Below the pieces are notes generated by a model, which was not told the origin of the DNA, did no database searches, and worked only from the letters and a program-made list of their open reading frames with translations. The translations under genes were made by a program, and so were the position numbers. 64,000 bases of DNA from Candidatus Nomurabacteria bacterium. Lineage in GTDB: Bacteria; Patescibacteriota; Minisyncoccia; Phycocordibacterales; UBA918. The stretch is taken from contig JACKGC010000001.1 in the NCBI GenBank assembly GCA_020632135.1, positions 372,241 through 436,240 on the forward strand, written 5' to 3'. Of the stretch, positions 1-64,000 are shown in pieces. The first letter of the stretch is position 1; each line of letters starts with the position of its first letter.

Positions 1-416
1 ATCACTGCTTTTTCCCAGAACTTCATTGAGTACCATTTGATCAGTGGTGTCGCAATCAGGCGGAGCCACTTTTTATGAATTGAAACCTGGTATGTATAGT
101 CTATTAGTGTGCCCTCTGGATGTTCTGAAAGCAGCAACTCTTCATGCCCTGACGTGCCAAACTGATAGCTGTCATTGTCAGAAATAAAGCCTTTGCCTGG
201 CAAGATCTGTGTTTTCATCAACACCTGAAAATTTTTACCGAAAGACTTTACCGTCGCTTCCATCTCTAGATCATTACCGTTGCGTTTAGTAACTACGACT
301 TTTTCAGCCACCTTCGGAAAATAGTTCGGCAGTTTTTCAAAGTCGGTCATGACTCGAGCGACCTCTTCAATTGGTGCTCGAATGACCCATTGGTCGTGCA
401 AAGTGATCTCTTTCAT
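1..416 (-). CDS. SRPBCC/START-fold (polyketide cyclase/dehydrase-like) protein; the 3' end is cut by the window edge
   Basis: Not in the ORF track because it is open-ended. My translation from the ATG at 416 reads MKEITLHDQWVIRAPIEEVARVMTDFEKLPNYFPKVAEKVVVTKRNGNDLEMEATVKSFGKNF..., with no stop before position 1. TATTAT-N6-ATG lies upstream. Confidence 0.55.
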   Translation of the reverse strand, partial: MKEITLHDQWVIRAPIEEVARVMTDFEKLPNYFPKVAEKVVVTKRNGNDLEMEATVKSFGKNFQVLMKTQILPGKGFISDNDSYQFGTSGHEELLLSEHPEGTLIDYTYQVSIHKKWLRLIATPLIKWYSMKFWEKAV

Positions 417-603
417 TGCTGTATAATAGCATTATGTATGCAACAGACAGTGCCTGCACTTCTAGTTCTAACAAAAAAATAACCCTGCTCGGGTTATTTT
501 AGTATGGTCAGAGGGATTCGGTCACAAGCGAAGCGGTTCGCTTGCCCTCAAGAGACTAACTGCTTGACGGGGGTATTTTTTAGGGGGCATGTGGGTCGGG
601 GTC

Positions 604-637
604 AAGAAAAGGCCTCGCTACGAGAGCAAGGCCTTTT
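604..637 (-). terminator. Hairpin terminator overlapping the Nudix stop codon
   Basis: AAAAGGCCT...AGGCCTTTT stem with an inner GCT/AGC pairing. It is T-rich on the minus strand. Confidence 0.45.
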
Positions 638-1103
638 AGTTGAATTTGGCAGGCTTGTAGCCGAATTCCTTGACGACAGAGCCGTCGGCGTTGAAGTTGA
701 CTTCGGCTTCGATTCTTTCTCCGTTCAGGATGAGTGGAATCCATTTCGCGTCCGCTGCCCACATCTCCTCGAAAGGAAGATTTGAGATTGGATACCATTG
801 AGGCCTCATCTCTTCTGTTTCGACAGGTTCGCTTTGCCAAGAGTTGGTCATATAGACAAAACACTCAAACACAGGATTTCCATCGAAATAGAAGCGAACT
901 AAGGCAACCTGTTGCAGGTCTTTCTCGTCTGCAACGAGTCCAGACTCCTCTTCAAGTTCCCGAACAGCGGCTGTGATTGGATTTTCCTCGGCCTGAACTT
1001 TGCCACCGTAGCCATTCCATTTGCCGGAACCAAAACCTCGCTTCTTCATCGCTAAAAGAACTTGATCGTCCTTAATACAAAAACAGAGGGTTGATTTCTT
1101 CAT
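636..1103 (-). CDS. Nudix hydrolase (MutT/MTH1-like)
   Basis: Nudix box GGKVQAEENPITAAVRELEEESGL. Confidence 0.85.
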   Translation of the reverse strand: MKKSTLCFCIKDDQVLLAMKKRGFGSGKWNGYGGKVQAEENPITAAVRELEEESGLVADEKDLQQVALVRFYFDGNPVFECFVYMTNSWQSEPVETEEMRPQWYPISNLPFEEMWAADAKWIPLILNGERIEAEVNFNADGSVVKEFGYKPAKFN

Positions 1104-1223
1104 TGTTTACCTCCTTTCTAAGGCTGTGGTAATGGTAGCTTAATAGTCGGAATCTGTGTAGCGGATGTGTCTGGGTCGCCCCACATACCTAACCACCTGG
1201 GTCATGCCGATACTAGGTTTTCT

Positions 1224-1250
1224 TGGCGGAGGCTCCGGGACTCGAACCCT
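1224..1250 (-). other. tRNA 3'-half-like fragment (T-loop, acceptor 3' strand and CCA); not a functional tRNA
   Basis: The minus strand reads GGGTTCGAGTCCCGGAGCCTCCGCCA. No complementary 5' acceptor strand is nearby. It is flanked by the direct repeats GGGTCATGCCGATACTAGGT (1199-1218) and GGGTCATCCGATACTAAGT (1253-1271). Confidence 0.5.
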
Positions 1251-1382
1251 CCGGGTCATCCGATACTAAGTATTTAGCCATATTTTTAGTATTTTATTGT
1301 CCCTGTCCCATTTTTCTTCGTTTTCTTAGTGACTTCATTCGAGTTCGTTGTGTTCAAAGTAATTGACATTTCTTGAGAACAA

Positions 1383-1412
1383 GAAAAAGGCGCTGGAGAT
1401 GTGTCCAGCGCC
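1383..1412 (-). terminator. Rho-independent terminator of the 1445..1942 gene
   Basis: GGCGCTGGA/TCCAGCGCC stem followed by TTTTT on the minus strand. Confidence 0.75.
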
Positions 1413-1444
1413 AAACAGAGTGACTATTGAAGTGAAGAACTTTA

Positions 1445-1942
1445 TCAGCGAAGACCTTCCTTCATGGCATCGCCAAAGCTCTTCAGCTGGTCGCCCATTT
1501 CACGGATCCCTTCCGTGAGTTCGAGCATGACCTGCTGTTGGATTTTGCCTTGGCAGGTTCGGTATGCCTCAAGAGCATCCTCACCGCCCGCCTGGATGAC
1601 TGAGGCGTCGATCAGGCGCTCGGCCCGCTTCTCGGTTTTCTCGTCCACGGCTTCGATGGTTGTCCACTCGCCATTGTACATTCCGCTGGTCGAAGTGGAC
1701 TCACCGTCGTCGCCATCGATTGCGACCGATGAATTGATGAGGTCGCCTTTCCACCACATGGCGAGGGCTTCGCTTTCTCCATCGAGGGTGACAGTACGCC
1801 GAAGTTCGATCTTCAGCTCGCCGCACTCTTGGTTGAGCGCGACGACCCAGTCGTCGTACCCTACCGGCAGTTCCTGCGCGGCGAGAGGGTTCCAGCAGAG
1901 AAGGAAGACAGCGGCGAGGATTGAGAGTGAGCGTGTGAACAT
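1445..1942 (-). CDS. Secreted hypothetical protein with a signal peptide
   Basis: I take the internal start MFTRSLSILAAVFLLCWNPLAAQ, which has an AGGAG RBS 7 nt upstream. The 5' extension in the track lacks support. Confidence 0.6.
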   Translation of the reverse strand: MFTRSLSILAAVFLLCWNPLAAQELPVGYDDWVVALNQECGELKIELRRTVTLDGESEALAMWWKGDLINSSVAIDGDDGESTSTSGMYNGEWTTIEAVDEKTEKRAERLIDASVIQAGGEDALEAYRTCQGKIQQQVMLELTEGIREMGDQLKSFGDAMKEGLR

Positions 1943-1979
1943 GGTCTGTTCTCCTGTGATTGACCTTAAACCTGTTTGT

Positions 1980-2008
1980 ATTATAGCATATATAAAATGT
2001 AATGTCAA
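1980..2008 (-). promoter_or_regulatory. Consensus sigma70-type promoter TTGACA-N17-TATAAT
   Basis: The minus strand reads TTGACAttacattttatatatgcTATAAT, upstream of the 1445..1942 gene. Confidence 0.6.
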
Positions 2009-2117
2009 TAATTTGATTTCTGGGAAAATGGGAACGTGAAAATATTTTTTCGATTCGTGTAGCCTAATTCTTTTTACATAGTTTTTTACATAGTATAGGT
2101 ATGTATACCAAAGTTCG

Positions 2118-2148
2118 AATCCCTGAGAGGTGTTGCCTCTCAGGGATT
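2118..2148 (+). other. 13-bp perfect hairpin whose 5' arm resembles a tRNA T-arm (GTTCGAATCCCT)
   Basis: AATCCCTGAGAGG-tgttg-CCTCTCAGGGATT. The preceding AAGTTCGAATCCCT matches the T-arm of tRNA-Ser but lies on the opposite strand. Confidence 0.4.
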
Positions 2149-2210
2149 GCAGCGGCAATTTTTTATGGCTCTAAATAAGGGTCTGCAGGTCTGCCGATAA
2201 CCAGTATTCG

Positions 2211-2235
2211 TGGCGGCCCGTCCGGGAATCGAACC
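2211..2235 (-). other. Second tRNA 3'-half-like fragment, sitting in the loop of a long hairpin
   Basis: The minus strand reads CGGTTCGATTCCCGGACGGGCCGCCA, with no 5' acceptor partner. It is enclosed by the inverted repeat AAATAAGGGTCTGCAG (2173-2188) / CTGCAGACCCTTTATTT (2248-2264). Confidence 0.45.
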
Positions 2236-2292
2236 GTCTCGTGCTAGCTGCAGACCCTTTATTTTAAGGCTCTAACAGCTAGCTGTTGCTCG

Positions 2293-2379
2293 CGGAGAGA
2301 GAGGGATTCGAACCCTCGAGGAGCTTTCACCCCTAACGGTTTTCAAGACCGCCGCCTTCAACCACTCAGCCATCTCTCC
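2293..2379 (-). tRNA. tRNA-Ser (anticodon TGA), long variable arm
   Basis: GGAGAGATGGCTGAGTGGTTGAAGGCGGCGGTCTTGAAAACCGTTAGGGGTGAAAGCTCCTCGAGGGTTCGAATCCCTCTCTCTCCG. Anticodon loop is CT-TGA-AA. Confidence 0.9.
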
Positions 2380-2431
2380 ATTTCATTTCGAGATGGCTGG
2401 CGGTTGAAGGTTCATCCACCTCGCTTCGCTC

Positions 2432-2462
2432 GGAGGAGAATGTCTCCCAGACATTCTCCTCC
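2432..2462. repeat. Perfect 14-bp stem, 3-nt loop hairpin between a duplicated tRNA-Ser 5' segment and the tRNA
   Basis: GGAGGAGAATGTCT-ccc-AGACATTCTCCTCC. Confidence 0.6.
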
Positions 2463-2564
2463 ACTCAGCCATCTCTCCAATTTATGTAATTGTGGCCACG
2501 ATAGTACCAAAAGATGCGTGAATTGTACACTGTAGGCAGCATTGGCTGTGGTACAATTTTGCCA

Positions 2565-3035
2565 ATGGAGTCATCACCTCGCAGTGTGACGTGGGAAGCG
2601 CCGGAGCACCACCACGTTGAAAAAGGTAACGATTGGTTTTTCGCTTTAGCAATCATTATTGTGGCGTTGGTGATCGTCGCGATACTACTTAGTGACACGC
2701 TATCTGCATTGCTCATTGGTTTGGCGGGTACCGCTTTGGCGATCTCTGCTGCTAAGCGCCCATCCATTATTTCATTTGCGGTCACAGTCCGTGGCGTAAA
2801 GGTGGACGATGATATATACCCGTTTGCAACGCTCAAGAGCTATGCTATTGATGAGGAGAGCCCGACCGGGCCGCAGCTTCTCATTAAGTCAGCTCGGAAG
2901 ATCATGCCACTTATCGTCATTCCGATCCCTGCTGAGCACATTGATGAGATCGAATCAATCCTAAAAGAAAAGTTAGCAGAAGAAGATCTCGAAGAGCCAC
3001 TCTTCATGAAGATACTGGAATTATTTGGGTTTTGA
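2565..3035 (+). CDS. Conserved hypothetical membrane protein (two TM helices and an acidic C-terminal domain)
   Basis: I chose the start at MESSPRSVTWEAPEHHH because TACAAT-N7-ATG lies directly upstream. The TM region is WFFALAIIIVALVIVAILL...LLIGLAGTALAI. Confidence 0.6.
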   Translation: MESSPRSVTWEAPEHHHVEKGNDWFFALAIIIVALVIVAILLSDTLSALLIGLAGTALAISAAKRPSIISFAVTVRGVKVDDDIYPFATLKSYAIDEESPTGPQLLIKSARKIMPLIVIPIPAEHIDEIESILKEKLAEEDLEEPLFMKILELFGF

Positions 3036-3161
3036 TGTATAGTGTTGGCCACGAAGGTCGCAACGAAAGTCGCTCTACTGTCTTCTTCGGCTATCGCCTC
3101 GAAGGACGAGAGCTTCGCTCAGATCTTAAATGAAAATAAAATTTCATTTATTCCTTCGCTC

Positions 3162-3236
3162 GCTCTCGTAGTTTAATGGATAAAATGCTGGTTTGCGGTA
3201 CCAGCGCTCCAGGTTCGATTCCTGGCGAGAGCACCA
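3162..3236 (+). tRNA. tRNA-Arg (anticodon GCG), CCA encoded
   Basis: Acceptor GCTCTCG/CGAGAGC, anticodon loop TT-GCG-GT, T-arm CCAGGTTCGATTCCTGG. Confidence 0.85.
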
Positions 3237-3245
3237 AGGTATAAG

Positions 3246-3276
3246 AAAAACACCAGATGTAAAATCTGGTGTTTTT
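3246..3276 (+). terminator. Terminator after tRNA-Arg
   Basis: AAAAACACCAGAT-gtaaa-ATCTGGTGTTTTT. Confidence 0.75.
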
Positions 3277-3466
3277 CTTATAGCAAGCAAACGGCTTTGC
3301 TTGCGTACTTTGATGCTGGCCGCAGGCATGTTTCTTGCTTGTTCACTAGAGCAAGAAACAGCCGAGGTGGGGTCGAGAACACTTAGTGGATTTGGAGCAA
3401 AGCGAACAAATATACTTAGTGATTCGTGACCACTAGGTATTCTTGATTTCATGCTATGCTACCACC

Positions 3467-3850
3467 ATGAAACGAATGGGTATTGATTATGGTTCTAAAA
3501 AGATCGGCATTGCACTGACAGACGATGGGGGAGTGATGGCGTTCCCGCATGCTGTGGTGCCAAATGACGCTGAGTTTAAGTCATACATTGAACGCTTGGT
3601 CGCCGAGCGGGGGGTGGGAGAGATTGTTATCGGACATTCACTCAACAACCAAGGTGAACCCAATACCATTCACACTGCGGTTGAATCGCTCATGACCGAC
3701 CTCACTCTCTCTCTGGGGTTGCCTATCCATCTTGAGCCAGAGCAGTACTCAACACAGCAGGCCGTGCAGATCCAAGGTCGTTCCGAGCTCACTGATGCCT
3801 CAGCCGCCGCCCTCATTCTTGATAGCTTTATAACTAAACAAAAGAAATAG
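3467..3850 (+). CDS. ruvX: Holliday junction resolvase-like protein RuvX/YqgF
   Basis: MKRMGIDYGSKKIGIALTD..., the YqgF N-terminal motif. TATGCT-N6-ATG lies upstream. Confidence 0.85.
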   Translation: MKRMGIDYGSKKIGIALTDDGGVMAFPHAVVPNDAEFKSYIERLVAERGVGEIVIGHSLNNQGEPNTIHTAVESLMTDLTLSLGLPIHLEPEQYSTQQAVQIQGRSELTDASAAALILDSFITKQKK

Positions 3851-3852
3851 TC

Positions 3853-4182
3853 ATGACAGTTGCTTACGATGATTTTGCAAAATTAGAGATCAAGATTGGC
3901 ACCATCACCGCCGTCGATGTGGTTGAGGGAGCTGATCGACTTCTGAAACTCACGGTCGATGTGGGGGAGAAAGAACCACGGCAGATCGTGTCTGGGATCC
4001 GAGAGTTTGTGTCTGATCCCGATGCGCTCGTGGGGCGACAGTGTCCGTTTTTGGTCAACCTTGAGTCACGTGCAATCCGAGGACTGGAGAGTCAGGGTAT
4101 GATCTTGGCCGCGGGAGATACTGAAACATTTACGCTTTTGCATCCTAGCGCGGCCGTACCACCAGGGACTACAGTACAATAG
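3853..4182 (+). CDS. tRNA-binding domain protein (CsaA/Trbp111-like OB fold)
   Basis: FAKLEIKIGTITAVDVVEGADRLLKLTVDVGEKEPRQIVSGI...ESQGMILAA. Confidence 0.8.
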   Translation: MTVAYDDFAKLEIKIGTITAVDVVEGADRLLKLTVDVGEKEPRQIVSGIREFVSDPDALVGRQCPFLVNLESRAIRGLESQGMILAAGDTETFTLLHPSAAVPPGTTVQ

Positions 4183-4188
4183 TGTGAC

Positions 4189-4800
4189 ATGAGTGTAGAG
4201 AACGATCTAAGGCAACAGGTTTCAGCAGTACTGGAGACCAGTACTGTTGCAAAGGCAAGGGAGATACTCAGCTCCCGCTCTGGCACGGTGATGATCGGTC
4301 TTATCTCATTCATCGAGTCAGCTTTGCCGATACCTATCCTCACTGACCCGTTTCTGGTGGCGGCGATCTTAGCCGACCGAACCCGAGCTGCTCGCTTAGT
4401 TTTAATAACACTGATCACCTCTGTACTTGGTGGGGTAGCCGCCTACTTCATGGCACTCTTTTTCTTGGAGTTCCTTCTTTCATTCCTCAGCCAAACAATG
4501 GTAGAGGAGTTTCATGAGTTGGCCAATGGTACAGGCTCAGGTACTGCGCTACTAACCTTAGTTGGGGCAGTGACCCCAGTGCCATATACCTTGGTGGCGT
4601 GGGCCATTGCGGTCATAAAGGGTAATTTCTGGGTGTTTGTGGCGGCTTCAGTAGTGGGGCGGGGATTTAGGTACGCAGTAGTTGGTTGGTCCACCTACCA
4701 TTTTGGTGCAACGGCATTACGCATTGCGCGCCGCTATATTGGTGTAACGTCGATCATTTTGGTCGTGCTTTTTGCTGCATTCATTTGGTACAAGATGTGA
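4189..4800 (+). CDS. DedA/YqaA-like integral membrane protein
   Basis: Polytopic. Contains the segments ESALPIPILTDPFLVAAIL and VTPVPYTLVAW. Confidence 0.5.
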   Translation: MSVENDLRQQVSAVLETSTVAKAREILSSRSGTVMIGLISFIESALPIPILTDPFLVAAILADRTRAARLVLITLITSVLGGVAAYFMALFFLEFLLSFLSQTMVEEFHELANGTGSGTALLTLVGAVTPVPYTLVAWAIAVIKGNFWVFVAASVVGRGFRYAVVGWSTYHFGATALRIARRYIGVTSIILVVLFAAFIWYKM

Positions 4801-4856
4801 GTTAGTATCTCGAAACTAGGTCAGCAACAGCGTATACTAGAGACATAGTAAAACGT

Positions 4857-5945
4857 ATGTCGGTTCTTTCTCGAGTCTTACCACCACCGAGTTTCCTCAC
4901 TATGCCTTGTGTGGGGGTTGATGTGTCAGACACGTCTCTTAAGTATGTCTCTCTCAAGCCAAACGTGCGGCCTGGTGTAGACCGCGTGATAAAGCAGTGG
5001 GGAGACATTTCGATCCCGAGCGGAACGGTGCAGCGCGGTCTTGTGAGTGATCCAAAGCAGCTCACCGCAGTCCTTAAAGAATTCAAGGCGCAGACCAAAG
5101 CCGAGTTTGTGCGCCTCTCACTACCAGAGGAGCGAGCCTACCTATTTGAGACAACCATCAAGCGAGATACACCGATCAAGGAGATCCGTGGAATGCTTGA
5201 GTTTCGGTTGGAGGAAAATGTGCCGATACCTTCTAAGGATGTCTATTTTGATTACGATATTTTACCCGGTGATCAGGAAAAAAAGACGGTACAGATCGCT
5301 GTGGCGGCCTACGCCAAAGAAACTATTCAGCAGTACTACGATGTTTGTATTGAAGCAGGTTTGCGTCCGGTGGCGTTTGAAGTTGAGGCGCAAGCAATGG
5401 CACGAGCGGTTATTCCCACTGACGTTAAAGGGGCAGTTATGTTGGTTGATTTTGGTAAGACGCGGACCGGTATTGGAATCGCGTATAAGGGCATGTTGCT
5501 CTATACCTCAACGGTAGATATTGGAGGCGATGTGTTGTCCCAGGCGCTGCGTCGGGTACTTGGAGATGCGGTCAGTGAGGGAGAGCTTACCAAACTGAAG
5601 AATACACAAGGTCTCGTTCGGTCGATCGAGTCATCGCACGTACATGAGGCACTTATTAATGCCACATCAGTCATCAAAGACGAACTGGCAACGCGCATGC
5701 AGTACTGGCATCTGCGTAATGGCAATAGTGCTGAGCGCCGGATCTCTTCGGTCATGTTGTGTGGTGGTAGCGCAAACCTTAAGGGGCTACCTGCCTACCT
5801 CACCGAAACGCTCGGTATACCCACGCTGCGAGGCAATGTGTGGGAGAACACCTTTTCACTTAAGCACACGGTCCCACCGATCGATCGTCGGCACTCCTTC
5901 GGGTATGCTACCGCGATTGGTTTGGCACTAAAGAATATTGTCTAG
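4857..5945 (+). CDS. pilM: Type IV pilus assembly protein PilM (actin-like ATPase fold)
   Basis: N-terminal SFL..VGVDVSDTSLKYVSL, and it sits upstream of pilN/pilO-like genes. Confidence 0.8.
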   Translation: MSVLSRVLPPPSFLTMPCVGVDVSDTSLKYVSLKPNVRPGVDRVIKQWGDISIPSGTVQRGLVSDPKQLTAVLKEFKAQTKAEFVRLSLPEERAYLFETTIKRDTPIKEIRGMLEFRLEENVPIPSKDVYFDYDILPGDQEKKTVQIAVAAYAKETIQQYYDVCIEAGLRPVAFEVEAQAMARAVIPTDVKGAVMLVDFGKTRTGIGIAYKGMLLYTSTVDIGGDVLSQALRRVLGDAVSEGELTKLKNTQGLVRSIESSHVHEALINATSVIKDELATRMQYWHLRNGNSAERRISSVMLCGGSANLKGLPAYLTETLGIPTLRGNVWENTFSLKHTVPPIDRRHSFGYATAIGLALKNIV

Positions 5946-5948
5946 CGT

Positions 5949-6497
5949 ATGATCAACCTCATTCCGCCAACAGCTAAGAAGGGAATCGTCTTCGAATACT
6001 GGGTTCGTGTCGTGACGGTCTGGTTGTATCTATGGTCAGCTGTGATGATCGTAGGTATTTGTATCACGCTTCCGACGTATGTGCTCATTAGCGTGCAAGC
6101 ATCAGTGCTCGAATCATCTGCCCAGGAAGCTTCTGAGATGGTGGCAGGATACGATGATGTATCACGGGCGCTGATGGCAGCTAACCAACAGGCCGCGGTG
6201 ATCGTGAAAGAGTCTCGGCTTGTATCGGTGTCTCAGTATTTGCAGCTATTTGAGTCACTGCAAGGTGCGGGCATTACAGTGACTGGTGTCCGATTAGATC
6301 GTACTGCCGACGGCTTGGCGCCAGCTGTGGTGACTGGTAAAGCCATCGACCGACAGACGCTCGCTGCGTTCCGTGATCGCTTAGTGGCACACGCACTGAT
6401 TGAGTTGGTCGACCTGCCGATAGCAAATCTTGCTCAAGATAAAGACATCACGTTCACGCTTACTGTCACTTTTGCTAATCCAACCGCAAACATATGA
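5949..6497 (+). CDS. pilN: PilN-like bitopic membrane protein
   Basis: MINLIPP start and a single TM helix. Follows pilM. Confidence 0.65.
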   Translation: MINLIPPTAKKGIVFEYWVRVVTVWLYLWSAVMIVGICITLPTYVLISVQASVLESSAQEASEMVAGYDDVSRALMAANQQAAVIVKESRLVSVSQYLQLFESLQGAGITVTGVRLDRTADGLAPAVVTGKAIDRQTLAAFRDRLVAHALIELVDLPIANLAQDKDITFTLTVTFANPTANI

Positions 6498-7009
6498 GTA
6501 ACAGCACCAAGAGAAACATAGTCCTTGCAGCAGTACTTATGATCGCCTCGATCGCTGCTTTCGGATTCATGGTGTACCAGGTCTTAGGGCAGGGTGAGCA
6601 GTTGAATGCGCTGGTTGCCAATCGGGATCGATACGATGCACAAAAAGACACCTACAATCAGCTGCAGCGACAAGCAGAAGAGACTCTTGCCGAGCGTCAG
6701 CAGTTGGAAGCGTATTTTTTGAAAAATGAAGGGGCGAGTATAGATTTTCTCAATGCTGTAGAGGGACTAGCGCCACAGATCGGGGTTGCTCTTGAGACTA
6801 CTGCGCTCACACTGCTCATTGAAGAGGATAAGACCAAATGGGTCAAGGCATCCTTTAAATTCAGCGGTTCGCGGGCGGCAGTGCAGCAATTCATTCAGTT
6901 ACTTGAGACGCTGCCGTATATACAGCGCATCTCAAGTGTTGACGTCGACGCCAAAAGCGCTACTGAGTGGCAAGCGGATGTTACTATGCAAGTACGGATC
7001 ATTGAGTAA
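6494..7009 (+). CDS. pilO: PilO-like bitopic membrane protein
   Basis: TM helix followed by a coiled coil, and a 4-nt overlap with pilN. Confidence 0.55.
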   Translation: MSNSTKRNIVLAAVLMIASIAAFGFMVYQVLGQGEQLNALVANRDRYDAQKDTYNQLQRQAEETLAERQQLEAYFLKNEGASIDFLNAVEGLAPQIGVALETTALTLLIEEDKTKWVKASFKFSGSRAAVQQFIQLLETLPYIQRISSVDVDAKSATEWQADVTMQVRIIE

Positions 7010-7014
7010 TACAT

Positions 7015-7482
7015 ATGGACAAGGGAAAGTTTCAAGACATTGCCAGCAAGATATTCAAGTCTTCGGAAGGGCTGCATAAACCGCGCATGATCTCACCTGG
7101 ACGAGAGTGGGCCATTGGTATTGTTGTCTCGGTCCTTATCGTATTGACCAGTGCATTATGGACCGTTCATACGTATGACCGGTTCAAGGACTCAACAATC
7201 AAGCAGACGACTCCAGTTGAGGAACAGGCAGTGGTATACAGAGAAAGTTTGGTTGATACTGCGTTGGGTATCTTCACGGAGCGTGCGCAGCGGCACGCCG
7301 CACTCAGTAGTCAACAGGTCGTGCTCCCGTCTTCTGATCTAGTCTTGCCACCCCAGGAAGAGGATGAGGTTTCAGCTGAAATTACTACCATACCACCACC
7401 AGACCAGCTCGAACCGATAGCAACAGAACCTGAGGAGGGTTCACCCACCGACGGCGAACGAGCAGCGGTGATCGTTGAATAA
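7015..7482 (+). CDS. Hypothetical bitopic membrane protein in the pil operon
   Basis: One TM helix (WAIGIVVSVLIVLTSALW) and an acidic, Pro-rich tail. Confidence 0.5.
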   Translation: MDKGKFQDIASKIFKSSEGLHKPRMISPGREWAIGIVVSVLIVLTSALWTVHTYDRFKDSTIKQTTPVEEQAVVYRESLVDTALGIFTERAQRHAALSSQQVVLPSSDLVLPPQEEDEVSAEITTIPPPDQLEPIATEPEEGSPTDGERAAVIVE

Positions 7483-7522
7483 AAGAGTAGTCAATGAAAA
7501 CTGGACCCTTGTCTGGTTTTTG

Positions 7523-7594
7523 TGCCCCCAGTAGGAATCGAACCCACATCAAGAGCTTAGAAGTCTCCTGCTCTATCCATTGAGCTATGGGGGC
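7523..7594 (-). tRNA. tRNA-Arg (anticodon TCT)
   Basis: GCCCCCATAGCTCAATGGATAGAGCAGGAGACTTCTAAGCTCTTGATGTGGGTTCGATTCCTACTGGGGGCA. Confidence 0.85.
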
Positions 7595-7757
7595 AAAAAA
7601 CGATCTGCAACACGATCATTTATTGAAAGCCATACTAGCGTAAAAAAGTGTTTCAGTCACCTTATTTTTCCGTACACCACGAACGTGCTGGTTTAATAGA
7701 CAGGCGCGTACAACTCATTCGAGTAAGGTTGTCATGCAAAAGTACATTATCGTGCTA

Positions 7758-7803
7758 CCAATCAGCCGGCTCGAAGACGTCAGTCTTCGAGCCGGCTGAT
7801 TGG
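7758..7803. repeat. Perfect 21-bp inverted repeat with a 4-nt loop
   Basis: CCAATCAGCCGGCTCGAAGAC-gtca-GTCTTCGAGCCGGCTGATTGG. It abuts the distal copy of the tRNA-Val 3' end. Confidence 0.8.
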
Positions 7804-7804
7804 T

Positions 7805-7826
7805 GAGCGATGAGAGACTTGGTCAC
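7805..7826 (-). repeat. Copy of the tRNA-Val 3' end (att-like); distal boundary of the AT-rich islet
   Basis: gagcGATGAGAGACTTGgtcac matches the tRNA-Val 3' end GCGCGATGAGAGACTTGaac (9557-). Confidence 0.7.
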
Positions 7827-7991
7827 AAATAAATTTTCTACGAAAATTTTTCGCGACCCCACCTCACTCGTTCGTCGCAAGCTCCTCACATCGTTCCGGC
7901 CTTCAAGTCTCTACGGAAGCAAAACTGTTTGCTTCCTCATCGCGCACGAACAAAAACCGCCCAAGCAAAGCTTGAGCTGGTTTTTGTACTC

Positions 7992-8020
7992 GTGCGCCAT
8001 GTGGGACGACGTTAGAACTT
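7992..8020 (+). repeat. Cassette-junction motif copy A; contains GTTAGAACT at 8011-8019
   Basis: GTGCGCCATGTGGGACGACGTTAGAACTT. Confidence 0.75.
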
Positions 8021-8078
8021 TTCTTCAGGAAGAAGTAGAAAAGGAAAACACCTACGGGGGTAGGGTTTCCTGTAGGTG

Positions 8079-8378
8079 TTAACTGGTCTGTATACTGGAA
8101 TGGTGATATAAGCTGGCAAGGAAGGCCCACCGGTCTTCTCGTTTTGTTCCTGGGGGAAGATAGAAGAAAGCTTCCTTGTTTGTTACCCCGTCGAGGAACC
8201 AATCAATTATATCTACCCCTAGATATTTTTTCGCAAGGCGTTTAAACATACGCTTACTGGGGAATTGCACTGAACAGGAATTTTCTACCTCTGGATGTAT
8301 ATACACGTGGTAAATAACCCCAATCTCGTAGCCTCCGTTAAGGGGACTCATTAACAACTCATTCACTCTTATACTCAT
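8079..8378 (-). CDS. Hypothetical protein in an AT-rich cassette
   Basis: Start at MSIRVNELL with a GGGAG RBS 6 nt upstream. The hairpin AACACCTAC...GTAGGTGTT plus a T-tract follows the stop. Confidence 0.5.
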   Translation of the reverse strand: MSIRVNELLMSPLNGGYEIGVIYHVYIHPEVENSCSVQFPSKRMFKRLAKKYLGVDIIDWFLDGVTNKEAFFYLPPGTKREDRWAFLASLYHHSSIQTS

Positions 8379-8453
8379 AACAATCTCCCGCAGATTGGTC
8401 AATGAACTCTTTACAACAAACAATGCACCGTTTCAGGTGCATTGTCAAGTTTT

Positions 8454-8482
8454 GTGCACTATGTGGGACGATGTTAGAACTT
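8454..8482 (+). repeat. Cassette-junction motif copy B; contains GTTAGAACT at 8473-8481
   Basis: GTGCACTATGTGGGACGATGTTAGAACTT. Confidence 0.75.
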
Positions 8483-8485
8483 GTT

Positions 8486-9217
8486 TTATTGAACAGGTTT
8501 CTCAAAAACAAACAATGTACCAATAAATCCATTGTCTTCAACATCCTGTTTTTCGAACAAGTTAAAACCTGCTTCTGCAAATATGTCCAAGTAAAATTGC
8601 TCGTCCCTATTGTAATCCACCACTGTTCCAATGCCAGGTATGGCACTGTAGTGGAGAGTTTCTTTGTAGTCATTATTGTTGTGTGTAATGTTCTGTCTTT
8701 CAATAAATAAATCAGTTTCAGTGTGAAGTTTGTTTTCTATATATTCCTGATTTGCAACAGCAATAATCGCTTTACCTCTAGGCTTCAACATTTTAAATAT
8801 TTTTGAAGCTATTTCCGGAAATTCTTCTGACAAGAAATGCGGAAAAACATATATAGCGGTAACAAAATCGAAAGTAGAGTTAGTATTGAAGTCTTGAAAA
8901 GAATTGTCATGAAGCTGAACGGAGATATTTTTAGAAGTAACATTTTTAATACTTGATGCGTTCTCAAAATTAACTCGTGAGGGTTCGCATCCTTCGAGCA
9001 GCACATTATCAAATTCACCTCCAAGCTGTTCAGCAACTCTTTTTAGAAAAAAACCAATTCCAAATCCTATGTCAAAAATTGAAATACTTTTTGCATCATG
9101 CACCAGGAAATACTTATTAATGATCAAGTCATTGATTTTTGAATTAATACCTGTCTGTTCCTGATTCTTCCAATCAATTTTGTTGTATTGCAAATAGAAA
9201 AAATCTTTATTTTTCAT
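8486..9217 (-). CDS. Class I SAM-dependent methyltransferase in an AT-rich cassette
   Basis: Motif I is IFDIGFGIGFF. Composition is visibly AT-rich compared with the flanks. Confidence 0.75.
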   Translation of the reverse strand: MKNKDFFYLQYNKIDWKNQEQTGINSKINDLIINKYFLVHDAKSISIFDIGFGIGFFLKRVAEQLGGEFDNVLLEGCEPSRVNFENASSIKNVTSKNISVQLHDNSFQDFNTNSTFDFVTAIYVFPHFLSEEFPEIASKIFKMLKPRGKAIIAVANQEYIENKLHTETDLFIERQNITHNNNDYKETLHYSAIPGIGTVVDYNRDEQFYLDIFAEAGFNLFEKQDVEDNGFIGTLFVFEKPVQ

Positions 9218-9295
9218 AAATATATCCTAACACCAATGTTCATTTAAGCCAGAGACTTTACAGTTTGTGGGTTGCTGATTAAAGCTAAAACTCGT

Positions 9296-9319
9296 TGTGC
9301 GCGATGAGAGACTTGGTCA
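9296..9319 (-). repeat. Copy of the tRNA-Val 3' end (att-like), proximal
   Basis: GTGCGCGATGAGAGACTTGgtcac. 19 nt are identical to the tRNA-Val 3' end, and it shares the GTCAC extension with the 7805 copy. Confidence 0.75.
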
Positions 9320-9426
9320 CCTTCGCATCAACATTTTGTTCGACTTTCAGTCTCCAAAATATTGTGCTACGCGACCCCGGCGCTCGAGTCGTGCTCCCTT
9401 CGGTCCGCGCGATATATTCGCTTTTT

Positions 9427-9480
9427 CGACCAGATTTTTAATGACTGAAAGGAATATAAAAATGGAAGTGCCCTTGTGGT
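9427..9480 (+). repeat. Copy of the junction-element block (GACCAGATT...TATAAAAATGGAAGTGCCCTTGTGGTG)
   Basis: Aligns to the R3 element at 40561-40612. Confidence 0.7.
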
Positions 9481-9514
9481 GCAAGTCTCTCCTCACTCTG
9501 CTAAATCTGAGACA

Positions 9515-9548
9515 CAATAACCCCCAGTCTATGCAGACTGGGGGTTAT
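9515..9548 (-). terminator. 15-bp hairpin immediately 3' of tRNA-Val
   Basis: AATAACCCCCAGTCT-atgc-AGACTGGGGGTTATT. Confidence 0.55.
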
Positions 9549-9556
9549 TGGTCTAG

Positions 9557-9629
9557 TGCGCGATGAGAGACTTGAACTCCCGACCTTCTCGGTGTAAACG
9601 AGCTGCTCTACCAACTGAGCTAATCGCGC
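9557..9629 (-). tRNA. tRNA-Val (anticodon TAC)
   Basis: GCGCGATTAGCTCAGTTGGTAGAGCAGCTCGTTTACACCGAGAAGGTCGGGAGTTCAAGTCTCTCATCGCGCA. Confidence 0.9.
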
Positions 9630-9664
9630 AAATATTAATGTAGGCACTATCGTACCCAATTTTC

Positions 9665-9699
9665 GGAAAAAAACAAGCCGATCCTGGGTGGATCGGCTG
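9665..9699 (-). terminator. Terminator of the small minus-strand ORF
   Basis: AGCCGATCC/GGATCGGCT stem followed by TGTTTTTTT on the minus strand. Confidence 0.6.
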
Positions 9700-9734
9700 T
9701 TAGTACTTTGACCTGGTCGCTAATGCTCCGGTGC

Positions 9735-9908
9735 CTAGTCTGTCTTAAGGTACCGAGCTCGCTGGTCTATCGGATGTCGCGGGGTTGTACGAAGACTTGG
9801 TTGGATGCAACGATGGATCACCAGGTTTGGTAGCGAGCCACGATCTTCAATCGGCCGAGAGAAATTATCGATCTCTGCCCGGGGTTTGGATAGTTCAGTG
9901 GTGGTCAT
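9735..9908 (-). CDS. Small hypothetical protein (57 aa), absent from the ORF track
   Basis: GGAG RBS, then ATG. Sequence is MTTTELSKPRAEIDNFSRPIEDRGSLPNLVIHRCIQPSLRTTPRHPIDQRARYLKTD. A terminator lies downstream. Confidence 0.35.
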   Translation of the reverse strand: MTTTELSKPRAEIDNFSRPIEDRGSLPNLVIHRCIQPSLRTTPRHPIDQRARYLKTD

Positions 9909-9981
9909 GGGTTTCTCCTTTGAATGAGACCGGTAATGTTATAACTCTCTTTTTTCTGTCTGACAAGGTATACTGCTCTCC

Positions 9982-10254
9982 ATGATACAAATGCAGGCGA
10001 TCATCTCCGGGAAGGTGCAAGGTGTGGCGTATCGTGCGTACGTGCAGGAGTCTGCCACAGAGCTCGAGTTGGTTGGGTATGTGTACAACCAGTCAGACGG
10101 AAGTGTGCTCGTGGTGGCTCAAGGTGCAGGAGAAGTACTCAAGGAATTTGTGGAGTACTTGCACGAGGGTTCACTTATGGCGGTAGTTGAGAGCGTGGCG
10201 GTCGAATGGGGAAGTGTTGGGAAAACCTACGATGAGTTTTCAGTGTTGCACTAA
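9982..10254 (+). CDS. acyP: Acylphosphatase
   Basis: ISGKVQGVAYRAYV...GYVYNQSDGSVLVVAQG. TATACT-N7-ATG lies upstream. Confidence 0.9.
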   Translation: MIQMQAIISGKVQGVAYRAYVQESATELELVGYVYNQSDGSVLVVAQGAGEVLKEFVEYLHEGSLMAVVESVAVEWGSVGKTYDEFSVLH

Positions 10255-10257
10255 GGT

Positions 10258-10968
10258 ATGAACAAAACAACAAACGTACAGTGCATCGGGTTTATCATGG
10301 ATGGTAATCGCCGGTGGGCGAAAGAGCAGGGGCTGCTGACCTATGAGGGCCACCGCAAGGGCGGAGAAGTGTTAGCTGAATCGATACGATGGGTACGTGA
10401 CGCAGCCATTCCACATGCGGTGTACTACGCGTTCTCAACGGAGAACTGGAAGCGGAGCGAAGCGGAGGTGGGCTACTTGATGGATCTGTTTCGAGAATGG
10501 TTGCAGAGGATTGAAAATCGATTTGTTACTACTATTGAAGATGAAACGGAGGATCCCGTCAAAATCCGTATTGTTGGCAGACGAGAAGATTTTGCGCCAG
10601 ATATTGTTGCACAGATGAATCAACTTGAAGCTAAGAGTCAGGGGCATGCAGATGCCAAGACAACCATTTGGATTGCGCTCTCATACGGCGGCCGGGCAGA
10701 GATCGTAGCAGCGGTTAACGAGGCGGTCGCGCGCGGTGAGTACGTAACCGAAGAGAGTTTCGAAAAGCTTCTATGGACCGCTGATCTGCCTGATCCAGAT
10801 ATTATTGTGCGGCCAGGTGGGGAACATCGCCTTTCTAATTTCATGACCTGGCGTTCGGTCTATAGTGAACTCATGTTTCTCGACACGCACTGGCCGGCTT
10901 TGACTAAACAAGACTTTGACGACATACTCACACAATATGAACAGCGAGAGCGACGAAAAGGGAAATAA
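10258..10968 (+). CDS. uppS: Undecaprenyl-diphosphate synthase
   Basis: GFIMDGNRRWA, ALSYGGRAEI and RPGGEHRLSNFMTWRSVYSEL. Confidence 0.95.
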   Translation: MNKTTNVQCIGFIMDGNRRWAKEQGLLTYEGHRKGGEVLAESIRWVRDAAIPHAVYYAFSTENWKRSEAEVGYLMDLFREWLQRIENRFVTTIEDETEDPVKIRIVGRREDFAPDIVAQMNQLEAKSQGHADAKTTIWIALSYGGRAEIVAAVNEAVARGEYVTEESFEKLLWTADLPDPDIIVRPGGEHRLSNFMTWRSVYSELMFLDTHWPALTKQDFDDILTQYEQRERRKGK

Positions 10969-11002
10969 GGGAAAGGAAACAGGCGCTGCGCCCACTGAGC
11001 CA

Positions 11003-11731
11003 ATGATCTTATTTGAAGATGATGATGTCTTAGTGATCAATAAACCATACGGCTGGCTGACTCACGAAGACACTAAAACCAGTGCACCGACGGTGGTGGA
11101 GTGGTTTCTTAGTCGGCTGCCTTCGGCAGCCGGCGTCGGCGAACCCGGCTACTCACCCCAGGGTGTCGAGCTTGATCGCTCTGGCGTAGTACACCGCCTC
11201 GACCGCGAGACATCAGGGGTGCTCATCCTCGCTAAGACTCAGGCTGCGTACCAGCAGCTCAAGCAGCAGTTTAAGGACCATAACGTACACAAAGAATATC
11301 GTGCGCTGGTGTATGGTCGACTCAATGACCGTTGGGGCACCATCAACCGACCAATCGGCCGCAGCGCCAAGGATTCACGTCGACGGAGTGCTGAGCGGGG
11401 TGCTAAAGGTCAGTTACGCGAAGCGATCACTGACTTTGAACGGATTGGAGTAGGGGAATTCCAAGATGAGCCGTTTTCGTATGTAAAGCTCATGCCGAAG
11501 ACCGGTCGCACCCACCAACTCCGCGTGCACCTACGTGCCATTGACCGTCCAATTGTGATGGATGGACTCTATGCCGCCCATAAGATCGAGCGGTCAAATA
11601 ACCTTGGTCTTGAGCGTCTCGCGCTCCATGCGCATGTGTTAGAGCTGGCACTGCGAAGTGGGGAGACACACCGTTTCATTGCGCCGGTGCCACTGGCGTT
11701 TGAACAGGCCGCAGATCGCATTGCAGAGTAG
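11003..11731 (+). CDS. RluA-family pseudouridine synthase; start uncertain (10916, 10937 or 11003)
   Basis: ILFEDDDVLVINKPYGWLTH and HRLDRETSGVLILAKT. The 11003 start avoids overlap with uppS. Confidence 0.8.
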   Translation: MILFEDDDVLVINKPYGWLTHEDTKTSAPTVVEWFLSRLPSAAGVGEPGYSPQGVELDRSGVVHRLDRETSGVLILAKTQAAYQQLKQQFKDHNVHKEYRALVYGRLNDRWGTINRPIGRSAKDSRRRSAERGAKGQLREAITDFERIGVGEFQDEPFSYVKLMPKTGRTHQLRVHLRAIDRPIVMDGLYAAHKIERSNNLGLERLALHAHVLELALRSGETHRFIAPVPLAFEQAADRIAE

Positions 11732-11807
11732 GTGAGATTGTGGTAGATTGTGGCACGTTTTTAGGGACGTCTTTTATCGACGCAAGATTAATTTATTCAA
11801 TATATTT

Positions 11808-12425
11808 ATGAAAGCAGTACTGGCTGGGGTGAATGTGTCACCCGTCAATATGGAAGAACGCAAAAGTCTTGGCATCAAGGCTGGCGATACGGTGCGCGTG
11901 CACCAGAAGATCGTGGATGAGAAGGGGAAGACTCGCATCCAGGTCTTTGAGGGTCTCGTATTGGCCCGCAAGCATGGTGATGAGCCAGGCGCTACCTTTA
12001 CTGTACGTAAAGTAGCGAGCGGTGTTGGTGTCGAGAAGATCTTCCCGCTCTACTCTCCACTGATTGACAAGCTCGAGATCGTGAAGCGTGCCAAGGTGCG
12101 CCGCAGCAAGCTCTACTACATCCGTGAGAAGGTGAACCGTGAGATCAAGCGTCAGATGCGTCGTATGAGCCTCGTGTCTATGTCAACAGAGTCTGAAGCT
12201 GAAACAGCCGCTCGCGCTGCCGAGGAGGCTAAGAAGGCCGAGGAAGAGGCAGCTAAAGCTGCTAAAGCTGCTGAAGCAGAAGCTGCCAAGAAGGCTGAGG
12301 AGGTGGCTAAGGCTGCAGAGGCAGCCGCAGCAGAAGCGCCAGCTGAAGATGCAGCTACTGAAGCCTCAGCAGAGGAAGTTCCTACTGCCGAGACTGAAGT
12401 AAAGGAGGAGGAGAAAAAGGACTAG
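11808..12425 (+). CDS. rplS: Ribosomal protein L19 with a long Ala/Glu/Lys-rich C-terminal extension
   Basis: [35 protein letters not shown]...[11 protein letters not shown], followed by the tail [37 protein letters not shown]... Confidence 0.9.
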
Positions 12426-12437
12426 GTGAATACAGAA

Positions 12438-12467
12438 AGCGGCGGCCCGAAGGGCCGCCGCTTTTTT
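12438..12467 (+). terminator. Terminator after rplS (bidirectional position)
   Basis: AGCGGCGGCCC-gaa-GGGCCGCCGCT followed by TTTTTT. Confidence 0.8.
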
Positions 12468-12479
12468 ATATGTCACTCA

Positions 12480-14393
12480 CTAATTCACAATGATCTTGGT
12501 TGGGGTACGGTAGCTGCTTTGTGGCAGCGCGTTCCAGCTCTGATCTGGTGCAGCGTCAGTATCGTTATAGTTGATACTGAGCAGTTGCATACGAGCAGTG
12601 GTGTTTGGTACACCAGGTAGGTGGGTCACGGTCAAGGTCACTGTCTCGGTGCTACCTTCTGGAATGTAGAAGTAGTTACCTTCCTCCTCAGCGCTTGAGG
12701 TTACGACCGGCGTGCCGGAAGCAGCAAGTGCATTGCCTAGGGAATCTTGCAGTTGGTAGTCAACACCGTCTGTACCAACTGGAATGTAGACATCTTGCCC
12801 AAAGGCGGCTACCGCAACACGGATCACGAAGGTGACATAGTCGTTGTTTGAGCCGCTCACTGAGGTCACTTCAGCTGTAGCGGTTGGGCTCTCGACGTCA
12901 GTACCCTTGGTGTAGAGCAGGTGTGTCTCTCCGGTGACCGCACCTTGGAGCTGCTCGCTATCGAGATCGTCACCACCCTCAGCGTCGATATCATCAGCGT
13001 CAATATGACCGACGATCGAGATGCCCTCAAACTCTTCATTGAGTGAACGGAAGTCGATCTCGACTGAGGCGGTGACGCGGTCGCCAGCGTCTATCTGCAA
13101 ATCGCCGTAATCAAACGAGAACGTGATGATGCCAGTAGCACCGTCGGTGACATGTTCATCAGTGTAAGTTTCGCCGTCGATGATGATGCGGGCATTGCGA
13201 ACGAAATCGCTCAGTGTGCCGCTGCTGACAGTGAATTGGATGGGGAGTTCGTAGATGTCGATATCGTTCTCACTGTCGTCAGTATCGAGATCAAAAGCGA
13301 ATACCTCCAAGTAGCCAGAGTTTCGATCATCCTTCACGCGTAGGACTGAAGCATCAGGATCATCGTCAGACCGTCGCGTAATGATCTCGTCAGAGGCGCC
13401 GGCTTCATCGATATTGAGGGTCACTGCGTCAGCGGTGTCGCCGATGTAAAGTGCAGCTCGGTCTGCATCAAGAGCGCGAATGCCCTCGTCGGGAATATAG
13501 GCGGTCCAGATTTCTCCGTTGTCAGTTCCACGGACGCCATTTTGCACATCGACGCGAACGGTGAGTTCTATTTCACGGCCTTCACGCATACGCCAGTCTA
13601 GTCCCGAGAGGCGAATTGTATAGTCGCCGTCAGTTGGCGAGTCCTCAATCCAGTTGTTTCGGTTTGAGGCATCAACACGAGCGAGTCGGGTGTTGCTATT
13701 CCAGATCGATACTTCCTCGAAGGTGTCCCATGGGTCATCTTCATCGTTGGCATTGTCTGGGGTAAAGCCCACCTCAACGCGATTGAGTCGTGCATCACCG
13801 TCTTCGACTCGGAACGAGACCTCCATGATCTCAGCATTACCGTCGCCTTCTTCTAAGTCAGTGTTATTACCATCTTTTACTGTGAAGCGCTCTAGTGAAG
13901 CTTCGCCGCTGAGTGGCGGCTCAGGCTCAGGCTTTGGTTCAGGAGTTGGAGTGGGGGTTGGAGTGGGGGGTACCGTACAGAGGCTCTGTGCCTTTGCCAT
14001 GGTTAGAGGACCATAGTTGTAGCCGAGCGCCGGGCTAATACCTTGTGTCGCCTGGAATTGTTGCAGTGCAGTTTGCGTTTGGGCACCAAAGTAACCAGTT
14101 GCGCCAGCGGGAATTACATGCCCCCGACTCATCAAGAATTGTTGCAGTACGGCCACTTGGCTACTGCGCTCACCATATGCAATATGTTGCTGTGGGTAGA
14201 CACAGACTGTTCCGCTCTGCATAGCCAAAAGTTGCGCCTGCAACGTGGCTATCTGTGTGAGTAAGCTTTGAATTTGAGCCTGCAGTTCTGCGTGGGTTGC
14301 AGCCTGGACTCTTGGGGCAGGGAGGGTGATACTTACGAGCAAAAGCGCGATGATACCACCAACCATGCCCCGATATAGGGTGCTTATTTTCAT
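12480..14393 (-). CDS. Secreted protein with a coiled coil, peptidoglycan-binding-like domain, PT/PE linker and large acidic C-terminal domain
   Basis: Signal/TM segment GGIIALLLVSITLPAPRVQA. PG_binding-like segment VAVLQQFLMSRGHVIPAGATGYFGAQTQTALQQFQ. Linker PPTPTPTPTPEPKPEPEPP. Confidence 0.6.
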   Translation of the reverse strand: MKISTLYRGMVGGIIALLLVSITLPAPRVQAATHAELQAQIQSLLTQIATLQAQLLAMQSGTVCVYPQQHIAYGERSSQVAVLQQFLMSRGHVIPAGATGYFGAQTQTALQQFQATQGISPALGYNYGPLTMAKAQSLCTVPPTPTPTPTPEPKPEPEPPLSGEASLERFTVKDGNNTDLEEGDGNAEIMEVSFRVEDGDARLNRVEVGFTPDNANDEDDPWDTFEEVSIWNSNTRLARVDASNRNNWIEDSPTDGDYTIRLSGLDWRMREGREIELTVRVDVQNGVRGTDNGEIWTAYIPDEGIRALDADRAALYIGDTADAVTLNIDEAGASDEIITRRSDDDPDASVLRVKDDRNSGYLEVFAFDLDTDDSENDIDIYELPIQFTVSSGTLSDFVRNARIIIDGETYTDEHVTDGATGIITFSFDYGDLQIDAGDRVTASVEIDFRSLNEEFEGISIVGHIDADDIDAEGGDDLDSEQLQGAVTGETHLLYTKGTDVESPTATAEVTSVSGSNNDYVTFVIRVAVAAFGQDVYIPVGTDGVDYQLQDSLGNALAASGTPVVTSSAEEEGNYFYIPEGSTETVTLTVTHLPGVPNTTARMQLLSINYNDTDAAPDQSWNALPQSSYRTPTKIIVN

Positions 14394-14521
14394 AGTGGTT
14401 AATTTTTTAAGTACTTCGAATAAGTGTAGGTATTACCTCCGCCTACACTTACTATGACGTATGGAAGTTTGGAAGCTTACAAAAGGCAGCACACGGCCGT
14501 ATGTGGTACGCTGGGGACATT

Positions 14522-15370
14522 ATGAAACCTAGTACAAAACTGCAAGCATTGATTGAAGTGGTTGAAACTGCTGGCCAGTTGGCTCGCGAGTACTTTTACC
14601 AACACGAAGCGTTCGCTGAAAAAGAGGATCGTTCGGTCGTAACTAAAATAGATACCGAGACCGAAGCGGCGTTGCGCGCTTTTATTGCTGCACACTTTCC
14701 GCACGATACGATCGTTGGTGAGGAAGGTGCGGATGTGACAGGTGATTCAGGGTATGTATGGTACATCGACCCGATTGATGGTACTGAGAATTTTATTCGT
14801 AAGATACCGCTCTTTAGTATTACCGCCACTCGGCTTGGTCCGGGGCCGGAAGGTTCGTGTGCGGTAGTTCACAATCCCATCTCACGGCAAACCTTCGCTT
14901 CATTCATGGAAGCAGGGGTGTACGAGAATCGTACTTTAGCCACGCGTGCCGCTACCGCGATCGGTGGTCGGCGAGCCATACACGTGCTTTCATCCTCGTA
15001 TGAGCCATGGGTGAAGCCGGCGAAACATCGGCTGGTACATGAGCTTGGTGCGCGCTACGGACGGAGCGCCTCGTTTAGTGCAGGTCTCTTGGAGCTGGCG
15101 TACGTGGCAGCCGGTCGGCTTGATGGCGTGATCGCTTTGCATAACAACCCGTGGGACACGGCGGCAGGTTTGTATCTTAATAAGTCAGCCGGCTCCCGGA
15201 TCAGCCTGTTTGTCGATGGTGAGTGGCAGGGTTACCATGGCGCTATTAGTGCACTGTATGGCGCATCGAAAAGAGAACGTCCTATACTACTAGTGTCTGA
15301 CCCGGTCATGCACGACGAGTTGTGTGCGTTTGTGGGTGACCCACGGCAGTGGGCAGTCGATACAGCTTGA
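14522..15370 (+). CDS. Inositol monophosphatase family protein
   Basis: WYIDPIDGTENF and NPWDTAAG motifs. Confidence 0.85.
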   Translation: MKPSTKLQALIEVVETAGQLAREYFYQHEAFAEKEDRSVVTKIDTETEAALRAFIAAHFPHDTIVGEEGADVTGDSGYVWYIDPIDGTENFIRKIPLFSITATRLGPGPEGSCAVVHNPISRQTFASFMEAGVYENRTLATRAATAIGGRRAIHVLSSSYEPWVKPAKHRLVHELGARYGRSASFSAGLLELAYVAAGRLDGVIALHNNPWDTAAGLYLNKSAGSRISLFVDGEWQGYHGAISALYGASKRERPILLVSDPVMHDELCAFVGDPRQWAVDTA

Positions 15371-15418
15371 ATTATCAGTATGTATAAGGCATAATGGCCC
15401 GACCTTAGAAAGGTAACT

Positions 15419-15502
15419 GTCCAGGTGGCGAAATTGGTAGACGCGCTACCTTGAGGGGGTAGTGGGAGTTATCCCGTGCTGGTTCAACTCCAGTCCTGGA
15501 CA
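15419..15502 (+). tRNA. tRNA-Leu (anticodon GAG)
   Basis: Acceptor GTCCAGG/CCTGGAC, anticodon stem CTACC/GGTAG, anticodon loop TT-GAG-GG, long variable arm. Confidence 0.9.
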
Positions 15503-15598
15503 CAAAATGCCGACCGCAAAACGAATGTCTTGCGGTCGTTGTATTTTGTGTCCAGCAAACGGCGGCCCTTCGGGCCGCCGTTTGCTATACTGCATACA

Positions 15599-16066
15599 AT
15601 GAATACAATCAGTGATGTATCGTATGGGGTGATACCCCTGCGTCGTGTCGGAGCCGAGTGGGAAGTATTTATGATCCATCAATACAGCCGTATCGGCAAC
15701 AATGCGTACTGGGTCTTTCCCAAAGGACACGCTGAAGCCTCCGAATCACCAATTGAAGCAGCGACCCGAGAACTACATGAAGAAACCGGTTTGACGATCG
15801 AACAGCTCATTACCGAGCCAACATTCTCTGTGTCGTACTCGTTTCTCTATGACGGTGACCAGGTACACAAAACGGTTTGGTTCTATGTGGCTACGGTGTA
15901 TGGAGAGCCACAGCTTGATCCAGAAGAGGTGAAAGAGGCGGGGTGGTATGACCTCAAAGCAGCTCAAACCAAACTCGACTATCAGGACACCAAAAAGCTA
16001 TTCACTGAGGTGTGCACGTTCATACTATCTCCGCAAATGACGGAAAAGCTACACAAGCGCCTCTAA
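15599..16066 (+). CDS. Nudix hydrolase
   Basis: Start at MNTISDVSYGVIPL with TGcTATACT-N7-ATG upstream. Nudix box GHAEASESPIEAATRELHEETGL. Confidence 0.85.
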   Translation: MNTISDVSYGVIPLRRVGAEWEVFMIHQYSRIGNNAYWVFPKGHAEASESPIEAATRELHEETGLTIEQLITEPTFSVSYSFLYDGDQVHKTVWFYVATVYGEPQLDPEEVKEAGWYDLKAAQTKLDYQDTKKLFTEVCTFILSPQMTEKLHKRL

Positions 16067-16420
16067 CTTCACTTTGGCAACAATATCCTCCAAACTACTG
16101 TGTGCTTTGATGAGATAGTCTGTGATAGAACCTTCGTGTGCACCAGCGATATTTTGTACATCATCCATTGCGGTGAGCATAATGACCTTAACTTTCTTGC
16201 CCCACGCATCCTGGCGCAAATGCTCTAGCATTTCGTGTCCGTCCATGATCGGCATGACGATATCGAGTAAAATGAGATCTGGGTGTTTCTCCAACGCTGT
16301 CTCCAGTCCAGCCTTACCGTTTTCAGCGGTGAGAACGGTGAATCCAGCATCAGCAATTGCCTCAGACATAGCTTCTCGGATATCAGCCTCGTCTTCAACT
16401 AGTAGAATTGTTTTACTCAT
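16049..16420 (-). CDS. Single-domain response regulator (CheY-like receiver)
   Basis: KTILLVEDEADIRE...DLILLDIVMPIMDG...KVIMLTA. Confidence 0.9.
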   Translation of the reverse strand: MSKTILLVEDEADIREAMSEAIADAGFTVLTAENGKAGLETALEKHPDLILLDIVMPIMDGHEMLEHLRQDAWGKKVKVIMLTAMDDVQNIAGAHEGSITDYLIKAHSSLEDIVAKVKLEALV

Positions 16421-16495
16421 GATGAACAGATAATAGCATGATGTGTAGGGAGAGGAAAACCCAGGCCAATGGCCTGGGTTTTGGTATTCATTCTC

Positions 16496-17017
16496 TTACA
16501 GGGTGTGAGCAATAATGCTCCATGCGTACATGATGTCGCGCACATACTCTTGTTCGTGCTCCAAGCCACGCTTACGTTTGGCGCCCTTGGCACCCCAGCG
16601 GTATGCGATCAGCAACTCTTCCGCGTGTTGGTAGCCAGCTGGGCGCAAAGTACGGTTGAGGTAGCGTGCTGCTGCCCAAATAGAGTTGTGTGGGTCGCGG
16701 ATATCACCAGCGATGCTGATCCCAGCATACGTGCTTGGTAGTATCTGCATGAGACCGTACGCATGCTCACCAGTGTCAGCTGCTTCAGCTGACACTGCGT
16801 CTGCCTCACAAGCACTTTCTCTCGCTGCGATCGCCATCAACAAATGTGGGGCGAGATCCTCAGATCTGCCTGCGGCAAGAAAAGTTTCGTAGTAAGGAGT
16901 GCAGCGCTGAATGAGCTGCTCCAGGCCATTTTGCCAAACGGCGTTGGCGCCCGCGCCCGCGCTCAGTAGAAATAGGCACAAGAGGGTAGAGAGTTGCAAT
17001 GATGCAAGATGGGCCAT
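16496..17017 (-). CDS. virB1: Lytic transglycosylase (SLT domain), VirB1-like
   Basis: Start at MAHLASLQL (signal peptide) with an AAGGAG RBS. Contains ARESACEADAV...YGLMQILPSTY. Confidence 0.8.
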   Translation of the reverse strand: MAHLASLQLSTLLCLFLLSAGAGANAVWQNGLEQLIQRCTPYYETFLAAGRSEDLAPHLLMAIAARESACEADAVSAEAADTGEHAYGLMQILPSTYAGISIAGDIRDPHNSIWAAARYLNRTLRPAGYQHAEELLIAYRWGAKGAKRKRGLEHEQEYVRDIMYAWSIIAHTL

Positions 17018-17125
17018 GCTTGATCTCCTTCGTGGTACAACCAAATGTAAAATAACAGCAAACAGGAAAACGTCAAGGGTACATATTGACATACAAATTA
17101 ATAAGTGGTGTGACCTAATACTTGC

Positions 17126-17153
17126 TTGCAGGAACAATTTTGCACTATATACT
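17126..17153 (+). promoter_or_regulatory. Candidate promoter for the T4SS operon (TTGCAG-N16-TATACT)
   Basis: Read by eye. It would give a 5' UTR of about 350 nt before virB2. Confidence 0.3.
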
Positions 17154-17511
17154 CACGACAGTACTGTGGTTGCGATCTGTCAAGAGTCGCGAGACTCGTG
17201 ACGAGCATGAAGGCTCTGTCTTCACACAAAAGAACGCAGCAACCATCATCTCGAATTCCGAGCATAGCAGAAGCTCAACAACGGATCTGACCACACCGTT
17301 GTTTGAAAATTACATATTGACCAACAAAAACACTGAAACAGCGTCTGCTGTCAAAGCGGTTTTGTTGTGTGCTATGCTTCGTGATCTGAATTGAGAAGGT
17401 GTCACAACCTTCCCACATCAGCTTGGCTGATGTGAGTGCGGCTTGGCCGTACTTCGTGCCTACGTGCGTTCTGTGCGTGGGGTGGTCACTGCAACAGAAG
17501 GAGAACTCATA

Positions 17512-17808
17512 ATGTTGCAACATCTCAGATTGTTGAGCGCTTGGCTTGGCCAGGCGTTGTTGTTGATGCTCGTCGGAATGAAGGCGAGTGTGGCAGAAGG
17601 GTTTGATGTCCTTGAAGGATTGGCTGAGAATACCTGGCTGACCTTCCGGTCTGATACCGTTTGGTTCGTGATTCTGATTGCCATCGGTTTGTTTGCGATC
17701 TTCGCGATCTTTGGTAGATGGAAGTGGCACCTTATTATCGGCATCGCTGTCGGTGTAACGGTATTGTATGGTGCTGAACGACTTCTGTCCCAGCTGATCG
17801 GTGGCTAG
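17512..17808 (+). CDS. virB2: VirB2/TrbC-like pilin candidate
   Basis: GGAG RBS, a signal-like N-terminus (LLSAWLGQALLLMLVGMKASVAEG), two hydrophobic helices, and the first position in the operon. Confidence 0.55.
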   Translation: MLQHLRLLSAWLGQALLLMLVGMKASVAEGFDVLEGLAENTWLTFRSDTVWFVILIAIGLFAIFAIFGRWKWHLIIGIAVGVTVLYGAERLLSQLIGG

Positions 17809-17829
17809 CCTCTTCTGAGGGATAAATCA

Positions 17830-18135
17830 ATGAATCAGCCAGACATCAAACTAAACTCACTATTCAAGGCTTTGACCGAACGGGTTGCCTTGTTAGGTCT
17901 CGTTCCGTATGGGACCGCAATCCTGATCATCACGATCGGCATGACTTCCATCCCGCTGTTTGAAGAAGTTGCGCAGAGTTGGGCGTTCATGATTGGCGCT
18001 CTTCTCATTGCTGCAGCCTTGCATGCACGGGATCAAGATCTGACCGCCATCATACTGATGCGGGCTAAGATCTTCTGGCGGGGCCGTAGCCCTAATTACT
18101 TCCGTGTCTGGCGTTGCCAGCACTACAGTCCGTAA
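17830..18135 (+). CDS. virB3: VirB3-like protein
   Basis: LFKALTERVALLGLVPYG resembles the VirB3 motif LFKGxTRPxxxxGVP. It lies immediately upstream of virB4. Confidence 0.65.
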   Translation: MNQPDIKLNSLFKALTERVALLGLVPYGTAILIITIGMTSIPLFEEVAQSWAFMIGALLIAAALHARDQDLTAIILMRAKIFWRGRSPNYFRVWRCQHYSP

Positions 18136-18186
18136 CAGCATGAGCGAAGGGGTGCATGGCGCCCCTTCGCGGCAGGAGTACTCTCT

Positions 18187-20679
18187 ATGAGACATGTCCA
18201 GTACGGCGTGGCGCGGACCGCGGGCGGCAAGTGCATGCGACGAGAACCGTCGCATGCGATGCATGTGCCGCACCGACATCACGTCTTCGATGAATACACG
18301 GTCAGTCTGGCCGATGGGAGCTTGATGCAAGTCCTCAGGCTCGAGGGGTTTCGTTTTGAGACAACAGATACAGAGGCGCTCGCCCGTAAGGCGGCTGCCT
18401 TCAACAATCTCTTGCGAAGCCAACACGAACACGTCTACCTCTACACCAACCTGATCCGTCGTCATGAGGATGCGCTCCCGGAGGGGGCGTTTCCACCGGG
18501 TTTCTCCCACGACCTCAACGAGGCGTGGTTGCAGGAATTCCGCGGCGGTAAGGTCTTCACCAACGACTACTATCTCACTATTGTTATGCGCGATCCGTTC
18601 GCGATGGCGAACTGGTGGGAGGAGTGGAAGATGCGATTGACACGTCGGTCGCAGACAGTTGGCCTGAGGGTACGTCAACAGCGTATGGCGAAAGAGTTGT
18701 CGTCCATTGTCACCTCGTTTCAGGGGTGGCTGCATGACTTCGGCACGAAACGTCTCGGGGTCAGTATACTGCACCCGGCAGGGAGTATGGTGCCAGTGCT
18801 TACTTCGGAAGTGCTGCAGCTGCTGTCGTACATCATCAATGGTGAGACAGCACCAGCGCGCTTGCCTTGCAGTACCTTGGCGGAAGCCACGTGTCAGCGG
18901 GAATGGTGGTTTCCAAATGGAACCTTCGTTTCAAAAGGAGTGTCGGAATCAGACACTTTTTATGGGGCGATGTTGTCGCTCCGAGAATATCCCAGCGAAG
19001 GGACTATGAATGGCATCTTTGATGACCTTCTCTCGCTACAGTTTGAGGTGGTGGTAAGTCAGAGCTTTGTGCGTGAACAGAATACGTTTGCACGCAAGCG
19101 GCTGGAGTTACAAAAGCAACGGTATATCTCAGCCAAGGAACACGAGCGAGTCATCAACAGTGTCGAAGACGCGATCGGGGAACTGGCTGCCAGTGAGGTC
19201 TGTTATGGACATCACCACCTCACCATCATGGTGCGGGCGGCGTCTCCAGAAGAACTCGAGTATCGGGTGGCGCTGATCAAACCTATCTTCTCGCACGTTG
19301 GCGTCGAGCTGGTGCGCGAAGGGCTCAACATGGAAGCGGCCTTCTGGGCCCAGTTGCCTGGCAATCGCGAGTATGCGATGCCACGTGGTTGGTCGTTGGT
19401 GAGCACTAAGAACATCGCTGACTTTGCCAGTTTCCACGCCTATGCGCGGGGAGAGGCGGGTGGTAGTTACTTAGGGTCCGCACTGTCGATCTGTAAGAGT
19501 AAGGGCAACACCCCCTACTTCATCAACCTCCATCAGGGAAAGAATGGGAGTACCTGCATTTTCGGTAAGACCGGATCGGGGAAAACGACCGCAGCTGCGT
19601 TTCTGGTCTCACAGTCTCAGAAATACGGCGGTCACACCATTATCTTCGACAAGGATGGCTCGTGGGAAAACTACGTGCGGGCGGAAGATGGTAACTATGC
19701 AACGGTGCGGCCGGGTGAACAAACCGGCTGGAATCCGCTGCAGTTGCCGGATACGCCAGAGAACCGACACTTCGTGAGCGGGTTCGTAAGTCTGCAGTTG
19801 AGTAAAACACTGAAGCAGTCACTGACTCGTGAACAAGAGCGACGGGTTACAGAAGCCGTCAGCCAGTTGTATGACGAATTCGAGCTTACGCAGCGACGTT
19901 ATGCTTTGCTGCGAGAGCTCCTCATCAACAAATCATTACAGGAGGCACTTGAACCTTGGATGGAAAAGGGGCAGTACGGTTGGCTGTTTGACAGCCCCGA
20001 ACACACGCTGTCATTTGACCAACCCATCACGGGGATCGAACTAGGATGGATCCTCGATCAGGGTGAGGTAGTGCGTACCCCGGCGGTATCGTTCCTGCTT
20101 TACTGCACCAAACAGGTGGTCGAGCGGGCACAGCTTCTGCGGATCATCTTGGAAGAAGCTTGGTTCTTATTGCGCGACGAAGCACTCGCCGCACAGTGTG
20201 AGGACTGGGTGCGGACCATGCGGAAGAAGGATGCCTTTCTTTTCTTTCTCTCGCAGAACCTTGATCTTGGCTCTCGAGCCGGGATGGCGATCTATGAGCA
20301 GAGCGCAACCAAGATCTTCTTCCCACCCTTTGCGGCGGAGCGGAAGGTCTACACTGAAACACTCGGGATCACCGAGGCGCAGTATGAGCTCATGTTCGGC
20401 GAGTCGGTTGAATCACGCACCATGCTCATTAAGCATGGTGAAGAAACGGTGGTGGGTGTGCTTGACCTCAGTGTCGTGCCAGAATACCTGCCGATCTTGG
20501 CGGGCGACAAAGAGTCGCTCCAACTAATGCGGAAACTCCGTGCTAAGCATGGTCCGCAGGCAGCTGACTGGCTGCCACACTTCAAAGTGGAGGTACTTCG
20601 TAATGAAAAAGCGAGCCTTGATACTACAGCTCATCGTAGCGACCATGGTAATGTTTGGGTCGAGCGGGATACCCGCTAA
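18187..20679 (+). CDS. virB4: VirB4-family T4SS ATPase
   Basis: 830 aa. Walker A is IFGKTGSGKTT. Length and layout are typical of VirB4/TrbE. AGGAG RBS. Confidence 0.95.
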   Translation: MRHVQYGVARTAGGKCMRREPSHAMHVPHRHHVFDEYTVSLADGSLMQVLRLEGFRFETTDTEALARKAAAFNNLLRSQHEHVYLYTNLIRRHEDALPEGAFPPGFSHDLNEAWLQEFRGGKVFTNDYYLTIVMRDPFAMANWWEEWKMRLTRRSQTVGLRVRQQRMAKELSSIVTSFQGWLHDFGTKRLGVSILHPAGSMVPVLTSEVLQLLSYIINGETAPARLPCSTLAEATCQREWWFPNGTFVSKGVSESDTFYGAMLSLREYPSEGTMNGIFDDLLSLQFEVVVSQSFVREQNTFARKRLELQKQRYISAKEHERVINSVEDAIGELAASEVCYGHHHLTIMVRAASPEELEYRVALIKPIFSHVGVELVREGLNMEAAFWAQLPGNREYAMPRGWSLVSTKNIADFASFHAYARGEAGGSYLGSALSICKSKGNTPYFINLHQGKNGSTCIFGKTGSGKTTAAAFLVSQSQKYGGHTIIFDKDGSWENYVRAEDGNYATVRPGEQTGWNPLQLPDTPENRHFVSGFVSLQLSKTLKQSLTREQERRVTEAVSQLYDEFELTQRRYALLRELLINKSLQEALEPWMEKGQYGWLFDSPEHTLSFDQPITGIELGWILDQGEVVRTPAVSFLLYCTKQVVERAQLLRIILEEAWFLLRDEALAAQCEDWVRTMRKKDAFLFFLSQNLDLGSRAGMAIYEQSATKIFFPPFAAERKVYTETLGITEAQYELMFGESVESRTMLIKHGEETVVGVLDLSVVPEYLPILAGDKESLQLMRKLRAKHGPQAADWLPHFKVEVLRNEKASLDTTAHRSDHGNVWVERDTR

Positions 20680-21379
20680 GACCCTCATTGTCCAAGACCC
20701 ATGGAATCTCATCCACAACCTACACTCAGCTGAGCGACTGGCTGAGATCATCGGTATCTCGGTCGACCAGCTCTATGAGTTGGTGGAGATGGTGGAACTC
20801 ACCACGAAGGTGCTTGATGAAGCGACCCAGATCCACCACGCGACCACCGACCGGTGGGCGATCGAAGAGCGGGTTCGGGTCTTGCTTGACGAACATGTCG
20901 GTACTTGGATCCAGACCAATGTGCCACTGGCATATCATGACCTCATGACCTCACTGGTCAACGGTCACCTCAGCGGCTACTTCACCAGTCTTCGGGAAGA
21001 CTACCCAATGTTGACTGACTACGAACGTGATCCGTGGCACCCTGAGAGTGCGCGAGCGAGGTACTACACCGGCTTGCAAGAGCGGATCGACGCAGCTGAT
21101 GTCATGGTGCAGTATCAGTTTGATCGCGCGCCGGAGACCTACAAGGTCTATGATGGATTGCGCGCTCAGCTGCCACAGCCACACATCAATGGAGCAGTAG
21201 CAGTACTCACGGAGGCGACACTGCAAAGTGCCTACGCCAACGAACAGTTCTATCGAGCTCAGGCGGCCCGGGATGCAGCAGGGCTGCAAGACCAACGTCG
21301 GCTCATCGAAGGGCGCCGTAACTGGGCGAACTTCGTCAATGTGCGAGACCCGGCCACGCGGTTTGGGTTTCTGCGATGA
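20603..21379 (+). CDS. virB5: Secreted helical protein in the VirB5/TrbJ position
   Basis: GGAGG RBS and signal peptide MKKRALILQLIVATMVMFGSSGIPA. It overlaps the virB4 3' end by 77 nt. Assignment is by position only. Confidence 0.35.
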   Translation: MKKRALILQLIVATMVMFGSSGIPAKTLIVQDPWNLIHNLHSAERLAEIIGISVDQLYELVEMVELTTKVLDEATQIHHATTDRWAIEERVRVLLDEHVGTWIQTNVPLAYHDLMTSLVNGHLSGYFTSLREDYPMLTDYERDPWHPESARARYYTGLQERIDAADVMVQYQFDRAPETYKVYDGLRAQLPQPHINGAVAVLTEATLQSAYANEQFYRAQAARDAAGLQDQRRLIEGRRNWANFVNVRDPATRFGFLR

Positions 21380-21439
21380 ATCATCACGGGCTGCTCAGTC
21401 ATAGCGGCTGAGCAGCCCTTTCTTGTAGGAGGAATCACC

Positions 21440-22336
21440 ATGGCAGATGCCCCAGGGTTTCTTGAAGAGAATTTCGTTCGCGTTGAAGAGGAGATAATCT
21501 TCGGTGTCGTATTGAAGGTGTATGAGGGTTTGGTGCATGACTGGCACACGACTCTCGTCTACATGTCACTGATCTTGATCGGTTGGATGGCACTTGAGTG
21601 GTTATTCTTACCCTCGAGCACTACCATTCGTAGTACAGTGAAGAAGATGCTCATTCTGACCATTGTCTGGGCGTTCTTGAAAAATTTCAGTACGTTCGCG
21701 ACCTTTGTGTACAGACCGATCGTGCATGGCCCGAAGGAGCTTTCGGCTTCTATAGTCAGTGCCCTGACGGGTAAAGAAACAAATTCGTATGCGAGTTTGG
21801 ACGGGCTGCTTGATGCGGCCATTGCGATCGTCTTGCAACTATTAGACCAGGCTGGTTTCTCGGTCGAAGGGATCGGATTCCTTGCGCTCGCGCTCTTCTT
21901 CGCTCTGTTCGCAGGGCGAGCGATCGCTGAAGCTGCAGGATACATCCTCATCATCATTGTCGTGACTGGCGTGCTGATGTTTTTCGCACCGATCGCCATT
22001 GCCTTTGCGATGTACGACTGGTCACGCGGGGTCACTAAGGCGTGGTTTCGCGCGCTCGTGGGAGTAGCCTTTGCGCAAATATTCTTGCATGCAGCCTTAG
22101 TGCTCATGCTCGGTATCATTGGTGACAAGGTTCTCTCAGGTGCTATTGGCACCGAAGAACTCGATGCGCAGTGGGTCTTTCTCAGCATGCTGCTGATGTA
22201 CCTGGCGTTTCGCGTATTCCGCGCCGCCATGGGTAGGGCCGATGCGCTTTCTGCAGGGATCATGGCTGAATCAAGCCGTGACCTCAAAAGTTCCATCGCA
22301 TCGCTGAAGCAAGCGGTGCATCGTCGTAAGAAATGA
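21440..22336 (+). CDS. virB6: VirB6/TrbL-like polytopic membrane protein
   Basis: Multiple TM helices, GGAGGA RBS, and its position after virB5. Confidence 0.7.
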   Translation: MADAPGFLEENFVRVEEEIIFGVVLKVYEGLVHDWHTTLVYMSLILIGWMALEWLFLPSSTTIRSTVKKMLILTIVWAFLKNFSTFATFVYRPIVHGPKELSASIVSALTGKETNSYASLDGLLDAAIAIVLQLLDQAGFSVEGIGFLALALFFALFAGRAIAEAAGYILIIIVVTGVLMFFAPIAIAFAMYDWSRGVTKAWFRALVGVAFAQIFLHAALVLMLGIIGDKVLSGAIGTEELDAQWVFLSMLLMYLAFRVFRAAMGRADALSAGIMAESSRDLKSSIASLKQAVHRRKK

Positions 22337-22361
22337 TAACGCTCACAACGGAGGTACGCTA

Positions 22362-22526
22362 ATGAGGTTCATCATCCTTGGATTATGTTCTCTGGGTATT
22401 GTTGCGTGCGGTAGTACCGTACCGATGGTCTCAGATGATTCACCTTGTACGGGTGTGCTCATTGAGCACGAGCTCGTGCGAGACTCGTATCCACTACTAC
22501 AAAAGGGGTCCGACCATGCAGAGTGA
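22362..22526 (+). CDS. virB7: VirB7-like small lipoprotein (54 aa), absent from the ORF track
   Basis: GGAGG RBS 7 nt upstream. MRFIILGLCSLGIVAC|GSTVPMVSDDSPC... with a lipobox Cys. Lies between virB6 and virB8 and overlaps the virB8 start. Confidence 0.5.
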   Translation: MRFIILGLCSLGIVACGSTVPMVSDDSPCTGVLIEHELVRDSYPLLQKGSDHAE

Positions 22527-23304
22527 ATCCAACGTTATTCAGTTGAGTGACCCACACGTGCCAGCGGCACTGCAGGAGGTCATGCAACACTTCTTCCAGT
22601 ATGCCGGTCGCCAAGAGGCAGACCATATCGCTCGCGTGCGCCGCCTAGTGCGCGCCGCTGTCATGATGCTGGTTGTGTCACTAGCGATCAGCGCTGCTGG
22701 CGTAACCACGCTCTATCTGATCTACCAAAGATTGCCTGAGCTCACGCACGTGCAGTACGGATTGATCGAGGTCGACAAAACTCTCGGACAGGTGCGAGAG
22801 ATCAAGATGCTCACTGAGCCATACAAGATCAATACAGCAGTTCGTAACAATTTGCTCGCCGACGTTCTGCGTCAGCTGGAGCAGTACGATTCTGACTTGA
22901 ATCGGTATTGGGCAAATAATGTGTATTGGTTTGTGACCGATGAAGTCTTCGAGCCATACTTCGCCCGTCTGAAACAGCGAATGGACGAAAAACAGCAGCG
23001 GACCACACTGATTGAGATCACGGTTCCGCCGGTAGAGATCACCACACATGCCAATGACGGAGCGAAGAACACCTCAGTCATTGAGTACAACCAAATTGCT
23101 AGGTCTGCCGATGGGAGCGAGGAAGTGTTCGCAAAAAAAGCGTACCTGACCTACCGCTTCGTGCCATACAAGAAGTTGGCCCCCGGGGAGACCTATACTG
23201 AAATGCAGAGATTAAAGATGTTGAAAAACCCCTTTGGTCTCGTGGTGAGTCGCTTCTCAGTTGAGAACATCTTCACCCAGCACACGAAAGAGGTAACACA
23301 ATGA
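22516..23304 (+). CDS. virB8: VirB8-like bitopic protein
   Basis: Start at MQSESNVIQL. Cytoplasmic N-terminus, one TM helix (AAVMMLVVSLAISAAGVTTLYLIY) and a periplasmic domain. Confidence 0.6.
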   Translation: MQSESNVIQLSDPHVPAALQEVMQHFFQYAGRQEADHIARVRRLVRAAVMMLVVSLAISAAGVTTLYLIYQRLPELTHVQYGLIEVDKTLGQVREIKMLTEPYKINTAVRNNLLADVLRQLEQYDSDLNRYWANNVYWFVTDEVFEPYFARLKQRMDEKQQRTTLIEITVPPVEITTHANDGAKNTSVIEYNQIARSADGSEEVFAKKAYLTYRFVPYKKLAPGETYTEMQRLKMLKNPFGLVVSRFSVENIFTQHTKEVTQ

Positions 23305-24197
23305 AACAGCTACTCATGCTGATAGGCCTTCAGTGCCTACTGTCAGTACTGGTGGTGCACGCGGCAGCAACGCCCGAGCGCCAGTTGGTGGATGCTAAGA
23401 CAGTGAAGTACTCGTATCGTCACGGCCAGACCTATGAGCTGGGATTGACGGTCGGGTACCTCTCACTGATCGAGTTTCCGGTGGCAGAGACGATCGTCGA
23501 AGCGACCAGTGCCGCAGATCCGGCAGTGTGGGTGACCTCACAACCGGCCCCGCACCTCTTCACGATCAAGACTGTCCGTGCTGGTGGCGATGTGAACTTT
23601 CTCATCACCACACACGATGGTCTGCAGTACCGAACGTATATGTTCCACATCACAACTACTGAGGTGATCGCAGCTGATGCTGCGGACCCAGAGCCGATGA
23701 TGTGGCAGGTGCAGTTTGAAGCACCACCGACACCAATGGTGCTGGCTGGCAAATCAAAGACACCAGTGGCACCGCCGCCTAAGCGGCCGAGCCTCCTTGA
23801 AGCTACGCCGTCAGCCCTGCGTCACTACACGTACGAAGGGTCCGGCAACCAACGTCTAGCGCCCGTGGTGGCGTTTGATAACGGTAAGTTTACCTTCCTG
23901 CGTTTCTCACCCGATCGGCCTTGGCCGGTCATCTACGTGTCCGATCTGGTCACGGGTAAGGAGCGTTTGGTGAATCCACGCCAAGAAGGCCCCGACATCA
24001 TTGTGGAGGGCGTCTATGGCAAGTTGGTGCTGCGCTACGGTACCGAGGCACATGCGTGTCTATGGAATACCAGGCTGGTCACGCCGGATTCAGACGAGAA
24101 GACCTTCTCGATCATGGCTCCGGCACGAACTGGTTTGGCAAAGAAAAAACCAGCTAATCTAACGGGAGAGACATATGACCCGCTCAACAACCTCTGA
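23301..24197 (+). CDS. virB9: VirB9/TrbG/CagX-like protein
   Basis: Signal peptide. N-terminal domain WVTSQPAPHLFTIKTVRAGGDVNFLITTHDGLQYRTYMFHI. C-terminal domain YTYEGSGNQRLAPVVAFDNGKFTFLRF...LVNPRQEG. Confidence 0.8.
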   Translation: MKQLLMLIGLQCLLSVLVVHAAATPERQLVDAKTVKYSYRHGQTYELGLTVGYLSLIEFPVAETIVEATSAADPAVWVTSQPAPHLFTIKTVRAGGDVNFLITTHDGLQYRTYMFHITTTEVIAADAADPEPMMWQVQFEAPPTPMVLAGKSKTPVAPPPKRPSLLEATPSALRHYTYEGSGNQRLAPVVAFDNGKFTFLRFSPDRPWPVIYVSDLVTGKERLVNPRQEGPDIIVEGVYGKLVLRYGTEAHACLWNTRLVTPDSDEKTFSIMAPARTGLAKKKPANLTGETYDPLNNL

Positions 24198-25335
24198 CGG
24201 TGGTAACGACCGGCAGCGAGAACGTGAAGCGTTGGAGCAAACGCTCAACCAGCAGAACCCGACCGACCGGTTGGGTCTGCGTGATCCAAAGTTGCTCTTC
24301 ATAGTGGCACTGGCCGCACTAGCGGTGCTGGTAACCTACTTTCTCTCCGGAGATACAGAACCACGCCAGAAAGTCACTGAGGCAGAAGTGTTGGAGGAGC
24401 CAGTGCATGGCCCGCCGAAGCATTTTCCGAAACAACGATCTTTCCTTGATGATCTCAAGCGAGAGATCGTACCAGGAGAGTCACTTGTGGAAACCGACGC
24501 ACAGTTCTGGCGCAAGAGTGCCGCGAGTGGAAAAGCAATTCGGCTTGATACCCCTAAACCGCCCACGGTCGCTGCTACCAAGCGCGCCGGGCAGGCAGGG
24601 GAGTATCATGCTGCTGGCTACAATGCGCCGCCGCCGCAAAATGGCAGAGCGCAAGTGGCAAAAGCAGAAACCGGCCCGTACGACGACCCGACGGTCAGTC
24701 AGTACGTGCAGACCGTGCGTCCGGAGACACTCTGGCACAACCAAAACCGCATTAAGCGTGGTAAGACGCTCACTATCATCATGGAGCGTCCGATCGTCAG
24801 CACCTTCCCTTCGAAAGTGAAGGGGTATCTGGTTGAGCCGGTGTATGCAGAATCTGGTGATCAGGTGCTGCTGCCCCGGTACACTGAACTCCACGGCACT
24901 GCAGCCAATGAAGAGATTGGCAATACGCAGGACCGGCTCGGAGTGATGTGGGAATACGCGGAGTACCGCGTCCATGGTGCGACCGACGGTATTGTCCGGG
25001 TCCCGTTTGAATCAGCGGTCTATGACCAGCTGGGACGGGTCGGCGTCGCCGGGAAGGTGAACACCTTCTTCTGGCAACGCTTTGGTAACGCACTTCTTAC
25101 TTCTTTCATTGGGGCGGTTGCGAGTAATGTCGGCGCTGCCACTGATGATGCGAGCAATGCGCAGCAAGCGTACATCGAGGCCTTCACGCACTCAACACAA
25201 CGTGAGGCGCAGCGCTCACTTCAGGCTCAAAATGTCTGGAAGCCGCGCATAGATGTTTCACGCGCGATCATTGTCACTGCCTTCGCCCAACGGGATATTC
25301 TGTGGGAGGAAGGTCAGGCTGAGGGCTTGCGATGA
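24175..25335 (+). CDS. virB10: VirB10/TrbI-like protein
   Basis: N-terminal TM helix, Pro-rich region and a TrbI-like C-terminus (LPRYTELHGTA...QDRLGVMWEYAEY...DQLGRVGVAGKVNTFF). Confidence 0.8.
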   Translation: MTRSTTSDGGNDRQREREALEQTLNQQNPTDRLGLRDPKLLFIVALAALAVLVTYFLSGDTEPRQKVTEAEVLEEPVHGPPKHFPKQRSFLDDLKREIVPGESLVETDAQFWRKSAASGKAIRLDTPKPPTVAATKRAGQAGEYHAAGYNAPPPQNGRAQVAKAETGPYDDPTVSQYVQTVRPETLWHNQNRIKRGKTLTIIMERPIVSTFPSKVKGYLVEPVYAESGDQVLLPRYTELHGTAANEEIGNTQDRLGVMWEYAEYRVHGATDGIVRVPFESAVYDQLGRVGVAGKVNTFFWQRFGNALLTSFIGAVASNVGAATDDASNAQQAYIEAFTHSTQREAQRSLQAQNVWKPRIDVSRAIIVTAFAQRDILWEEGQAEGLR

Positions 25336-26348
25336 ATGCGCATAATGCTCTCGATCGGTACCTTGGGTACCTAGAACGATACCTCAATGACAAGGATGTT
25401 GTTGAGGTGATGATCAACAAACCAGTCAGTACGTCCGGCCCTGCTACTGTGTTCGTCGAACGCGGCGGGGTGATGGAGCAACACGAAGACACTGAACTCA
25501 CGTTCGATCGACTGCGGCAGATCGCGCAGTTGGCGGCGAGTTACTCAGATCAACCTGAGCACACGGAGGCGTATCCGCTCATTGCGGCCACACTCCCCAC
25601 GGGAGAGCGGGTGCAGGCGGTACTCCCACCAGCAACGGTATCAGACCGAGTGGTCATCGCCATTCGGAAACACACACATACCAACTTGAGTCTGGAGGAT
25701 TACCGCGACAACGGTGCCTTCCGTTTGACCAAGCAGACCAATCTCGAGAGTGAAAACATCTACCGAGAACTCGAATCGCTCTACCGAGAAGGAACGTTCT
25801 ATGAGTTCACCAAAATGGCGATCGACTCACGGTTGACCATCCTGATCTCAGGAGGCACGTCCAGCGGCAAGACCACATTCTTACGGGCCTGCCTACGGGC
25901 TATTAGTCAAGACGAGCGGATCATTACGATCGAGGACAGTCTGGAGTTGCAGTTAGTACGGCCCAATACGGTGCCGCTGTTGTATCCACGACAAGGGACA
26001 CAGACCAACCGACACACGGCGCAAGACTTGGTGCAGGCATCACTACGCCTACGTCCCGATCGCATCTTTCTCGGAGAGCTGCGGGGACCAGAAGCCTTTG
26101 ATTTTCTCGAAGCGGTCAACTCGGGGCATCCGGGGAGCGCTGCCTCCATCCATGCCAACTCCTCGTATCTGGCGCGCGCAAAACTGGCAATGCTTGTCTC
26201 GCGCGCTAAGACCAACATGACCTACGACTCGATCGTCCGTTTAATCGACACGACCATTGATGTTGCGATACACTGCGCGCGTCGTGGTCCGGGGGATTGG
26301 GGTATCCAAGAAGTGTATTTTCCCAAAGCTGCTGCGGCGGCTGAGTGA
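25332..26348 (+). CDS. virB11: VirB11-family traffic ATPase
   Basis: Walker A is ISGGTSSGKTTFLRA. Also IFLGELRGPEAFDFLEAVNSGHPGS. Confidence 0.9.
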   Translation: MNAHNALDRYLGYLERYLNDKDVVEVMINKPVSTSGPATVFVERGGVMEQHEDTELTFDRLRQIAQLAASYSDQPEHTEAYPLIAATLPTGERVQAVLPPATVSDRVVIAIRKHTHTNLSLEDYRDNGAFRLTKQTNLESENIYRELESLYREGTFYEFTKMAIDSRLTILISGGTSSGKTTFLRACLRAISQDERIITIEDSLELQLVRPNTVPLLYPRQGTQTNRHTAQDLVQASLRLRPDRIFLGELRGPEAFDFLEAVNSGHPGSAASIHANSSYLARAKLAMLVSRAKTNMTYDSIVRLIDTTIDVAIHCARRGPGDWGIQEVYFPKAAAAAE

Positions 26349-26402
26349 TTGGTCAGTATGTGTTTGTAGTTCTTTTACGATCCAGTTCATTTCGATCTTT
26401 CT

Positions 26403-26437
26403 CAAGCTCGCACTTCAGTGCGAGCTTGCTTTTTTTA
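26403..26437 (+). terminator. Terminator closing the T4SS operon
   Basis: CAAGCTCGCAC-ttca-GTGCGAGCTTG followed by CTTTTTTT. Confidence 0.8.
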
Positions 26438-26483
26438 TACTTCGCGGTAGGCTGACAAAGGATTTTTGAAGGAGGATCCGTTC

Positions 26484-26978
26484 ATGATAAACAGTACAGT
26501 TGATGAGTATCTCCGTCTCATTGATGCCGGCAAACGGGAGCAAATACCCCTTGCGGCGCAGCAGAAGCTGTCACAAACCGTGCAGTTGACTTCAGAGGCA
26601 GGGCCGTTCCATGATCTTGTGATCAAGAAGCGGTTCGAGCCGGTCCATGCGATCGCGGTCTATGGCACCTTCATTGTGCGGGATTGGTTTGCAGCCATTC
26701 GTGATGTGCTCGGCGGACGAAGCCGTTCTAGTCAGAACGTTATCGTTGATGCCATTGAGCAGGTACAGAATGAGGTGCGACTACGAGCCTGGCAACAAGG
26801 CGCCAACTACGTCGTGGGATTCCACCTGAGCGTAAGTGAAGTATCAGGGAAGGGGAAAGCGATGCATACTGCATTTGCGTACGGCACACCATTGGTGGTT
26901 GAGCAGCTTCCACTGGCTGAGCAGCGACACATGATCGCGCAGCAGCACCTGCCGCGGGGAGAGGCTCAAGAGCCTTGA
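26484..26978 (+). CDS. YbjQ/UPF0145-family domain protein with an N-terminal extension
   Basis: AAGGAGG RBS. VRDWFAAIRDVLGGRS...AWQQGANYVVGFHLSVSEVSGKGKAMHTAFAYGTPLVV. Confidence 0.6.
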   Translation: MINSTVDEYLRLIDAGKREQIPLAAQQKLSQTVQLTSEAGPFHDLVIKKRFEPVHAIAVYGTFIVRDWFAAIRDVLGGRSRSSQNVIVDAIEQVQNEVRLRAWQQGANYVVGFHLSVSEVSGKGKAMHTAFAYGTPLVVEQLPLAEQRHMIAQQHLPRGEAQEP

Positions 26979-27045
26979 CTAGCATCAGAATTGTAGTACG
27001 GTAGTAGCGTACTAAGTGGTGCGGTAACTTAAGAGGAGGTGCACC

Positions 27046-27639
27046 TTGTTCATTCGTATACAGTTTCTGTTGGTGGTCGCGCTTTTGCTGGCTGGTTGTG
27101 CAAGTAACCCACGTGGCTCAGCCACCGACCCAAAAACGTCTGCGGTAGCGCAGTGTGTCGCTGATCAGACAGCTCAATCCACTGCTGGCGGCATCACACG
27201 CAGTACGCGTGAGGTCACGCTCATGTGTGAGCTAGAACGGCTCATTGCCCAGCATCGGGTGCAGGTGCCGGATGTGTCGCTTCACACAGACACCGGAGAG
27301 GCCGCGAGCGTGGTAACGCTTCAAGCAGCCGCCGGCTTTGCGCCGGGTGGCACGTTGCTCAAAGATCCAGTGGTGCCGCTGTTGGAACAGCTCGGCTGGT
27401 TGCTCTATGCTGTACCGGATCTGAAGGCGCACGTGGTGGGGCATACCGATAGTATCGGTGAACGCGCCGTCAATCAGCGCTTGAGTGAGCTGCGCGCCGA
27501 AGTGGTCGCACGGCAGTTACTTGCCTACAGTGGTAATGTCACTGCAGCCGGCAAGGGAGAACTCGAGCCGGTCGCTGACAATCGCTACGCACCAGGACGA
27601 GCCCAAAATCGGCGCGTCGAGATCATATTCAGCTTCTGA
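27046..27639 (+). CDS. OmpA-family (peptidoglycan-associated) lipoprotein
   Basis: TTG start with an AAGAGGAGG RBS, lipobox LLLAGC, and an OmpA_C-like tail GHTDSIGERAVNQRLSELRAEVVARQL...RAQNRRVEI. Confidence 0.75.
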   Translation: MFIRIQFLLVVALLLAGCASNPRGSATDPKTSAVAQCVADQTAQSTAGGITRSTREVTLMCELERLIAQHRVQVPDVSLHTDTGEAASVVTLQAAAGFAPGGTLLKDPVVPLLEQLGWLLYAVPDLKAHVVGHTDSIGERAVNQRLSELRAEVVARQLLAYSGNVTAAGKGELEPVADNRYAPGRAQNRRVEIIFSF

Positions 27640-27660
27640 GTCCACGGTGACTGGGGAGCA

Positions 27661-27690
27661 AAAGGCGGGGAATACATTCCCCGCCTTTTT
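27661..27690 (+). terminator. Terminator
   Basis: AAAGGCGGGGAA-taca-TTCCCCGCCTTTTT. Confidence 0.75.
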
Positions 27691-27740
27691 ACGTGCTTTG
27701 GTTATTGTTGGTGCAATTGCTCTGGTACTATATATGTGCA

Positions 27741-29033
27741 ATGCAATCTACGAAGAAGATCCGTTTTCTGCGAGGACTTGAGCGCCTACTTCTCGTCTTT
27801 ACGATGTTGATCGTGGTGTTACTCGCGGTGTTTTCTGCCAACGGTAATCTGGGTGTGCAAGAATCGTATGCGGGTGGCGGTATAGTGGTCGCTGCTCTTT
27901 TGATAGTCTTTTTGATCCAGCATAGTATTGACTCCTCAGTTGCGGTCGTCGAATCGCAAGCAAACTATCTGCAAGATGATGCTCTTGCTGCGTTGTTTGA
28001 CCGTAGCCCCGTGGCGTACTTGATCGTTGATAAGCAGGGGCGGGTGGTAGAAGGTAATGTGGCTGCAGTAAAACTGCTGAAGGGAGAGGTGGCTGCGTTG
28101 CCAGGGTTGCCCTTCTTTAATTTGTTGGCAGGTATGGAAGAAGACCAACATGATGTGCTGATCAGCAAAATCAAGGCAGGATTGACCATAAACGACCTGG
28201 AGGTGCCGATGCAGACCTTGCGTGCAGATGAGTCGGTCTGGGTGCTCCTCTCTGTGTTCGCGTACCGTAATGCCGGACAACGCTTACTTACGTTGGTTAA
28301 TGTAACTGAGCAGAAGAAGGTCGATACCGCGAAGTCTGAGTTTGTGGCACTGGCGACACATCAACTCCGTACACCGATCGCTGCTATTCGTTGGAATGTG
28401 GAGTTGCTTGAGAAGCGGCTCATGAAGGGGAAGACCGACAGTCTTGAAAAGTATGCGGACAAGATCGAGCGCAACACCTTGCGTATGATCGATCTTATCA
28501 ATGATTTCCTCAGTGTGTCGAAGTTGGAAATGGGTACCTATGCAGCCAAGACCGAACCGACAGACCTGACTGATTTCGTCGACAGTATCCTCGATGAGTT
28601 TGCCGAGAAGATCACACAAAAGCAGATCAAGATCGTGCGCACCGATGATCCGCCGCATGTGGTCATCGAAGCTGACAGTCGCTTGTTCCACATCGTAGTG
28701 AGCAATCTGGTTTCCAATGCGGTGAAGTACCTTAATCCGGCTGGACAGATAGAATTACAATACTCGCTCAGCGGCAATGTACTGCAGTTGGCAGTGGCTG
28801 ATGACGGTATCGGTATTCCAAGTGATGAGTTGGGTGACCTCTTCACGAAGTTCTACCGCGCAAGCAACGCTCGTTCACACCAAACCCAAGGTACCGGCTT
28901 GGGGCTCTACATTGTAAAGGAGTCGGTTAAGCAAATGGGCGGTGAGATCACTGTTGAGTCAGAAGCAGGACAGGGTGCGCGTTTTGTGGTGACACTACCT
29001 GTGCAAGTGGTATCAGCTGGTGAAACGAGCTAA
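27741..29033 (+). CDS. Sensor histidine kinase (TM, PAS-like, HisKA and HATPase domains)
   Basis: Start at MQSTKKIRF with TATATA-N6-ATG upstream. H-box ATHQLRTPIAAI. G-boxes DDGIGIP and GTGLGLYIVKE. Confidence 0.9.
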   Translation: MQSTKKIRFLRGLERLLLVFTMLIVVLLAVFSANGNLGVQESYAGGGIVVAALLIVFLIQHSIDSSVAVVESQANYLQDDALAALFDRSPVAYLIVDKQGRVVEGNVAAVKLLKGEVAALPGLPFFNLLAGMEEDQHDVLISKIKAGLTINDLEVPMQTLRADESVWVLLSVFAYRNAGQRLLTLVNVTEQKKVDTAKSEFVALATHQLRTPIAAIRWNVELLEKRLMKGKTDSLEKYADKIERNTLRMIDLINDFLSVSKLEMGTYAAKTEPTDLTDFVDSILDEFAEKITQKQIKIVRTDDPPHVVIEADSRLFHIVVSNLVSNAVKYLNPAGQIELQYSLSGNVLQLAVADDGIGIPSDELGDLFTKFYRASNARSHQTQGTGLGLYIVKESVKQMGGEITVESEAGQGARFVVTLPVQVVSAGETS

Positions 29034-29042
29034 GATGTACTC

Positions 29043-29927
29043 ATGCGAATGTATTTGTTGTCTCTGGCGTTGACATGCTTTTTAGTGGTACAGCCAGTGG
29101 TCGTCTCGGCCAAGACCGCACCTGACCGCAGTGAGCTTTTGGCTGAGATCACACGCCTACAGGCCCTGATCATTGAGTTGCAGGCTATTGTTGATGCACA
29201 GACATTGGTAGTAGAAGCAAATGACCACCCTTTACTGAGCAGCAATGTCAGTAGTGTTGCGGAGTACTGGGTTACTGGTGAAGCGGACTTGGCGTATGTC
29301 ACTAACCTCGCACACCGAGCATATTTCTCTCGAGTTTTTACATTGTTCCCAGACGCATATGATTTGCAGCTAGCTCGGTTACGAGTATTTGGTGATGATG
29401 ATTCGCCCTATGATGCGTTTGTTGAGACGTTGCCGCCAGAGTATGAGTCGTGGGTGTATGCGGTGCATGAGGACGTCGTGGGGTGGGGTAGTACGCCAGC
29501 GAGTGATGAGCTGATCGTGCACGAGCTCGGCCACATTATTTCCTATGAAGAGATCGTCGGAGTACCTAAACCTGCAGAAGCACACTGCCATGCATACTTT
29601 GACCGGTATGGCTGTCCGCTTGAAAATTCATTTTTAGCGCAATTCATTCAAGCATTTTGGTCTGAACAGGCGCTCGATCGGGCAGGGGAATACAGCGAAA
29701 GACCTGATGGTACTGAAGCGGCATATACATTTTATGACGCGCACTCCGACGCTTTTGTATCTGAATATGCAGCGATAGGTCCAGAAGAGGACTTTGCGGA
29801 ATCATTTGCCACTTTTGTGTTGGGTGAGCGCTCAGGTGGAGCACTGGCAAGAGAGAAGGTTGATTTCTTTTGGCAGTATCCGCACCTGCGGGTAGTGCGT
29901 GATGAGATACGGCAGCAGCTGGAATGA
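29043..29927 (+). CDS. Secreted hypothetical protein with an HExxH motif (putative metallopeptidase)
   Basis: Signal peptide and LIVHELGHIISYEE. Confidence 0.4.
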   Translation: MRMYLLSLALTCFLVVQPVVVSAKTAPDRSELLAEITRLQALIIELQAIVDAQTLVVEANDHPLLSSNVSSVAEYWVTGEADLAYVTNLAHRAYFSRVFTLFPDAYDLQLARLRVFGDDDSPYDAFVETLPPEYESWVYAVHEDVVGWGSTPASDELIVHELGHIISYEEIVGVPKPAEAHCHAYFDRYGCPLENSFLAQFIQAFWSEQALDRAGEYSERPDGTEAAYTFYDAHSDAFVSEYAAIGPEEDFAESFATFVLGERSGGALAREKVDFFWQYPHLRVVRDEIRQQLE

Positions 29928-30014
29928 ACAGGTTGGGCGCTACACCACAAGAGTACTTCCGTTTTGATTATCGGAATAGATCCTCTTTAAAAACTAGGTC
30001 GCGCGCCGGCCTGT

Positions 30015-31154
30015 TCATTCCACCAACCCCTTCGCGTTCTGTATGCGTTCGTAGCTCTCTTTGATACGTGCCTCACTCAGTCGGCCCTGGGCGACCGCTG
30101 CAAGGACCGCGGTGACACCTTCGCCAACTCGCGCTGGCTCTGCAGCGAACATGAGTACATCAGCACCAGCTTGGAGTGCCGGTACGGCTGCTTGTCCGGC
30201 GGGGGTACTACTCGAAACAGCCTGCATGATCAGATCGTCAGTAATGATAACGCCATCAAAGCCAAGTCCATCGCGTAAGTAGTTGGTGAGGAAAAAGTAT
30301 GAGAGCGTAGCGGGTTGTGTGTCTATCTGTGGGAATTGCACGTGGGCAGTCATGACAGCTGCGACTTCGTACTCAGCAATGAGCTTTTCAAAACTACTAG
30401 TGAATGCGGGCAACGCCTCGAGAGTGATCGGCACGCTTGGTAATACGACATGTGAGTCTTCAGTTGTGTCGGCATGACCCGGGAAGTGTTTAGCGACACC
30501 GATTACGCCCGACTCAGACATCCCCGCTATCATGGCGCCGGCCATGTCTGCGGTGAGTTCACGTGAAGCAAATGAGCGCTGGTACATAAAGGAGTCAGTG
30601 GTTGAGGCGTAGTCGAGCACGGGCGCGAGATTGAGGTTGATGCCTAATTTCTCGAGCTCCTTTCCCCGCACTAGACCGACCTGGTATGCGCTGCTCGTAC
30701 TGATGATCTCACGCTGACTGGTTTGAATAAAGGTTGGACCCTTGAGCCGGCTCACTGACCCACCCTCTTGGTCAATGGCGATGAAAAGTGGTCGGGTACT
30801 GGACGCGTTCCAGGTCCGCACCCAGCTGCGTATTTCAGTTGGATCTTCGGGCACGCTCATAATGACCACGCTACCAAGGTGATAGGTGTCGATCAGTTCG
30901 CTCGTGCTTGCCACGGGTGTCTCGGCCCAGTGGCCAACCATGAACAGCTCACCGACCATTTCTTCCAAGGTTACCTCAGGCTCAGGTGGCGGAGTAGTAA
31001 CTGAGCCGGTCGTGGTAGCAGCTGGACGCAGTGGCTGCGCTTGTGGGGGAAGCTTAGTGTCTTCATACAGATAGAAGCCAACACCAGCCGCAGCAAACAG
31101 TAGAACAATAATGAATATTCGAAACAGACGCATACAATTAGGTGTTAGACGCAA
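30015..31154 (-). CDS. nagZ: Glycoside hydrolase family 3 beta-N-acetylhexosaminidase (NagZ-like), membrane-anchored
   Basis: IAIDQEGGSVSRL and KHFPGHADT. Confidence 0.8.
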   Translation of the reverse strand: MRLTPNCMRLFRIFIIVLLFAAAGVGFYLYEDTKLPPQAQPLRPAATTTGSVTTPPPEPEVTLEEMVGELFMVGHWAETPVASTSELIDTYHLGSVVIMSVPEDPTEIRSWVRTWNASSTRPLFIAIDQEGGSVSRLKGPTFIQTSQREIISTSSAYQVGLVRGKELEKLGINLNLAPVLDYASTTDSFMYQRSFASRELTADMAGAMIAGMSESGVIGVAKHFPGHADTTEDSHVVLPSVPITLEALPAFTSSFEKLIAEYEVAAVMTAHVQFPQIDTQPATLSYFFLTNYLRDGLGFDGVIITDDLIMQAVSSSTPAGQAAVPALQAGADVLMFAAEPARVGEGVTAVLAAVAQGRLSEARIKESYERIQNAKGLVE

Positions 31155-31875
31155 AGCGTTGTATAAATCGACGCAAGATGGTGTGGGCGTGTGGAGTGTC
31201 TTCCGTTCTGACTGCTTCGATCAATGCTTCCGCCGTTTCCGCTTCGAAGTAGTCGTGATGTCTGTATACATTGATTCGCACAATAAAGACGCTGGGATCA
31301 GCTTCTGGATGGAACTGCGTTGCGTACACGTTTTCTCCAACGCGGAACATCTGGACCGGGCAGGTAGTGCTTGATGCGAGGAGGACAGCGCCTGGCGGGG
31401 TAGTGTCGCACGCTTCCTTATGACCTACCAGTACCCGAAAGGTGTCAGGTAGTCCAGCTAAGAGAGGGTCTGCTTTACCGGCTTCTGTTAGGGAGATGTC
31501 GACGCCGCCGACTGGTTCGCCAAACTGCTTGGAGATCGTGCTACCGCAATGGTTGCCTAACAGGCCATTGCCTGAGCAGGCCCCCAGAAAGGGAAAGTCT
31601 CGTTCGATCACTTGAGTGAGGAGTCGCGTAAAATCAGCTTCGATATTTTTTTGGAGGGGTGATTTCTTCGCTTCGGGAGTACTGATGTCAAAGGGGCTGC
31701 CACCCACGATAATGCCGCTGTACAGGCTGAGGTCAAGTTCGGGAATGCCCGTCTGCTCGATGCGGATGCGCTCGGTCTCTTTTGGTGTGAGGCCGCCGCG
31801 CTGGAGGATCGCCTCGTATTCATTATCAGCCGTTTCGTCTTCGGGCCGTAGCTGCATGATCAGGAATGGTTTCAT
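31138..31875 (-). CDS. Class I glutamine amidotransferase domain protein
   Basis: FLGACSGNGLL (nucleophile elbow) and YATQFHPE. Confidence 0.8.
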   Translation of the reverse strand: MKPFLIMQLRPEDETADNEYEAILQRGGLTPKETERIRIEQTGIPELDLSLYSGIIVGGSPFDISTPEAKKSPLQKNIEADFTRLLTQVIERDFPFLGACSGNGLLGNHCGSTISKQFGEPVGGVDISLTEAGKADPLLAGLPDTFRVLVGHKEACDTTPPGAVLLASSTTCPVQMFRVGENVYATQFHPEADPSVFIVRINVYRHHDYFEAETAEALIEAVRTEDTPHAHTILRRFIQRFASNT

Positions 31876-31899
31876 AACGTACGGGGGAGTATAGCAAGT

Positions 31900-33318
31900 T
31901 TAGGTATCTGTGCCAGTTTTATTTGTTTGCAGCTGTTGTTTAGCTGCTTTGTACGCTGCCATGGCGCGGCGATAGCTGTCTTTTTGGTCAACGAGCGGTG
32001 CGGGGTAGTTGGGAGCGAGGGTGCTCAGATCTTGAGTTTTACCGTCGGTGAGTGTCTCACTTTGGATGTTTGCCAGCTCCGGCACCCACTGCTTTATATA
32101 TGTGGCAGTAGGGTCGTATTTGGTGGCCTGGGTGTACGGGTTGAAAATACGTAACGGTCGCGGGTCGGCACCGGTTGAGGCGCTCCACTGCCAACCGCCA
32201 TTGTTTTGGGCCGGGTCATAGTCAACCAACCTTTGTGCAAAGTACCGCTCGCCCCAGCGCCAGTCAATGAGGAGGTTTTTGGTGAGGTAGGAAGCAACTA
32301 CCATCCGCACCCGGTTGTGCATCCAACCGGTGGCGTTGAGCTGGCGCATGCCGGCATCGACCAAGGGCACGCCGGTGCGTCCATCGCTCCAAGCTTTAAA
32401 TTGGGCTTCGTCATTTTGCCACGCGAGGTACTGGGCGAAGGGGAGAAATGAATGTTTGAAGATGAGTGGGAAGTGGTAGGCGATGTAGTAGTAGAAATCA
32501 CGCCAGTAGAGTTCAGTAATAAACTGGCTGTGGGCACCAGCGTGTGCAACTGCATGGTGGTAGGTTTCGCGAATCGAGAGGGTGCCAAATTTGTGGTGGG
32601 CCGAGAGCTGGGAGGTGCCGTGCACGGCCGGGAGATCGCGCTGTTGTTTGTACTTCGATAGGTAGGTGTCGGCGGTGAGCAATTTGAGTGCTTCGGTACG
32701 GCCACCGTGGAGGCGTTGCATGGGTAGAGGGTGGGTGGTGATGCTGTATAGGTCGACAGTGTCGGTGTTGAGTGATCGCGTCCAGTAGTTTGAAAAATTA
32801 TTTTTCTGCGGCGAGGGTACTGCATACGTCACCGCCTTTTTCATGAATGGAGTAAAGACCGAGTAGAACTTACTTTCGCCAGTACGAATTGATTCAATGG
32901 GAGAAAGTGTGACGTCCTCATGTCGCGTAAAGGCAACTTGGTGCGCTTCACAGACGTCAGCGATCGCTTTGTCGCGTGTGTGCGCAAACGGGGTGTAGTC
33001 CTTGTTCACAAACACAGCTTCTACGCCGTCATTAGTAAGCAAACTCTCAACCACCTCGGCTGGGTCGCCACCGCAAACGTACAGCTGGCTCCCGCGCGCT
33101 TGCAGGGCGGTATCAAGCTCGCGCAGTGCACCCACCATAAAGTGAAAGGCGGCTGGGCTGAAATAGTCATTTTGCGTTGCGTCGATCTGACGCGGGTCTA
33201 AGATGAACACAGGCACAACCTCAATCGCTTTACTCAGGGCAGCCAGGAGTCCGAGATTGTCTTCCAGTCGTAAGTCGCGCCGAAAGATGAAGGCAGCTTT
33301 CTGGTGTAGTTTTTCCAT
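31900..33318 (-). CDS. phrB: Deoxyribodipyrimidine photolyase / cryptochrome family
   Basis: Start at MEKLHQK with TGcTATACT-N8-ATG upstream. FRRDLRLEDN, WMHNRVRMVVASYL and NNGGWQW. Confidence 0.9.
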   Translation of the reverse strand: MEKLHQKAAFIFRRDLRLEDNLGLLAALSKAIEVVPVFILDPRQIDATQNDYFSPAAFHFMVGALRELDTALQARGSQLYVCGGDPAEVVESLLTNDGVEAVFVNKDYTPFAHTRDKAIADVCEAHQVAFTRHEDVTLSPIESIRTGESKFYSVFTPFMKKAVTYAVPSPQKNNFSNYWTRSLNTDTVDLYSITTHPLPMQRLHGGRTEALKLLTADTYLSKYKQQRDLPAVHGTSQLSAHHKFGTLSIRETYHHAVAHAGAHSQFITELYWRDFYYYIAYHFPLIFKHSFLPFAQYLAWQNDEAQFKAWSDGRTGVPLVDAGMRQLNATGWMHNRVRMVVASYLTKNLLIDWRWGERYFAQRLVDYDPAQNNGGWQWSASTGADPRPLRIFNPYTQATKYDPTATYIKQWVPELANIQSETLTDGKTQDLSTLAPNYPAPLVDQKDSYRRAMAAYKAAKQQLQTNKTGTDT

Positions 33319-33378
33319 GTACGGGGAGTATAGCAAAACGGCGGGATGCTTTGCATCCCGCCGTTCTTTTCATCACCA

Positions 33379-33822
33379 CTATCGGATCTCATGCAGATCA
33401 ACGATCGAGAGTTCGCCGCTTTCGGCATCAAGCCAACGCACAAAGTGGGGCGTGAGTTTAAACATGACGAAGTCCTCTGCGCCCTCGACGTAGTATTTGG
33501 CGGTGTTTTTCTCCTTGAACCACGTGTGGACGTTCTCTTGGTCCTCGGGGGAGAGTTGGGTGACATCGCCACGGATGTCAACCACTTTCAGTGGGTCGAC
33601 CACCTCCTCAATAACGGAGAGGGATACGACCGGGTGGTCAACGATGTGTTGATATTTTGAAAAGGCTTTGCGGGTGCCGAAGAAAATATTGAGTTCATCA
33701 TCGACCACATACAGCATGAGAGAAGTGGTCGGGAGTCCGTGCTCATCAAGGATTGAGAAGACCGCTTTGCGGTGGTGGTTTAAAAAGTCGATGATGGTAT
33801 GACGAAGAGTTGCTTGATCCAT
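33379..33822 (-). CDS. Pyridoxamine 5'-phosphate oxidase-like FMN-binding protein
   Basis: Layout resembles general stress protein 26. Assigned by weak sequence resemblance only. Confidence 0.5.
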   Translation of the reverse strand: MDQATLRHTIIDFLNHHRKAVFSILDEHGLPTTSLMLYVVDDELNIFFGTRKAFSKYQHIVDHPVVSLSVIEEVVDPLKVVDIRGDVTQLSPEDQENVHTWFKEKNTAKYYVEGAEDFVMFKLTPHFVRWLDAESGELSIVDLHEIR

Positions 33823-33879
33823 ACGCAAGAACAATTAGGTACTAATATGCGAGTAGTATACCGCACCTCTGTAACTTGG

Positions 33880-34899
33880 CTACTGTTGCCAGTGTTTTGC
33901 TTCATCGCGCAAGCCCTCGTGTATCAGTTGTAGCGAGTCGAGCCAGGAGGTTTCGTGATAGGGGATGTGGTGCATGGCACAGAAGCGGCGGACGACCTGT
34001 CGCGCTTTCACGTAGTGAAAGCGCGACATGGTTGGAAAGAGGTGGTGCTCGATCTGGCACTCGAGTCCACCAAAGATATATGAGGTGATGAATGAGGGGG
34101 TGATATTGCGACTGAGGGTGATCTGGTGCACCCAGTTATGCTCCTTGTCAACTTCAAGCATGTCTTCGCCTTTATGATTGGGGGCAAAGATCAGTGCCAT
34201 ATATACACCAGTGGCTAGTATGACCGAGAGGGTGAAGATGCCGGCTACCAATGGTGGCAAGAACAAAAGAGTGAATTTAATGAGCACGATAAAATGGATC
34301 GCCATCAAAATGAGTTCAATACCAGCGCGCCAGGTAAGGTTACCAAACAAATGCGTAATGCTCAGGCGGAGGTTGTGTGGGTAGACAAACCAGACTCCGA
34401 CCCAAAATAAAATGTGTTGATATGGAAACAGGAAGTGTTGCTGAAACGCACTTCTAGCGATTGCTTGTTCGTGCTCAAACACGAAGGGTATTTCGACGTC
34501 AGGGTCGTGCCCAATGTGATTAGGTGCTTTGTGGTGGGCGTTGTGCTTCTGATACCAACGGCTCTCGCTTAAGCCACAGCCCAGTCCCCACACCAGTACT
34601 GCCCAAAATGTGTTAGCGCGCGCGTCCTTGAATACACCCTGGTGTGAGAGGTCGTGCCCGATGAGGCCAAGTTGCACGGTGAGGAAACCAGCCAAAACAC
34701 CATTAGCAATTTGTACCGCGAGGCTGTCGGTGAGGATGACCACATATGCCACCACCCCCAGCCCTAAGAGGGTCAGCAGAAAAATGGATATGTGCTCAAA
34801 GTAGGTGCGCTGAAAGAGCCCGGCACGTTCCACCTCCGCTTTGAGTTCACGGTATTTCGCCAGTGGTAGGGCGTACTCACTCCCGCGCTTTGGTGACAT
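33880..34899 (-). CDS. Membrane fatty acid desaturase
   Basis: Three His boxes: HDLSHQ, HNAHHKAPN and QIEHHLFP. Confidence 0.85.
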   Translation of the reverse strand: MSPKRGSEYALPLAKYRELKAEVERAGLFQRTYFEHISIFLLTLLGLGVVAYVVILTDSLAVQIANGVLAGFLTVQLGLIGHDLSHQGVFKDARANTFWAVLVWGLGCGLSESRWYQKHNAHHKAPNHIGHDPDVEIPFVFEHEQAIARSAFQQHFLFPYQHILFWVGVWFVYPHNLRLSITHLFGNLTWRAGIELILMAIHFIVLIKFTLLFLPPLVAGIFTLSVILATGVYMALIFAPNHKGEDMLEVDKEHNWVHQITLSRNITPSFITSYIFGGLECQIEHHLFPTMSRFHYVKARQVVRRFCAMHHIPYHETSWLDSLQLIHEGLRDEAKHWQQ

Positions 34900-34974
34900 C
34901 GGTCATACTGTACGCGCACAGAACGAAAAACGCAAAAGGGCCGCGCCTGCGGCGCGGCCCTTTTGCTGATCCCT

Positions 34975-35235
34975 CTATACCAATTCCCGTGCTTGCGTCA
35001 AAAAATCTCGCACCACACCTTTCTGGATCTCATCTGTTTTCATAAATTTCAGGTTCCGGCGATGTTTGCCGCTGCCTCGGAGGAGTTTGTTGGGGTCCCT
35101 GAGTTTGGCACCTTCGGAGAACTCAAGGGTCACGTGGTTGGTGTAGACAAAAATGCCGGTATACGGTTTGTCTTGGCTATAGAGCAGACCACCGTACTTT
35201 ATCTCCTCGCTGGTGGGTTTGTTGGTCAACACCAA
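34975..35235 (-). CDS. DUF1801-like protein; the reading frame stays open upstream to about 35328 with no canonical start
   Basis: Upstream in-frame translation reads ...TIPTITPEKFLKELKAHDKEKYAIVTTLRDLVLTNKPTSEEIKYGG. There is no ATG, GTG or TTG before the TTG at 35235. Confidence 0.4.
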   Translation of the reverse strand: MVLTNKPTSEEIKYGGLLYSQDKPYTGIFVYTNHVTLEFSEGAKLRDPNKLLRGSGKHRRNLKFMKTDEIQKGVVRDFLTQARELV

Positions 35236-35334
35236 GTCGCGCAGCGTCGTGACAATCGCGTACTTTTCTTTGTCGTGGGCTTTGAGCTCTTTGAGAAATT
35301 TTTCTGGGGTAATGGTAGGTATGGTGAGGTAGGG

Positions 35335-35658
35335 TTACTTAAGCTTCACCGCCGTTCCATACGCCAACATCTCAGCGGCACCAGCCATGACGACGGAGGT
35401 AGAAAATTCCATGGCGATGATCGCGTCGGCACCGAGCTCGAGCGCTTCGTTGACCATACGGTTGTATGCCTCCTCGCGGGCTACGATACTCATTTCAGTG
35501 TAGGTCTTTACCTCGCCGCCGACGATGCTCTTCAGGCCCGCGCCGATATCACGGCCAATGTTGCGTGCGCGGACGGTGTTGCCTTTTACGACGCCCAGGA
35601 CTTCGCTGATCTCGCGGCCGGGTACGTCGATGCTGGTGGTGACAATAATGGTACTCAT
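35335..35658 (-). CDS. YbjQ/UPF0145 family protein
   Basis: GVVKGNTVRARNIGRDIGAGLKSIVGGE...ALELGADAIIAMEF...AYGTAVKL. Confidence 0.85.
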   Translation of the reverse strand: MSTIIVTTSIDVPGREISEVLGVVKGNTVRARNIGRDIGAGLKSIVGGEVKTYTEMSIVAREEAYNRMVNEALELGADAIIAMEFSTSVVMAGAAEMLAYGTAVKLK

Positions 35659-35682
35659 GGTTTTGTGCTTACTTGCTAAGTG

Positions 35683-35871
35683 CTACTTGTCTTCGCTTTT
35701 TTCATCATTAATTTCCTCGATCTCGTCTTCGTCTTTATTCAGCAGGATCGCCATGCCGACGCCAGCCACCGCCAACCCATACAGCGCTGCCCATACGATT
35801 TCTTGATAGAGCACATACGTGAGCCACAGCCCAAACAGCAAAACGATGATCCCAGTAATGATCCGAAACAT
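35683..35871 (-). CDS. Small two-TM membrane protein with an acidic tail
   Basis: TATATA-N8-ATG upstream and a hydrophobic sequence. Confidence 0.5.
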   Translation of the reverse strand: MFRIITGIIVLLFGLWLTYVLYQEIVWAALYGLAVAGVGMAILLNKDEDEIEEINDEKSEDK

Positions 35872-35914
35872 GTGTTCAGTATATACCTAAGGCGAGGAGA
35901 GGGAAGCTCTGTGT

Positions 35915-36715
35915 TTACGCTGGATGTTTCGTAAACGGTAACTGTACCAAAAACAGTACTATCAAAGTCCCGATGATCAAACTGCTTGGTGGTAGATCTA
36001 CATACAGCGCAGCACAGAGACCGGTCACAACCGACAGCACCGAGACCGCGGTCGTGGTGAGTACTAAAGCCTTGAAGGAAGAGACCCACTGTCGTGCCGT
36101 CAGGACCGGGATCACAAACAAGGCACCGATCAAGAGTCCACCAATGGTTTTGATACCAACCCACACCACGATCGCTAAGATCCAGAAGTAGATCAGGAGG
36201 ACAAGCTGTGGTGTGCGCCGAAACGGAATGAGGAACCGTGGGTGTTGGGTCGCTCCCAAGAGGGGATACCACAAATACCACGCGATCCCGATCACACAAA
36301 CTGTGGCCGACACAATGGCGACGAGGTCGGTGGTAGTCAGGGTCAGGATGCTGCCAAAGAGATAATTCTCAAACGCAAAAGCGGTGTCTTTGGCAACGTG
36401 TACGAGCGCCAGTGCGAGCGCCAATCCGCCGCTTAAGAAGAACATGGCGAGGGAATCCGGGCTGTATGAATCAGAATCTAAGAGCCACCAGATCAGGGTA
36501 CTCACTAAGATGAGAGCGGGAAGTGCGCCCCACCACGGGCTTACCCCCACGAGGAGCGCAGCACCGATACCGGCGAGTGCCACATGTGCAAACATATCAG
36601 AAGCGATGGATTGCTTGCTTTGCACCACGAACGGCCCGAGCACGCCAGCTAAGACGGCCATGCCAATGCCGCCAATGAAGGCATATTGCACAAAGGTGTA
36701 GGTGAGGAGTTCCAT
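35915..36715 (-). CDS. znuB: Metal ABC transporter permease (ABC-3 family, ZnuB-like)
   Basis: Polytopic protein in an operon with znuC and znuA. Confidence 0.8.
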   Translation of the reverse strand: MELLTYTFVQYAFIGGIGMAVLAGVLGPFVVQSKQSIASDMFAHVALAGIGAALLVGVSPWWGALPALILVSTLIWWLLDSDSYSPDSLAMFFLSGGLALALALVHVAKDTAFAFENYLFGSILTLTTTDLVAIVSATVCVIGIAWYLWYPLLGATQHPRFLIPFRRTPQLVLLIYFWILAIVVWVGIKTIGGLLIGALFVIPVLTARQWVSSFKALVLTTTAVSVLSVVTGLCAALYVDLPPSSLIIGTLIVLFLVQLPFTKHPA

Positions 36716-36717
36716 GG

Positions 36718-37404
36718 TTAGCAGTGGTGATGAATTGTGTGCGGCTGTATGCCATCAAACGCTGAGGGGTGGCAGTCAGTGTGGAGAGTTTGGTTAAGGT
36801 AGAGTACGCGATCACTTAGCGGCAGTACACTCTCTACGTCGTGTGAGACGAGCAGCACGGTCATCTGGTGGTCTTGCTGGAGGTGGCGAATCAGTTCATA
36901 GAGCCCATTTCGCGAAGTGTAGTCAACGGCGGCGAGTGGCTCATCGAGAATGAGGACAGTTGGGTCTCCGAGCAGAGCGCGGGCAATAGCAATGCGCTGC
37001 CGCTCGCCGCCTGAGAGGCTGATGTACGGCTGATGTAGCTTGTTTGTTGCAACGCCAACGTGCTCAAGAGCCTTTGGCAGATCAGCTGGCTTTTTGCTAC
37101 CGCTATAGAGCGGGGTGGTGCCAATGGCAATGTACTCGTAGACCGAAAGTGGTAGCTGGTACTGATCGGAGGTGGCGAGTTGGGGGATGTACTGTACGCG
37201 CTCGCCCGGGCGAATCGTAACGGTTCCTTCATAGTGCGGATCAAGACCAAGGATGATCTTCACGAGCGTCGATTTGCCCGCGCCGTTCGGGCCGATCAAG
37301 GAAACGAGCGACTGTTCCTCCACATCGAAGCTCACATCGACCAAAACCCGTCGCGCATCGACGGCTTTGGTAACATTCTTAACGCTAATGACCGGGTTAC
37401 TCAT
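36718..37404 (-). CDS. znuC: Metal ABC transporter ATPase (ZnuC-like)
   Basis: Start at MSNPVISVKNV, with an ATGA overlap onto the znuA stop. GPNGAGKST, LSGGERQR and LILDEP. Confidence 0.9.
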   Translation of the reverse strand: MSNPVISVKNVTKAVDARRVLVDVSFDVEEQSLVSLIGPNGAGKSTLVKIILGLDPHYEGTVTIRPGERVQYIPQLATSDQYQLPLSVYEYIAIGTTPLYSGSKKPADLPKALEHVGVATNKLHQPYISLSGGERQRIAIARALLGDPTVLILDEPLAAVDYTSRNGLYELIRHLQQDHQMTVLLVSHDVESVLPLSDRVLYLNQTLHTDCHPSAFDGIQPHTIHHHC

Positions 37405-38392
37405 TACACTGAAGTGCCGTGGCAAAGGTCTCAAGATTGCTTCGCATAAGCGTGAGGTAATTGTCGCCCGCTGGCACGATATATGCAATGGGGTTAATGC
37501 TGAGTGTTTGTAGGCCGGTCTCGCGAGCGAGGGTGTCGCCGTAGGCAGCAACGCTGTTCTCTTCAAGGAGGATCGCACCAATGCCTTCTGCTGCTTCTTC
37601 CCGCAGCTCTGTCAGTGTGATAACTGAGGGAGTGTCTTGAGTGGAGAGACCCGCGATCGAGTGGACTGCAAATTCGTAACGATCTGCAAGGTAGCTAAAT
37701 GCGTCGTGTGAAGTGATAATCTCATCAAGGGCACAGCTGGCGAGGCGACTGGCGTGCTCGGCATCAAGCGCCGCAAGCTCTGTTTGGAGTGCTGCCGCAT
37801 TGGTTTCATACGCAGCCGCATTTTCTGGATCAAGCGTTACGACTGCTTCGGTCAGGTGTTCTACCATATCACCAAAGAGGATCGGGTCGAGCCAGGTGTG
37901 TGGGTCGTAGGCACCATGGTCGTGTTCATCAGGCTCGTCTTCATGTTCGTGCTCATCATGATGATGTCCGCCTTCATGGAGTTCAATATCGGCAGTCGCG
38001 ATCACGACTGGCACGCCGTCAGCTTCGAGTTGGTCCATGACCGCATCGCCCCACGGCTCGAAATCAGCCCCTTGTAGCACCACCACGTCAGCACGCTGGA
38101 GAGCAAGAATATCCTGAGTAGTTGGTTCAAAGTCATGCGGGTCGGTCCCAGCGCCGATGTTGATCACTGTGCCGAGATCACCTACGATCCGCTCCAGAGC
38201 AAACTGCAGAGGATAGAATGATGTGGCCAAGGTAAATGAACCGTCAGCGCGGACTGGCTCTTTTGCTTCAATGGCGTGTGCTTCAGGGTCGTGAGGCTGG
38301 TCATGATCATGATCAGTATCGTTGGTAGAGAAGAAAAGCCAGCCAGCAGCAACGAGTAGTAAGAGGGCAATTAGTAAAACAGGATTTTTCAT
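37397..38392 (-). CDS. znuA: Metal-binding lipoprotein/SBP (ZnuA-like) with a His/Asp/Glu-rich loop
   Basis: HEGGHHHDEHEHEDEPDEHDHGAYDPHTW. Confidence 0.85.
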   Translation of the reverse strand: MKNPVLLIALLLLVAAGWLFFSTNDTDHDHDQPHDPEAHAIEAKEPVRADGSFTLATSFYPLQFALERIVGDLGTVINIGAGTDPHDFEPTTQDILALQRADVVVLQGADFEPWGDAVMDQLEADGVPVVIATADIELHEGGHHHDEHEHEDEPDEHDHGAYDPHTWLDPILFGDMVEHLTEAVVTLDPENAAAYETNAAALQTELAALDAEHASRLASCALDEIITSHDAFSYLADRYEFAVHSIAGLSTQDTPSVITLTELREEAAEGIGAILLEENSVAAYGDTLARETGLQTLSINPIAYIVPAGDNYLTLMRSNLETFATALQCNE

Positions 38393-38415
38393 GACACTTT
38401 ATTAATGCAAATAAT

Positions 38416-38427
38416 TCGCAATTGCGA
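38416..38427. promoter_or_regulatory. Perfect 12-bp palindrome just downstream of the znuA -10 (candidate Zur operator)
   Basis: TCGCAATTGCGA. The minus strand reads TGcTATACT-cgcaattgcga. Confidence 0.45.
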
Positions 38428-38450
38428 GTATAGCAGACTCATGGTAATGT

Positions 38451-38463
38451 GCAAATGATTTGC
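38451..38463. promoter_or_regulatory. 13-bp palindrome upstream of zur (candidate Fur-family box)
   Basis: GCAAATgATTTGC. Confidence 0.45.
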
Positions 38464-38476
38464 AGACTACAATACT

Positions 38477-38836
38477 ATGAAAACCAGACTCACCAAAAAA
38501 CGCCAAGCTATCCTCCGTGTCTTAGAGGAGAGTAGTGAAGCGCTGTCGGCTGCAGAGGTGCATGCCTTGGTGCCAGAGGTGGACTTGGCTACCGTCTATC
38601 GAAACCTTGAGCACTTCACAAACGAAAAGACCATCAAGAAACTGCAGCTCGGCACCCAGGAGGCACGCTTTGAATTCCAACACGAACCGCATCACCACGC
38701 GGTTTGCACCGAGTGCGAACGAGTGCTGCATTTCACCGCTCCAGATGAAAAGATCAAGAAGCTCCTTCGCCTGGAGGATTTTAAAGTGGATGAATTAGAG
38801 GTGACAGTGCGGGGGATCTGTAATCATCAGAAATAA
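38477..38836 (+). CDS. zur: Fur-family regulator, probably Zur
   Basis: Fur-like N-terminus, HHHAVCTECERVLHF, and divergent orientation from znuACB. Confidence 0.8.
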   Translation: MKTRLTKKRQAILRVLEESSEALSAAEVHALVPEVDLATVYRNLEHFTNEKTIKKLQLGTQEARFEFQHEPHHHAVCTECERVLHFTAPDEKIKKLLRLEDFKVDELEVTVRGICNHQK

Positions 38837-38838
38837 GT

Positions 38839-39030
38839 ATGTGTGCTATTTGCGGACTACCAACTACTCACGCGAATTTTACCCAAGCTTTAGGATGGGC
38901 GGTTTTCTTTTCGTTCGCCCTTATGACTTTTTTAAGTACGTGGCTGATCGTGACCAGTGTGCGGGTACGTGCGTTCTTCCAAAAAATCCGACGATGGGCG
39001 GCGGGAGCTAAGAGATCACCCAGTAAATAA
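38839..39030 (+). CDS. Small CxxC membrane protein coupled to zur
   Basis: MCAICG... followed by one TM helix, with a 2-nt gap after zur. Confidence 0.35.
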   Translation: MCAICGLPTTHANFTQALGWAVFFSFALMTFLSTWLIVTSVRVRAFFQKIRRWAAGAKRSPSK

Positions 39031-39046
39031 ATGGATGTGTGATCTG

Positions 39047-39174
39047 GGGCACGTACTGTCCCTGGGTGCAACCAAATTTTTAAAGAGCTTGCGACTATAA
39101 AAATGGAAGTGCTCTTGTGGTGGAACCGGTTTGAGGAGATGACGATGAAGTGGTGAGGGGAAGGAGAGGGGTGT
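39047..39174 (+). repeat. Junction element R1
   Basis: GGGCACGTACTGTCCCTGGGTGCAACC...TATAAAAATGGAAGTGCTCTTGTGGTGGAACCGGTTTGAGGAGATG... Confidence 0.85.
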
Positions 39175-39435
39175 CTATCCGTATAGCTCACTATGAGAAC
39201 CGACGGCTACAAAGTGAACAACATCATCCTTAATGTATACATACACAGCTCGTACGTCTCCCGTCACATCAATACTAAAGTGGTTGCTCCATTTACCAGA
39301 CAAGCGATGGTTTCTGAGGGAGGGGTCGTATGGGTCATTAACAAATTTCTGCAATACCAACAGGACTTTCTTTTTTATCGGTTTTGGCAGCTTGGTAAAC
39401 TCTTTTTCAAATCGCTTCGACAGTACGTAGTGCAT
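39175..39435 (-). CDS. RelE/YafQ-family type II toxin
   Basis: 86 aa. ...LRNHRLSGKWSNHFSIDVTGDVRAVY...AVGSHSELYG. Paired with an upstream antitoxin. Confidence 0.8.
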   Translation of the reverse strand: MHYVLSKRFEKEFTKLPKPIKKKVLLVLQKFVNDPYDPSLRNHRLSGKWSNHFSIDVTGDVRAVYVYIKDDVVHFVAVGSHSELYG

Positions 39436-39436
39436 A

Positions 39437-39715
39437 CTAAAGCGTTTTTAGATGCTTGAGCATATCATCACCCGTCTTGAATGTGCGAGCCTTACCAGCA
39501 GCATATTCTGCTTGTGCCTCCTCTAAGATCTGCTCTAGATACGGAGTAGGGCGCAACGGATTCGCCGAGAGGGTAATTTCCTTATTACGAACAAATTGCT
39601 TGAGAAAGGCGTTTATTACGGTGCTCAACGGTACACCTAATTCCTCGGAAACCTTTTTAGCCTCTGCTTTCAGCTTTTTGTCAGTTTTAATGTTTAAAAT
39701 GGTGTGCGTATTCAT
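39437..39715 (-). CDS. RelB/DinJ-family antitoxin
   Basis: NIKTDKKLKAEAKKVSEELGVPLSTVINAFLKQFV. Confidence 0.8.
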   Translation of the reverse strand: MNTHTILNIKTDKKLKAEAKKVSEELGVPLSTVINAFLKQFVRNKEITLSANPLRPTPYLEQILEEAQAEYAAGKARTFKTGDDMLKHLKTL

Positions 39716-39750
39716 ATACCAAAGTATATACTTTGGTATTACTTCGTCAA
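39716..39750 (-). promoter_or_regulatory. TA1 promoter (TTGACG-N16/17-TATACT-N7-ATG) overlapped by a perfect 24-bp palindrome at 39716-39739
   Basis: ATACCAAAGTATATACTTTGGTAT. Confidence 0.65.
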
Positions 39751-39760
39751 GTACTCATAT

Positions 39761-39860
39761 AGGCACGTACTGTCCCTCGGTGCAACCTAATTTAACGACT
39801 GGAGGGAGTATAAAAATGGAAGTGCTCCTGTGGCGGAACCAATTAGAAGAGAGGTGCCTC
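39761..39860 (+). repeat. Junction element R2
   Basis: AGGCACGTACTGTCCCTCGGTGCAACC...TATAAAAATGGAAGTGCTCCTGTGGCGGAACC... Confidence 0.85.
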
Positions 39861-39939
39861 GCTTGGTTAAGCGAGGCAGGGGCTTGTTTTAGGTGATCAT
39901 ATTGAAAATGGTTCCGCTGGGTCGGTAGAAAAAACAATT

Positions 39940-40200
39940 CTACCCGTATAGCTCACTATGCGAGCCGGTGGCAACCAAAATCAATACCCCTTCATATGAG
40001 TCATCAAAGATCACTCGTATGTCAGCTGTCACATCGAAACTCCAGAGTCCAGTATATTTTCCTTTGAGGCTATGCGTGTGCAGCAGGGAATGGTTTTTGT
40101 CCTGCAAAAACAAGGTTAGTCGTTCAGCAAATTGTTCTTTGGTTTTTGCGGGCAACTTCTTGTATTGTTTCTCAAACTGCTTCGATTTTGCAATCCGCAT
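39940..40200 (-). CDS. RelE/YafQ-family type II toxin (second copy, diverged)
   Basis: ...HTHSLKGKYTGLWSFDVTADIRVIF...ATGSHSELYG. Confidence 0.8.
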   Translation of the reverse strand: MRIAKSKQFEKQYKKLPAKTKEQFAERLTLFLQDKNHSLLHTHSLKGKYTGLWSFDVTADIRVIFDDSYEGVLILVATGSHSELYG

Positions 40201-40203
40201 AGA

Positions 40204-40470
40204 CTATTTGTTGAGTGACGCAACTAAGTCGTCAACAGAATCAAATTCTTCTAGTCTGCCAGCTTCGTAGTCAGCCCGTGCTTCTTTAACTAAACGTTCA
40301 AGAAATGGAGTCATGCGAGGGGCAGAGGATAGTTCGAGTTCACCGGTGCGAGCAAACTGACTGAGGGTAGCATTTACCACTGCGCTCAATGAAAGTCCGA
40401 GTTCTTTGGCTCGCTTTTGAGCGTTCTTCTTGACGGTATCATCGATTTTTAAATTGACCTGGGTTTTCAT
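40204..40470 (-). CDS. RelB/DinJ-family antitoxin (second copy)
   Basis: NLKIDDTVKKNAQKRAKELGLSLSAVVNATLSQFA. Promoter TTGACG-N17-TATACT-N8-ATG lies upstream. Confidence 0.8.
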   Translation of the reverse strand: MKTQVNLKIDDTVKKNAQKRAKELGLSLSAVVNATLSQFARTGELELSSAPRMTPFLERLVKEARADYEAGRLEEFDSVDDLVASLNK

Positions 40471-40536
40471 GTACCCAAAGTATATATAGATGGTATTCCT
40501 ACGTCAAGTACTCAAAATTAGCAATTGTTCTCTTTA

Positions 40537-40673
40537 GGGCACGTACTGTCCATGGGTGCGACCAGATTATTAAAGGGCTTGCGACTATAAAAATAGAAGT
40601 GCTCTTGTGGCGGAACCAGTTTAAGGTAATGACGGTTGAGTGGCTGGAGGTGGTGAGAGAGGTGTTGAGATAA
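40537..40673 (+). repeat. Junction element R3
   Basis: GGGCACGTACTGTCCATGGGTGCGACCAGATT...TATAAAAATAGAAGTGCTCTTGTGGCGGAACCAGTTTAAGG... Confidence 0.85.
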
Positions 40674-40766
40674 ACTGGTCATGGCAGTCACTTGCGGATG
40701 TTGTTTTTAGTTACTTTGTTTTGAGAAAATTGGTAGTATTGATGGTAATAATGAGCGGATGTTGTT

Positions 40767-42068
40767 ATGCGTGAACGGTTTGGAAACTTCAATAATCCCC
40801 GCACTGAAGGAGTAAGAAAACGAGGTATCGACATAAAGGGTCCGAGTGACATGCTTGAGAGTCATGAAGCATTTGCCCAGTCAGTTGAGTCGTTGACTGA
40901 AGACCTGGCACAAGGTGTCCGTTTTGAGCAGAGTGCTTATCGGCTTACTGAAAGTGGTGATTTTACCAATCGGTATCGAGTAACTTTTTCTTCGGCAGAA
41001 GATATTGAATTTGAGATTAACACAAAAAATATCCCGAGCCATCTCCAACGTCAGCTGATAAATAATGAGTCCGTCGTGTGCTCTATAAACGGCGGTTTTT
41101 TCTTTTTAACTGATGATAAATTAGATAATCCTCCAAAAGAGATTGTTTTAGGTACAATTGTTCGAGATGGTGTGTTGTGTGGAGTACAATCGCATGATCG
41201 TCCTGTGCTTTGGGTTGATACAGACGGAGTTTTGCAGGTGACGGAAGTGATAAGCGAAGGTTATGTCACGATTGGAAATGCGATGTTTTCATGGGTAGGG
41301 AACAATTCTGGTCAGAAAAATGCAGAGGTGAAATTATTTGGCGTTGATAGTTGTGTCATTCAGCATGTGAGTGATTCAGAGACGGGTACTAAACGGGTTT
41401 TAAATGAGGAACTGAGTAAAACCCCAGCGAAAACCGATATCGTGGACATTGTGTGTGAGATAAGGGAAGGGTGTCTGGTGGTTTCTGAGAAGCGAGAAGG
41501 AGGTGGTACTTCTTTCTTGGAAGGGAATTTCCTTTTACAAGGAGACAAAGAAGCACTTCAAAATATCTCAGTAGGGGATATGGTTACTATCAATTACAAC
41601 GATCTTAATGTGAAAGAAATAAGAAATGCTATGACAGTCGGTCCTTCAGTATTTCATTTTGACGCGGAGCGTGATCATCCGATTAATCACGATAGGTCAT
41701 TGGGAGATAAACCATCTTTCTCTGATCGTCGCATGGCTCGTTCGGTTGTTTACAAAACGATAAATGATGCTGTCACATTCGAGGTGTTTGATGGAGCGCC
41801 TAAAACAGCCACATTTCAAGGTGTTACCCCAGAAGAGGTTGCTGATATTCTCAAGCAAAATGAGGTCGGTTTGGAGTGGGCGTATTTTCTTGACCCCGGA
41901 CAGTCTGCTCGATTGGCAGTACGTCACGCGGATGGCTCGGTTGAAGGGTATGGGAACCGTCATTATGTGCGGTGGCCAAGTTCATCTAATCAGCCGTATC
42001 TTTGGGCAGGAGAACACGGTCGAGCAGTACCCTCAGTGGTAAATGCTATACTGAAGCACAAAAAGTAA
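40767..42068 (+). CDS. DUF2233 / phosphodiester glycosidase-like protein, with no signal peptide
   Basis: CSINGGFFFL, MTVGPSVF and AYFLDPGQSARL resemble the NAGPA/DUF2233 motifs (INGGFF ... LDGGGS). Confidence 0.55.
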   Translation: MRERFGNFNNPRTEGVRKRGIDIKGPSDMLESHEAFAQSVESLTEDLAQGVRFEQSAYRLTESGDFTNRYRVTFSSAEDIEFEINTKNIPSHLQRQLINNESVVCSINGGFFFLTDDKLDNPPKEIVLGTIVRDGVLCGVQSHDRPVLWVDTDGVLQVTEVISEGYVTIGNAMFSWVGNNSGQKNAEVKLFGVDSCVIQHVSDSETGTKRVLNEELSKTPAKTDIVDIVCEIREGCLVVSEKREGGGTSFLEGNFLLQGDKEALQNISVGDMVTINYNDLNVKEIRNAMTVGPSVFHFDAERDHPINHDRSLGDKPSFSDRRMARSVVYKTINDAVTFEVFDGAPKTATFQGVTPEEVADILKQNEVGLEWAYFLDPGQSARLAVRHADGSVEGYGNRHYVRWPSSSNQPYLWAGEHGRAVPSVVNAILKHKK

Positions 42069-42070
42069 TT

Positions 42071-42682
42071 ATGTACACAACGAGAAAATCTTTCCCTAAA
42101 GATTTGCCACCAAAAAAAACCTTCTTTTGTATTTTGTGTGGAGCACCGTCAGTTGCTAAGGCGGTACAAGAGAATGGCACAGTCGTTTTTAAGTGTAGTA
42201 TTTGTAATGGTACGAATGAGCGTTTTTTAGCGTGGGATCCTGGTATGGAACAATTTTTCAATCAGGATAACGAGTTGGTGCACGGTAGTGTTGGGGTGAT
42301 CGTGCAGAATCAAAATAAAGAAATACTACTTTTTAAACGGGTGAAGTATCCGTTTTTGTGGACGATTCCAGCTGGACATTTAGATAAGGATGAGGATCCC
42401 AAGCAGGCTGCTACTCGTGAGTTACATGAAGAAACACAAATAAACGCGAGTGAGTTGCGGTCGGTCTTTGCGGGAGAAATTCGTGGCGATAGCTGTGTTG
42501 GTGGTGCTGACATTCACTATTGGCATGCGTATGTGTATCAAGCAAGTGATGATGTTGAGCCGATCATTGAAGCTGAGGAGGGAAGAGAGTGGGGTTGGTT
42601 TGTGCTCAGTGAGTTACCAGAACTAACCATGCCAGTCGGCTATTTACTATCTTTGTCCGAGGTGTGTGTGACTCTGGAATGA
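42071..42682 (+). CDS. Zn-ribbon plus Nudix hydrolase (NudC-like architecture)
   Basis: CILCG...CSICNG followed by the Nudix box GHLDKDEDPKQAATRELHEETQI. Starts 3 nt after the upstream stop. Confidence 0.75.
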   Translation: MYTTRKSFPKDLPPKKTFFCILCGAPSVAKAVQENGTVVFKCSICNGTNERFLAWDPGMEQFFNQDNELVHGSVGVIVQNQNKEILLFKRVKYPFLWTIPAGHLDKDEDPKQAATRELHEETQINASELRSVFAGEIRGDSCVGGADIHYWHAYVYQASDDVEPIIEAEEGREWGWFVLSELPELTMPVGYLLSLSEVCVTLE

Positions 42683-42715
42683 TTTCCTCCATCTAAACGC
42701 AAAAAACAGCATTTA

Positions 42716-42842
42716 GTGGAACCAAAAGTCCTTGTTTCATTATGTTTCCTAGGTATCTAGGACAGTAGGGCACGTACTGTCTCTGGGGTGGAACCAGTTT
42801 GAGGAGATGTGTATTGAGTGGTTGGAAGAGGCGAGGATGGTG
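42716..42842 (+). repeat. Junction element R4; carries the full inverted-repeat core at 42760-42781
   Basis: GTGGAACCAAAAGTCCTTGTTTCATTATGTTTCCTAGGTATCTAGGACAGTAGGGCACGTACTGTCTCTGGGGTGGAACCAGTTTGAGGAGATG... Confidence 0.85.
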
Positions 42843-42882
42843 TTTTGTAAATTAGAATCTTGATATTGTATACTTTAAGCAT

Positions 42883-43302
42883 ATGGAAACATTGCCTTTA
42901 GGTAAGGTTGCTGCTTCAGCGGCAGTTATTAGAAGAAACAAGATTCTTTTATTACAACGTTCTGAAAAATCAAAACTATTTCCTGGATACTGGACCTTTC
43001 CTTCGGGGGGAATAGAGGAATTTGATCCCAATGCTGAATCAGCAGTCTCACGAGAAGTAAAAGAAGAAACAGGACTAGACTTTGTTCCAAAAAAGAAATT
43101 TGGTTTTTATGAGAGTCATGCGGGTGGTAAACGTCATTTTGCATTAGTCCATCTTGGTGTTAGTAAAGGAAAGTTACGACTCCAGGAGTCAGAAGTGATT
43201 ACCGCAAATTGGTTTACATATAAAGAAGCAAAGAAACTGAATCTAGCTTTTGCGTACCCAAATGTGATCAAAGATTTATACAAAAGTAAGCTGATTCAAT
43301 AA
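42883..43302 (+). CDS. Nudix hydrolase
   Basis: GGIEEFDPNAESAVSREVKEETGL. TATACT-N8-ATG lies upstream. Confidence 0.8.
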   Translation: METLPLGKVAASAAVIRRNKILLLQRSEKSKLFPGYWTFPSGGIEEFDPNAESAVSREVKEETGLDFVPKKKFGFYESHAGGKRHFALVHLGVSKGKLRLQESEVITANWFTYKEAKKLNLAFAYPNVIKDLYKSKLIQ

Positions 43303-43343
43303 AATTGCCCCAACGTAGACGTCGGGGCAATGGAGGTTTCGTT

Positions 43344-44477
43344 TTACTGAAGAGCTAGCCATTCGGCAGCGATTCGTTGCCTGATAGTATCTTTCACTTC
43401 ATGGATGACATGATGCTCAAGATTATTTTCAACTAAGCGCTTGCAACCTTCAGCCATTTCAGCAAAAACCAAATCCATGGTTTCGTCTGGACAACTACCA
43501 ACAAGGAAGTTTACCGCTGCTCCGTTTCTTAGGATGTGAACATTTTTTCCTGAAGGCAGTTCATATTCAGTTATCATTTTGCTGATATGACTGACTCTTT
43601 TGGCTCGATTTCTTACACCTGGCATGTCCAGTTCGTTTGCTTTCGAGCCAGCACTGGCCAAAATGATTCCGTCACGCGCATCTTGCATATCGGCGATATT
43701 GATGGCTTGAGTGCCTGTCGCGCTAATGACTATATCGCACGCATTGAGCAGTTCTTCAAGCGAGAGGCAAACGTTGTGTCGGTAGCTCCTTGCTTCAAGT
43801 AGCCTGAGAGGATTTTTGTCGAACACTATGGTGTGTGTGCCATTGGCCCGAGCAGCGGTAGCGACTCTTCTGCCAATCATGCCGTATCCTACGATACCGA
43901 CTTTCTTGCCAAAAGCGCTGATACCCACATCTCTTAACATCGAATCCACGGCGAACCATGCACTTTCGCCGACAAACGTAGCTTCGACGTCTTTGATCTC
44001 GCTCCGAGCAATTGAAATGATAGGCACGTTAATACCTGTCATTGTTTGAAGGTAGCGATTGTGTCCGAAGGTTGTGACTTCAAGTACGCCGATTGGTAGC
44101 TTTGTGCCTCGGGTGCTTAACTCACTGAGTGGTTTGGCAAAGTAGCCCCCTACATCGACTAAAGCCAGGGGAAGAGATGCTTTTTCTAGTTGTCGAGCAA
44201 TAGTTTCGTGGAGAATAGATGTGTTCTCCATGGTGTCGTAGTCAAGCTGCTCAACTCGTACTCCCATTCTTTCGATACTGGCGATCACGTCAGTATTTTT
44301 CGAAAATGGTTTCGCGAAGATGACGGGCACCTCATGTCCTAGTGACAGTAGGTGATGTACGAATTCTTGTGTGTCAGTCAAAGCATGTAGTATCCCCACG
44401 ATGCTCATCGTTGGTGCTTGAGCGAGGATGGACTTGGTGACAACAAGTTTCTCATTTGAAAAGTTGATCATGTTCAT
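43344..44477 (-). CDS. S-adenosylhomocysteine-hydrolase-like NAD-binding domain protein
   Basis: GKKVGIVGYGMIGRRVATAARANG...ISATGTQAINIADMQDARDGIILASAGSKANELD parallels the SAHH NAD domain. The N-terminal half is not recognisable. Confidence 0.5.
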   Translation of the reverse strand: MNMINFSNEKLVVTKSILAQAPTMSIVGILHALTDTQEFVHHLLSLGHEVPVIFAKPFSKNTDVIASIERMGVRVEQLDYDTMENTSILHETIARQLEKASLPLALVDVGGYFAKPLSELSTRGTKLPIGVLEVTTFGHNRYLQTMTGINVPIISIARSEIKDVEATFVGESAWFAVDSMLRDVGISAFGKKVGIVGYGMIGRRVATAARANGTHTIVFDKNPLRLLEARSYRHNVCLSLEELLNACDIVISATGTQAINIADMQDARDGIILASAGSKANELDMPGVRNRAKRVSHISKMITEYELPSGKNVHILRNGAAVNFLVGSCPDETMDLVFAEMAEGCKRLVENNLEHHVIHEVKDTIRQRIAAEWLALQ

Positions 44478-44558
44478 GCTCCTGGTTGTGGAAAGGTCAA
44501 ATCTGGATGTGACAATACAATATATTCTTTAATACGTCTATACTTAAATAAGTTCACA

Positions 44559-44615
44559 GTGGAACCAAATCTCTTTATTTTATTATGTTTCCTAGATGTC
44601 TAGGACAGTAGGGCC
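44559..44615 (+). repeat. Junction element R5 (left half only)
   Basis: GTGGAACCAAATCTCTTTATTTTATTATGTTTCCTAGATGTCTAGGACAGTAGGGCC. Confidence 0.8.
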
Positions 44616-44705
44616 AGAGTCCGAACCTTATTCTAACCATCCTCTCGGACCAAGAATACATGAGTGGGGTGAAGGAAAAGTTGGCGTTGATAGCGGATTA
44701 TCGGT

Positions 44706-44746
44706 GAAAAAGAAAAAGCCCGCCAACACAATGAAGGCTGGCGGGC
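44706..44746 (-). terminator. Terminator of the PurM-like gene
   Basis: GCCCGCCA/TGGCGGGC stem followed by TTTTTCTTTTT on the minus strand. Confidence 0.65.
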
Positions 44747-44768
44747 CTTTCCGTTGTGTTGACGGGCT

Positions 44769-45953
44769 TCAGTCGTGATCGAGAGACGAAAGCACGCCGC
44801 CGTTTGCGAAGCGAGAATGGATGACGACTTCATTGTCGGCAGACTCGGTCGTATACCCGATAATGTACGGGTCATGCCCATCTTTTCTTGCTTGGTCCAT
44901 AACCAGATCGTCGTCTGTCTTGTCGCAGATAAGCATCATGCCGCATCCGCCGTGGAAAGTGCCGTAACACTCATGGTCAGACATCGGTTGATCTCCGAGC
45001 TGTGACAATCGCTGCGCTTCCTTGAGCACCCATGCCGGTTCCGGCATGGAGTCGAGGACAGCACCCACCCCAGCCGGAAGGATTTCTGTCAGTTTGCTCC
45101 AGACGCCGCCGCCGGTGATGTGAGCAGCGCCACAAAGTAGAGCATCTGATTCGTAACGAGCTCCATCCGATGCCCAGCCGTTAAGTGCTGCGACTGTTTT
45201 GGCATAGCTTTGCGATGGTACCACCAACGCCTCGATGAACTTGCGCGCATCGGGGTTGTGCATCATTCCGGGAAAGTCGGTTCCCCAACGATCCAAAATG
45301 AGGTTGGTGAACTTGGTCCCGCCGTTACAGCGATACCCCTTGTCACGCAGGCCGATAATTGCCATGCCTGGTGTGATCGACGAGCCGTTAGGGGGTATGT
45401 CGAGTGCAGCCAAGCCGAGGCAGGTAGCGCCCCAGGTCATAATCAGCTGACTTGGGTCACCAGTATCACAGAATGCGGTGATGCTGTGCTTCATTACGGC
45501 GGTCTCGCCGGTCAGAAGAACCAGATTCGATTTGCAAAGCGCTTGGGCAAATCCGCGAAGCAACGCTTCACACAAATGCCAGTTTTCATTTGTGATGGCT
45601 TTGACGTCGATGTTGCTGGAAGCAATCATGACGGGTAGGCCACCGCGACACGCCAGGTCATCGGCGTTCATAGTGATAACTTCCCAGCCGAGACCTTCAA
45701 AAGCCTCGGGAGTATTCATCAGCGTGAAGAACTGCGGCTTGCCACCAGCACCATCACTCTGCACCACTTCGTAGCATTGCTCGAACCGCCCTTCGGGCAG
45801 ATTCCAGATGTAGCCATCCATAGCACGCATACCAGCACCACCACGCATGATGGTAATGGCAGGTGAGTTATGGAAACTGGCGACGCAGACTTCCCGTGCC
45901 AACTTAGAAAACCGGTCACCCGGCTCAACGATTTCAGTATTGTAGTCGCTCAT
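44769..45953 (-). CDS. PurM/AIR-synthase-superfamily protein (subfamily not assignable)
   Basis: Start at MSDYNTEIV with a GGAGAAG RBS. SDGAGGKP, MNADDLACRGGLP, LTGETAVM and AHITGGGVW. Confidence 0.7.
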   Translation of the reverse strand: MSDYNTEIVEPGDRFSKLAREVCVASFHNSPAITIMRGGAGMRAMDGYIWNLPEGRFEQCYEVVQSDGAGGKPQFFTLMNTPEAFEGLGWEVITMNADDLACRGGLPVMIASSNIDVKAITNENWHLCEALLRGFAQALCKSNLVLLTGETAVMKHSITAFCDTGDPSQLIMTWGATCLGLAALDIPPNGSSITPGMAIIGLRDKGYRCNGGTKFTNLILDRWGTDFPGMMHNPDARKFIEALVVPSQSYAKTVAALNGWASDGARYESDALLCGAAHITGGGVWSKLTEILPAGVGAVLDSMPEPAWVLKEAQRLSQLGDQPMSDHECYGTFHGGCGMMLICDKTDDDLVMDQARKDGHDPYIIGYTTESADNEVVIHSRFANGGVLSSLDHD

Positions 45954-46139
45954 CTGAGCTTCTCCTCTTCTCAAAGATCGTAAAGATCTGGTTAAACTCA
46001 ATCGACACTATGCCTCAAAAGACATAAAAAGGAAACACCAAAGTTCAATTCCCGTCACTATGACGATTTTGTATGCAAAAATATATAGTAAAACAAGGCC
46101 AGTTTTAGCTTGTTAATGTTGGGCGACGTCGTAGAGGAC

Positions 46140-46148
46140 GTTAGAACT
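46140..46148 (+). repeat. GTTAGAACT junction core, copy C
   Basis: Context is GACGTCGTAGAGGACGTTAGAACTATTTTT. Confidence 0.7.
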
Positions 46149-46212
46149 ATTTTTGAAAGATTGGGTGATACGAGTATTTATATTCCGACATTTTACCCTA
46201 CTGTGTAACTCA

Positions 46213-46875
46213 CTATTTCCTCTTAGCAGATATGGCCAACGCATTTGGTAGCCCGCTCACAGCCCTATCTTGTTCGTTCCCACAATACTCATATTTAGTC
46301 TCTAGGGTAAAGTCATTGAGGAATTCTTCTGAAAAATATTCATCTAACGAATGTTGCGGAAATGTGATTGTTACCTTTCCATTAAAAAGCGTGATGGTGA
46401 TATTACCGTCGGTATCTTTTTGTTCTTCTGCATCAGCAACGGGGTTGCTTACAATCGCTATGAATTTTCCTCCAGACTTTAATACCCTCGCAACTTCCTT
46501 GAGAGACTTTTTTATATCTTTTGAGTAATGAAGAGCAAACCTTGAAGTCACAACATCAAACGACCCATCCTCATACGGGATACACTCAAAAGTTCCTTCC
46601 TTCAATTCTGCTGTATCTTTTAGAGTTTCTTTTGCCTCATCAACAAATTTACGAGACGAGTCAATACCAGCAAGATTTGTAAATCCCATCTTTGAGTATG
46701 CGGACAAATCTATACCACCACCGCAACCCACATCAAGCAATCTGCTTGTGCGTGAGAGTGCAGAAATTTGCTCGTAGATAAATCTTCTCCCTGCATCTTT
46801 TTCAAGATTTTCTATACTTGCTTCAGAATACTTTTTTGCCGTATCCCCACTATCATATTGTTTCTCAATTCCCAT
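46213..46875 (-). CDS. Class I SAM-dependent methyltransferase in an AT-rich cassette
   Basis: Motif I is LLDVGCGGGIDL. Confidence 0.8.
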   Translation of the reverse strand: MGIEKQYDSGDTAKKYSEASIENLEKDAGRRFIYEQISALSRTSRLLDVGCGGGIDLSAYSKMGFTNLAGIDSSRKFVDEAKETLKDTAELKEGTFECIPYEDGSFDVVTSRFALHYSKDIKKSLKEVARVLKSGGKFIAIVSNPVADAEEQKDTDGNITITLFNGKVTITFPQHSLDEYFSEEFLNDFTLETKYEYCGNEQDRAVSGLPNALAISAKRK

Positions 46876-46891
46876 ACAAAAATCCTATCAG

Positions 46892-46900
46892 GTTAGAACT
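46892..46900 (+). repeat. GTTAGAACT junction core, copy D
   Basis: Lies between the methyltransferase start and the tRNA-His 3' end. Confidence 0.7.
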
Positions 46901-46942
46901 GAAAAGTCTCGCTATATCTTCGTAAAATGAAGATATTTTCTT

Positions 46943-47018
46943 TGGGGCGGCTACCGGGAATCGAACCCGAACTTTCGGTACCACAAACCGATGCACTAAC
47001 CGTTATACTATAGCCGCC
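46943..47018 (-). tRNA. tRNA-His (anticodon GTG) with G-1 and encoded CCA
   Basis: GGCGGCTATAGTATAACGGTTAGTGCATCGGTTTGTGGTACCGAAAGTTCGGGTTCGATTCCCGGTAGCCGCCCCA. Confidence 0.9.
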
Positions 47019-47145
47019 AGGTGCCGGGCCGGCGGCGGGGGGAGCGGAGGCTCCTCACACGCCGCCGGCCGTGGTGGCACATTTATACCTATTTTTAACA
47101 CAAATGTCGAGAGAAACTAGGGTGCACTACGGTATACTCGTGAGT

Positions 47146-47235
47146 ATGGATCAGGCGTCTCTGTTGGTAACACTCTTCTTCACCTTTATGCTTGGTGCGG
47201 GAATTGGCTTCTATGTGGCGAGCTTCATTTTCTAA
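47146..47235 (+). CDS. Candidate 29-aa single-TM micro-protein, absent from the ORF track
   Basis: TATACT-N7-ATG upstream. MDQASLLVTLFFTFMLGAGIGFYVASFIF. Confidence 0.3.
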   Translation: MDQASLLVTLFFTFMLGAGIGFYVASFIF

Positions 47236-48349
47236 ATTAGCGGTCCTGCTGCTGATCAGCGGGCCATCGTTCGGCTTAGCACAAACCGTGCACCAAGAAG
47301 TGCAAGAGCGACTTTCTGCGGAGGTGCTCGAAGTGGTCAAGGAGTATGATCGCACTATCACCGGCACCAACGCCACTGCCACTGTACAAGAAGTCCGCGC
47401 AACGCTCCTGGAAGGCGACCGTGCCGGAGAAGTGGTGCGTTTTGAAAGTGAGCTCGTGCGGCTGGAGTCAGGTGACCACATCTTTGTCGATCATCGGGTC
47501 TTGATCAGTGGCGAGGAGTATTTCTCCTATGCTGATTTTGAACGCCGTCCGGTCCTGGCTTTGCTCGCAGCCTTATTCGTGTTGCTGCTACTCTGCCTCT
47601 CGGGTTGGCAGGGCGTCCGAGCACTGTTGTCCTTGGGGGCAAGTGTGATCTGTATATTCTTTCTGTTGGTACCAGCACTTTTAGCGGGTTATGACCCAGC
47701 GCTGGCGAGTATGGTGATCGCGGGCGGCATCTTGGCACTGGTCTTGTTTGGCACCCATGGCTTTACTGCCCGTACAACGATAGCGTTTGTCGGTACTTTC
47801 AGCGCAGTAGTTGTCACGTGTCTGATCGCTTGGCTTTCCACCAACGCCATGCGCCTGTCTGGTTTTGGGTCTGATGCCTCGGTGTATCTTAATTTTGCCA
47901 CTAACGGCACACTCGATCTGTCTGGTCTGCTGCTCGGTAGTATCATCATTGGTATCCTTGGTGTACTTGATGATGTGTCGATCACTCAAGCGTCAGTGAC
48001 GGAGCAGTTAAAACATGCCAATCCTTCATTTCAATTCACTGATCTATACCGCCGGGCCATTACGGTGGGGCGAGATCATATTGGTTCGCTGGTAAATACT
48101 TTGGCTTTGGCGTACGTGGGGGTATCGCTCCCGCTCATATTGCTCTACGTCCATGCTGATAGCGCACTGTTCCTGTCGCTCAACCAAGAAGTGATCGCCG
48201 CCGAGGTAGTTCGGATATTAGTTGGCAGCATTGGCCTGATGCTCGCGGTGCCGGCCACGACCGCCGCCGCAGCTTGGTACTTCAGTCGACACACAGTTGA
48301 CGAAGAGCCGGAGGCATCGCCTTGCGCGCACGGACACCACCATCACTAA
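47213..48349 (+). CDS. YibE/F-family membrane protein with a His-rich C-terminus; start uncertain
   Basis: Signal peptide, soluble domain, then a polytopic region with GILGVLDDVSITQAS. Ends CAHGHHHH. Confidence 0.7.
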   Translation: MWRASFSKLAVLLLISGPSFGLAQTVHQEVQERLSAEVLEVVKEYDRTITGTNATATVQEVRATLLEGDRAGEVVRFESELVRLESGDHIFVDHRVLISGEEYFSYADFERRPVLALLAALFVLLLLCLSGWQGVRALLSLGASVICIFFLLVPALLAGYDPALASMVIAGGILALVLFGTHGFTARTTIAFVGTFSAVVVTCLIAWLSTNAMRLSGFGSDASVYLNFATNGTLDLSGLLLGSIIIGILGVLDDVSITQASVTEQLKHANPSFQFTDLYRRAITVGRDHIGSLVNTLALAYVGVSLPLILLYVHADSALFLSLNQEVIAAEVVRILVGSIGLMLAVPATTAAAAWYFSRHTVDEEPEASPCAHGHHHH

Positions 48350-48397
48350 AAACTAAGCTATACTTTTAGGACTTATCATTTGTAACAAGTTTTACGT

Positions 48398-48793
48398 ATG
48401 AAGGGATTTGTGGAGGAGTTCAAAGCGTTTGCTATGAAGGGGAATGTGGTGGACTTGGCCGTAGCGGTCGTTATCGGTGCGGCGTTTGGAAAGATCGTTT
48501 CAGCGCTCGTGGATAGTATCATTATGCCACTTGTGGGCGTGCTGCTCGGTGGCAAGGATTTTTCTGGCATGTCGGTCATGGTGGGGGATGCTACAGTCGC
48601 GTACGGAGCGTTCGTCCAAGCGGTAGTCGATTTCATTATCATCGCACTCGCCATCTTTATGGTGGTGAAGGCCATTAATAAAGCTCAGAGTGCAATGGAG
48701 GACGAAGCAGCGGCGCCGGCAGAAGAGAAGCCAGCGGAGCCTTCTGAAGAAGTGAAGCTCTTGCGTGAGATTCGTGATAGTCTCAAGCGGTAG
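48398..48793 (+). CDS. mscL: Large-conductance mechanosensitive channel
   Basis: [44 protein letters not shown]. Confidence 0.95.
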
Positions 48794-48816
48794 TCGGCAC
48801 GCATTCACTGTATAGA

Positions 48817-48851
48817 AAAGCCGCCGTCTCTTTGAGACGGCGGCTTTTTTA
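48817..48851 (+). terminator. Terminator after mscL
   Basis: AGCCGCCGTCTC-ttt-GAGACGGCGGCT followed by TTTTTT. Confidence 0.85.
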
Positions 48852-49071
48852 TTCCCCTCAGTATGTGAGGAACTTCACTGTAGGATTGTGGTGCGCGCGT
48901 AGGTGATGATTGATTGCTTGTTGGGGTGAATGGAACGAAACGGCAACCACTATGCTGAAAAGTGGTGAAAAACACTAGCCGTCAAGTATTTTGGAGACCA
49001 AGAAATAAAAAAATGTCTCTGTATAGCTTGGCAAACAAGGATTTCTGATTCCTATTTTCGCTATGCAGTAG

Positions 49072-49080
49072 TTATCCACA
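49072..49080 (+). promoter_or_regulatory. Perfect DnaA-box 9-mer upstream of the nrd genes
   Basis: TTATCCACA. Confidence 0.4.
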
Positions 49081-49387
49081 GAATCGAGCGCCTGGCATCG
49101 ATAAAAACGTTATTTATCGGTTTCATGTCCGCTGTCTCATAATTCGCAAGGTGGTAAGATGGAGTAACCACACGAGAAGATATCGTGTGTCGGAGGTAAG
49201 ACACACGCTCCCCCTCTATAACAGAGAGCCGAGCTTTAACGCCACAGCAAAAGAGCGGTGTGTTTGTCGCGACCTTTCGATTGCGCTTAGACCTAATTGA
49301 CCGTCGAAAGACGGTGTACTCTTCCACCAATTATGTCTGATCGCAATTACGTAGTTACTCAAGTAAAAGTCAATTCCCAAGATTGCT

Positions 49388-50701
49388 ATGGAAATTCAAA
49401 GTATCCGAAAGCGTGATGGTTCGGTTCAGCCATTTGATATCACCAAGATTGAAAATGCTATCGCCAAGGCGTTAGCTGAGACGGGTGAAGGCGACCGTGT
49501 CACCGCCAAAGATGTCGCGGAATTAGCTCATGAAAAAGTGGTCGCGATGTGCGTTCGAGCAGGCACGGCGTCAGATGATGATCCGCTTTCTCAAAAATGT
49601 ATCGATGGTAACCCTGCGGTGGAAGAGATCCAAGACCTCGTGGAGCAAGCGCTGATGGAGCGGGATCATTACGAGACCGCCAAGGCCTACATCATCTACC
49701 GCAATGAGCGTAAGAAATTACGTGAGCGAGATATTTTTAAGAAGCGACAAAACCTCAAGCCATATGAGTACCCAGAGCTGTATGAATACGTAGACGCAAT
49801 TCGGCACTCCTACTGGATTCACACTGAATTCAATTACACCTCCGACATCCAAGACTTCCACATTAATGTAAATGACGTGGAGCGCACCGCGATCAAGAAC
49901 TCCATGCTCGCGATCGCCCAGATCGAAGTGGCCGTAAAGACCTTCTGGGGTGATATCTACAAGAAGCTTCCTAAGCCAGAGATCGGCGCGGTCGGGGCTA
50001 CCTTTGCTGAGTCTGAGGTGCGACACACTGATGCCTACTCACACCTCCTCGAGATCCTTGGTCTCAATGATGAGTTTGCAAAGATCAAAGACATCCCGGT
50101 CATTCAAGAGCGCATGAATTACCTTGAGAAGGTGATCGAGCTTGCCAAGACCCAGGAAGACCGTGAGTACTCCCACGCCATCATGCTTTTTGCACTGTTT
50201 GTGGAGCACGTATCGCTCTTCTCACAGTTCCTCATCATGATGAGCTTCAACAAGCACAAGAATCTCTTCAAGGGCATCTCAAACGCAGTGGAAGCTACTT
50301 CCAAAGAAGAGCAGATCCATGGCATGTTCGGTATTGATGTCATCAATATCATCAAGAAGGAACATCCTGAGTGGTTTGATGAGAAGTGCCATAACTTCAT
50401 CATCAAGGCGTGTGAAGAGGCATACGAATCAGAAGCAAAGATCATCGACTGGATCTACGAAGCCGGCGAGCTTGATTTCTTGCCAGCAGCTAATGTGAAG
50501 GAGTTTGTGAAACATCGCTTTAATAACTCACTCGCCTCAATCGGTCTACCACGTATCTTCGAGGTTAGCGAGGCACTCTTAGAAGAAACAGACTGGTTCG
50601 ATAATGAGGTGATCGCCACCAAGCACGTTGATTTCTTCCACAAGCGTTCCATTAACTACAACAAGCGCTCGGCTTCGGTGACTAGTGACGACTTGTTCTA
50701 A
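49388..50701 (+). CDS. nrdB: Ribonucleotide reductase small (radical-generating) subunit with an N-terminal ATP-cone
   Basis: ATP-cone IRKRDGSVQPFDITKIENAI...AKAYIIYRNERK, then ferritin-like FAESEVRH and SKEEQIHG. Confidence 0.85.
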   Translation: MEIQSIRKRDGSVQPFDITKIENAIAKALAETGEGDRVTAKDVAELAHEKVVAMCVRAGTASDDDPLSQKCIDGNPAVEEIQDLVEQALMERDHYETAKAYIIYRNERKKLRERDIFKKRQNLKPYEYPELYEYVDAIRHSYWIHTEFNYTSDIQDFHINVNDVERTAIKNSMLAIAQIEVAVKTFWGDIYKKLPKPEIGAVGATFAESEVRHTDAYSHLLEILGLNDEFAKIKDIPVIQERMNYLEKVIELAKTQEDREYSHAIMLFALFVEHVSLFSQFLIMMSFNKHKNLFKGISNAVEATSKEEQIHGMFGIDVINIIKKEHPEWFDEKCHNFIIKACEEAYESEAKIIDWIYEAGELDFLPAANVKEFVKHRFNNSLASIGLPRIFEVSEALLEETDWFDNEVIATKHVDFFHKRSINYNKRSASVTSDDLF

Positions 50702-50709
50702 AAAGAGCG

Positions 50710-50804
50710 GAGCTTGTGAGACTTATTTCGCACACGCTCCGATGTCCACAGATCCGCTTAAGCATTCAATCCCCGCGGACGCTCGAAATAAGTCCCACAA
50801 GCTC
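50710..50804 (+). repeat. Hairpin element E1 (21-bp stem and conserved core)
   Basis: GAGCTTGTGAGACTTATTTCG-[CACACGCTCCGATGTCCACAGATCCGCTTAAGCATTCAATCCCCGCGGACGCT]-CGAAATAAGTCCCACAAGCTC. Confidence 0.75.
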
Positions 50805-50865
50805 TGCTTGGACAGAGACTGAGGTATACTGTCGCAACTTACTAACGAATAATTTCTGAACATCT

Positions 50866-52548
50866 ATGGAATCCTGGTACTGGCTGAATGAAAATAGTCG
50901 CGCATTCTTAGACCGCGGATATTTGTCTCCGGGACAAACTGCTGAGGAGCGCATTCGCGTCATTGCGGATACGGCTGAGCAGTATCTTGGTCGTAAAGGC
51001 TTCTCAGACAAATTCTACGAATACATGAGTAAAGGCTGGATCTCACTGGCGTCGCCGGTGTGGTCTAACTTCGGCATCAAGAAGGGGCTGCCGATCAGTT
51101 GTTTTGGTTCATATGTATCCGACAACATGGGCAGTATTCTCCATACGCACGCCGAAGTGGGCATGATGAGTAAGTATGGTGGTGGCTGTTCTGGCTACTT
51201 TGGTGAGCTGCGTGCCCGTGGTGCTGAGATCGCCTCAGACAACGGTCACTCCTCTGGCTCAGTGCACTTTATGCAGCTATTTGAAACGCTGGTTGATGTA
51301 GTGTCGCAGGGTTCGGTGCGTCGCGGCCACTTCTCACCGTATCTACCGGCTGAGCACAACGACATCATGGAGTTTCTCGATATTGGTACCGAAGGCAACC
51401 CGATCCAAAAGCTCACGCATGGTGTAACAGTGGGGGACGAATGGATGGAATCCATGATCGAAGGTGATGAGGCTAAGCGCAAGATCTGGGCGCGCATCAT
51501 CCAACGCCGTGGCGAAATGGGGTATCCGTATATTATGTTCTCTGACACGGCCAACAAGGCAACGGTTGATGTGTACAAGGATAACGACCTGACCATCTAC
51601 GCTTCCAACATGTGCAGCGAGATCATGCTGCCAAGCAAGGACGACTGGTCGTTTGTGTGCTGTCTCTCATCAGTCAATCTCTTGCATTACGAGGACTGGA
51701 AGGACACTGATCTCATCGAGACCATGATCGGGTTCCTTGATGCGGTGATGGAAGATTTCATTGTGAAACTTGAAGCGTTGCGTGATCATGAACAAAAAGA
51801 AAAGCGCCAAGCATTTCGGTTTATGGAGCGGGCATACAACTTCGCCAAGGCTAACCGTGCGCTTGGTTTGGGTGTTCTTGGATATCACTCATTGCTCCAA
51901 TCAAAAAACCTTGCGTTTGAAAGTGATGAAGCGGCAGCGCTGAATCGTGAGGTGTTTAAGCTTATGCAAGAAAAGGCCGATGCAGCAACCAAGGAGTTGG
52001 CCAAAGAGCTGGGTGAACCAGAGGTACTCAAGGGTTATGGCCGTCGCAATACCACTACCATGGCGATTGCACCAACCACTTCCTCCGCCTTCATTCTCGG
52101 GCAGGTGAGTCAGGGCATTGAGCCGATCTGGAGTAACTGTTACACCAAGGATGTGGCCAAGATGAAGGTGACGATCAAGAACCCGAATCTCCAAGCTCTC
52201 TTGGCAGAGAAAGGGAGGGACGACAAGATGACTTGGGACAGTATCCGTGACAACGACGGCTCTGTGCAGCACCTTGAGTGTCTTACTGATGAAGAGAAGG
52301 CGGTCTACCGCACGTTTGCCGAGATCGATCAAGAGAAGATCATAGACCAAGCGGGAGAACGACAGGCCTACATCGATCAGGGGCAATCGCTCAACATCAT
52401 GGTGGCACCTGACACCCCAGTAAAGGATATTAACGCACTCTACATCAAGGCGTGGAAGCAAGGTGTAAAGAGCTTGTATTATCAGCACTCGATGAACGCG
52501 GCCCAGCAGATGGTTCGCAAAAAGCTGGCAGAGAAGGAAGGGAAATAG
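50866..52548 (+). CDS. nrdA: Ribonucleotide reductase catalytic subunit; short form without an ATP-cone
   Basis: ASNMCSEIMLP and the C-terminal region, 560 aa. Confidence 0.85.
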   Translation: MESWYWLNENSRAFLDRGYLSPGQTAEERIRVIADTAEQYLGRKGFSDKFYEYMSKGWISLASPVWSNFGIKKGLPISCFGSYVSDNMGSILHTHAEVGMMSKYGGGCSGYFGELRARGAEIASDNGHSSGSVHFMQLFETLVDVVSQGSVRRGHFSPYLPAEHNDIMEFLDIGTEGNPIQKLTHGVTVGDEWMESMIEGDEAKRKIWARIIQRRGEMGYPYIMFSDTANKATVDVYKDNDLTIYASNMCSEIMLPSKDDWSFVCCLSSVNLLHYEDWKDTDLIETMIGFLDAVMEDFIVKLEALRDHEQKEKRQAFRFMERAYNFAKANRALGLGVLGYHSLLQSKNLAFESDEAAALNREVFKLMQEKADAATKELAKELGEPEVLKGYGRRNTTTMAIAPTTSSAFILGQVSQGIEPIWSNCYTKDVAKMKVTIKNPNLQALLAEKGRDDKMTWDSIRDNDGSVQHLECLTDEEKAVYRTFAEIDQEKIIDQAGERQAYIDQGQSLNIMVAPDTPVKDINALYIKAWKQGVKSLYYQHSMNAAQQMVRKKLAEKEGK

Positions 52549-52550
52549 CA

Positions 52551-52591
52551 AAAAACCAGCGCGGGGCCCGAAGGGCCCCGCGCTGGTTTTG
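52551..52591 (+). terminator. Terminator after nrdA
   Basis: CCAGCGCGGGGCCC-gaa-GGGCCCCGCGCTGG followed by TTTT. Confidence 0.85.
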
Positions 52592-52606
52592 CGTTGGGCA
52601 GCGAGC

Positions 52607-52699
52607 ACCGCCAGACACCAATTTTTCACACGCTCCGATGTTCACAGACCAGCTTAAGCACGCAACCCCCGCGGATGTTCAAAATTAGTGTCTGGCGGT
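52607..52699 (+). repeat. Hairpin element E2 (19-bp stem, same core as E1)
   Basis: ACCGCCAGACACCAATTTT-[tCACACGCTCCGATGTTCACAGACCAGCTTAAGCACGCAACCCCCGCGGATGTTC]-AAAATTAGTGTCTGGCGGT followed by TTTTT. Confidence 0.75.
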
Positions 52700-52728
52700 T
52701 TTTGCGTGGGTATCTCTTCTTCGATACA

Positions 52729-53121
52729 ATGCCACATATGCACGAACAGATACGGAGGATCATTATCGGCTCAGACGCCTACGCTCTCGCGACCAGCGGC
52801 CCGTATGGTGTGAACGTGGTGCCACTCTCGGTGGTGGAGGTGCGGGACGACGAGATCCATCTCTACGATTTCTTTATGAGTAAAACAGCAGAGAATATAA
52901 AAGCCGTGCCGGAGGTGGCACTGGCGTGCTGGCAGGGTTTCCGCGGGGTACAAGTAAAAGCCGAGGCGGTGTATGAGACTAGTGGGGAAGTGTACGAAGC
53001 AGCGGTGACAGAGATGAAAGAGCGCTTTCCAGACCGTATGCTGGCCGGTGTGATCAGGCTGACGCCGACTGCGGTGTACGACGTCGCGCCGGGGGCGAGT
53101 GGGGATGATCTATTGAGGTAG
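52729..53121 (+). CDS. Pyridoxamine 5'-phosphate oxidase-family (FMN-binding split-barrel) protein
   Basis: Start at MPHMHEQIRR. Assigned by weak family resemblance. Confidence 0.45.
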   Translation: MPHMHEQIRRIIIGSDAYALATSGPYGVNVVPLSVVEVRDDEIHLYDFFMSKTAENIKAVPEVALACWQGFRGVQVKAEAVYETSGEVYEAAVTEMKERFPDRMLAGVIRLTPTAVYDVAPGASGDDLLR

Positions 53122-53364
53122 GGTGAAAGAGGTGCGAAAAACCAAAGGTTTTTCGCACCTATCCACCACCCTGTTGAAATCTTCACTTTGCCGTTCTTTC
53201 AATAGGGTACAATGCAGGTACGTAGAAGCTTCGTGCTTTTACGAACATGTTTCTATCTAGCAGGCGGCGCCCACCAGGGACTACGTATCGCGACTACGCA
53301 GTCCCCGCTGGGCGCCGTTTGTATTGTGTTATACGCTCACGTATGATTACGTAATAGTTTACAT

Positions 53365-54306
53365 ATGCTGAGAAGTCCCTATCTCATCGCGTTACTGATC
53401 ACGGTTCTCGGTGCCAGCACCTACTGGTATCGTTTAACTGCGGCTGAGTGCCCCGTGCCGCTATCGTATCGGATCGGAGAGATCGACCCCTCATTTGAAC
53501 TTTCTCGCGAAGCAGCACAGCTGTATATAACCCAAGCTGAGGCTGTGTGGGAGGACGCGGTTGGGCGCGAGTTATTTATATACGATGATTCCACTGACTT
53601 CACCATCGATTTTGTCTATGACGAACGGCAAGCAGCCGCCAACTCTGAAGCGGCTCAGCGTAGTGTGCTTGATGAACAACGTGAAGAGAATGAAAGGATA
53701 TTGGCCGCAGTAGCAGAACTACAGCAGGAGCATGCCAGTCTCGCTGTTTCTTATGAGCGGCGTGTTGCTGCGTACGAGGCACGACTCGATGCGTATAATG
53801 CCGAAGTGACCAAGTACAACGATCGTGGTGGTGCCCCGCCAGAAGTGTTTGAGGGGCTCGAAGCAGAGCGTACAGAACTTGAGGCAACTGCGCAGTCACT
53901 CAGTAAAACCGCGGCAGAACTCAACCAACTTGCGTCAGAACTCAACCAACTCAGCAATCGCGGTAATGACCTGGTAGAGCGATATAATAAGGATGTGGTT
54001 GAGTACAATGAAGCTTATGGATACAGTCGTGAATTTACACAAGGTGATTACCAGGGCAACAACATCAATGTGTACAAGTTCTCCAACGATGCAGAGGTGG
54101 TGACAGTCCTGGCCCATGAGTTTGGGCACGCGCTTGGTCTCGGTCACGTTGAAGGTCCATCGTCGCTCATGTACTATTTACTAGACGAAGTGACCACGGT
54201 GCCGGAGTTGTCTGAGGATGACCGGGCTGCGTATCAGGCAGTATGCGGGGATGCTGAGAGCTTTGCACAGTGGGTCAGACGGCAGATCAGGCAGCTGATC
54301 AATTAA
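53365..54306 (+). CDS. Matrixin-like (M10) zinc metalloprotease with a coiled-coil insert, membrane-anchored or secreted
   Basis: AHEFGHALGLGHVEGPSSLMYY (HExxHxxGxxH plus a Met-turn). Confidence 0.8.
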   Translation: MLRSPYLIALLITVLGASTYWYRLTAAECPVPLSYRIGEIDPSFELSREAAQLYITQAEAVWEDAVGRELFIYDDSTDFTIDFVYDERQAAANSEAAQRSVLDEQREENERILAAVAELQQEHASLAVSYERRVAAYEARLDAYNAEVTKYNDRGGAPPEVFEGLEAERTELEATAQSLSKTAAELNQLASELNQLSNRGNDLVERYNKDVVEYNEAYGYSREFTQGDYQGNNINVYKFSNDAEVVTVLAHEFGHALGLGHVEGPSSLMYYLLDEVTTVPELSEDDRAAYQAVCGDAESFAQWVRRQIRQLIN

Positions 54307-54312
54307 TGTTTA

Positions 54313-55122
54313 ATGCAAGATAATTGTATGCAAGGAGGAATATTTCAAACACCACAGATGCGCCTGTTAGGATCATTGGTGATGCTGATGGTACTGATCG
54401 CGCTTGGCTCATATGCGTCACTGAATTTCGCAAAGATCAAGCATGTAGACCCGATGCCGGCAACCATCAGTGTGGCCGGTGAAGGTGAGGTATTGGCGGT
54501 GACAGATATCGGCCAGTTTTCGTTCTCGGTGACGGCGGAAGGAGAAGATGCACCGAGCGCGCAAGAGGCCTCGGGTGAGAAGATCAATGCTATTTTAACG
54601 TATCTCAAGGAGCAGGGGATCGAGGATAAGGATATTAAGACTCAAAACTACAACATGTACCCCAAGTACCGCTATGAAGAGCGGATCTGTCCAGCAGGCT
54701 CATACTGTCCGCCGGGTGAGCGTGTGCCAGATGGTTTTGAAGTAACGCAGAGTATTATCGTGAAGGTTCGTAAGACCAATCAGGCACCAAGCATTATTGC
54801 TGGTGTGGGTGAGCGCGGTGCAACTAATATCAGCGGTCTGAGCTTCACGATCGATGATGAGGAGGTGTTGCGTGATGAAGCCCGTGTGAAGGCGATTGCG
54901 GATGCGAAGGAGAAAGCTGCTGCACTTGCTGAGCAACTCGGTGTGCGTCTCGTACGTCTTGCTTCATACTACGAGGAATCTGGCTACTATGAGCCGTATG
55001 CGGTACGTACCATGGCCTTTGATATGGCCGAAGAAGCCGCGGTTGGCTTTGGTGGGGCTGAGCTGCCGATGGGAGAGGAGAGTACGATCGTGCGGGTGAA
55101 TGTGACGTTTGAGGTGCGGTAG
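54313..55122 (+). CDS. SIMPL/DUF541 domain protein
   Basis: ISVAGEGEVLAVTDIGQFSFSV...INAILTYLKEQGIEDKDIKTQNYNMYPKY. Confidence 0.75.
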   Translation: MQDNCMQGGIFQTPQMRLLGSLVMLMVLIALGSYASLNFAKIKHVDPMPATISVAGEGEVLAVTDIGQFSFSVTAEGEDAPSAQEASGEKINAILTYLKEQGIEDKDIKTQNYNMYPKYRYEERICPAGSYCPPGERVPDGFEVTQSIIVKVRKTNQAPSIIAGVGERGATNISGLSFTIDDEEVLRDEARVKAIADAKEKAAALAEQLGVRLVRLASYYEESGYYEPYAVRTMAFDMAEEAAVGFGGAELPMGEESTIVRVNVTFEVR

Positions 55123-55135
55123 GGGAGGAGAGGAA

Positions 55136-55173
55136 GGGGCGGCGGGCTTTGCCCGCCGCCCCTTTACTTTTTT
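55136..55173 (+). terminator. Terminator
   Basis: GGGGCGGCGGGC-ttt-GCCCGCCGCCCC followed by TTTACTTTTTT. Confidence 0.8.
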
Positions 55174-55250
55174 CCAAACAGGCGTATGATGTTAGTAATT
55201 AGAGCCCCTGGAGGGGTTTTAAATTTGCCGAATTTTAATTATCAAAGACC

Positions 55251-55439
55251 ATGGATTCATTAGTAAAATACTTTCGCGATACCGCAGCCGAGCTCAAGCA
55301 GGTGAACTGGCCAACCCAGAACCAAGCCATGCTCTACGCGGTGCTCGTGATCATCATCTCAGTCCTCGTATCACTCTTTACTGGCGCGTTTGACTACCTG
55401 TTTTCACACGTAATTGAGCGTATTATTCATCGCTTTTAG
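55251..55439 (+). CDS. secE: Preprotein translocase subunit SecE
   Basis: ELKQVNWPTQNQAMLYAVLVIIISVLVSLF. Lies upstream of nusG. Confidence 0.85.
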   Translation: MDSLVKYFRDTAAELKQVNWPTQNQAMLYAVLVIIISVLVSLFTGAFDYLFSHVIERIIHRF

Positions 55440-55441
55440 TC

Positions 55442-55987
55442 ATGGCAAAACAGCAAAGCACCGGCGAACGACACTGGTACGCCATTCACACCTACTCTGG
55501 CTACGAGAACGCGGTAACGCGTAACCTCAAGCAGCGTATTGATTCGCTTAACATGCACGACAAGATCTTCAACGTGGTCGTGCCGACCGAGAAGAAGATC
55601 CGCGTCAAAGGTGGTAAGCGTGTAACCGAAGAGGAGCGCATCTACCCAGGATACGTGCTGGTGGAAATGATCGTAGATGATGAATCGTGGTTTGTGGTGC
55701 GTAACACCCCACGCGTAACCGGCTTCGTTGGTAGTGGTACCCAGCCGGTACCGCTCACTGAAGCTGAGTACAATTCGCTCATGAAGCGGATGGAGAGCGA
55801 TACGGTCAAGCACAAGGTTGATCTCAGTGTCGGTGATCTCGTCAGTATCGTTGATGGTCCGTTCAAAGACCTTGAAGGCAAGGTTGGGGAAGTGGATGAA
55901 GAGAATGGAAAGGTAAAGGTGATGGTGAGTATGTTTGGCCGGGAGACCCCGGTGGAATTGGACTTTTTGCAAGTAAAGCGAGTATAA
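55442..55987 (+). CDS. nusG: Transcription antitermination factor NusG
   Basis: WYAIHTYSGYENAV and the KOW segment GDLVSIVDGPFKDLEGKVGEVD. Confidence 0.95.
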   Translation: MAKQQSTGERHWYAIHTYSGYENAVTRNLKQRIDSLNMHDKIFNVVVPTEKKIRVKGGKRVTEEERIYPGYVLVEMIVDDESWFVVRNTPRVTGFVGSGTQPVPLTEAEYNSLMKRMESDTVKHKVDLSVGDLVSIVDGPFKDLEGKVGEVDEENGKVKVMVSMFGRETPVELDFLQVKRV

Positions 55988-56004
55988 GTCTCATTTTTTA
56001 AGAG

Positions 56005-56032
56005 AAAAAGCTGCCTTCTGGCAGCTTTTTCT
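56005..56032 (+). terminator. Terminator after nusG
   Basis: AAAAAGCTGCC-ttct-GGCAGCTTTTT. Confidence 0.8.
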
Positions 56033-56094
56033 TGTAATTAGTCAGCAGTAGGATATGCTCTCGTTAGGTGCATCTTTTGTTCGGGAGATATAGA

Positions 56095-56250
56095 ATGAAA
56101 ACGAGAGTTCATTACTTGAAAAAGAACGGCAAGCTCTTTGGTTTTTGGATCAGTATAAGAGATGCAGAGCCGGACCGTGAGCTGGCGAATCGTGACTATG
56201 AAAAATTGCTGAATCAAAACAAAGGAGCACGTGCGAACGTGCGCTGCTGA
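56095..56250 (+). CDS. Small basic hypothetical protein (51 aa) inserted between nusG and rplK
   Basis: GGGAGA RBS. MKTRVHYLKKNGKLFGFWISIRDAEPDRELANRDYEKLLNQNKGARANVRC. Terminators lie on both sides. Confidence 0.35.
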   Translation: MKTRVHYLKKNGKLFGFWISIRDAEPDRELANRDYEKLLNQNKGARANVRC

Positions 56251-56267
56251 GCTGGGCTCTGACCCCA

Positions 56268-56293
56268 AACGCCGCCCTCTCGGGCGGCTTTTT
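56268..56293 (+). terminator. Terminator
   Basis: GCCGCCC-tctc-GGGCGGC followed by TTTTT. Confidence 0.7.
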
Positions 56294-56391
56294 GCTTGCA
56301 AAACCGGCTTTTCTCTTGTATTCTACGCGGGCTTCTATTGGTGTTCGTAGCTATGGACTGCGGCCACTATCACAGTTTTAATTAAGAAAAC

Positions 56392-56817
56392 ATGGCAAAA
56401 AAACTACTAAAGCAGGTAAAAGTGCAGGCGGTTGGCGGTAAGGCTACCCCAGCGCCACCACTTGGTCCGGTGCTCGGACAAGCCGGTATCAACATCGGTG
56501 AGTTCGTCAATCAGTTCAACGAGCAGACTCGTGAGCGCATGGGCGACATCGTCCCTTGTGTGATCAATGTCTACGATGACCGCAGCTTTGACTTCACCGT
56601 GAAGGTGTCTCCAATGTCTCGCTTGATCCTCAAGAAGATCGGCAAGCCGAGCGGTTCTGGTAAGAATACCGTTTCTCAAGTTGGTACCATCACTCGCACG
56701 CAGGTACGTGAAGTAGCTGAGGAAAAGATGCCTGATCTCAATGCCGCTTCAATCGAAGCAGCGATGAAGACGGTAGAGGGAACCTGCTACTCGATGGGTG
56801 TAAAGGTGGTTGATTAA
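56392..56817 (+). CDS. rplK: Ribosomal protein L11
   Basis: KVQAVGGKATPAPPLGPVLGQAGINIGEFVNQFN. Confidence 0.95.
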   Translation: MAKKLLKQVKVQAVGGKATPAPPLGPVLGQAGINIGEFVNQFNEQTRERMGDIVPCVINVYDDRSFDFTVKVSPMSRLILKKIGKPSGSGKNTVSQVGTITRTQVREVAEEKMPDLNAASIEAAMKTVEGTCYSMGVKVVD

Positions 56818-56833
56818 TTACGTTACTCAAAAG

Positions 56834-56870
56834 AAAAGACGGGCAGCTTCGCTGCCCGTCTTTTCTTTTT
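56834..56870 (+). terminator. Terminator after rplK (no rplA follows)
   Basis: GACGGGCAGC-ttc-GCTGCCCGTC followed by TTTTCTTTTT. Confidence 0.8.
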
Positions 56871-56895
56871 ATAGAGAAACTGCCCGATTTAATCA

Positions 56896-56986
56896 TGCGA
56901 AGGAAAGGCCTCCGCAAACAAACATGTGCGAAGGAAAGGCCTCCGCAATCTAGGCCTCCGCAATCTAAGGAAGTGCTCTTGTGGTG
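56896..56986 (+). repeat. Nested direct repeats plus an exact copy of the 18-mer GGAAGTGCTCTTGTGGTG, upstream of the cofE-like gene
   Basis: TGCGAAGGAAAGGCCTCCGCAA occurs twice (56896, 56927). AGGCCTCCGCAATCT occurs twice (56937, 56952). The 18-mer is at 56969-56986. Confidence 0.75.
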
Positions 56987-57016
56987 CTTTTCTAAAAACA
57001 CTCTATACTAGCGCGT

Positions 57017-57727
57017 ATGCAATTCATTCCGGTCAAAACCCGCATACTGCAGCCGCCCAAAGATGACTTGCTTGCTGTACTCGATGTAAGTCTCACTGAC
57101 CTTCAGGCGGGCGATGTGCTGGTGGTGAGCTCGAAGGTGTTAGCAATTCACGAGGGACGTTGTGTGCCAGGAGGGGAGTACGATGTGGCGGCGCACATCG
57201 CCCGCGAAGCTGATGTGGTCATACCACGGCCAGACCGTCCATCACCACTTACCCTCATCAACCACACGATAGTCGGAGGGGCTGGAGTTGATCGGAGTAA
57301 CAGCAATGGCTATGTCACATTATTGCCACGTGATCCTTTTCTGAGCGCGCGACGTATCTACGAGTATACGACCAAGCGCTTTGGCACCACAGAGCTCGGG
57401 GTGATCATTACCGACAGTCACTCAGTGCCATGTCGCTACGGCGCGCAAGGTGTGGCGATTGGCTGGTGGGGCTTCCAGCCCTTAGTAGATCATGTCAATA
57501 AAGCTGATCTTTTTGGACGCAAAATTCAGTATGAACGTTCCAACTTAGCTGATGGCGTTGCGGCTGGTGCAGTGGTGGTGATGGGGGAGGTCGCGGAATG
57601 TACGCCGCTGGTTATTGCACGCAACGTGCCAAATCTTCTGTTTACTACTGAAAACACCAAGGATAAGCTCTTTTGTCCACCAGAAGACGATATTATGAAA
57701 GTACTCTACAAAGACTTTTTGACGTAA
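57017..57727 (+). CDS. F420-0:gamma-glutamyl ligase (CofE)-family protein
   Basis: TATACT-N7-ATG upstream. GDVLVVSSKVLAIHEGR...GVIITDSHSVPCRYGAQGVAIGWWGF. Confidence 0.7.
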   Translation: MQFIPVKTRILQPPKDDLLAVLDVSLTDLQAGDVLVVSSKVLAIHEGRCVPGGEYDVAAHIAREADVVIPRPDRPSPLTLINHTIVGGAGVDRSNSNGYVTLLPRDPFLSARRIYEYTTKRFGTTELGVIITDSHSVPCRYGAQGVAIGWWGFQPLVDHVNKADLFGRKIQYERSNLADGVAAGAVVVMGEVAECTPLVIARNVPNLLFTTENTKDKLFCPPEDDIMKVLYKDFLT

Positions 57728-57805
57728 TTGAGCTCCGTATCCGCACTTATTCGTGGTTTGTTGACAGGCCCTCCACACGTAGTATGCACATGCTAAAATT
57801 ACCAC

Positions 57806-60800
57806 ATGTCAGGTACTCGGTACCGAACGTTTGTGGTAGTCGGAGCCGTCCTCCTCGCGCTTTTCGCTATGTACTGGAGCGGCTTCTTCACTACCACCCA
57901 TTCCATCACCGACGACCTCGCCCAGTTCGACCTCGTCGGAGAGCGAGTTGAGGACGACTTCACCCAGTACCCACTGGTATCATTAAACGACGAGTACACC
58001 CTCACCGATACCCTCAAGGACGGCGTCGAGATCACCTATGGCAGCCAAGCCAGTACTACTTTCAATTCTCCTGACCTTAGTCAGTCTCTGTCACTCCAGT
58101 TCCCAAAGTCTCTCTCAGAACCCCTCACCATCACGCTCCCGGGCAATCGCACCTTCACTGTCACCCACAACGTGGAAGGTCACTACCAGAGTGAGCTCCT
58201 CACTAACACAACGGCCGCGACTGACCCGCTCCGCTTCGGCGCACGCTCCGAGGCGCTAACCCAAGTCGAATCTGCCGAAGCGGAGGAGTCAGTCGCGGCC
58301 GAAGCAACCCCCACCTACCTCAAGTACACCTCCCCCAACTCCCGCACCCACACGTACTACGCCTACCAGAAGGACCAAGCCGCCGGCTACCGCAACTTAA
58401 AGCACTGGACCATCTACCAAAGCGGTACCGGCCAAGAGACCGCCTCATACACCTTCGCTAACGCCCACCTCAAGACCAACGACCGGGGGGAAGTGGAAGT
58501 CCGCTATCTAGGGACTTACGAGGTCCCTAGATCGGGGGAAGAGGGAGGAGGAGCGGTCGAGGCTGACCTCTGGGCCCGTGCTCAGGCCGTCCTTGCAAAA
58601 GACGCCCTTCTAAACATCGAGAACCAACCCCCTGATCTCACCATCCCCGCCCCGTACACCATCGATGCCCAAGGCAACCAGGTCACTCATGAGTGGGTGG
58701 TCACCCCCCAAAGTGCTATCGACCCGTCTGATACTTCCGGCAACTACGTCCTCTCCGTCTCTTTCGAGGTACCGCTCCTTGGCTACCCAATTGCGCTCGA
58801 TCCAACCCTGCAGTTTACCGCACCCGGCACCAGCAACTCAGGTGACGTCATCACCGGCGAAAAGACAAGCAGCAACTTCGGCACCAGCATGACCACCGGC
58901 GACTGGAACGGTGACGGCAAGACCGACCTGGCGGTGGGGGCCAGTGGCTACGATAACATTGGAGGAGAGGGGAGGGTCTACATCTTCTGGTCTTCCAGCC
59001 GACCAGATAATACTGCTGAGGCCGACGTCATCTTGACTGGTCAAAGCACAATCAATGAATTTGGCCACTCCCTCGCGACCGGCGACTTCAACGCCGACGG
59101 CACCGACGACCTGGTGGTAGGGGCTCGAGGATACGGCAGTAGTCAAGGACGAGTGTATACCTTCTACGGCGGCAGTCTCGAGGGTGGGGTAGCAAACACT
59201 GTTGCTGACGATATCATCACCGGTGAAGCTTCCTTTAATTTTTTCGGTCAATCGCTTGCAGTCGGCGATTTCGATGCTGATGGTCGGGATGATCTCGCGG
59301 TTGGAGCAAATTATTATAGCGTCGGCTCATTTACCTTGGATGGCCGTGCTTACATCTTCTATGGTGACGGCTCCATCCCCACCACCGCTGGCACAGCCGA
59401 CGTCACCCTAACCGGCGAAGCTGCCAACAACAACTTCGGCTCCTCCCTCACCACCGGTGACTACAACGCCGACGGCACCGACGACCTGGCCGTGGGCGCC
59501 TACTTCTGGAACAACAACGCCACCGGCCGCGCCTACCTCTTCTACGGCGGCAGCATGGTCTCTGAGAACGCCTCCGGCGCCGACGTCACCCTAACCGGCG
59601 AAGCTACCAGCAACCAATTCGGCTGGTCTCTCACCACCGGTGACTACAACGCCGACGGCACCGACGACCTGGCCGTGGGCGCCTACAGCTACACTACTAA
59701 CACCGGCCGCGCCTACCTCTTCTACGGCGGCAGCATGGTCTCTGAGAACGCCTCCGGCGCTGATATTATCCTGACTGGTGAGACTACCAACAACCGCTTC
59801 GGCCACTCCCTCATCACCGGTGACTACAACGCCGACGGCACCGACGACCTGGCCGTGGGCGCCTATCGGTACAACTCCTCCCAAGGCCGCGCCTACCTCT
59901 TCTACGGCGGCAGCATGGTCTCTGAGAACGCCTCCGGCGCCGACGTCACCCTAACCGGCGAAGCCACCAACAACAGCTTCAGCTATTCCCTCACGACCGG
60001 CGACTTAAACGATGACGGGAAAGACGACCTCCTCGTCGGAGCCTACCAGTACAACTCCTACCAAGGTCGCACCTACATCTTCTACTCCCAATCCGGGCAG
60101 GTGAACTTAAATGAGCACATCACCGGCGAGGGCACCGGCGACTACTTCGGCTCGGCTTTTGCCGTTGGCGACTTCAACAACGACGGCCGGGATGACTTAG
60201 CGGTGGGTGCGCCATATGACAACTCCAACACCGGGAAAGTGTACATTTTCTACAACGACGGTGACTACAGCACCCTAGCGAGTACGAGTGACGTGATTCT
60301 CACAGGTTCAACAACAGGCGACAAATTTGGCACCGCTCTCATCGCTGGTGACTTCAACAACAATGGCCAAGATGATCTAGTAATTACAGCAACGTTTTAT
60401 AACAGCAACCAAGGTGGCGCATTTATTTTTTATGGAGGTGACATTGTTTCAAACTCGGCATCTTCTGCAGACGTCATCATCACTGGAGAAGCGTCAAGCT
60501 ACCTGGGAGATGTATTGGAAAAAGGTGACCTCAATAACGACGGTGTTGATGATTTGGTTATTAGCTCCATTAACTACGGAACTGTAACGGGCCGCGCCTA
60601 CCTCTTCTACGGGGGTACGCTTTCAAGTAGCTCAGCTTCAGCAGCAGATGTTATTTTCACAGGTGAATCCACATTAGACGCCTTCGGCATCTCCCTCACC
60701 ACCGGCGACTTCAACGCCGACGGCACCGACGACCTCGCGGTCGGCGCCTTCCTCTACTCCGCACAGACCGGCCGCGCCTACCTCTTCTACGGCGGCGCTA

Positions 60801-63800
60801 TGGCAAGCGGCAACGCCTCCGGCGCGGATGTGACCTTGACCGGCGAGACCACCGGCAACGCCTTCGGCATCTCCCTCACCACCGGCGACTTCAACCACGA
60901 CGGCACCGACGACCTCGCGGTTGGTGCCTCCGGCTACACCACAAACACCGGCCGCGCCCACCTCTTCTACGGCGGCGCTATGACCAGCAAGAACGCCTCC
61001 GGCGCGGATGTGACCTTGACCGGCGAGACCACCGACAACCGCTTCGGCTATTCGCTCACGACCGGCGACTTCAACGCCGACGGCACCGACGACCTCGCGG
61101 TCGGCGCCTTCCACTACTCCTCATTTACCGGCCGCGCCTACCTCTTCTACGGCGGTACCTTTACTGCTTCCATGGAAGCCGCCACCAGCTCGAGCATTAT
61201 GATCACCGGCGACTCTGCAAACGACGACTTTGGCCTCTCCCTCGCCACCGGCGACTTCAACGCCGACGGGAAGGACGACTTGGTCATCGGCGCGCCGGGC
61301 TACGACAACGGTGGGGACACCGGCCGCATATACTTCTACGAAACCCGCGAGGACTACGCCTGGGAGATCCAGCGGCAGTCCTTGGCTGATGGCCTGCGCG
61401 TCGACCCCCTCATGGGCTACGAGATGAAGATCACGGGGGAGGGGACGGGCAACTCCTTCGCCTCCGCCATCGCCATGGCCGACCTCAACCACGACGGCAA
61501 GGATGACCTCATTGTGGGAGCGTCAGCCTATGATAGTACGTACATAAACGTTGGTAAGGTGTATATCTTCTACAACGACGGCAACTACCCAGCGCGAGCA
61601 GGTCGTGCAGACCATGTGATTGTGGGCGCGAACCTAAACGCTCTGTTCGGTACATCAATGACAACTGGAGACTTCAATGGGGATGGAGTGTTAGACCTGG
61701 CGGTTGGTTCGTATTCATACAGTTCCTACCAAGGCCAAACGTACATATTCTATGGCCCGATCACAGCAGATAGTATCGCAGATGCAGACGTCACGCTCAC
61801 TGGTGAGGCAGTTAGTTACTTTGGTGAATCCATGACCGTGGGTGACTTTAATGACGACGGAACAGACGACCTAGTGGTTGGTGCAACAGCATATAGTAGC
61901 TCAAACTTTACGGGCCGAGCATATATCTTTTACGGTAATTCTCTGACCGATGAAACTGCCACGGGCGCTGATGTAATATATACAGGAGAATCAACCTTTG
62001 ATTTTCTAGGCTACAGCTTAGCGGTTGGTGATTATAATAACGATGGTGTGGACGATCTAGCGGCTGGTGCGTATTTTTATGGTACTAACGTTGGTCGAGC
62101 TTATCTTTTCTTTAGTACTTCTACTCCTGGATCACGGAATGCCTCAGCCGCTGATGCGATATACACTGGTGAGAGCGGTAGCAGCTTTGGCGCCAGTCTG
62201 ACTGCAGGTGATTATAACCACGATGGAATTGATGATGTCGCTATCGGTGCTTCCGGATACACGACCAATACAGGTCGAACGTATCTATTTTTCAGCACCT
62301 CTACCCCTGGCTCGCGCAATGCCATAGCAGCAGACGTTATCTTAACTGGCGAAATCACCAACAACTACTTCGGCACCTCCCTCACCACCGGTGACTTTAA
62401 CCACGACGGCACCGACGACCTCGCGGTGGCGGCGGAAGGCTACGATGTCACCACGAACTCCAACGAAGGCCGCGCGTACATCTTCTACAGCACCTCCACC
62501 CCCGGCTCGCGCGCCGCTACAGCCGCTGATGTGATCCTCACCGGAGAAGGCGCGAGTAACTCCTACGGCGGTGCCCTCTTCTCTGGCGACCTCAACAACG
62601 ACGGGACCGACGACCTCCTCGTCGGCGCCGCAGGGTACAACTCCTCCCAAGGCCGGCTCTACTTCTACACCACCAACGACCGGCACATGACGGGCGAGGG
62701 AACGGACGATACCCTAGGTACTAGTTTTGCTACCGGTGACTTCAATCATGACGGAAATAATGATCTTGCAGTGGGGGCGCCGGGGTACGGCGCAAATCAA
62801 GGTAGAGCATATCTTTTCTATGGCGGTAGAAAAGCGACGACGAGCGCAAGTGGTGCTGATGTCGTCCTAACGGGTCAGACTACCGGTAACTACTTCGCTC
62901 GCTCCCTCGCTACTGGCGATTTCAATAATGACGGTACAGACGATCTGGTGGTAGGCGCTAGGGGGCATACGTCTAATACCGGCCGGGCGTATATTTTCTA
63001 TGGTGGAGAAATGGCAGCTTCGTTGACGGCGGGTGCTGATGAGGATGTTGCCATTTCTGGTGAAGGGGCAGTTGACTACTTCAGTAACTCATTTGCAGTT
63101 GGTGATTACAACGCAGATGGCAGGGATGACTTGATTGCTACAGCTATTGGATACACCTCCGTGTCATTTACTGGTAGAGCATATATTTTCTATGGCGGTG
63201 GGTCATTTCCCACAGCTGCTGCTGACGCAGATGTGATCATAGGCGGCGAGAACGCCGGAGACATATTAGGTTACTCCCTCACCACCGGTGACTTCAACGC
63301 CGACGGCACCGATGACTTTGTGATTGGAGCAACCGGCTATTCCTCTGGTGCTGGAACTGGTCGTGCTTATATATTTTACGGAGGCGCTCTTGCAAGTACA
63401 ACCGCCAGCAATGCAAATGTGATACTTACCGGCGAGGATACCAGCAACAATTTCGGCGAGGAGCTCAGCTCCGGCGACTTCAACGCCGACGGCACCGATG
63501 ACTTGGCGGTTGGTGCGTACTCCTACAACACATCCCAAGGCCGTGCATATATCTTCTACGGCGGTAGTATGACGAGCGAGAGCGCCTCTGCGGCAGACGT
63601 GATACTTACCGGCGAGGATACCAGCAACGTATTCGGCGCCTCCCTCACCACCGGCGACTTCAACGCCGACGGCACCGACGACCTGGCGGTTGGTGCATAC
63701 ACCTACAATACATCCCAAGGCCGTGCATATATCTTCTACGGTAACGAGCTTCGTACGACCGGCGCGGAAAATGCCAATGTCATTGTGACCGGCGAGAAGA

Positions 63801-64000
63801 CATCAAGTAACTTTGGTATCACACTCGCCGCAGGTGACCTCAACAGCAATGGCGTCGACGACCTTATTATCAGTGCCTCTGGCTACGACGACACCTCCAT
63901 CACCAACAACGACGAAGGCCGCGTGTACATCATCACCTCCGAAGCCGCGGCGGAGCGGTACTCGCATCACCAGCTGCAAGGGACGATCCAGTTCTTTGGT
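57806..64000 (+). CDS. Giant membrane-anchored FG-GAP (integrin-alpha-like) repeat protein; the 3' end lies beyond the window
   Basis: Not in the ORF track. I translated the frame by hand from the ATG at 57806 (an in-frame TAA lies at 57794) to 64000 and found no stop. N-terminal TM helix FVVVGAVLLALFAMYWSGFF. There are 28 units of about 60 aa with the pattern FGxSLxxGDFNxDGxDDLxVGA...GRAYxFYG. Confidence 0.9.
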   Translation, partial: MSGTRYRTFVVVGAVLLALFAMYWSGFFTTTHSITDDLAQFDLVGERVEDDFTQYPLVSLNDEYTLTDTLKDGVEITYGSQASTTFNSPDLSQSLSLQFPKSLSEPLTITLPGNRTFTVTHNVEGHYQSELLTNTTAATDPLRFGARSEALTQVESAEAEESVAAEATPTYLKYTSPNSRTHTYYAYQKDQAAGYRNLKHWTIYQSGTGQETASYTFANAHLKTNDRGEVEVRYLGTYEVPRSGEEGGGAVEADLWARAQAVLAKDALLNIENQPPDLTIPAPYTIDAQGNQVTHEWVVTPQSAIDPSDTSGNYVLSVSFEVPLLGYPIALDPTLQFTAPGTSNSGDVITGEKTSSNFGTSMTTGDWNGDGKTDLAVGASGYDNIGGEGRVYIFWSSSRPDNTAEADVILTGQSTINEFGHSLATGDFNADGTDDLVVGARGYGSSQGRVYTFYGGSLEGGVANTVADDIITGEASFNFFGQSLAVGDFDADGRDDLAVGANYYSVGSFTLDGRAYIFYGDGSIPTTAGTADVTLTGEAANNNFGSSLTTGDYNADGTDDLAVGAYFWNNNATGRAYLFYGGSMVSENASGADVTLTGEATSNQFGWSLTTGDYNADGTDDLAVGAYSYTTNTGRAYLFYGGSMVSENASGADIILTGETTNNRFGHSLITGDYNADGTDDLAVGAYRYNSSQGRAYLFYGGSMVSENASGADVTLTGEATNNSFSYSLTTGDLNDDGKDDLLVGAYQYNSYQGRTYIFYSQSGQVNLNEHITGEGTGDYFGSAFAVGDFNNDGRDDLAVGAPYDNSNTGKVYIFYNDGDYSTLASTSDVILTGSTTGDKFGTALIAGDFNNNGQDDLVITATFYNSNQGGAFIFYGGDIVSNSASSADVIITGEASSYLGDVLEKGDLNNDGVDDLVISSINYGTVTGRAYLFYGGTLSSSSASAADVIFTGESTLDAFGISLTTGDFNADGTDDLAVGAFLYSAQTGRAYLFYGGAMASGNASGADVTLTGETTGNAFGISLTTGDFNHDGTDDLAVGASGYTTNTGRAHLFYGGAMTSKNASGADVTLTGETTDNRFGYSLTTGDFNADGTDDLAVGAFHYSSFTGRAYLFYGGTFTASMEAATSSSIMITGDSANDDFGLSLATGDFNADGKDDLVIGAPGYDNGGDTGRIYFYETREDYAWEIQRQSLADGLRVDPLMGYEMKITGEGTGNSFASAIAMADLNHDGKDDLIVGASAYDSTYINVGKVYIFYNDGNYPARAGRADHVIVGANLNALFGTSMTTGDFNGDGVLDLAVGSYSYSSYQGQTYIFYGPITADSIADADVTLTGEAVSYFGESMTVGDFNDDGTDDLVVGATAYSSSNFTGRAYIFYGNSLTDETATGADVIYTGESTFDFLGYSLAVGDYNNDGVDDLAAGAYFYGTNVGRAYLFFSTSTPGSRNASAADAIYTGESGSSFGASLTAGDYNHDGIDDVAIGASGYTTNTGRTYLFFSTSTPGSRNAIAADVILTGEITNNYFGTSLTTGDFNHDGTDDLAVAAEGYDVTTNSNEGRAYIFYSTSTPGSRAATAADVILTGEGASNSYGGALFSGDLNNDGTDDLLVGAAGYNSSQGRLYFYTTNDRHMTGEGTDDTLGTSFATGDFNHDGNNDLAVGAPGYGANQGRAYLFYGGRKATTSASGADVVLTGQTTGNYFARSLATGDFNNDGTDDLVVGARGHTSNTGRAYIFYGGEMAASLTAGADEDVAISGEGAVDYFSNSFAVGDYNADGRDDLIATAIGYTSVSFTGRAYIFYGGGSFPTAAADADVIIGGENAGDILGYSLTTGDFNADGTDDFVIGATGYSSGAGTGRAYIFYGGALASTTASNANVILTGEDTSNNFGEELSSGDFNADGTDDLAVGAYSYNTSQGRAYIFYGGSMTSESASAADVILTGEDTSNVFGASLTTGDFNADGTDDLAVGAYTYNTSQGRAYIFYGNELRTTGAENANVIVTGEKTSSNFGITLAAGDLNSNGVDDLIISASGYDDTSITNNDEGRVYIITSEAAAERYSHHQLQGTIQFFG

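Follow-up and report, generated by a model that had tools for sequence, protein, structure and literature searches.

The two hairpin elements that flank nrdA, E1 and E2, are two members of a previously undescribed multi-copy family of intergenic hairpin repeats of CPR bacteria. Both lie in the window (the whole stretch of DNA that was analysed, 64 kb), which comes from a Paceibacteria/Nomurabacteria-type CPR bacterium. In all, the searches recovered about 19 distinct copies, spread over at least 10 genomes or metagenomes. The carriers are groundwater and marine Patescibacteria, and the family is so far seen only in Paceibacteria-type Patescibacteria (CPR). The unit measures about 95-105 nt and carries a core with two conserved boxes, L and R, inside a long stem. 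All copies seen are intergenic, and one MAG holds three of them (L171, L197 and L281). As a whole, the element is best explained, in our tentative view, as a dispersed hairpin repeat probably acting as a hairpin in sense transcripts.

The first-pass annotation had described two hairpins with a common core, identical over its first 15 nt, inside stems that diverge but remain paired, and our analysis bears out all of this. The cores of E1 and E2 align by blastn over 49 nt at 87.8% identity. Box L, CACACGCTCCGATGT, occurs exactly twice in the 64 kb, once in each element (50731-50745 and 52627-52641), and the composite pattern GCTTAAGC-N(3-9)-CCCGCGG also has exactly two matches in the window, against 0.03 expected by chance. 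The stems around the cores are 19-25 bp long and unrelated in sequence: E1 and E2 agree at 41-47% of arm positions, no more than background, and within each element the arms are complementary, at 92% over 25 nt in E1 (Table 1) and 88% over 24 nt in E2 (52607-52630 with 52676-52699). These extents exceed the earlier ones; the 5' arm of E1 had been given as 21 nt (50710-50730), and its pairing reaches out to 50706. Both elements fold considerably better than shuffled sequence (z = -7.7 and -4.7; none of 200 shuffles was as good).

Coordinates also agree with the earlier placement of the two elements in direct orientation, one after nrdB and one after the nrdA terminator. E1 begins 4-8 nt past the nrdB stop codon (50701). 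After E2 comes TTTTTGCGT, in overlap with a -35-like hexamer that belongs to the PNPOx-like gene downstream; the TACAAT -10 box of this gene, 7 nt before its ATG, is conserved in the loci L284 and L294. Like the L281 copy, E2 is located between a strong intrinsic terminator and the promoter of the following gene, so that both copies would be transcribed only by read-through. The nrdA product is 100% identical to a Nomurabacteria RNR alpha protein. Within the window, candidate guide pairing of the arms or mid-core gave chance-level 9-11-mers only, and CCGCGG is neither an avoided nor an enriched restriction site (14 sites, 15.4 expected).

Table 1. Coordinates of E1, E2 and their neighbours in the window.
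Feature	Position	Strand	Basis and remarks
E1, 5' arm of P1	50706..50730	+	Inverted repeat I1 (25 nt, 92% complementary); MFE fold
E1, box L CACACGCTCCGATGT	50731..50745	+	Exact match to E2; P2 5' strand C50735-G50736 and U50738-G50741, C50737 bulged
E1, variable mid-core (27 nt)	50746..50772	+	Contains GCTTAAGCA and a semi-conserved RGCAY
E1, box R CCGCGGACGCTC	50773..50784	+	P2 pairing; P2 3' strand C50776-A50779 and C50780-G50781
E1, 3' arm of P1	50784..50808	+	Inverted repeat; fold
E2, 5' arm of P1	52607..52626	+	Inverted repeat I3; fold
E2, core	52627..52680	+	Box L 52627-52641, mid-core 52642-52668, box R 52669-52680 (CCGCGGATGTTC)
E2, 3' arm of P1	52681..52699	+	Inverted repeat
nrdB (ATP-cone fused to RNR small subunit)	49388..50701	+	ORF; Pfam families on orthologues; upstream neighbour of E1, context only
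nrdA	50866..52548	+	ORF between E1 and E2; context only
nrdA intrinsic terminator	52552..52590	.	18-bp GC-rich hairpin, T or A runs on both sides; separates nrdA from E2

Further information about the structure was obtained by aligning 19 copies. The outer helix, P1, has double-sided changes in 16 of its 17 pairs; 87.6% of its cells are paired, against 35-45% in slid controls, and its covariation score of 0.487 (0.10-0.14 in slid controls) was reached by none of 500 shuffles. The earlier reading of a folded nucleic acid rather than the terminal inverted repeats of a transposon is thereby upheld. P1 is 15-25 bp long, with a locus-specific outer sequence and a semi-conserved inner part (ACATATTTT/AAAATATGT), and its pairing is maintained. 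It is followed by a conserved asymmetric internal loop (CACA / CUC) and by P2, a nearly invariant 6-bp helix with a bulged C (CG-c-UCCG / CGGA-CG). P2 cells are paired in 99.1% of cases. Six cells depart from Watson-Crick pairing, five of them through a C-to-U change that leaves a G.U pair on the core strand. These five belong to E2 (C to T at 52676), L214 and L204, all at column 85, and to L286, which has two; the sixth departure is a single C.A in L257. The apical region of about 35 nt differs between genomes and is almost constant among the copies of one genome. A possible short helix in the core, P3 (UGU/GCA), is weakly supported (65.8% of cells paired), and inside the core the 19-copy alignment contains no covariation.

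No match to a known motif emerged, and the first-pass annotation had likewise been unable to assign the element to one. Against Rfam 15, the window's only matches at or above the gathering threshold are tRNAs, and a cut-off of E <= 10 adds no credible match over E1 or E2; four other copies gave miRNA-precursor matches only (20-30 bits, thresholds 85-140). Phage and literature look-ups gave no match to the element. In viral contigs, searches with the exact 15-mer and with a looser two-box pattern returned chance matches, none with the remaining core or the flanking stems. Self-cleaving ribozymes and other Rfam classes likewise place a variable, covarying closing helix around a small conserved core, but no Rfam covariance model matches here.

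A new autonomous class of structured RNA could be considered, in which P2, the junction and the apical core would adopt a tertiary fold (a self-cleaving ribozyme or a protein-scaffold RNA) closed by the variable P1. The covarying closing stem, the concentration of invariant nucleotides at the junctions and the bulged helix, the restriction of G.U-preserving P2 changes to the core strand and the lack of an Rfam match agree with it, and many bacterial ribozymes are multi-copy and intergenic, as this element is. We nevertheless regard it as improbable, given that the core does not covary, that only 65.8% of P3 cells are paired, that such folds need no 20-bp P1 and that two copies are probably not transcribed. 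Reading GAUG / CGGA as a box C/D-like K-turn leaves a 2-bp C-stem and a 4-nt bulge, and is speculation only.

The strand on which the stem acts was also considered. Mismatches in P1 comprise 10 G.U and 15 A.C cells plus 25 others, with no G.U excess over A.C, and in 14 of 17 copies the more stable fold is that of the opposite strand, whose MFE folds contain 71 G.U pairs compared with 36 on the core strand. Taken together, these observations mean that a strand-neutral DNA process, such as correction of one arm by the other, could maintain the stem. They could also point to a small RNA gene on the opposite strand, antisense to the flanking genes, since a stem A.C becomes G.U on that strand. This possibility appears very slight to us: neither promoter nor terminator was seen on the opposite strand, five of the six non-Watson-Crick P2 cells would be A.C mismatches there, and the C-rich core (35% C, 22% G) is by itself enough to predict the stability difference. 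Because of this composition, the choice of strand by folding energy was rejected as confounded. The same C-rich core recalls a Rho-utilisation site, a candidate rejected in turn because rut sites are not expected to have invariant boxes.

Other regulatory candidates were discarded in a similar way. The loop of about 55 nt, with a T run only after E2, does not resemble an intrinsic terminator with its 3-8 nt loop and U-tract. A riboswitch was rejected because the downstream genes are functionally unrelated. A promoter in or just after the element was rejected as well, there being no consistent -35/-10 pair or spacing; the genes downstream of the copies have their own promoters, at variable distances.

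Comparison of orthologous and same-genome copies separates the parts of the element. Between E1 and its orthologue L017, 29 of 30 box positions are identical, as against 15 of 28 in the mid-core and 10-11 of 17 in the arms; outside the boxes, the stem and mid-core of orthologous copies are 54-65% identical. This comparison between orthologues shows the boxes to be under constraint in situ. The 5' arm of E1 is orthologous to that of L017, with compensatory changes between the two, and the outer part of its 3' arm, CCACAAGC, is still recognisable in the relatives L286 and L284. The mid-core of E1 is 79% identical to that of E2 and only 54% identical to the orthologous L017 copy. Within genomes (E1/E2 and L171/L197/L281), mid-core identity is 0.79-0.86, while the arms of the same copies are 0.41-0.71 identical; between copies in general, arm identity averages 0.34-0.40. 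Ascertainment accounts for part of the box invariance, as the metagenome search pattern required both boxes: 13 metagenome copies were found with a pattern that fixed 11 bases of box L, ACGCTCCGATG. In the six copies found without that pattern these bases are identical in five, and L286 has one C-to-T change.

The position of E1 and E2 around nrdA had implied a link to the nrd genes, which the wider distribution contradicts. A processing or stability element specific to nrd, or a recent local duplication around nrdA, might be suspected from two copies within 2 kb flanking this gene, from copies in the nrdB-nrdA gap of two relatives (L017 and L286) and from a copy after nrdA in a third (L061). 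However, 15 of the approximately 19 copies have no nrd gene in their locus and adjoin unrelated genes, which include L25, a sigma factor, EF-G, UDG and sortase. Of about 55 related nrd loci, only 4 have the element; some 50 lack a copy, and in most relatives the nrdB-nrdA gap is 12-50 nt. The E1 and E2 arms are unrelated, and homologues exist in many other genomes, so that a recent local duplication, named by the first-pass annotation as the finding that would overturn it, fails as an explanation. We therefore hold this reading to be scarcely credible, and the element is not part of nrd regulation. Deletion or duplication of nrdA between the direct repeats had also been raised; no related locus examined lacked nrdA or had it in duplicate. 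Finally, the supposed third trace of the core at 49201-49211 is a real 11-mer, but one that belongs, without variation, to a separate leader of nrd; this leader is conserved and structured, and relatives without the element have it too. This leader, exposed here as a by-product, may be a new regulatory RNA.

At given loci the element is gained, lost through microhomology deletion, duplicated in tandem and inverted, the behaviour of an interspersed palindromic repeat, and it has the features of that class in its broad sense, with RPE, ERIC and REP among the members. L195 carries a tandem pair, and L284 is a deletion remnant with TGA microhomology. L286/L287 have the element at the same nrdB-nrdA site as L017 in the opposite orientation, with half of the mid-core identical (17/17); in L286, inverted relative to the flanking genes, substitutions have accumulated in the boxes. 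At the E2 site, L294 has a hairpin whose core is not recognisable and whose stem alone is matched by the covariance model; by eye, its reverse complement possibly bears a faint resemblance to the core ends. Insertion of the core into a pre-existing hairpin or terminator was rejected. The nrdB-nrdA site contains no palindrome in relatives that lack the element, and hence the whole hairpin is the unit of insertion and deletion.

The inverted copies could suggest a small DNA switch, with the arms as inverted repeats between which the 55-nt core flips. The L286/L287 and L017 pair, and the different, possibly inverted core of the L294 hairpin, are what such a switch might leave. Orientation differs between related species (L017 and L286), but it is the same in all independent assemblies of one locus (five for L195, three for L017, two each for L286 and L237). 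Classical recombinases need more than a 55-nt spacer for synapsis, and the arms lack sequence conservation. No sigma-70-like site was found in or at the cores, and 17 copies inspected by hand contained no promoter. We consider such a switch very unlikely.

Orientation with respect to genes is biased. Where the intergenic region separates co-directional genes, 10 copies share the direction of the genes and 2 oppose it, and five copies begin 4-11 nt past the stop codon of a same-strand gene. A tie to the replication strand was rejected, the core-strand GC skew of the loci being positive in 10 and negative in 7.

Several named systems resemble the element in part. Rickettsia palindromic elements (RPE) are non-coding long hairpins of about 100-150 nt, dispersed in many copies through small genomes and patchy between strains. 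Unit size, long hairpin, dispersal, patchy distribution and lack of coding capacity are shared; but RPE copies are conserved over their full length, arms included, and often lie inside genes, whereas here conservation is confined to the asymmetric core, the outer arms differ from locus to locus and every copy seen is intergenic. The REP/BIME and ERIC (IRU) repeats of enterobacteria are intergenic, often just 3' of genes and in transcribed orientation, and their stem-loops stabilise upstream mRNA. Intergenic location, placement 3' of genes, tandem copies and presence/absence variation recur in our family. However, REPs are 20-40 nt long with conserved stems and a 5' tetranucleotide, and are mobilised by RAYT transposases, and ERIC is a conserved 127-bp imperfect palindrome, while our unit of about 100 nt has an invariant loop module of about 55 nt between variable, unconserved stems. 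MITEs such as the Neisseria Correia element are also short non-coding hairpin repeats; when transcribed they form a hairpin RNA, a possible RNase III substrate, and can influence neighbour expression. They have conserved terminal inverted repeats and target-site duplications, neither of which was found here: arm identity is low, and alignment of 18 copies at their hairpin boundaries brought out no direct repeat and no common target motif in the flanks. Integron attC sites are imperfect hairpins of 57-141 nt, with poorly conserved stems and mismatched or bulged bases, placed after ORFs and co-oriented. A poorly conserved stem with mismatches and bulges, location after ORFs and bracketing of genes by direct copies are reminiscent of them. 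Conservation in attC sites lies at the stem base (RYYYAAC ... GTTRRRY, the R''/R' consensus) and the centre varies; in our element, on the contrary, the stem bases vary without this consensus and the centre is conserved. No array and no integrase occur in the loci, and the precomputed Pfam annotations of nrd loci include no tyrosine recombinase.

A purely selfish DNA element is a serious rival, possible though somewhat doubtful. It would be a non-autonomous ssDNA hairpin without host function, whose boxes would be the site of a trans-encoded HUH-type transposase or recombinase and whose arms would be kept paired by template-switch palindrome correction. Patchy distribution and high turnover at orthologous sites (tandem, partial and inverted copies, deletion remnants) agree with this, as do the two copies that a terminator on one side and a promoter on the other place outside any obvious transcription unit, the P1 stem without G.U-over-A.C bias, and the likeness of cores within a genome, which is expected after recent spread or gene conversion. 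On the other hand, no target-site duplication or conserved flanking motif was found, and the arms, as the would-be ends of the element, lack conservation. No sign of a transposase was noticed, either in the ORFs examined beside copies or in the precomputed Pfam annotations of nrd loci. The boxes stay 29/30 conserved in orthologues that differ so much elsewhere, and orientation follows the neighbouring genes rather than local GC skew.

Accepting the hairpin in sense transcripts as the best explanation, we hypothesize the following mechanism. Copies usually lie just 3' of a same-strand gene and would thus be carried on its sense transcript as a 3'-UTR, intercistronic or read-through segment, which would fold into a long hairpin. 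The stem could act as a barrier to 3' exonucleases or as a processing site for an enzyme of the RNase III type. The module of box L, box R and P2 may be a recognition platform for a putative conserved host factor. Gene conversion between copies, with the conserved boxes supplying homology, might keep the cores alike within a genome. It is also conceivable, although rather unlikely, that box L, P2, the apical region and box R form a loop cassette, a functional RNA of a new class (self-cleaving or protein-recruiting) that is moved or copied between locus-specific hairpins. Such transfer would explain why the mid-core goes with the genome and the arms with the locus, and, if true, it would be a CPR-specific way of placing one RNA module in the 3' or intercistronic regions of unrelated operons.

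To our knowledge, the CPR/Patescibacteria, with their small streamlined genomes, have seen hardly any experimental work, and next to nothing is known of their non-coding repertoire. The element accounts for the expanded nrdB-nrdA spacer in a few lineages and removes a false lead on nrd regulation, and complete CPR genomes can now be surveyed with the covariance model from this work. In summary, a core under strong, orientation-dependent constraint is homogenised within genomes, and the arms around it evolve freely yet stay paired. Consequently, the element would be either a new RNA module used by the host or a new style of selfish element.

E1 and E2, the two hairpin elements flanking nrdA, are best explained as members of a new interspersed palindromic repeat family in Paceibacteria. 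The first-pass annotation had described both, and the sequence matches that description. Within the 64-kb window there are exactly two occurrences of the 15-mer CACACGCTCCGATGT, and the composite GCTTAAGC-N3-9-CCCGCGG likewise has exactly two matches, against 0.03 expected. The two cores are 87.8% identical across 49 nt (blastn) and are enclosed by inverted arms of 25 nt (92% complementarity) in E1 and 24 nt (88%) in E2. Between elements, arm identity is 41-47%, which is the background level. Both fold far better than shuffled sequences (z = -7.7 for E1, -4.7 for E2). As the NrdA encoded in the window has a 100% identical counterpart annotated as Candidatus Nomurabacteria bacterium, and homologues 84-91% identical to it come in thousands from MAGs of Paceibacteria, Kaiserbacteria and Parcubacteria, the window belongs to a CPR (Patescibacteria) genome.

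The anatomy of the element was drawn from alignment A5, composed of 19 copies. The outer stem, P1, is 15-25 bp long; its inner 9 bp (ACATATTTT/AAAATATGT) are semi-conserved and its outer part is essentially locus-specific. Changes on both sides occur in 16 of the 17 aligned pairs, 87.6% of P1 cells are paired versus 35-45% with the partners slid, and no shuffle attains the observed covariation score. Stem divergence with pairing retained, initially noted from two copies, is supported by covariation across the 19. A conserved asymmetric internal loop, CACA/CUC, separates P1 from P2, a 6-bp helix with a bulged C (CG-c-UCCG/CGGA-CG) that is 99.1% paired. Five of the six departures from Watson-Crick pairing in P2 are C-to-U changes yielding a core-strand G.U (E2, L214, L204 and twice in L286), the sixth being a single C.A in L257. 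The apical part, from ATG to CCGCGGA, is fixed in length (27-29 nt) and variable in sequence, and support for a short helix P3 (UGU/GCA; longer in some copies) is weak (65.8% of cells paired). Eighteen positions of the conserved boxes L and R cannot vary in the 13 copies found by pattern, since the search required them; the copies independent of the pattern (E1, E2, L017, L061, L286 and the second of L195) carry 0-3 box substitutions apiece.

We surveyed 76 nrd loci from species-representative genomes, plus further ones obtained by exact protein look-up. The element is present at only four of about 55 Paceibacteria-type nrd loci (see Table), and most relatives have a short nrdB-nrdA spacer of 12-50 nt. 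When metagenome contigs were scanned with a two-box pattern, at least 13 more distinct copies with full architecture emerged amid many chance matches, and NrdA/NrdB coding is absent from all metagenome loci carrying pattern-found copies. Their neighbours include ribosomal protein L25, a sigma-70 factor, EF-G, uracil-DNA glycosylase, a sortase and large surface proteins, and carriers were recovered from, among other sources, Hainich groundwater and Tara Oceans surface water. Three copies (L171, L197 and L281) come from one MAG, while the L195 locus holds a tandem pair. Given this distribution, the link with nrd that the first annotation implied does not hold. Recent local duplication around nrdA is effectively excluded by the copies in other genomes and by the background identity of the E1 and E2 arms, so that either an nrd-specific function or such a duplication is scarcely credible. 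No copy was found in the viral contigs searched. The chance matches in IMG/VR include two pairs of mutually related viral contigs (L113/L115, ~530-590; L141/L160) bearing their own repeated CGCTCCGATG-containing motifs beside G-rich or C-rich runs; their architecture is unrelated to that of the element.

Table. Location of the elements, of nrd-associated features and of other hairpins and repeats (window coordinates unless a locus is named)
Feature	Position	Strand	Remarks
E1	50706-50808	+	begins 4-8 nt past the nrdB stop codon
E2	52607-52699	+	after the nrdA intrinsic terminator
nrdA intrinsic terminator	52552-52590		
nrd 5' leader	49150-49387	+	upstream of nrdB; conserved, structured
Extended -10-like TGGTAAGAT	49152-49160		precedes nrd leader
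Leader alternative hairpins			CACACGA/TCGTGTG; CGTGTGTC-GGAGGTAA-GACACACG; GACACAC/GGTGTGT
Leader long-range helix	49280-49299 with 49327-49347		
nrd-locus carriers			window; L017, nrdB-nrdA gap; L286/L287, same gap, inverted; L061 (sequence = L281), after nrdA terminator
Spacer containing -10-like segment	50809-50865; L017 3928-4000; L284 1700-1774		GGTATACTG / GAGTACAGTG
L294 hairpin	L294 4229-4317		after nrdA, E2 position
L284 remnant	L284 3505-3550		
L197 tandem repeat	L197 1179-1300		downstream of copy
tRNA genes (six)	2293, 3162, 7523, 9557, 15419 (2293-15502); 46946 (46946-47017)	both	
Terminator-like hairpins	e.g. 7757-7804, 3240-3282, 9515-9550		after several tRNA genes; perfect, 16-22 bp

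Among known elements the closest are RPE, REP/BIME, ERIC and Correia-type repeats, attC sites being only superficially similar. All of these have conserved arms or stem bases, unlike the Paceibacteria element, whose asymmetric centre is conserved and whose arms drift but stay paired. Tested for membership of the MITE, REP, attC, terminator and Rfam families, the element fell into none of them, and text searches of the literature gave no match. As an autonomous structured RNA or ribozyme it would be new, no family in Rfam 15 matching it even at E <= 10, and we consider this reading improbable.

E1 and the L017 copy are orthologous, with a common site and alignable arms that show compensatory changes. 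Their boxes are identical at 29 of 30 positions, their mid-cores at 15 of 28 and their arms at 10-11 of 17, a similar divergence in mid-core and arms. In same-genome copies (E1/E2; L171/L197/L281), mid-core identity is 0.79-0.86 and arm identity 0.41-0.71. Since same-genome mid-cores are alike and their arms are not, while orthologues diverge similarly in both, these comparisons point to a core that tracks the genome and arms that track the locus, that is, to concerted core evolution within each genome, through gene conversion or recent copying. In L286/L287 the element is on the opposite strand (55.5 bits, minus strand); its mid-core equals that of L017 over the first 17 nt, and three transitions are present in its boxes. 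An invertible switch is nevertheless very unlikely, as the orientation never differs between independent assemblies of one locus and the internal promoter that marks invertons was not found. Neither target-site duplication nor a common flank motif was found around the copies. The L294 hairpin has a perfect 17-bp stem (AGCCGGCCGGTTGCTCT / AGAGCAACCGGCCGGCT) and a loop of ~50 nt; the covariance model matches the stem alone, and the reverse complement is faintly like the core ends. It may be an inverted, decayed copy or belong to a second family of like architecture. Its loop sequence (TGTGCGTAGCACGTGTGAGCG) is common to L284 and not to the E core. L284 keeps the outer 3' arm alone at both sites, with TGA microhomology at the junction. 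In L197, the 3' arm and ~25 nt of flank (AAAATATGTAACAAGRGACAG..GCGTCCATTCRATGC) are repeated ~2.3 times, which suggests slippage or repeated partial copying on the 3' side of the element.

The 11-mer ACACACGCTCC (49201-49211), previously taken for a third trace of the core start, falls within a separate ~220-nt leader conserved across 24 or more related loci, many of which lack the element; the leader and box L have a 10-11-mer in common. The leader contains a chain of mutually exclusive hairpins, and its predicted structure shows compensatory changes in 14 of 24 pairs across 24 Paceibacteria loci, mostly in the long-range helix. It has no Rfam match at E <= 10 and, separate from the element, is a candidate for a new RNA that regulates the RNR operon in cis.

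Every copy is intergenic. In co-directional intergenic regions, 10 copies lie with the flanking genes and two (L257, L286) against them, and five copies start 4-11 nt past the stop codon of a gene on their own strand. For E2 and the L281 copy, which have a strong terminator on one side and the promoter of the next gene on the other, transcription would be by read-through only. Core-strand orientation does not track local GC skew (positive at 10 loci, negative at 7). The -10-like segment of the nrdB-nrdA spacer is found in lineages that have, or formerly had, the element there and is absent at short spacers of 30-40 nt; it may be a secondary nrdA promoter that came in with the insertion.

The G.U-only changes in P2, the orientation bias and the box substitutions in the gene-opposed copy argue that the core strand folds, either as RNA or as ssDNA. 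The opposite strand is more stably folded in 14 of 17 copies, although the C-rich core (35% C, 22% G) would lead one to expect this, and we give little credit to an antisense sRNA. P1 mismatches comprise 10 G.U, 15 A.C and 25 others; this spectrum and the opposite-strand stability speak against a constraint on P1 that is specific to RNA, and P1 could therefore be maintained by a strand-neutral DNA process, for example correction between palindrome arms. The main rival is a purely selfish element acting at the ssDNA level and recognised by a trans-acting enzyme, which we regard as rather unlikely. We tentatively favour an RNA-level role of the element in sense transcripts. The long stem would then act as a barrier at the 3' end or as a site of processing, the box/P2 module would serve as a recognition platform for a conserved factor, and cores within a genome would be homogenised through gene conversion.

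Follow-up and report, generated by a model that had tools for sequence, protein, structure and literature searches.

A membrane-anchored FG-GAP protein of Candidatus Nomurabacteria with 28 units in a predicted plan of four seven-bladed propellers, a putative adhesin of a Parcubacteria-restricted family

Here we describe a giant gene of a CPR/Parcubacteria bacterium (Candidatus Nomurabacteria) that runs off the end of a 64,000-nt stretch of DNA, hereafter the window, and encodes a protein composed of an N-terminal transmembrane helix, an N-domain of ~320 aa, four seven-bladed FG-GAP propellers and a short tail (Table 1). We favor reading this protein, with a probability of roughly 0.55, as an adhesin or lectin resembling the head of integrin alpha, whose four propellers would be anchored at the surface and would need no beta subunit; as a putative host-cell-binding protein it is a reasonable and plausible candidate.

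The reading frame stays open from the ATG at 57806 to the window end (2,065 codons of frame 1, with zero stops and zero frameshifts over 6.2 kb), as a preliminary description had stated with its count of at least 2,065 codons; the closest in-frame stop 5' of the ATG lies at 57794. The product is identical to the NCBI protein MCB9812496.1 (P0001; "FG-GAP repeat protein"; Ca. Nomurabacteria; 2,070 aa), which ends five residues beyond the window, such that the final five codons and the stop fall just past 64000, with the stop at about 64016-64018. Landmarks reported earlier were found in place, namely F358-G359 at nt 58877, GEGRVYIFW at 58964-58990 and GRVYIIT at 63917. The gene is indeed absent from the list of open reading frames, because frames running off the window end go unlisted, but it is not a missed gene: NCBI annotation had already caught it, and the window edge alone concealed it. 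Extending the contig succeeded only insofar as the identical protein places the 3' end; no longer contig was found. An exact look-up of P0001 returned no gene record, no metagenome contig matched in an exact 44-nt search, and the upstream gene led to short contigs only, ending at about window positions 57840, 57871 and 58547. The organism itself occurs in SRR14234115/6. A promoter-like site ends 6 nt 5' of the ATG with 9 of 12 consensus matches, from a scan that found 2 sites against 0.9 expected. No Shine-Dalgarno sequence is obvious ahead of the ATG, so the mRNA may be leaderless.

Table 1. Positions of the FG-GAP gene, the parts of its product and its tandem arrays in the window
Feature	Coordinates	Strand	Evidence
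Promoter-like site TCCACA, 16 nt, TG-TAAAAT	57772..57799	+	Consensus scan, weak evidence
Coding sequence, 2,070-aa FG-GAP protein	57806..64000	+	100% identical to MCB9812496.1
N-terminal hydrophobic helix, aa 9-28	57830..57889	+	Hydropathy scan
Family-specific N-domain, aa 29-345	57890..58840	+	Alignment A1
Propeller 1, units 1-7, aa 346-773	58841..60124	+	Pfam, alignment, Ca-loop motifs
Propeller 2, units 8-14, aa 774-1207	60125..61426	+	Alignment, Ca-loop motifs
Propeller 3, units 15-21, aa 1208-1629	61427..62692	+	Alignment, AF2 model, Foldseek
Propeller 4, units 22-28, aa 1630-2045	62693..63940	+	AF2 model, Foldseek, Ca-loop motifs
C-terminal tail, aa 2046-2070 (last 5 aa past window)	63941..64000	+	Alignment, AF2 model
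180-nt tandem array, units 4-7	59396..60085	+	TRF; exact 56-80-nt tracts
180-nt tandem array, units 11-13	60678..61155	+	TRF; exact 38-52-nt tracts
180-nt tandem array, units 26-27	63410..63796	+	TRF; exact 28-32-nt tracts

The proposed FG-GAP identity is borne out by Pfam (PF01839, 766 bits, cut-off 22.1, E 9e-238), which delineates 27 above-threshold stretches, and the count of 28 units holds by the DxNxDGxxD calcium-loop motif, which a regular expression finds in every one of the 28. At every unit, 89% or more of family members keep this motif, and 19 of the 28 units here have a strict FG dipeptide. Units are ~60 aa long except for unit 7 (56 aa), unit 14 (76 aa) and unit 21 (50 aa), and the lengths in the window protein agree with the family medians. 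These three atypical units recur in 63 homologues together with conserved boundary motifs: unit 7 terminates in YIFYSQSGQVN, unit 21 terminates in YFYTTND, and unit 14 bears a conserved long linker (YFYETREDYAWEIQ...R...G.E). The conservation of the atypical lengths points to a plan of four times seven, supporting the four-propeller reading of the preliminary description.

Structure prediction agrees with this plan where it was applied, to aa 1172-2070 (units 15-28): the AF2 model (pLDDT 81.6, pTM 0.76) contains 14 four-stranded blades that match the seven-bladed propellers of integrin alpha, with alphaV, alphaIIb and alpha5 as the top Foldseek matches in the PDB (E about 1e-19, TM 0.62-0.66 over headpieces of about 450 aa). 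The nearest PDB sequences to the FG-GAP units are likewise the Ca-binding blades of integrin alpha. From the conserved linkers and the model of units 15-28, ring closure at seven units is predicted. Across 528 aligned units, the Ca loop and strands hardly vary, and entropy per column is highest at positions 6-13 (around FG) and 33-38, which are dominated by Y, S, N, T and G. The 'cage' motif of such propellers has a conserved Pro in its 3-4 loop (Chouhan et al. 2011, PMC3192720); the family consensus reads ...NDGSIPTT..., and the window protein keeps the 'cage' Pro in 9 of its 28 units, many reading GGSMVSENASGADV. After blade 28 there follow 25 aa that are of low confidence in the AF2 model; in most homologues the tail closes with a basic [RK]G[TS]xKx[RK]GxxKx[RK] motif, where the window protein reads QGTIQFFGTGTFR.

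At the other end of the protein, the anchor proposed earlier appears in the hydropathy scan as the sole transmembrane-like segment (residues 9-27), with R5 and R7 standing ahead of it, and it is a predicted signal anchor or uncleaved signal peptide; a hydrophobic N-terminal stretch is present in most full-length homologues among those listed. The Sec pathway would insert this helix N-in/C-out, which would leave ~2,040 residues outside the cell, a topology predicted from the hydropathy scan and the positive-inside rule. The N-domain that follows, described before as a unique region of about 340 aa, stands out as such in homologue alignments as well (30-65% identity to 27 homologues in alignment A1). 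Modelled as a helix plus beta-sandwiches (AF2 pLDDT 81, pTM 0.78), it ends in a near-invariant YPxALDPTLxFTAPG that runs into blade 1. Profile searches of Pfam and the PDB gave no sequence match for the N-domain, Foldseek against the PDB gave nothing significant (best E 4e-3, TM 0.23), and the two uncharacterised phage proteins matched in BFVD (E 1e-6, TM about 0.4) are uninformative. Only 123 clusters among 1.84 billion were found by its profile.

The homologues, over 100 proteins of about 2,000 aa, share 40-60% identity, and such conservation of the family implies a function. Defined by alignments A1 and A2, this 28-blade parcubacterial family is small and Parcubacteria-restricted, with length and blade number nearly invariant; the window protein can be aligned over its full length with 63 members and carries every family hallmark, from the transmembrane helix and the N-domain signature to the boundary motifs and the short C-terminal tail. 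Many homologues bear the JGI name 'formylmethanofuran dehydrogenase subunit C', which we rejected as spurious. In 17-18 of 30 related loci from other genomes, the FG-GAP gene is preceded by a gene for another giant protein, carrying Laminin_G_3, TSP3, Big_13 or Peptidase_S74 domains, a surface context in these relatives that also speaks for the adhesin reading; in 9 loci the next gene after it encodes a polytopic membrane protein (about 870 aa) with a TPR region at its C-terminal end. This conserved three-gene cluster has no counterpart inside the 64-kb window, nor does the window share any neighbour gene with the loci of the two closest homologues (P0002 and P0003), and genomic context thus gives no functional clue for this lineage. 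In the literature, no paper was found that links FG-GAP repeats to Parcubacteria or Patescibacteria. FG-GAP annotations do appear in one paper on Peregrinibacteria, where they fall on Cys-rich proteins, a different case given that the window protein has zero cysteines.

The DNA of the repeats tells of exchange among blades at a constant blade number. A 55-nt stretch noted at 59526, 59706 and 59886 with a 180-nt period is confirmed and extends to 56-80 nt; overall, 27 pairs of exact repeats in the gene reach 28 nt or more, whereas none in 20 codon-shuffled controls exceeds 16 nt; exact tracts of up to 80 nt stand 180 and 360 nt apart, and TRF delimits three arrays of 180-nt period. Units 4-6 are mutually 80-84% identical and only 58-65% identical to the same-position unit of the closest homologue. 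Positional orthology of the inner blades was rejected, the best match in a homologue lying at the same position for only 0-5 of the 28 units. Of the recombination or expansion suggested before, the exact tracts uphold intragenic recombination, but a comparison of repeat counts among relatives gives 28 units across the family and speaks against expansion; given that constant number, the identical tracts indicate gene conversion under fixed copy number. Frequent conversion among blades would even out the framework, and selection would hold the number at 28.

Among known systems, the propellers most resemble those of integrin alpha (PF01839; alphaV, alphaIIb, alpha5), with which they have in common seven four-stranded blades per ring, the FG-GAP consensus and a DxD/NxDGxxD Ca2+ loop between strands 1 and 2. 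Integrin alpha, however, has one propeller and a C-terminal membrane anchor, whereas the window protein has four in a single chain and an N-terminal anchor, with an N-domain unrelated to integrin alpha and no apparent beta subunit. Calcium loops occupy 3-4 of 7 blades in integrins (PMC3192720), as opposed to 28 of 28 blades here. No thigh, calf or I domains were seen, Pfam showing FG-GAP types only, the helix is N-terminal, and the chain ends 25 aa after blade 28; the protein is not an integrin. Bacterial integrin-type seven-bladed propellers resemble the window protein in their highly regular blades with a Ca2+ motif in each and in that they sometimes stand in tandem (PMC3192720). Those described by Chouhan et al. 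2011 comprise at most two tandem propellers, have no transmembrane helix and were proposed to act in the cytoplasm (PMC3192720), unlike the four propellers, transmembrane anchor and family-specific N-domain described here. A search of Pfam and NCBIfam gave no match to an LPXTG sorting signal or SLH domains (the C-terminus reads ...QGTIQFFGTGTFR), which sets the protein apart from Gram-positive sortase adhesins and S-layer proteins. The fungal lectin PVL is a VCBS/FG-GAP propeller lectin. In lectins of this kind, such as tachylectin (VCBS superfamily, PMC8023676), integrin-like propellers act as multivalent sugar-binding modules; these are single small soluble propellers, as against four anchored ones, and they offer our favored functional analogy, a resemblance rather than a membership.

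In the adhesin or lectin reading, Ca2+ held in the 28 loops on the lower face of each propeller would stiffen the blades, and the first 'ITGE' strand of each propeller would pair with the last blade to close the ring; this pairing would account for the absence of a normal 3-4 loop from units 7, 14 and 21. The two loops that hold nearly all variation, rich in Tyr, Ser, Asn and Thr, would form the upper faces, a placement suggested by likeness to integrin structures. These faces would then bind, in multivalent fashion, a ligand carried by the matrix or by a host or partner cell; a glycan or wall polymer is the likeliest such ligand.

Adhesins tend to vary in repeat number. The fixed length and blade number of this family are unusual for them, and a structural or scaffold role fits these features at least as well. 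The strongest rival, which we consider possible though rather unlikely, is accordingly an envelope component in which four rigid propellers would act as a spacer or scaffold of fixed size with no foreign ligand, either within a surface layer or as a platform on which other giant surface proteins dock. In its favor are the near-invariant architecture, the homogenised framework residues and the co-linear giant and polytopic membrane proteins, an arrangement resembling an assembly module. These partner genes are nevertheless absent from the window and from the closest homologues' loci, variation concentrated in two Tyr/Ser/Asn-rich loops resembles binding sites more, and neither SLH nor any other lattice-forming domain was detected in Pfam or NCBIfam.

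We regard as improbable that the protein is an inhibitor or immunity-type protein or a carbohydrate-active enzyme. XAC2610 is a small periplasmic immunity protein that blocks peptidoglycan hydrolases. The FG-GAP protein scores 151 bits against the related NCBIfam model XAC2610_fam (NF047539; 89 positions, cut-off 35) and might act likewise; the two share a repeated Ca-binding FG-GAP-like motif but have completely different architectures, and the score is a sum of weak short-motif matches. With no individual stretch above threshold, we rejected this match as well as those to BBS2_Mid, BBS1 and DUF7057 as repeat-motif cross-hits. As an enzyme, the protein would have a lyase or glycosidase module in its N-domain and use the propellers as a carrier, in keeping with Foldseek matches to beta-sandwich domains of GH94, GH161 and polysaccharide lyases; these matches are not significant (TM 0.2-0.26, E above 1e-3), however, and neither Pfam nor a PDB sequence search revealed a catalytic domain. 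Least probable is an assembly artefact, short-read collapse or mis-joining over near-identical 180-nt units having set the repeat number or frame: the long exact tracts would invite it, and three short-read contigs with an identical upstream gene stop within the gene's first ~750 nt, so that none spans the repeats, yet the 28 units align one-to-one with those of 63 homologues (including units 7, 14, 21 and the tail), the frame is intact with unit lengths at the family medians, and orthologues from independent assemblies, with longer exact tracts still, have the same architecture.

Returning to the adhesin or lectin reading, a bolder and doubtful version would make this protein the founding example of a Parcubacteria-specific surface organelle, a 'tetra-propeller' of fixed geometry with 28 Ca2+ sites, held away from the membrane by the novel N-domain and serving as the cell's principal device for host contact or recognition. 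In Moraniibacteriota it would form a three-protein module with a second giant lectin- or fibre-like protein and the polytopic TPR membrane protein. If this is true, concerted evolution of the blades together with two variable loops would provide a built-in means of retuning binding specificity with geometry unchanged. More broadly, the family is a clean natural case of repeat homogenisation by gene conversion with repeat number fixed. Little is known of how Parcubacteria and other CPR bacteria recognize partner cells and stay attached to them, and hardly any are in culture; this conserved and single-copy-sized surface protein, with its four-by-seven plan, 28 putative Ca2+ sites and a domain nearly absent elsewhere, gives a concrete, expressible target.

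A single stop-free frame of 2,065 codons runs from ATG 57806 to the window edge, as the preliminary description had reported, and its other sequence landmarks are likewise all correct. No earlier start codon lies between the preceding in-frame stop (57794) and this ATG. A search of 5.8 billion proteins returned a 100% identical protein of 2,070 aa (P0001, MCB9812496.1), which is carried by a 651-kb contig and already has a generic NCBI annotation, 'FG-GAP repeat protein [Candidatus Nomurabacteria bacterium]'; this places the end of the gene just five codons outside the window (...TIQFFG at the edge, then TGTFR and the stop). The gene is indeed absent from the mechanical ORF list, which holds only antisense and out-of-frame ORFs over this interval, but this is an edge effect, because the tool omits ORFs crossing the window end, and NCBI does annotate it. 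The gene is real and complete except for these five codons, and it encodes a tetra-propeller FG-GAP protein with zero cysteines and one N-terminal hydrophobic helix, in agreement with the proposed TM anchor. Its G+C content is 0.55-0.60, with negative GC skew. A promoter-like TCCACA-16-TG-TAAAAT ends 6 nt 5' of the ATG, no purine-rich Shine-Dalgarno sequence lies between the two, and the mRNA may be leaderless or near-leaderless.

The FG-GAP identity of the repeats is borne out by Pfam (PF01839, 27 matching stretches, E 9e-238), and 28 units in a row contain D[FYWL][ND]x[DN]GxxD, matching the earlier count. When 63 near-full-length family members are aligned with MAFFT, 24 of the 28 positions have median unit lengths of 59-61 aa; the atypical medians fall at units 7 (56 aa), 14 (74 aa) and 21 (50 aa), as well as at the terminal unit 28 (55 aa), and the window protein has 56, 76 and 50 aa at units 7, 14 and 21. 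Boundary motifs are kept at these three units (YIFYSQNGQxNTN, YxYETRxNxAWxxQ...R and YxYTFND), and together with the unit lengths they are direct evidence, at the level of sequence, for the suggested plan of four seven-bladed propellers. The Ca-loop motif is found in at least 89% of family members at each of the 28 positions.

An AlphaFold2 model of units 15-28 and the tail (aa 1172-2070; 17-sequence alignment) has a mean pLDDT of 81.6 and a pTM of 0.76, with 14 groups of four strands each and low confidence in the ~25 C-terminal residues. The top Foldseek matches in the PDB are integrins alphaV, alphaIIb and alpha5 (E ~1e-19; TM 0.62-0.66, normalised to headpiece chains of ~450 residues), so the two halves of the model each superpose on an integrin propeller of seven blades. 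By sequence, too, the closest proteins of solved structure are the integrin alpha blades that bind Ca. Given the strand order, and since units 7, 14 and 21 lack the 3-4 loop, the 'ITGE' strand at the start of each propeller probably completes that propeller's last blade.

At the DNA level, the 55-nt exact repeat described earlier is confirmed, and the identity reaches over 56-80 nt. Exact repeats of 28 nt or more form 27 pairs within the gene, some of them linking different propellers, and TRF detects three 180-nt arrays; the longest exact repeat in 20 codon-shuffled controls is 16 nt. For only 0-5 of the 28 units does the best-matching unit of a homologue occupy the corresponding position, and these are exclusively boundary units (7, 8, 14, 21, 28). 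Units 4-6 are 80-84% identical among themselves, against just 58-65% when each is compared with its positional counterpart in the closest homologue, and in the orthologous genes at loci L004 and L005 the exact tracts within the gene measure 141 and 238 nt; from these comparisons we therefore interpret the identical stretches as gene-conversion tracts, with the blade number held at 28. Of the proposed 'recent intragenic recombination or expansion', the first thus stands and recent expansion does not. Across 528 aligned 60-aa units, the Ca loop and strands are almost invariant, and entropy peaks at columns 6-13 (around FG) and 33-38, where Y, S, N, T and G dominate.

The N-terminal region is as distinctive as initially described: residues 29-345 match no Pfam family and no PDB entry by sequence, yet are conserved family-wide with 20 invariant columns. 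The confident model (pLDDT 81, pTM 0.78) comprises a long helix, beta-sandwich elements and a second long helix; Foldseek gave no significant match in the PDB (best E 4e-3, TM 0.23) and only two uncharacterised phage proteins in BFVD (E ~1e-6, TM ~0.4). Its profile recovers only 123 clusters out of 1.84 billion representatives, many being truncated copies of the 28-blade protein and a few being other giants of 3,000-4,300 aa that reuse the domain's C-terminal half. In four of these (P0150, P0151, P0153, P0162), that half (profile ~130-307) lies at residues ~440-615; the two scanned against Pfam, P0150 and P0153, both have FG-GAP repeats, with DUF5122 propeller repeats in P0150. The C-terminal half may be a mobile module placed ahead of FG-GAP propellers.

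More than 100 database proteins of ~1,950-2,100 aa match at ~100% query coverage and 40-60% identity, labelled as Moran-, Pace-, Kaiser- and Nomurabacteria. All 63 aligned members share one architecture: N-terminal hydrophobic segment, ~320-aa N-domain, 28 units and a short tail usually ending [RK]G[TS]xKx[RK]GxxKx[RK]. The JGI names 'formylmethanofuran dehydrogenase subunit C' (many homologues) and 'NIF3 family GTP cyclohydrolase' (one) are spurious, these being Gly/Asp-rich repeat proteins. Several TPA MAGs with the gene are titled 'uncultured Bdellovibrionales', in an otherwise Parcubacterial family. Scanning a genome collection with the N-domain yielded 30 loci, chiefly in Moraniibacteriota and Paceibacterota MAGs; two copies ~24 kb apart on one Moraniibacteriota contig (JAGOBM010000001.1; L016, L018) indicate paralogues in some genomes.

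In 17-18 of these 30 loci, a giant ORF (2,700 to at least 3,270 aa; Peptidase_S74 or Laminin_G_3, TSP3 and Big_13 domains) directly precedes the 28-blade gene on the same strand, and in nine a ~870-aa protein with 10-12 TM-like segments and a C-terminal TPR region follows it. The latter has a GT-C or O-antigen-ligase-like look. Neither partner has a homologue in the window, where the gene is preceded by ribonucleotide reductase, M10 peptidase, SIMPL, secE, nusG, rplK and F420-ligase-family genes. The closest homologues (P0002, P0003) share a neighbourhood unlike the window's: it has DsbA-like genes on the upstream side and toxin-antitoxin genes on the downstream side. A DUF87/TrwB-like ATPase lies ~3.5 kb downstream of their FG-GAP gene; it may be linked to the VirB4/TrbE-type ATPase of the window or be there by coincidence.

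Features of the window and of related loci
Feature	Position	Remarks
Giant FG-GAP gene	57806-64000 (+)	
Promoter-like site with spacer to the ATG	57772-57805	
First FG-GAP unit, from its start to Phe-Gly	58841-58877	
Ends of three short-read contigs with identical upstream gene (L001-L003: Logan SRR14234115, SRR14234116; GCA_020428785.1 JAGQMD010000003.1)	~57840, ~57871, ~58547	Ahead of first unit, outside repeats
rplK (L11), then F420-0:gamma-glutamyl ligase-family gene (PF01996), ahead of giant gene	56392-57727	PF01996 gene in place of rplA (L1); unexpected in a ~0.65 Mb CPR genome
VirB4/TrbE-type ATPase, 830 aa	18187-20679	CagE_TrbE_VirB, TraG P-loop
Protein with peptidoglycan-binding domain, 637 aa	12480-14393	Near the ATPase
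Low-GC stretches	8001-10000, 40001-44000	G+C 0.41, 0.43 vs ~0.50-0.55 elsewhere; methyltransferase, NAGPA-like phosphodiester glycosidase, NUDIX protein
Giant-ORF cluster examples	L005:1733-9835, L013:1-9819, L005:16241-18865	
Further giant-ORF cluster loci (L008, L009, L011, L016, L019, L021-L023, L026-L029, L032)		

As a class, FG-GAP propellers are well known. A 2011 study described bacterial integrin-type propellers that carry a Ca site in each blade and in some cases come as tandem pairs; it found no TM helix and proposed a cytoplasmic role (PMC3192720). We favour, with a probability of roughly 0.55, a surface adhesin or lectin of this CPR bacterium: the protein would adopt an N-in/C-out topology, Ca2+ would stabilise the blades and the variable upper-face loops could bind ligand. 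A non-adhesive structural or scaffold role, which is favoured by the invariant geometry and the gene cluster in Moraniibacteriota, seems rather unlikely; a role as enzyme or inhibitor is improbable. An assembly artefact is more improbable still, since the units align one-to-one with the family. Our literature search found no paper tying FG-GAP proteins to Parcubacteria or Patescibacteria, and a protein that combines an N-terminal anchor and an N-domain confined to its family with four propellers in tandem and a constant number of 28 blades appears to be undescribed. Where the partner genes are present, the giant ORF, the 28-blade gene and the TPR protein may constitute a surface-assembly module.
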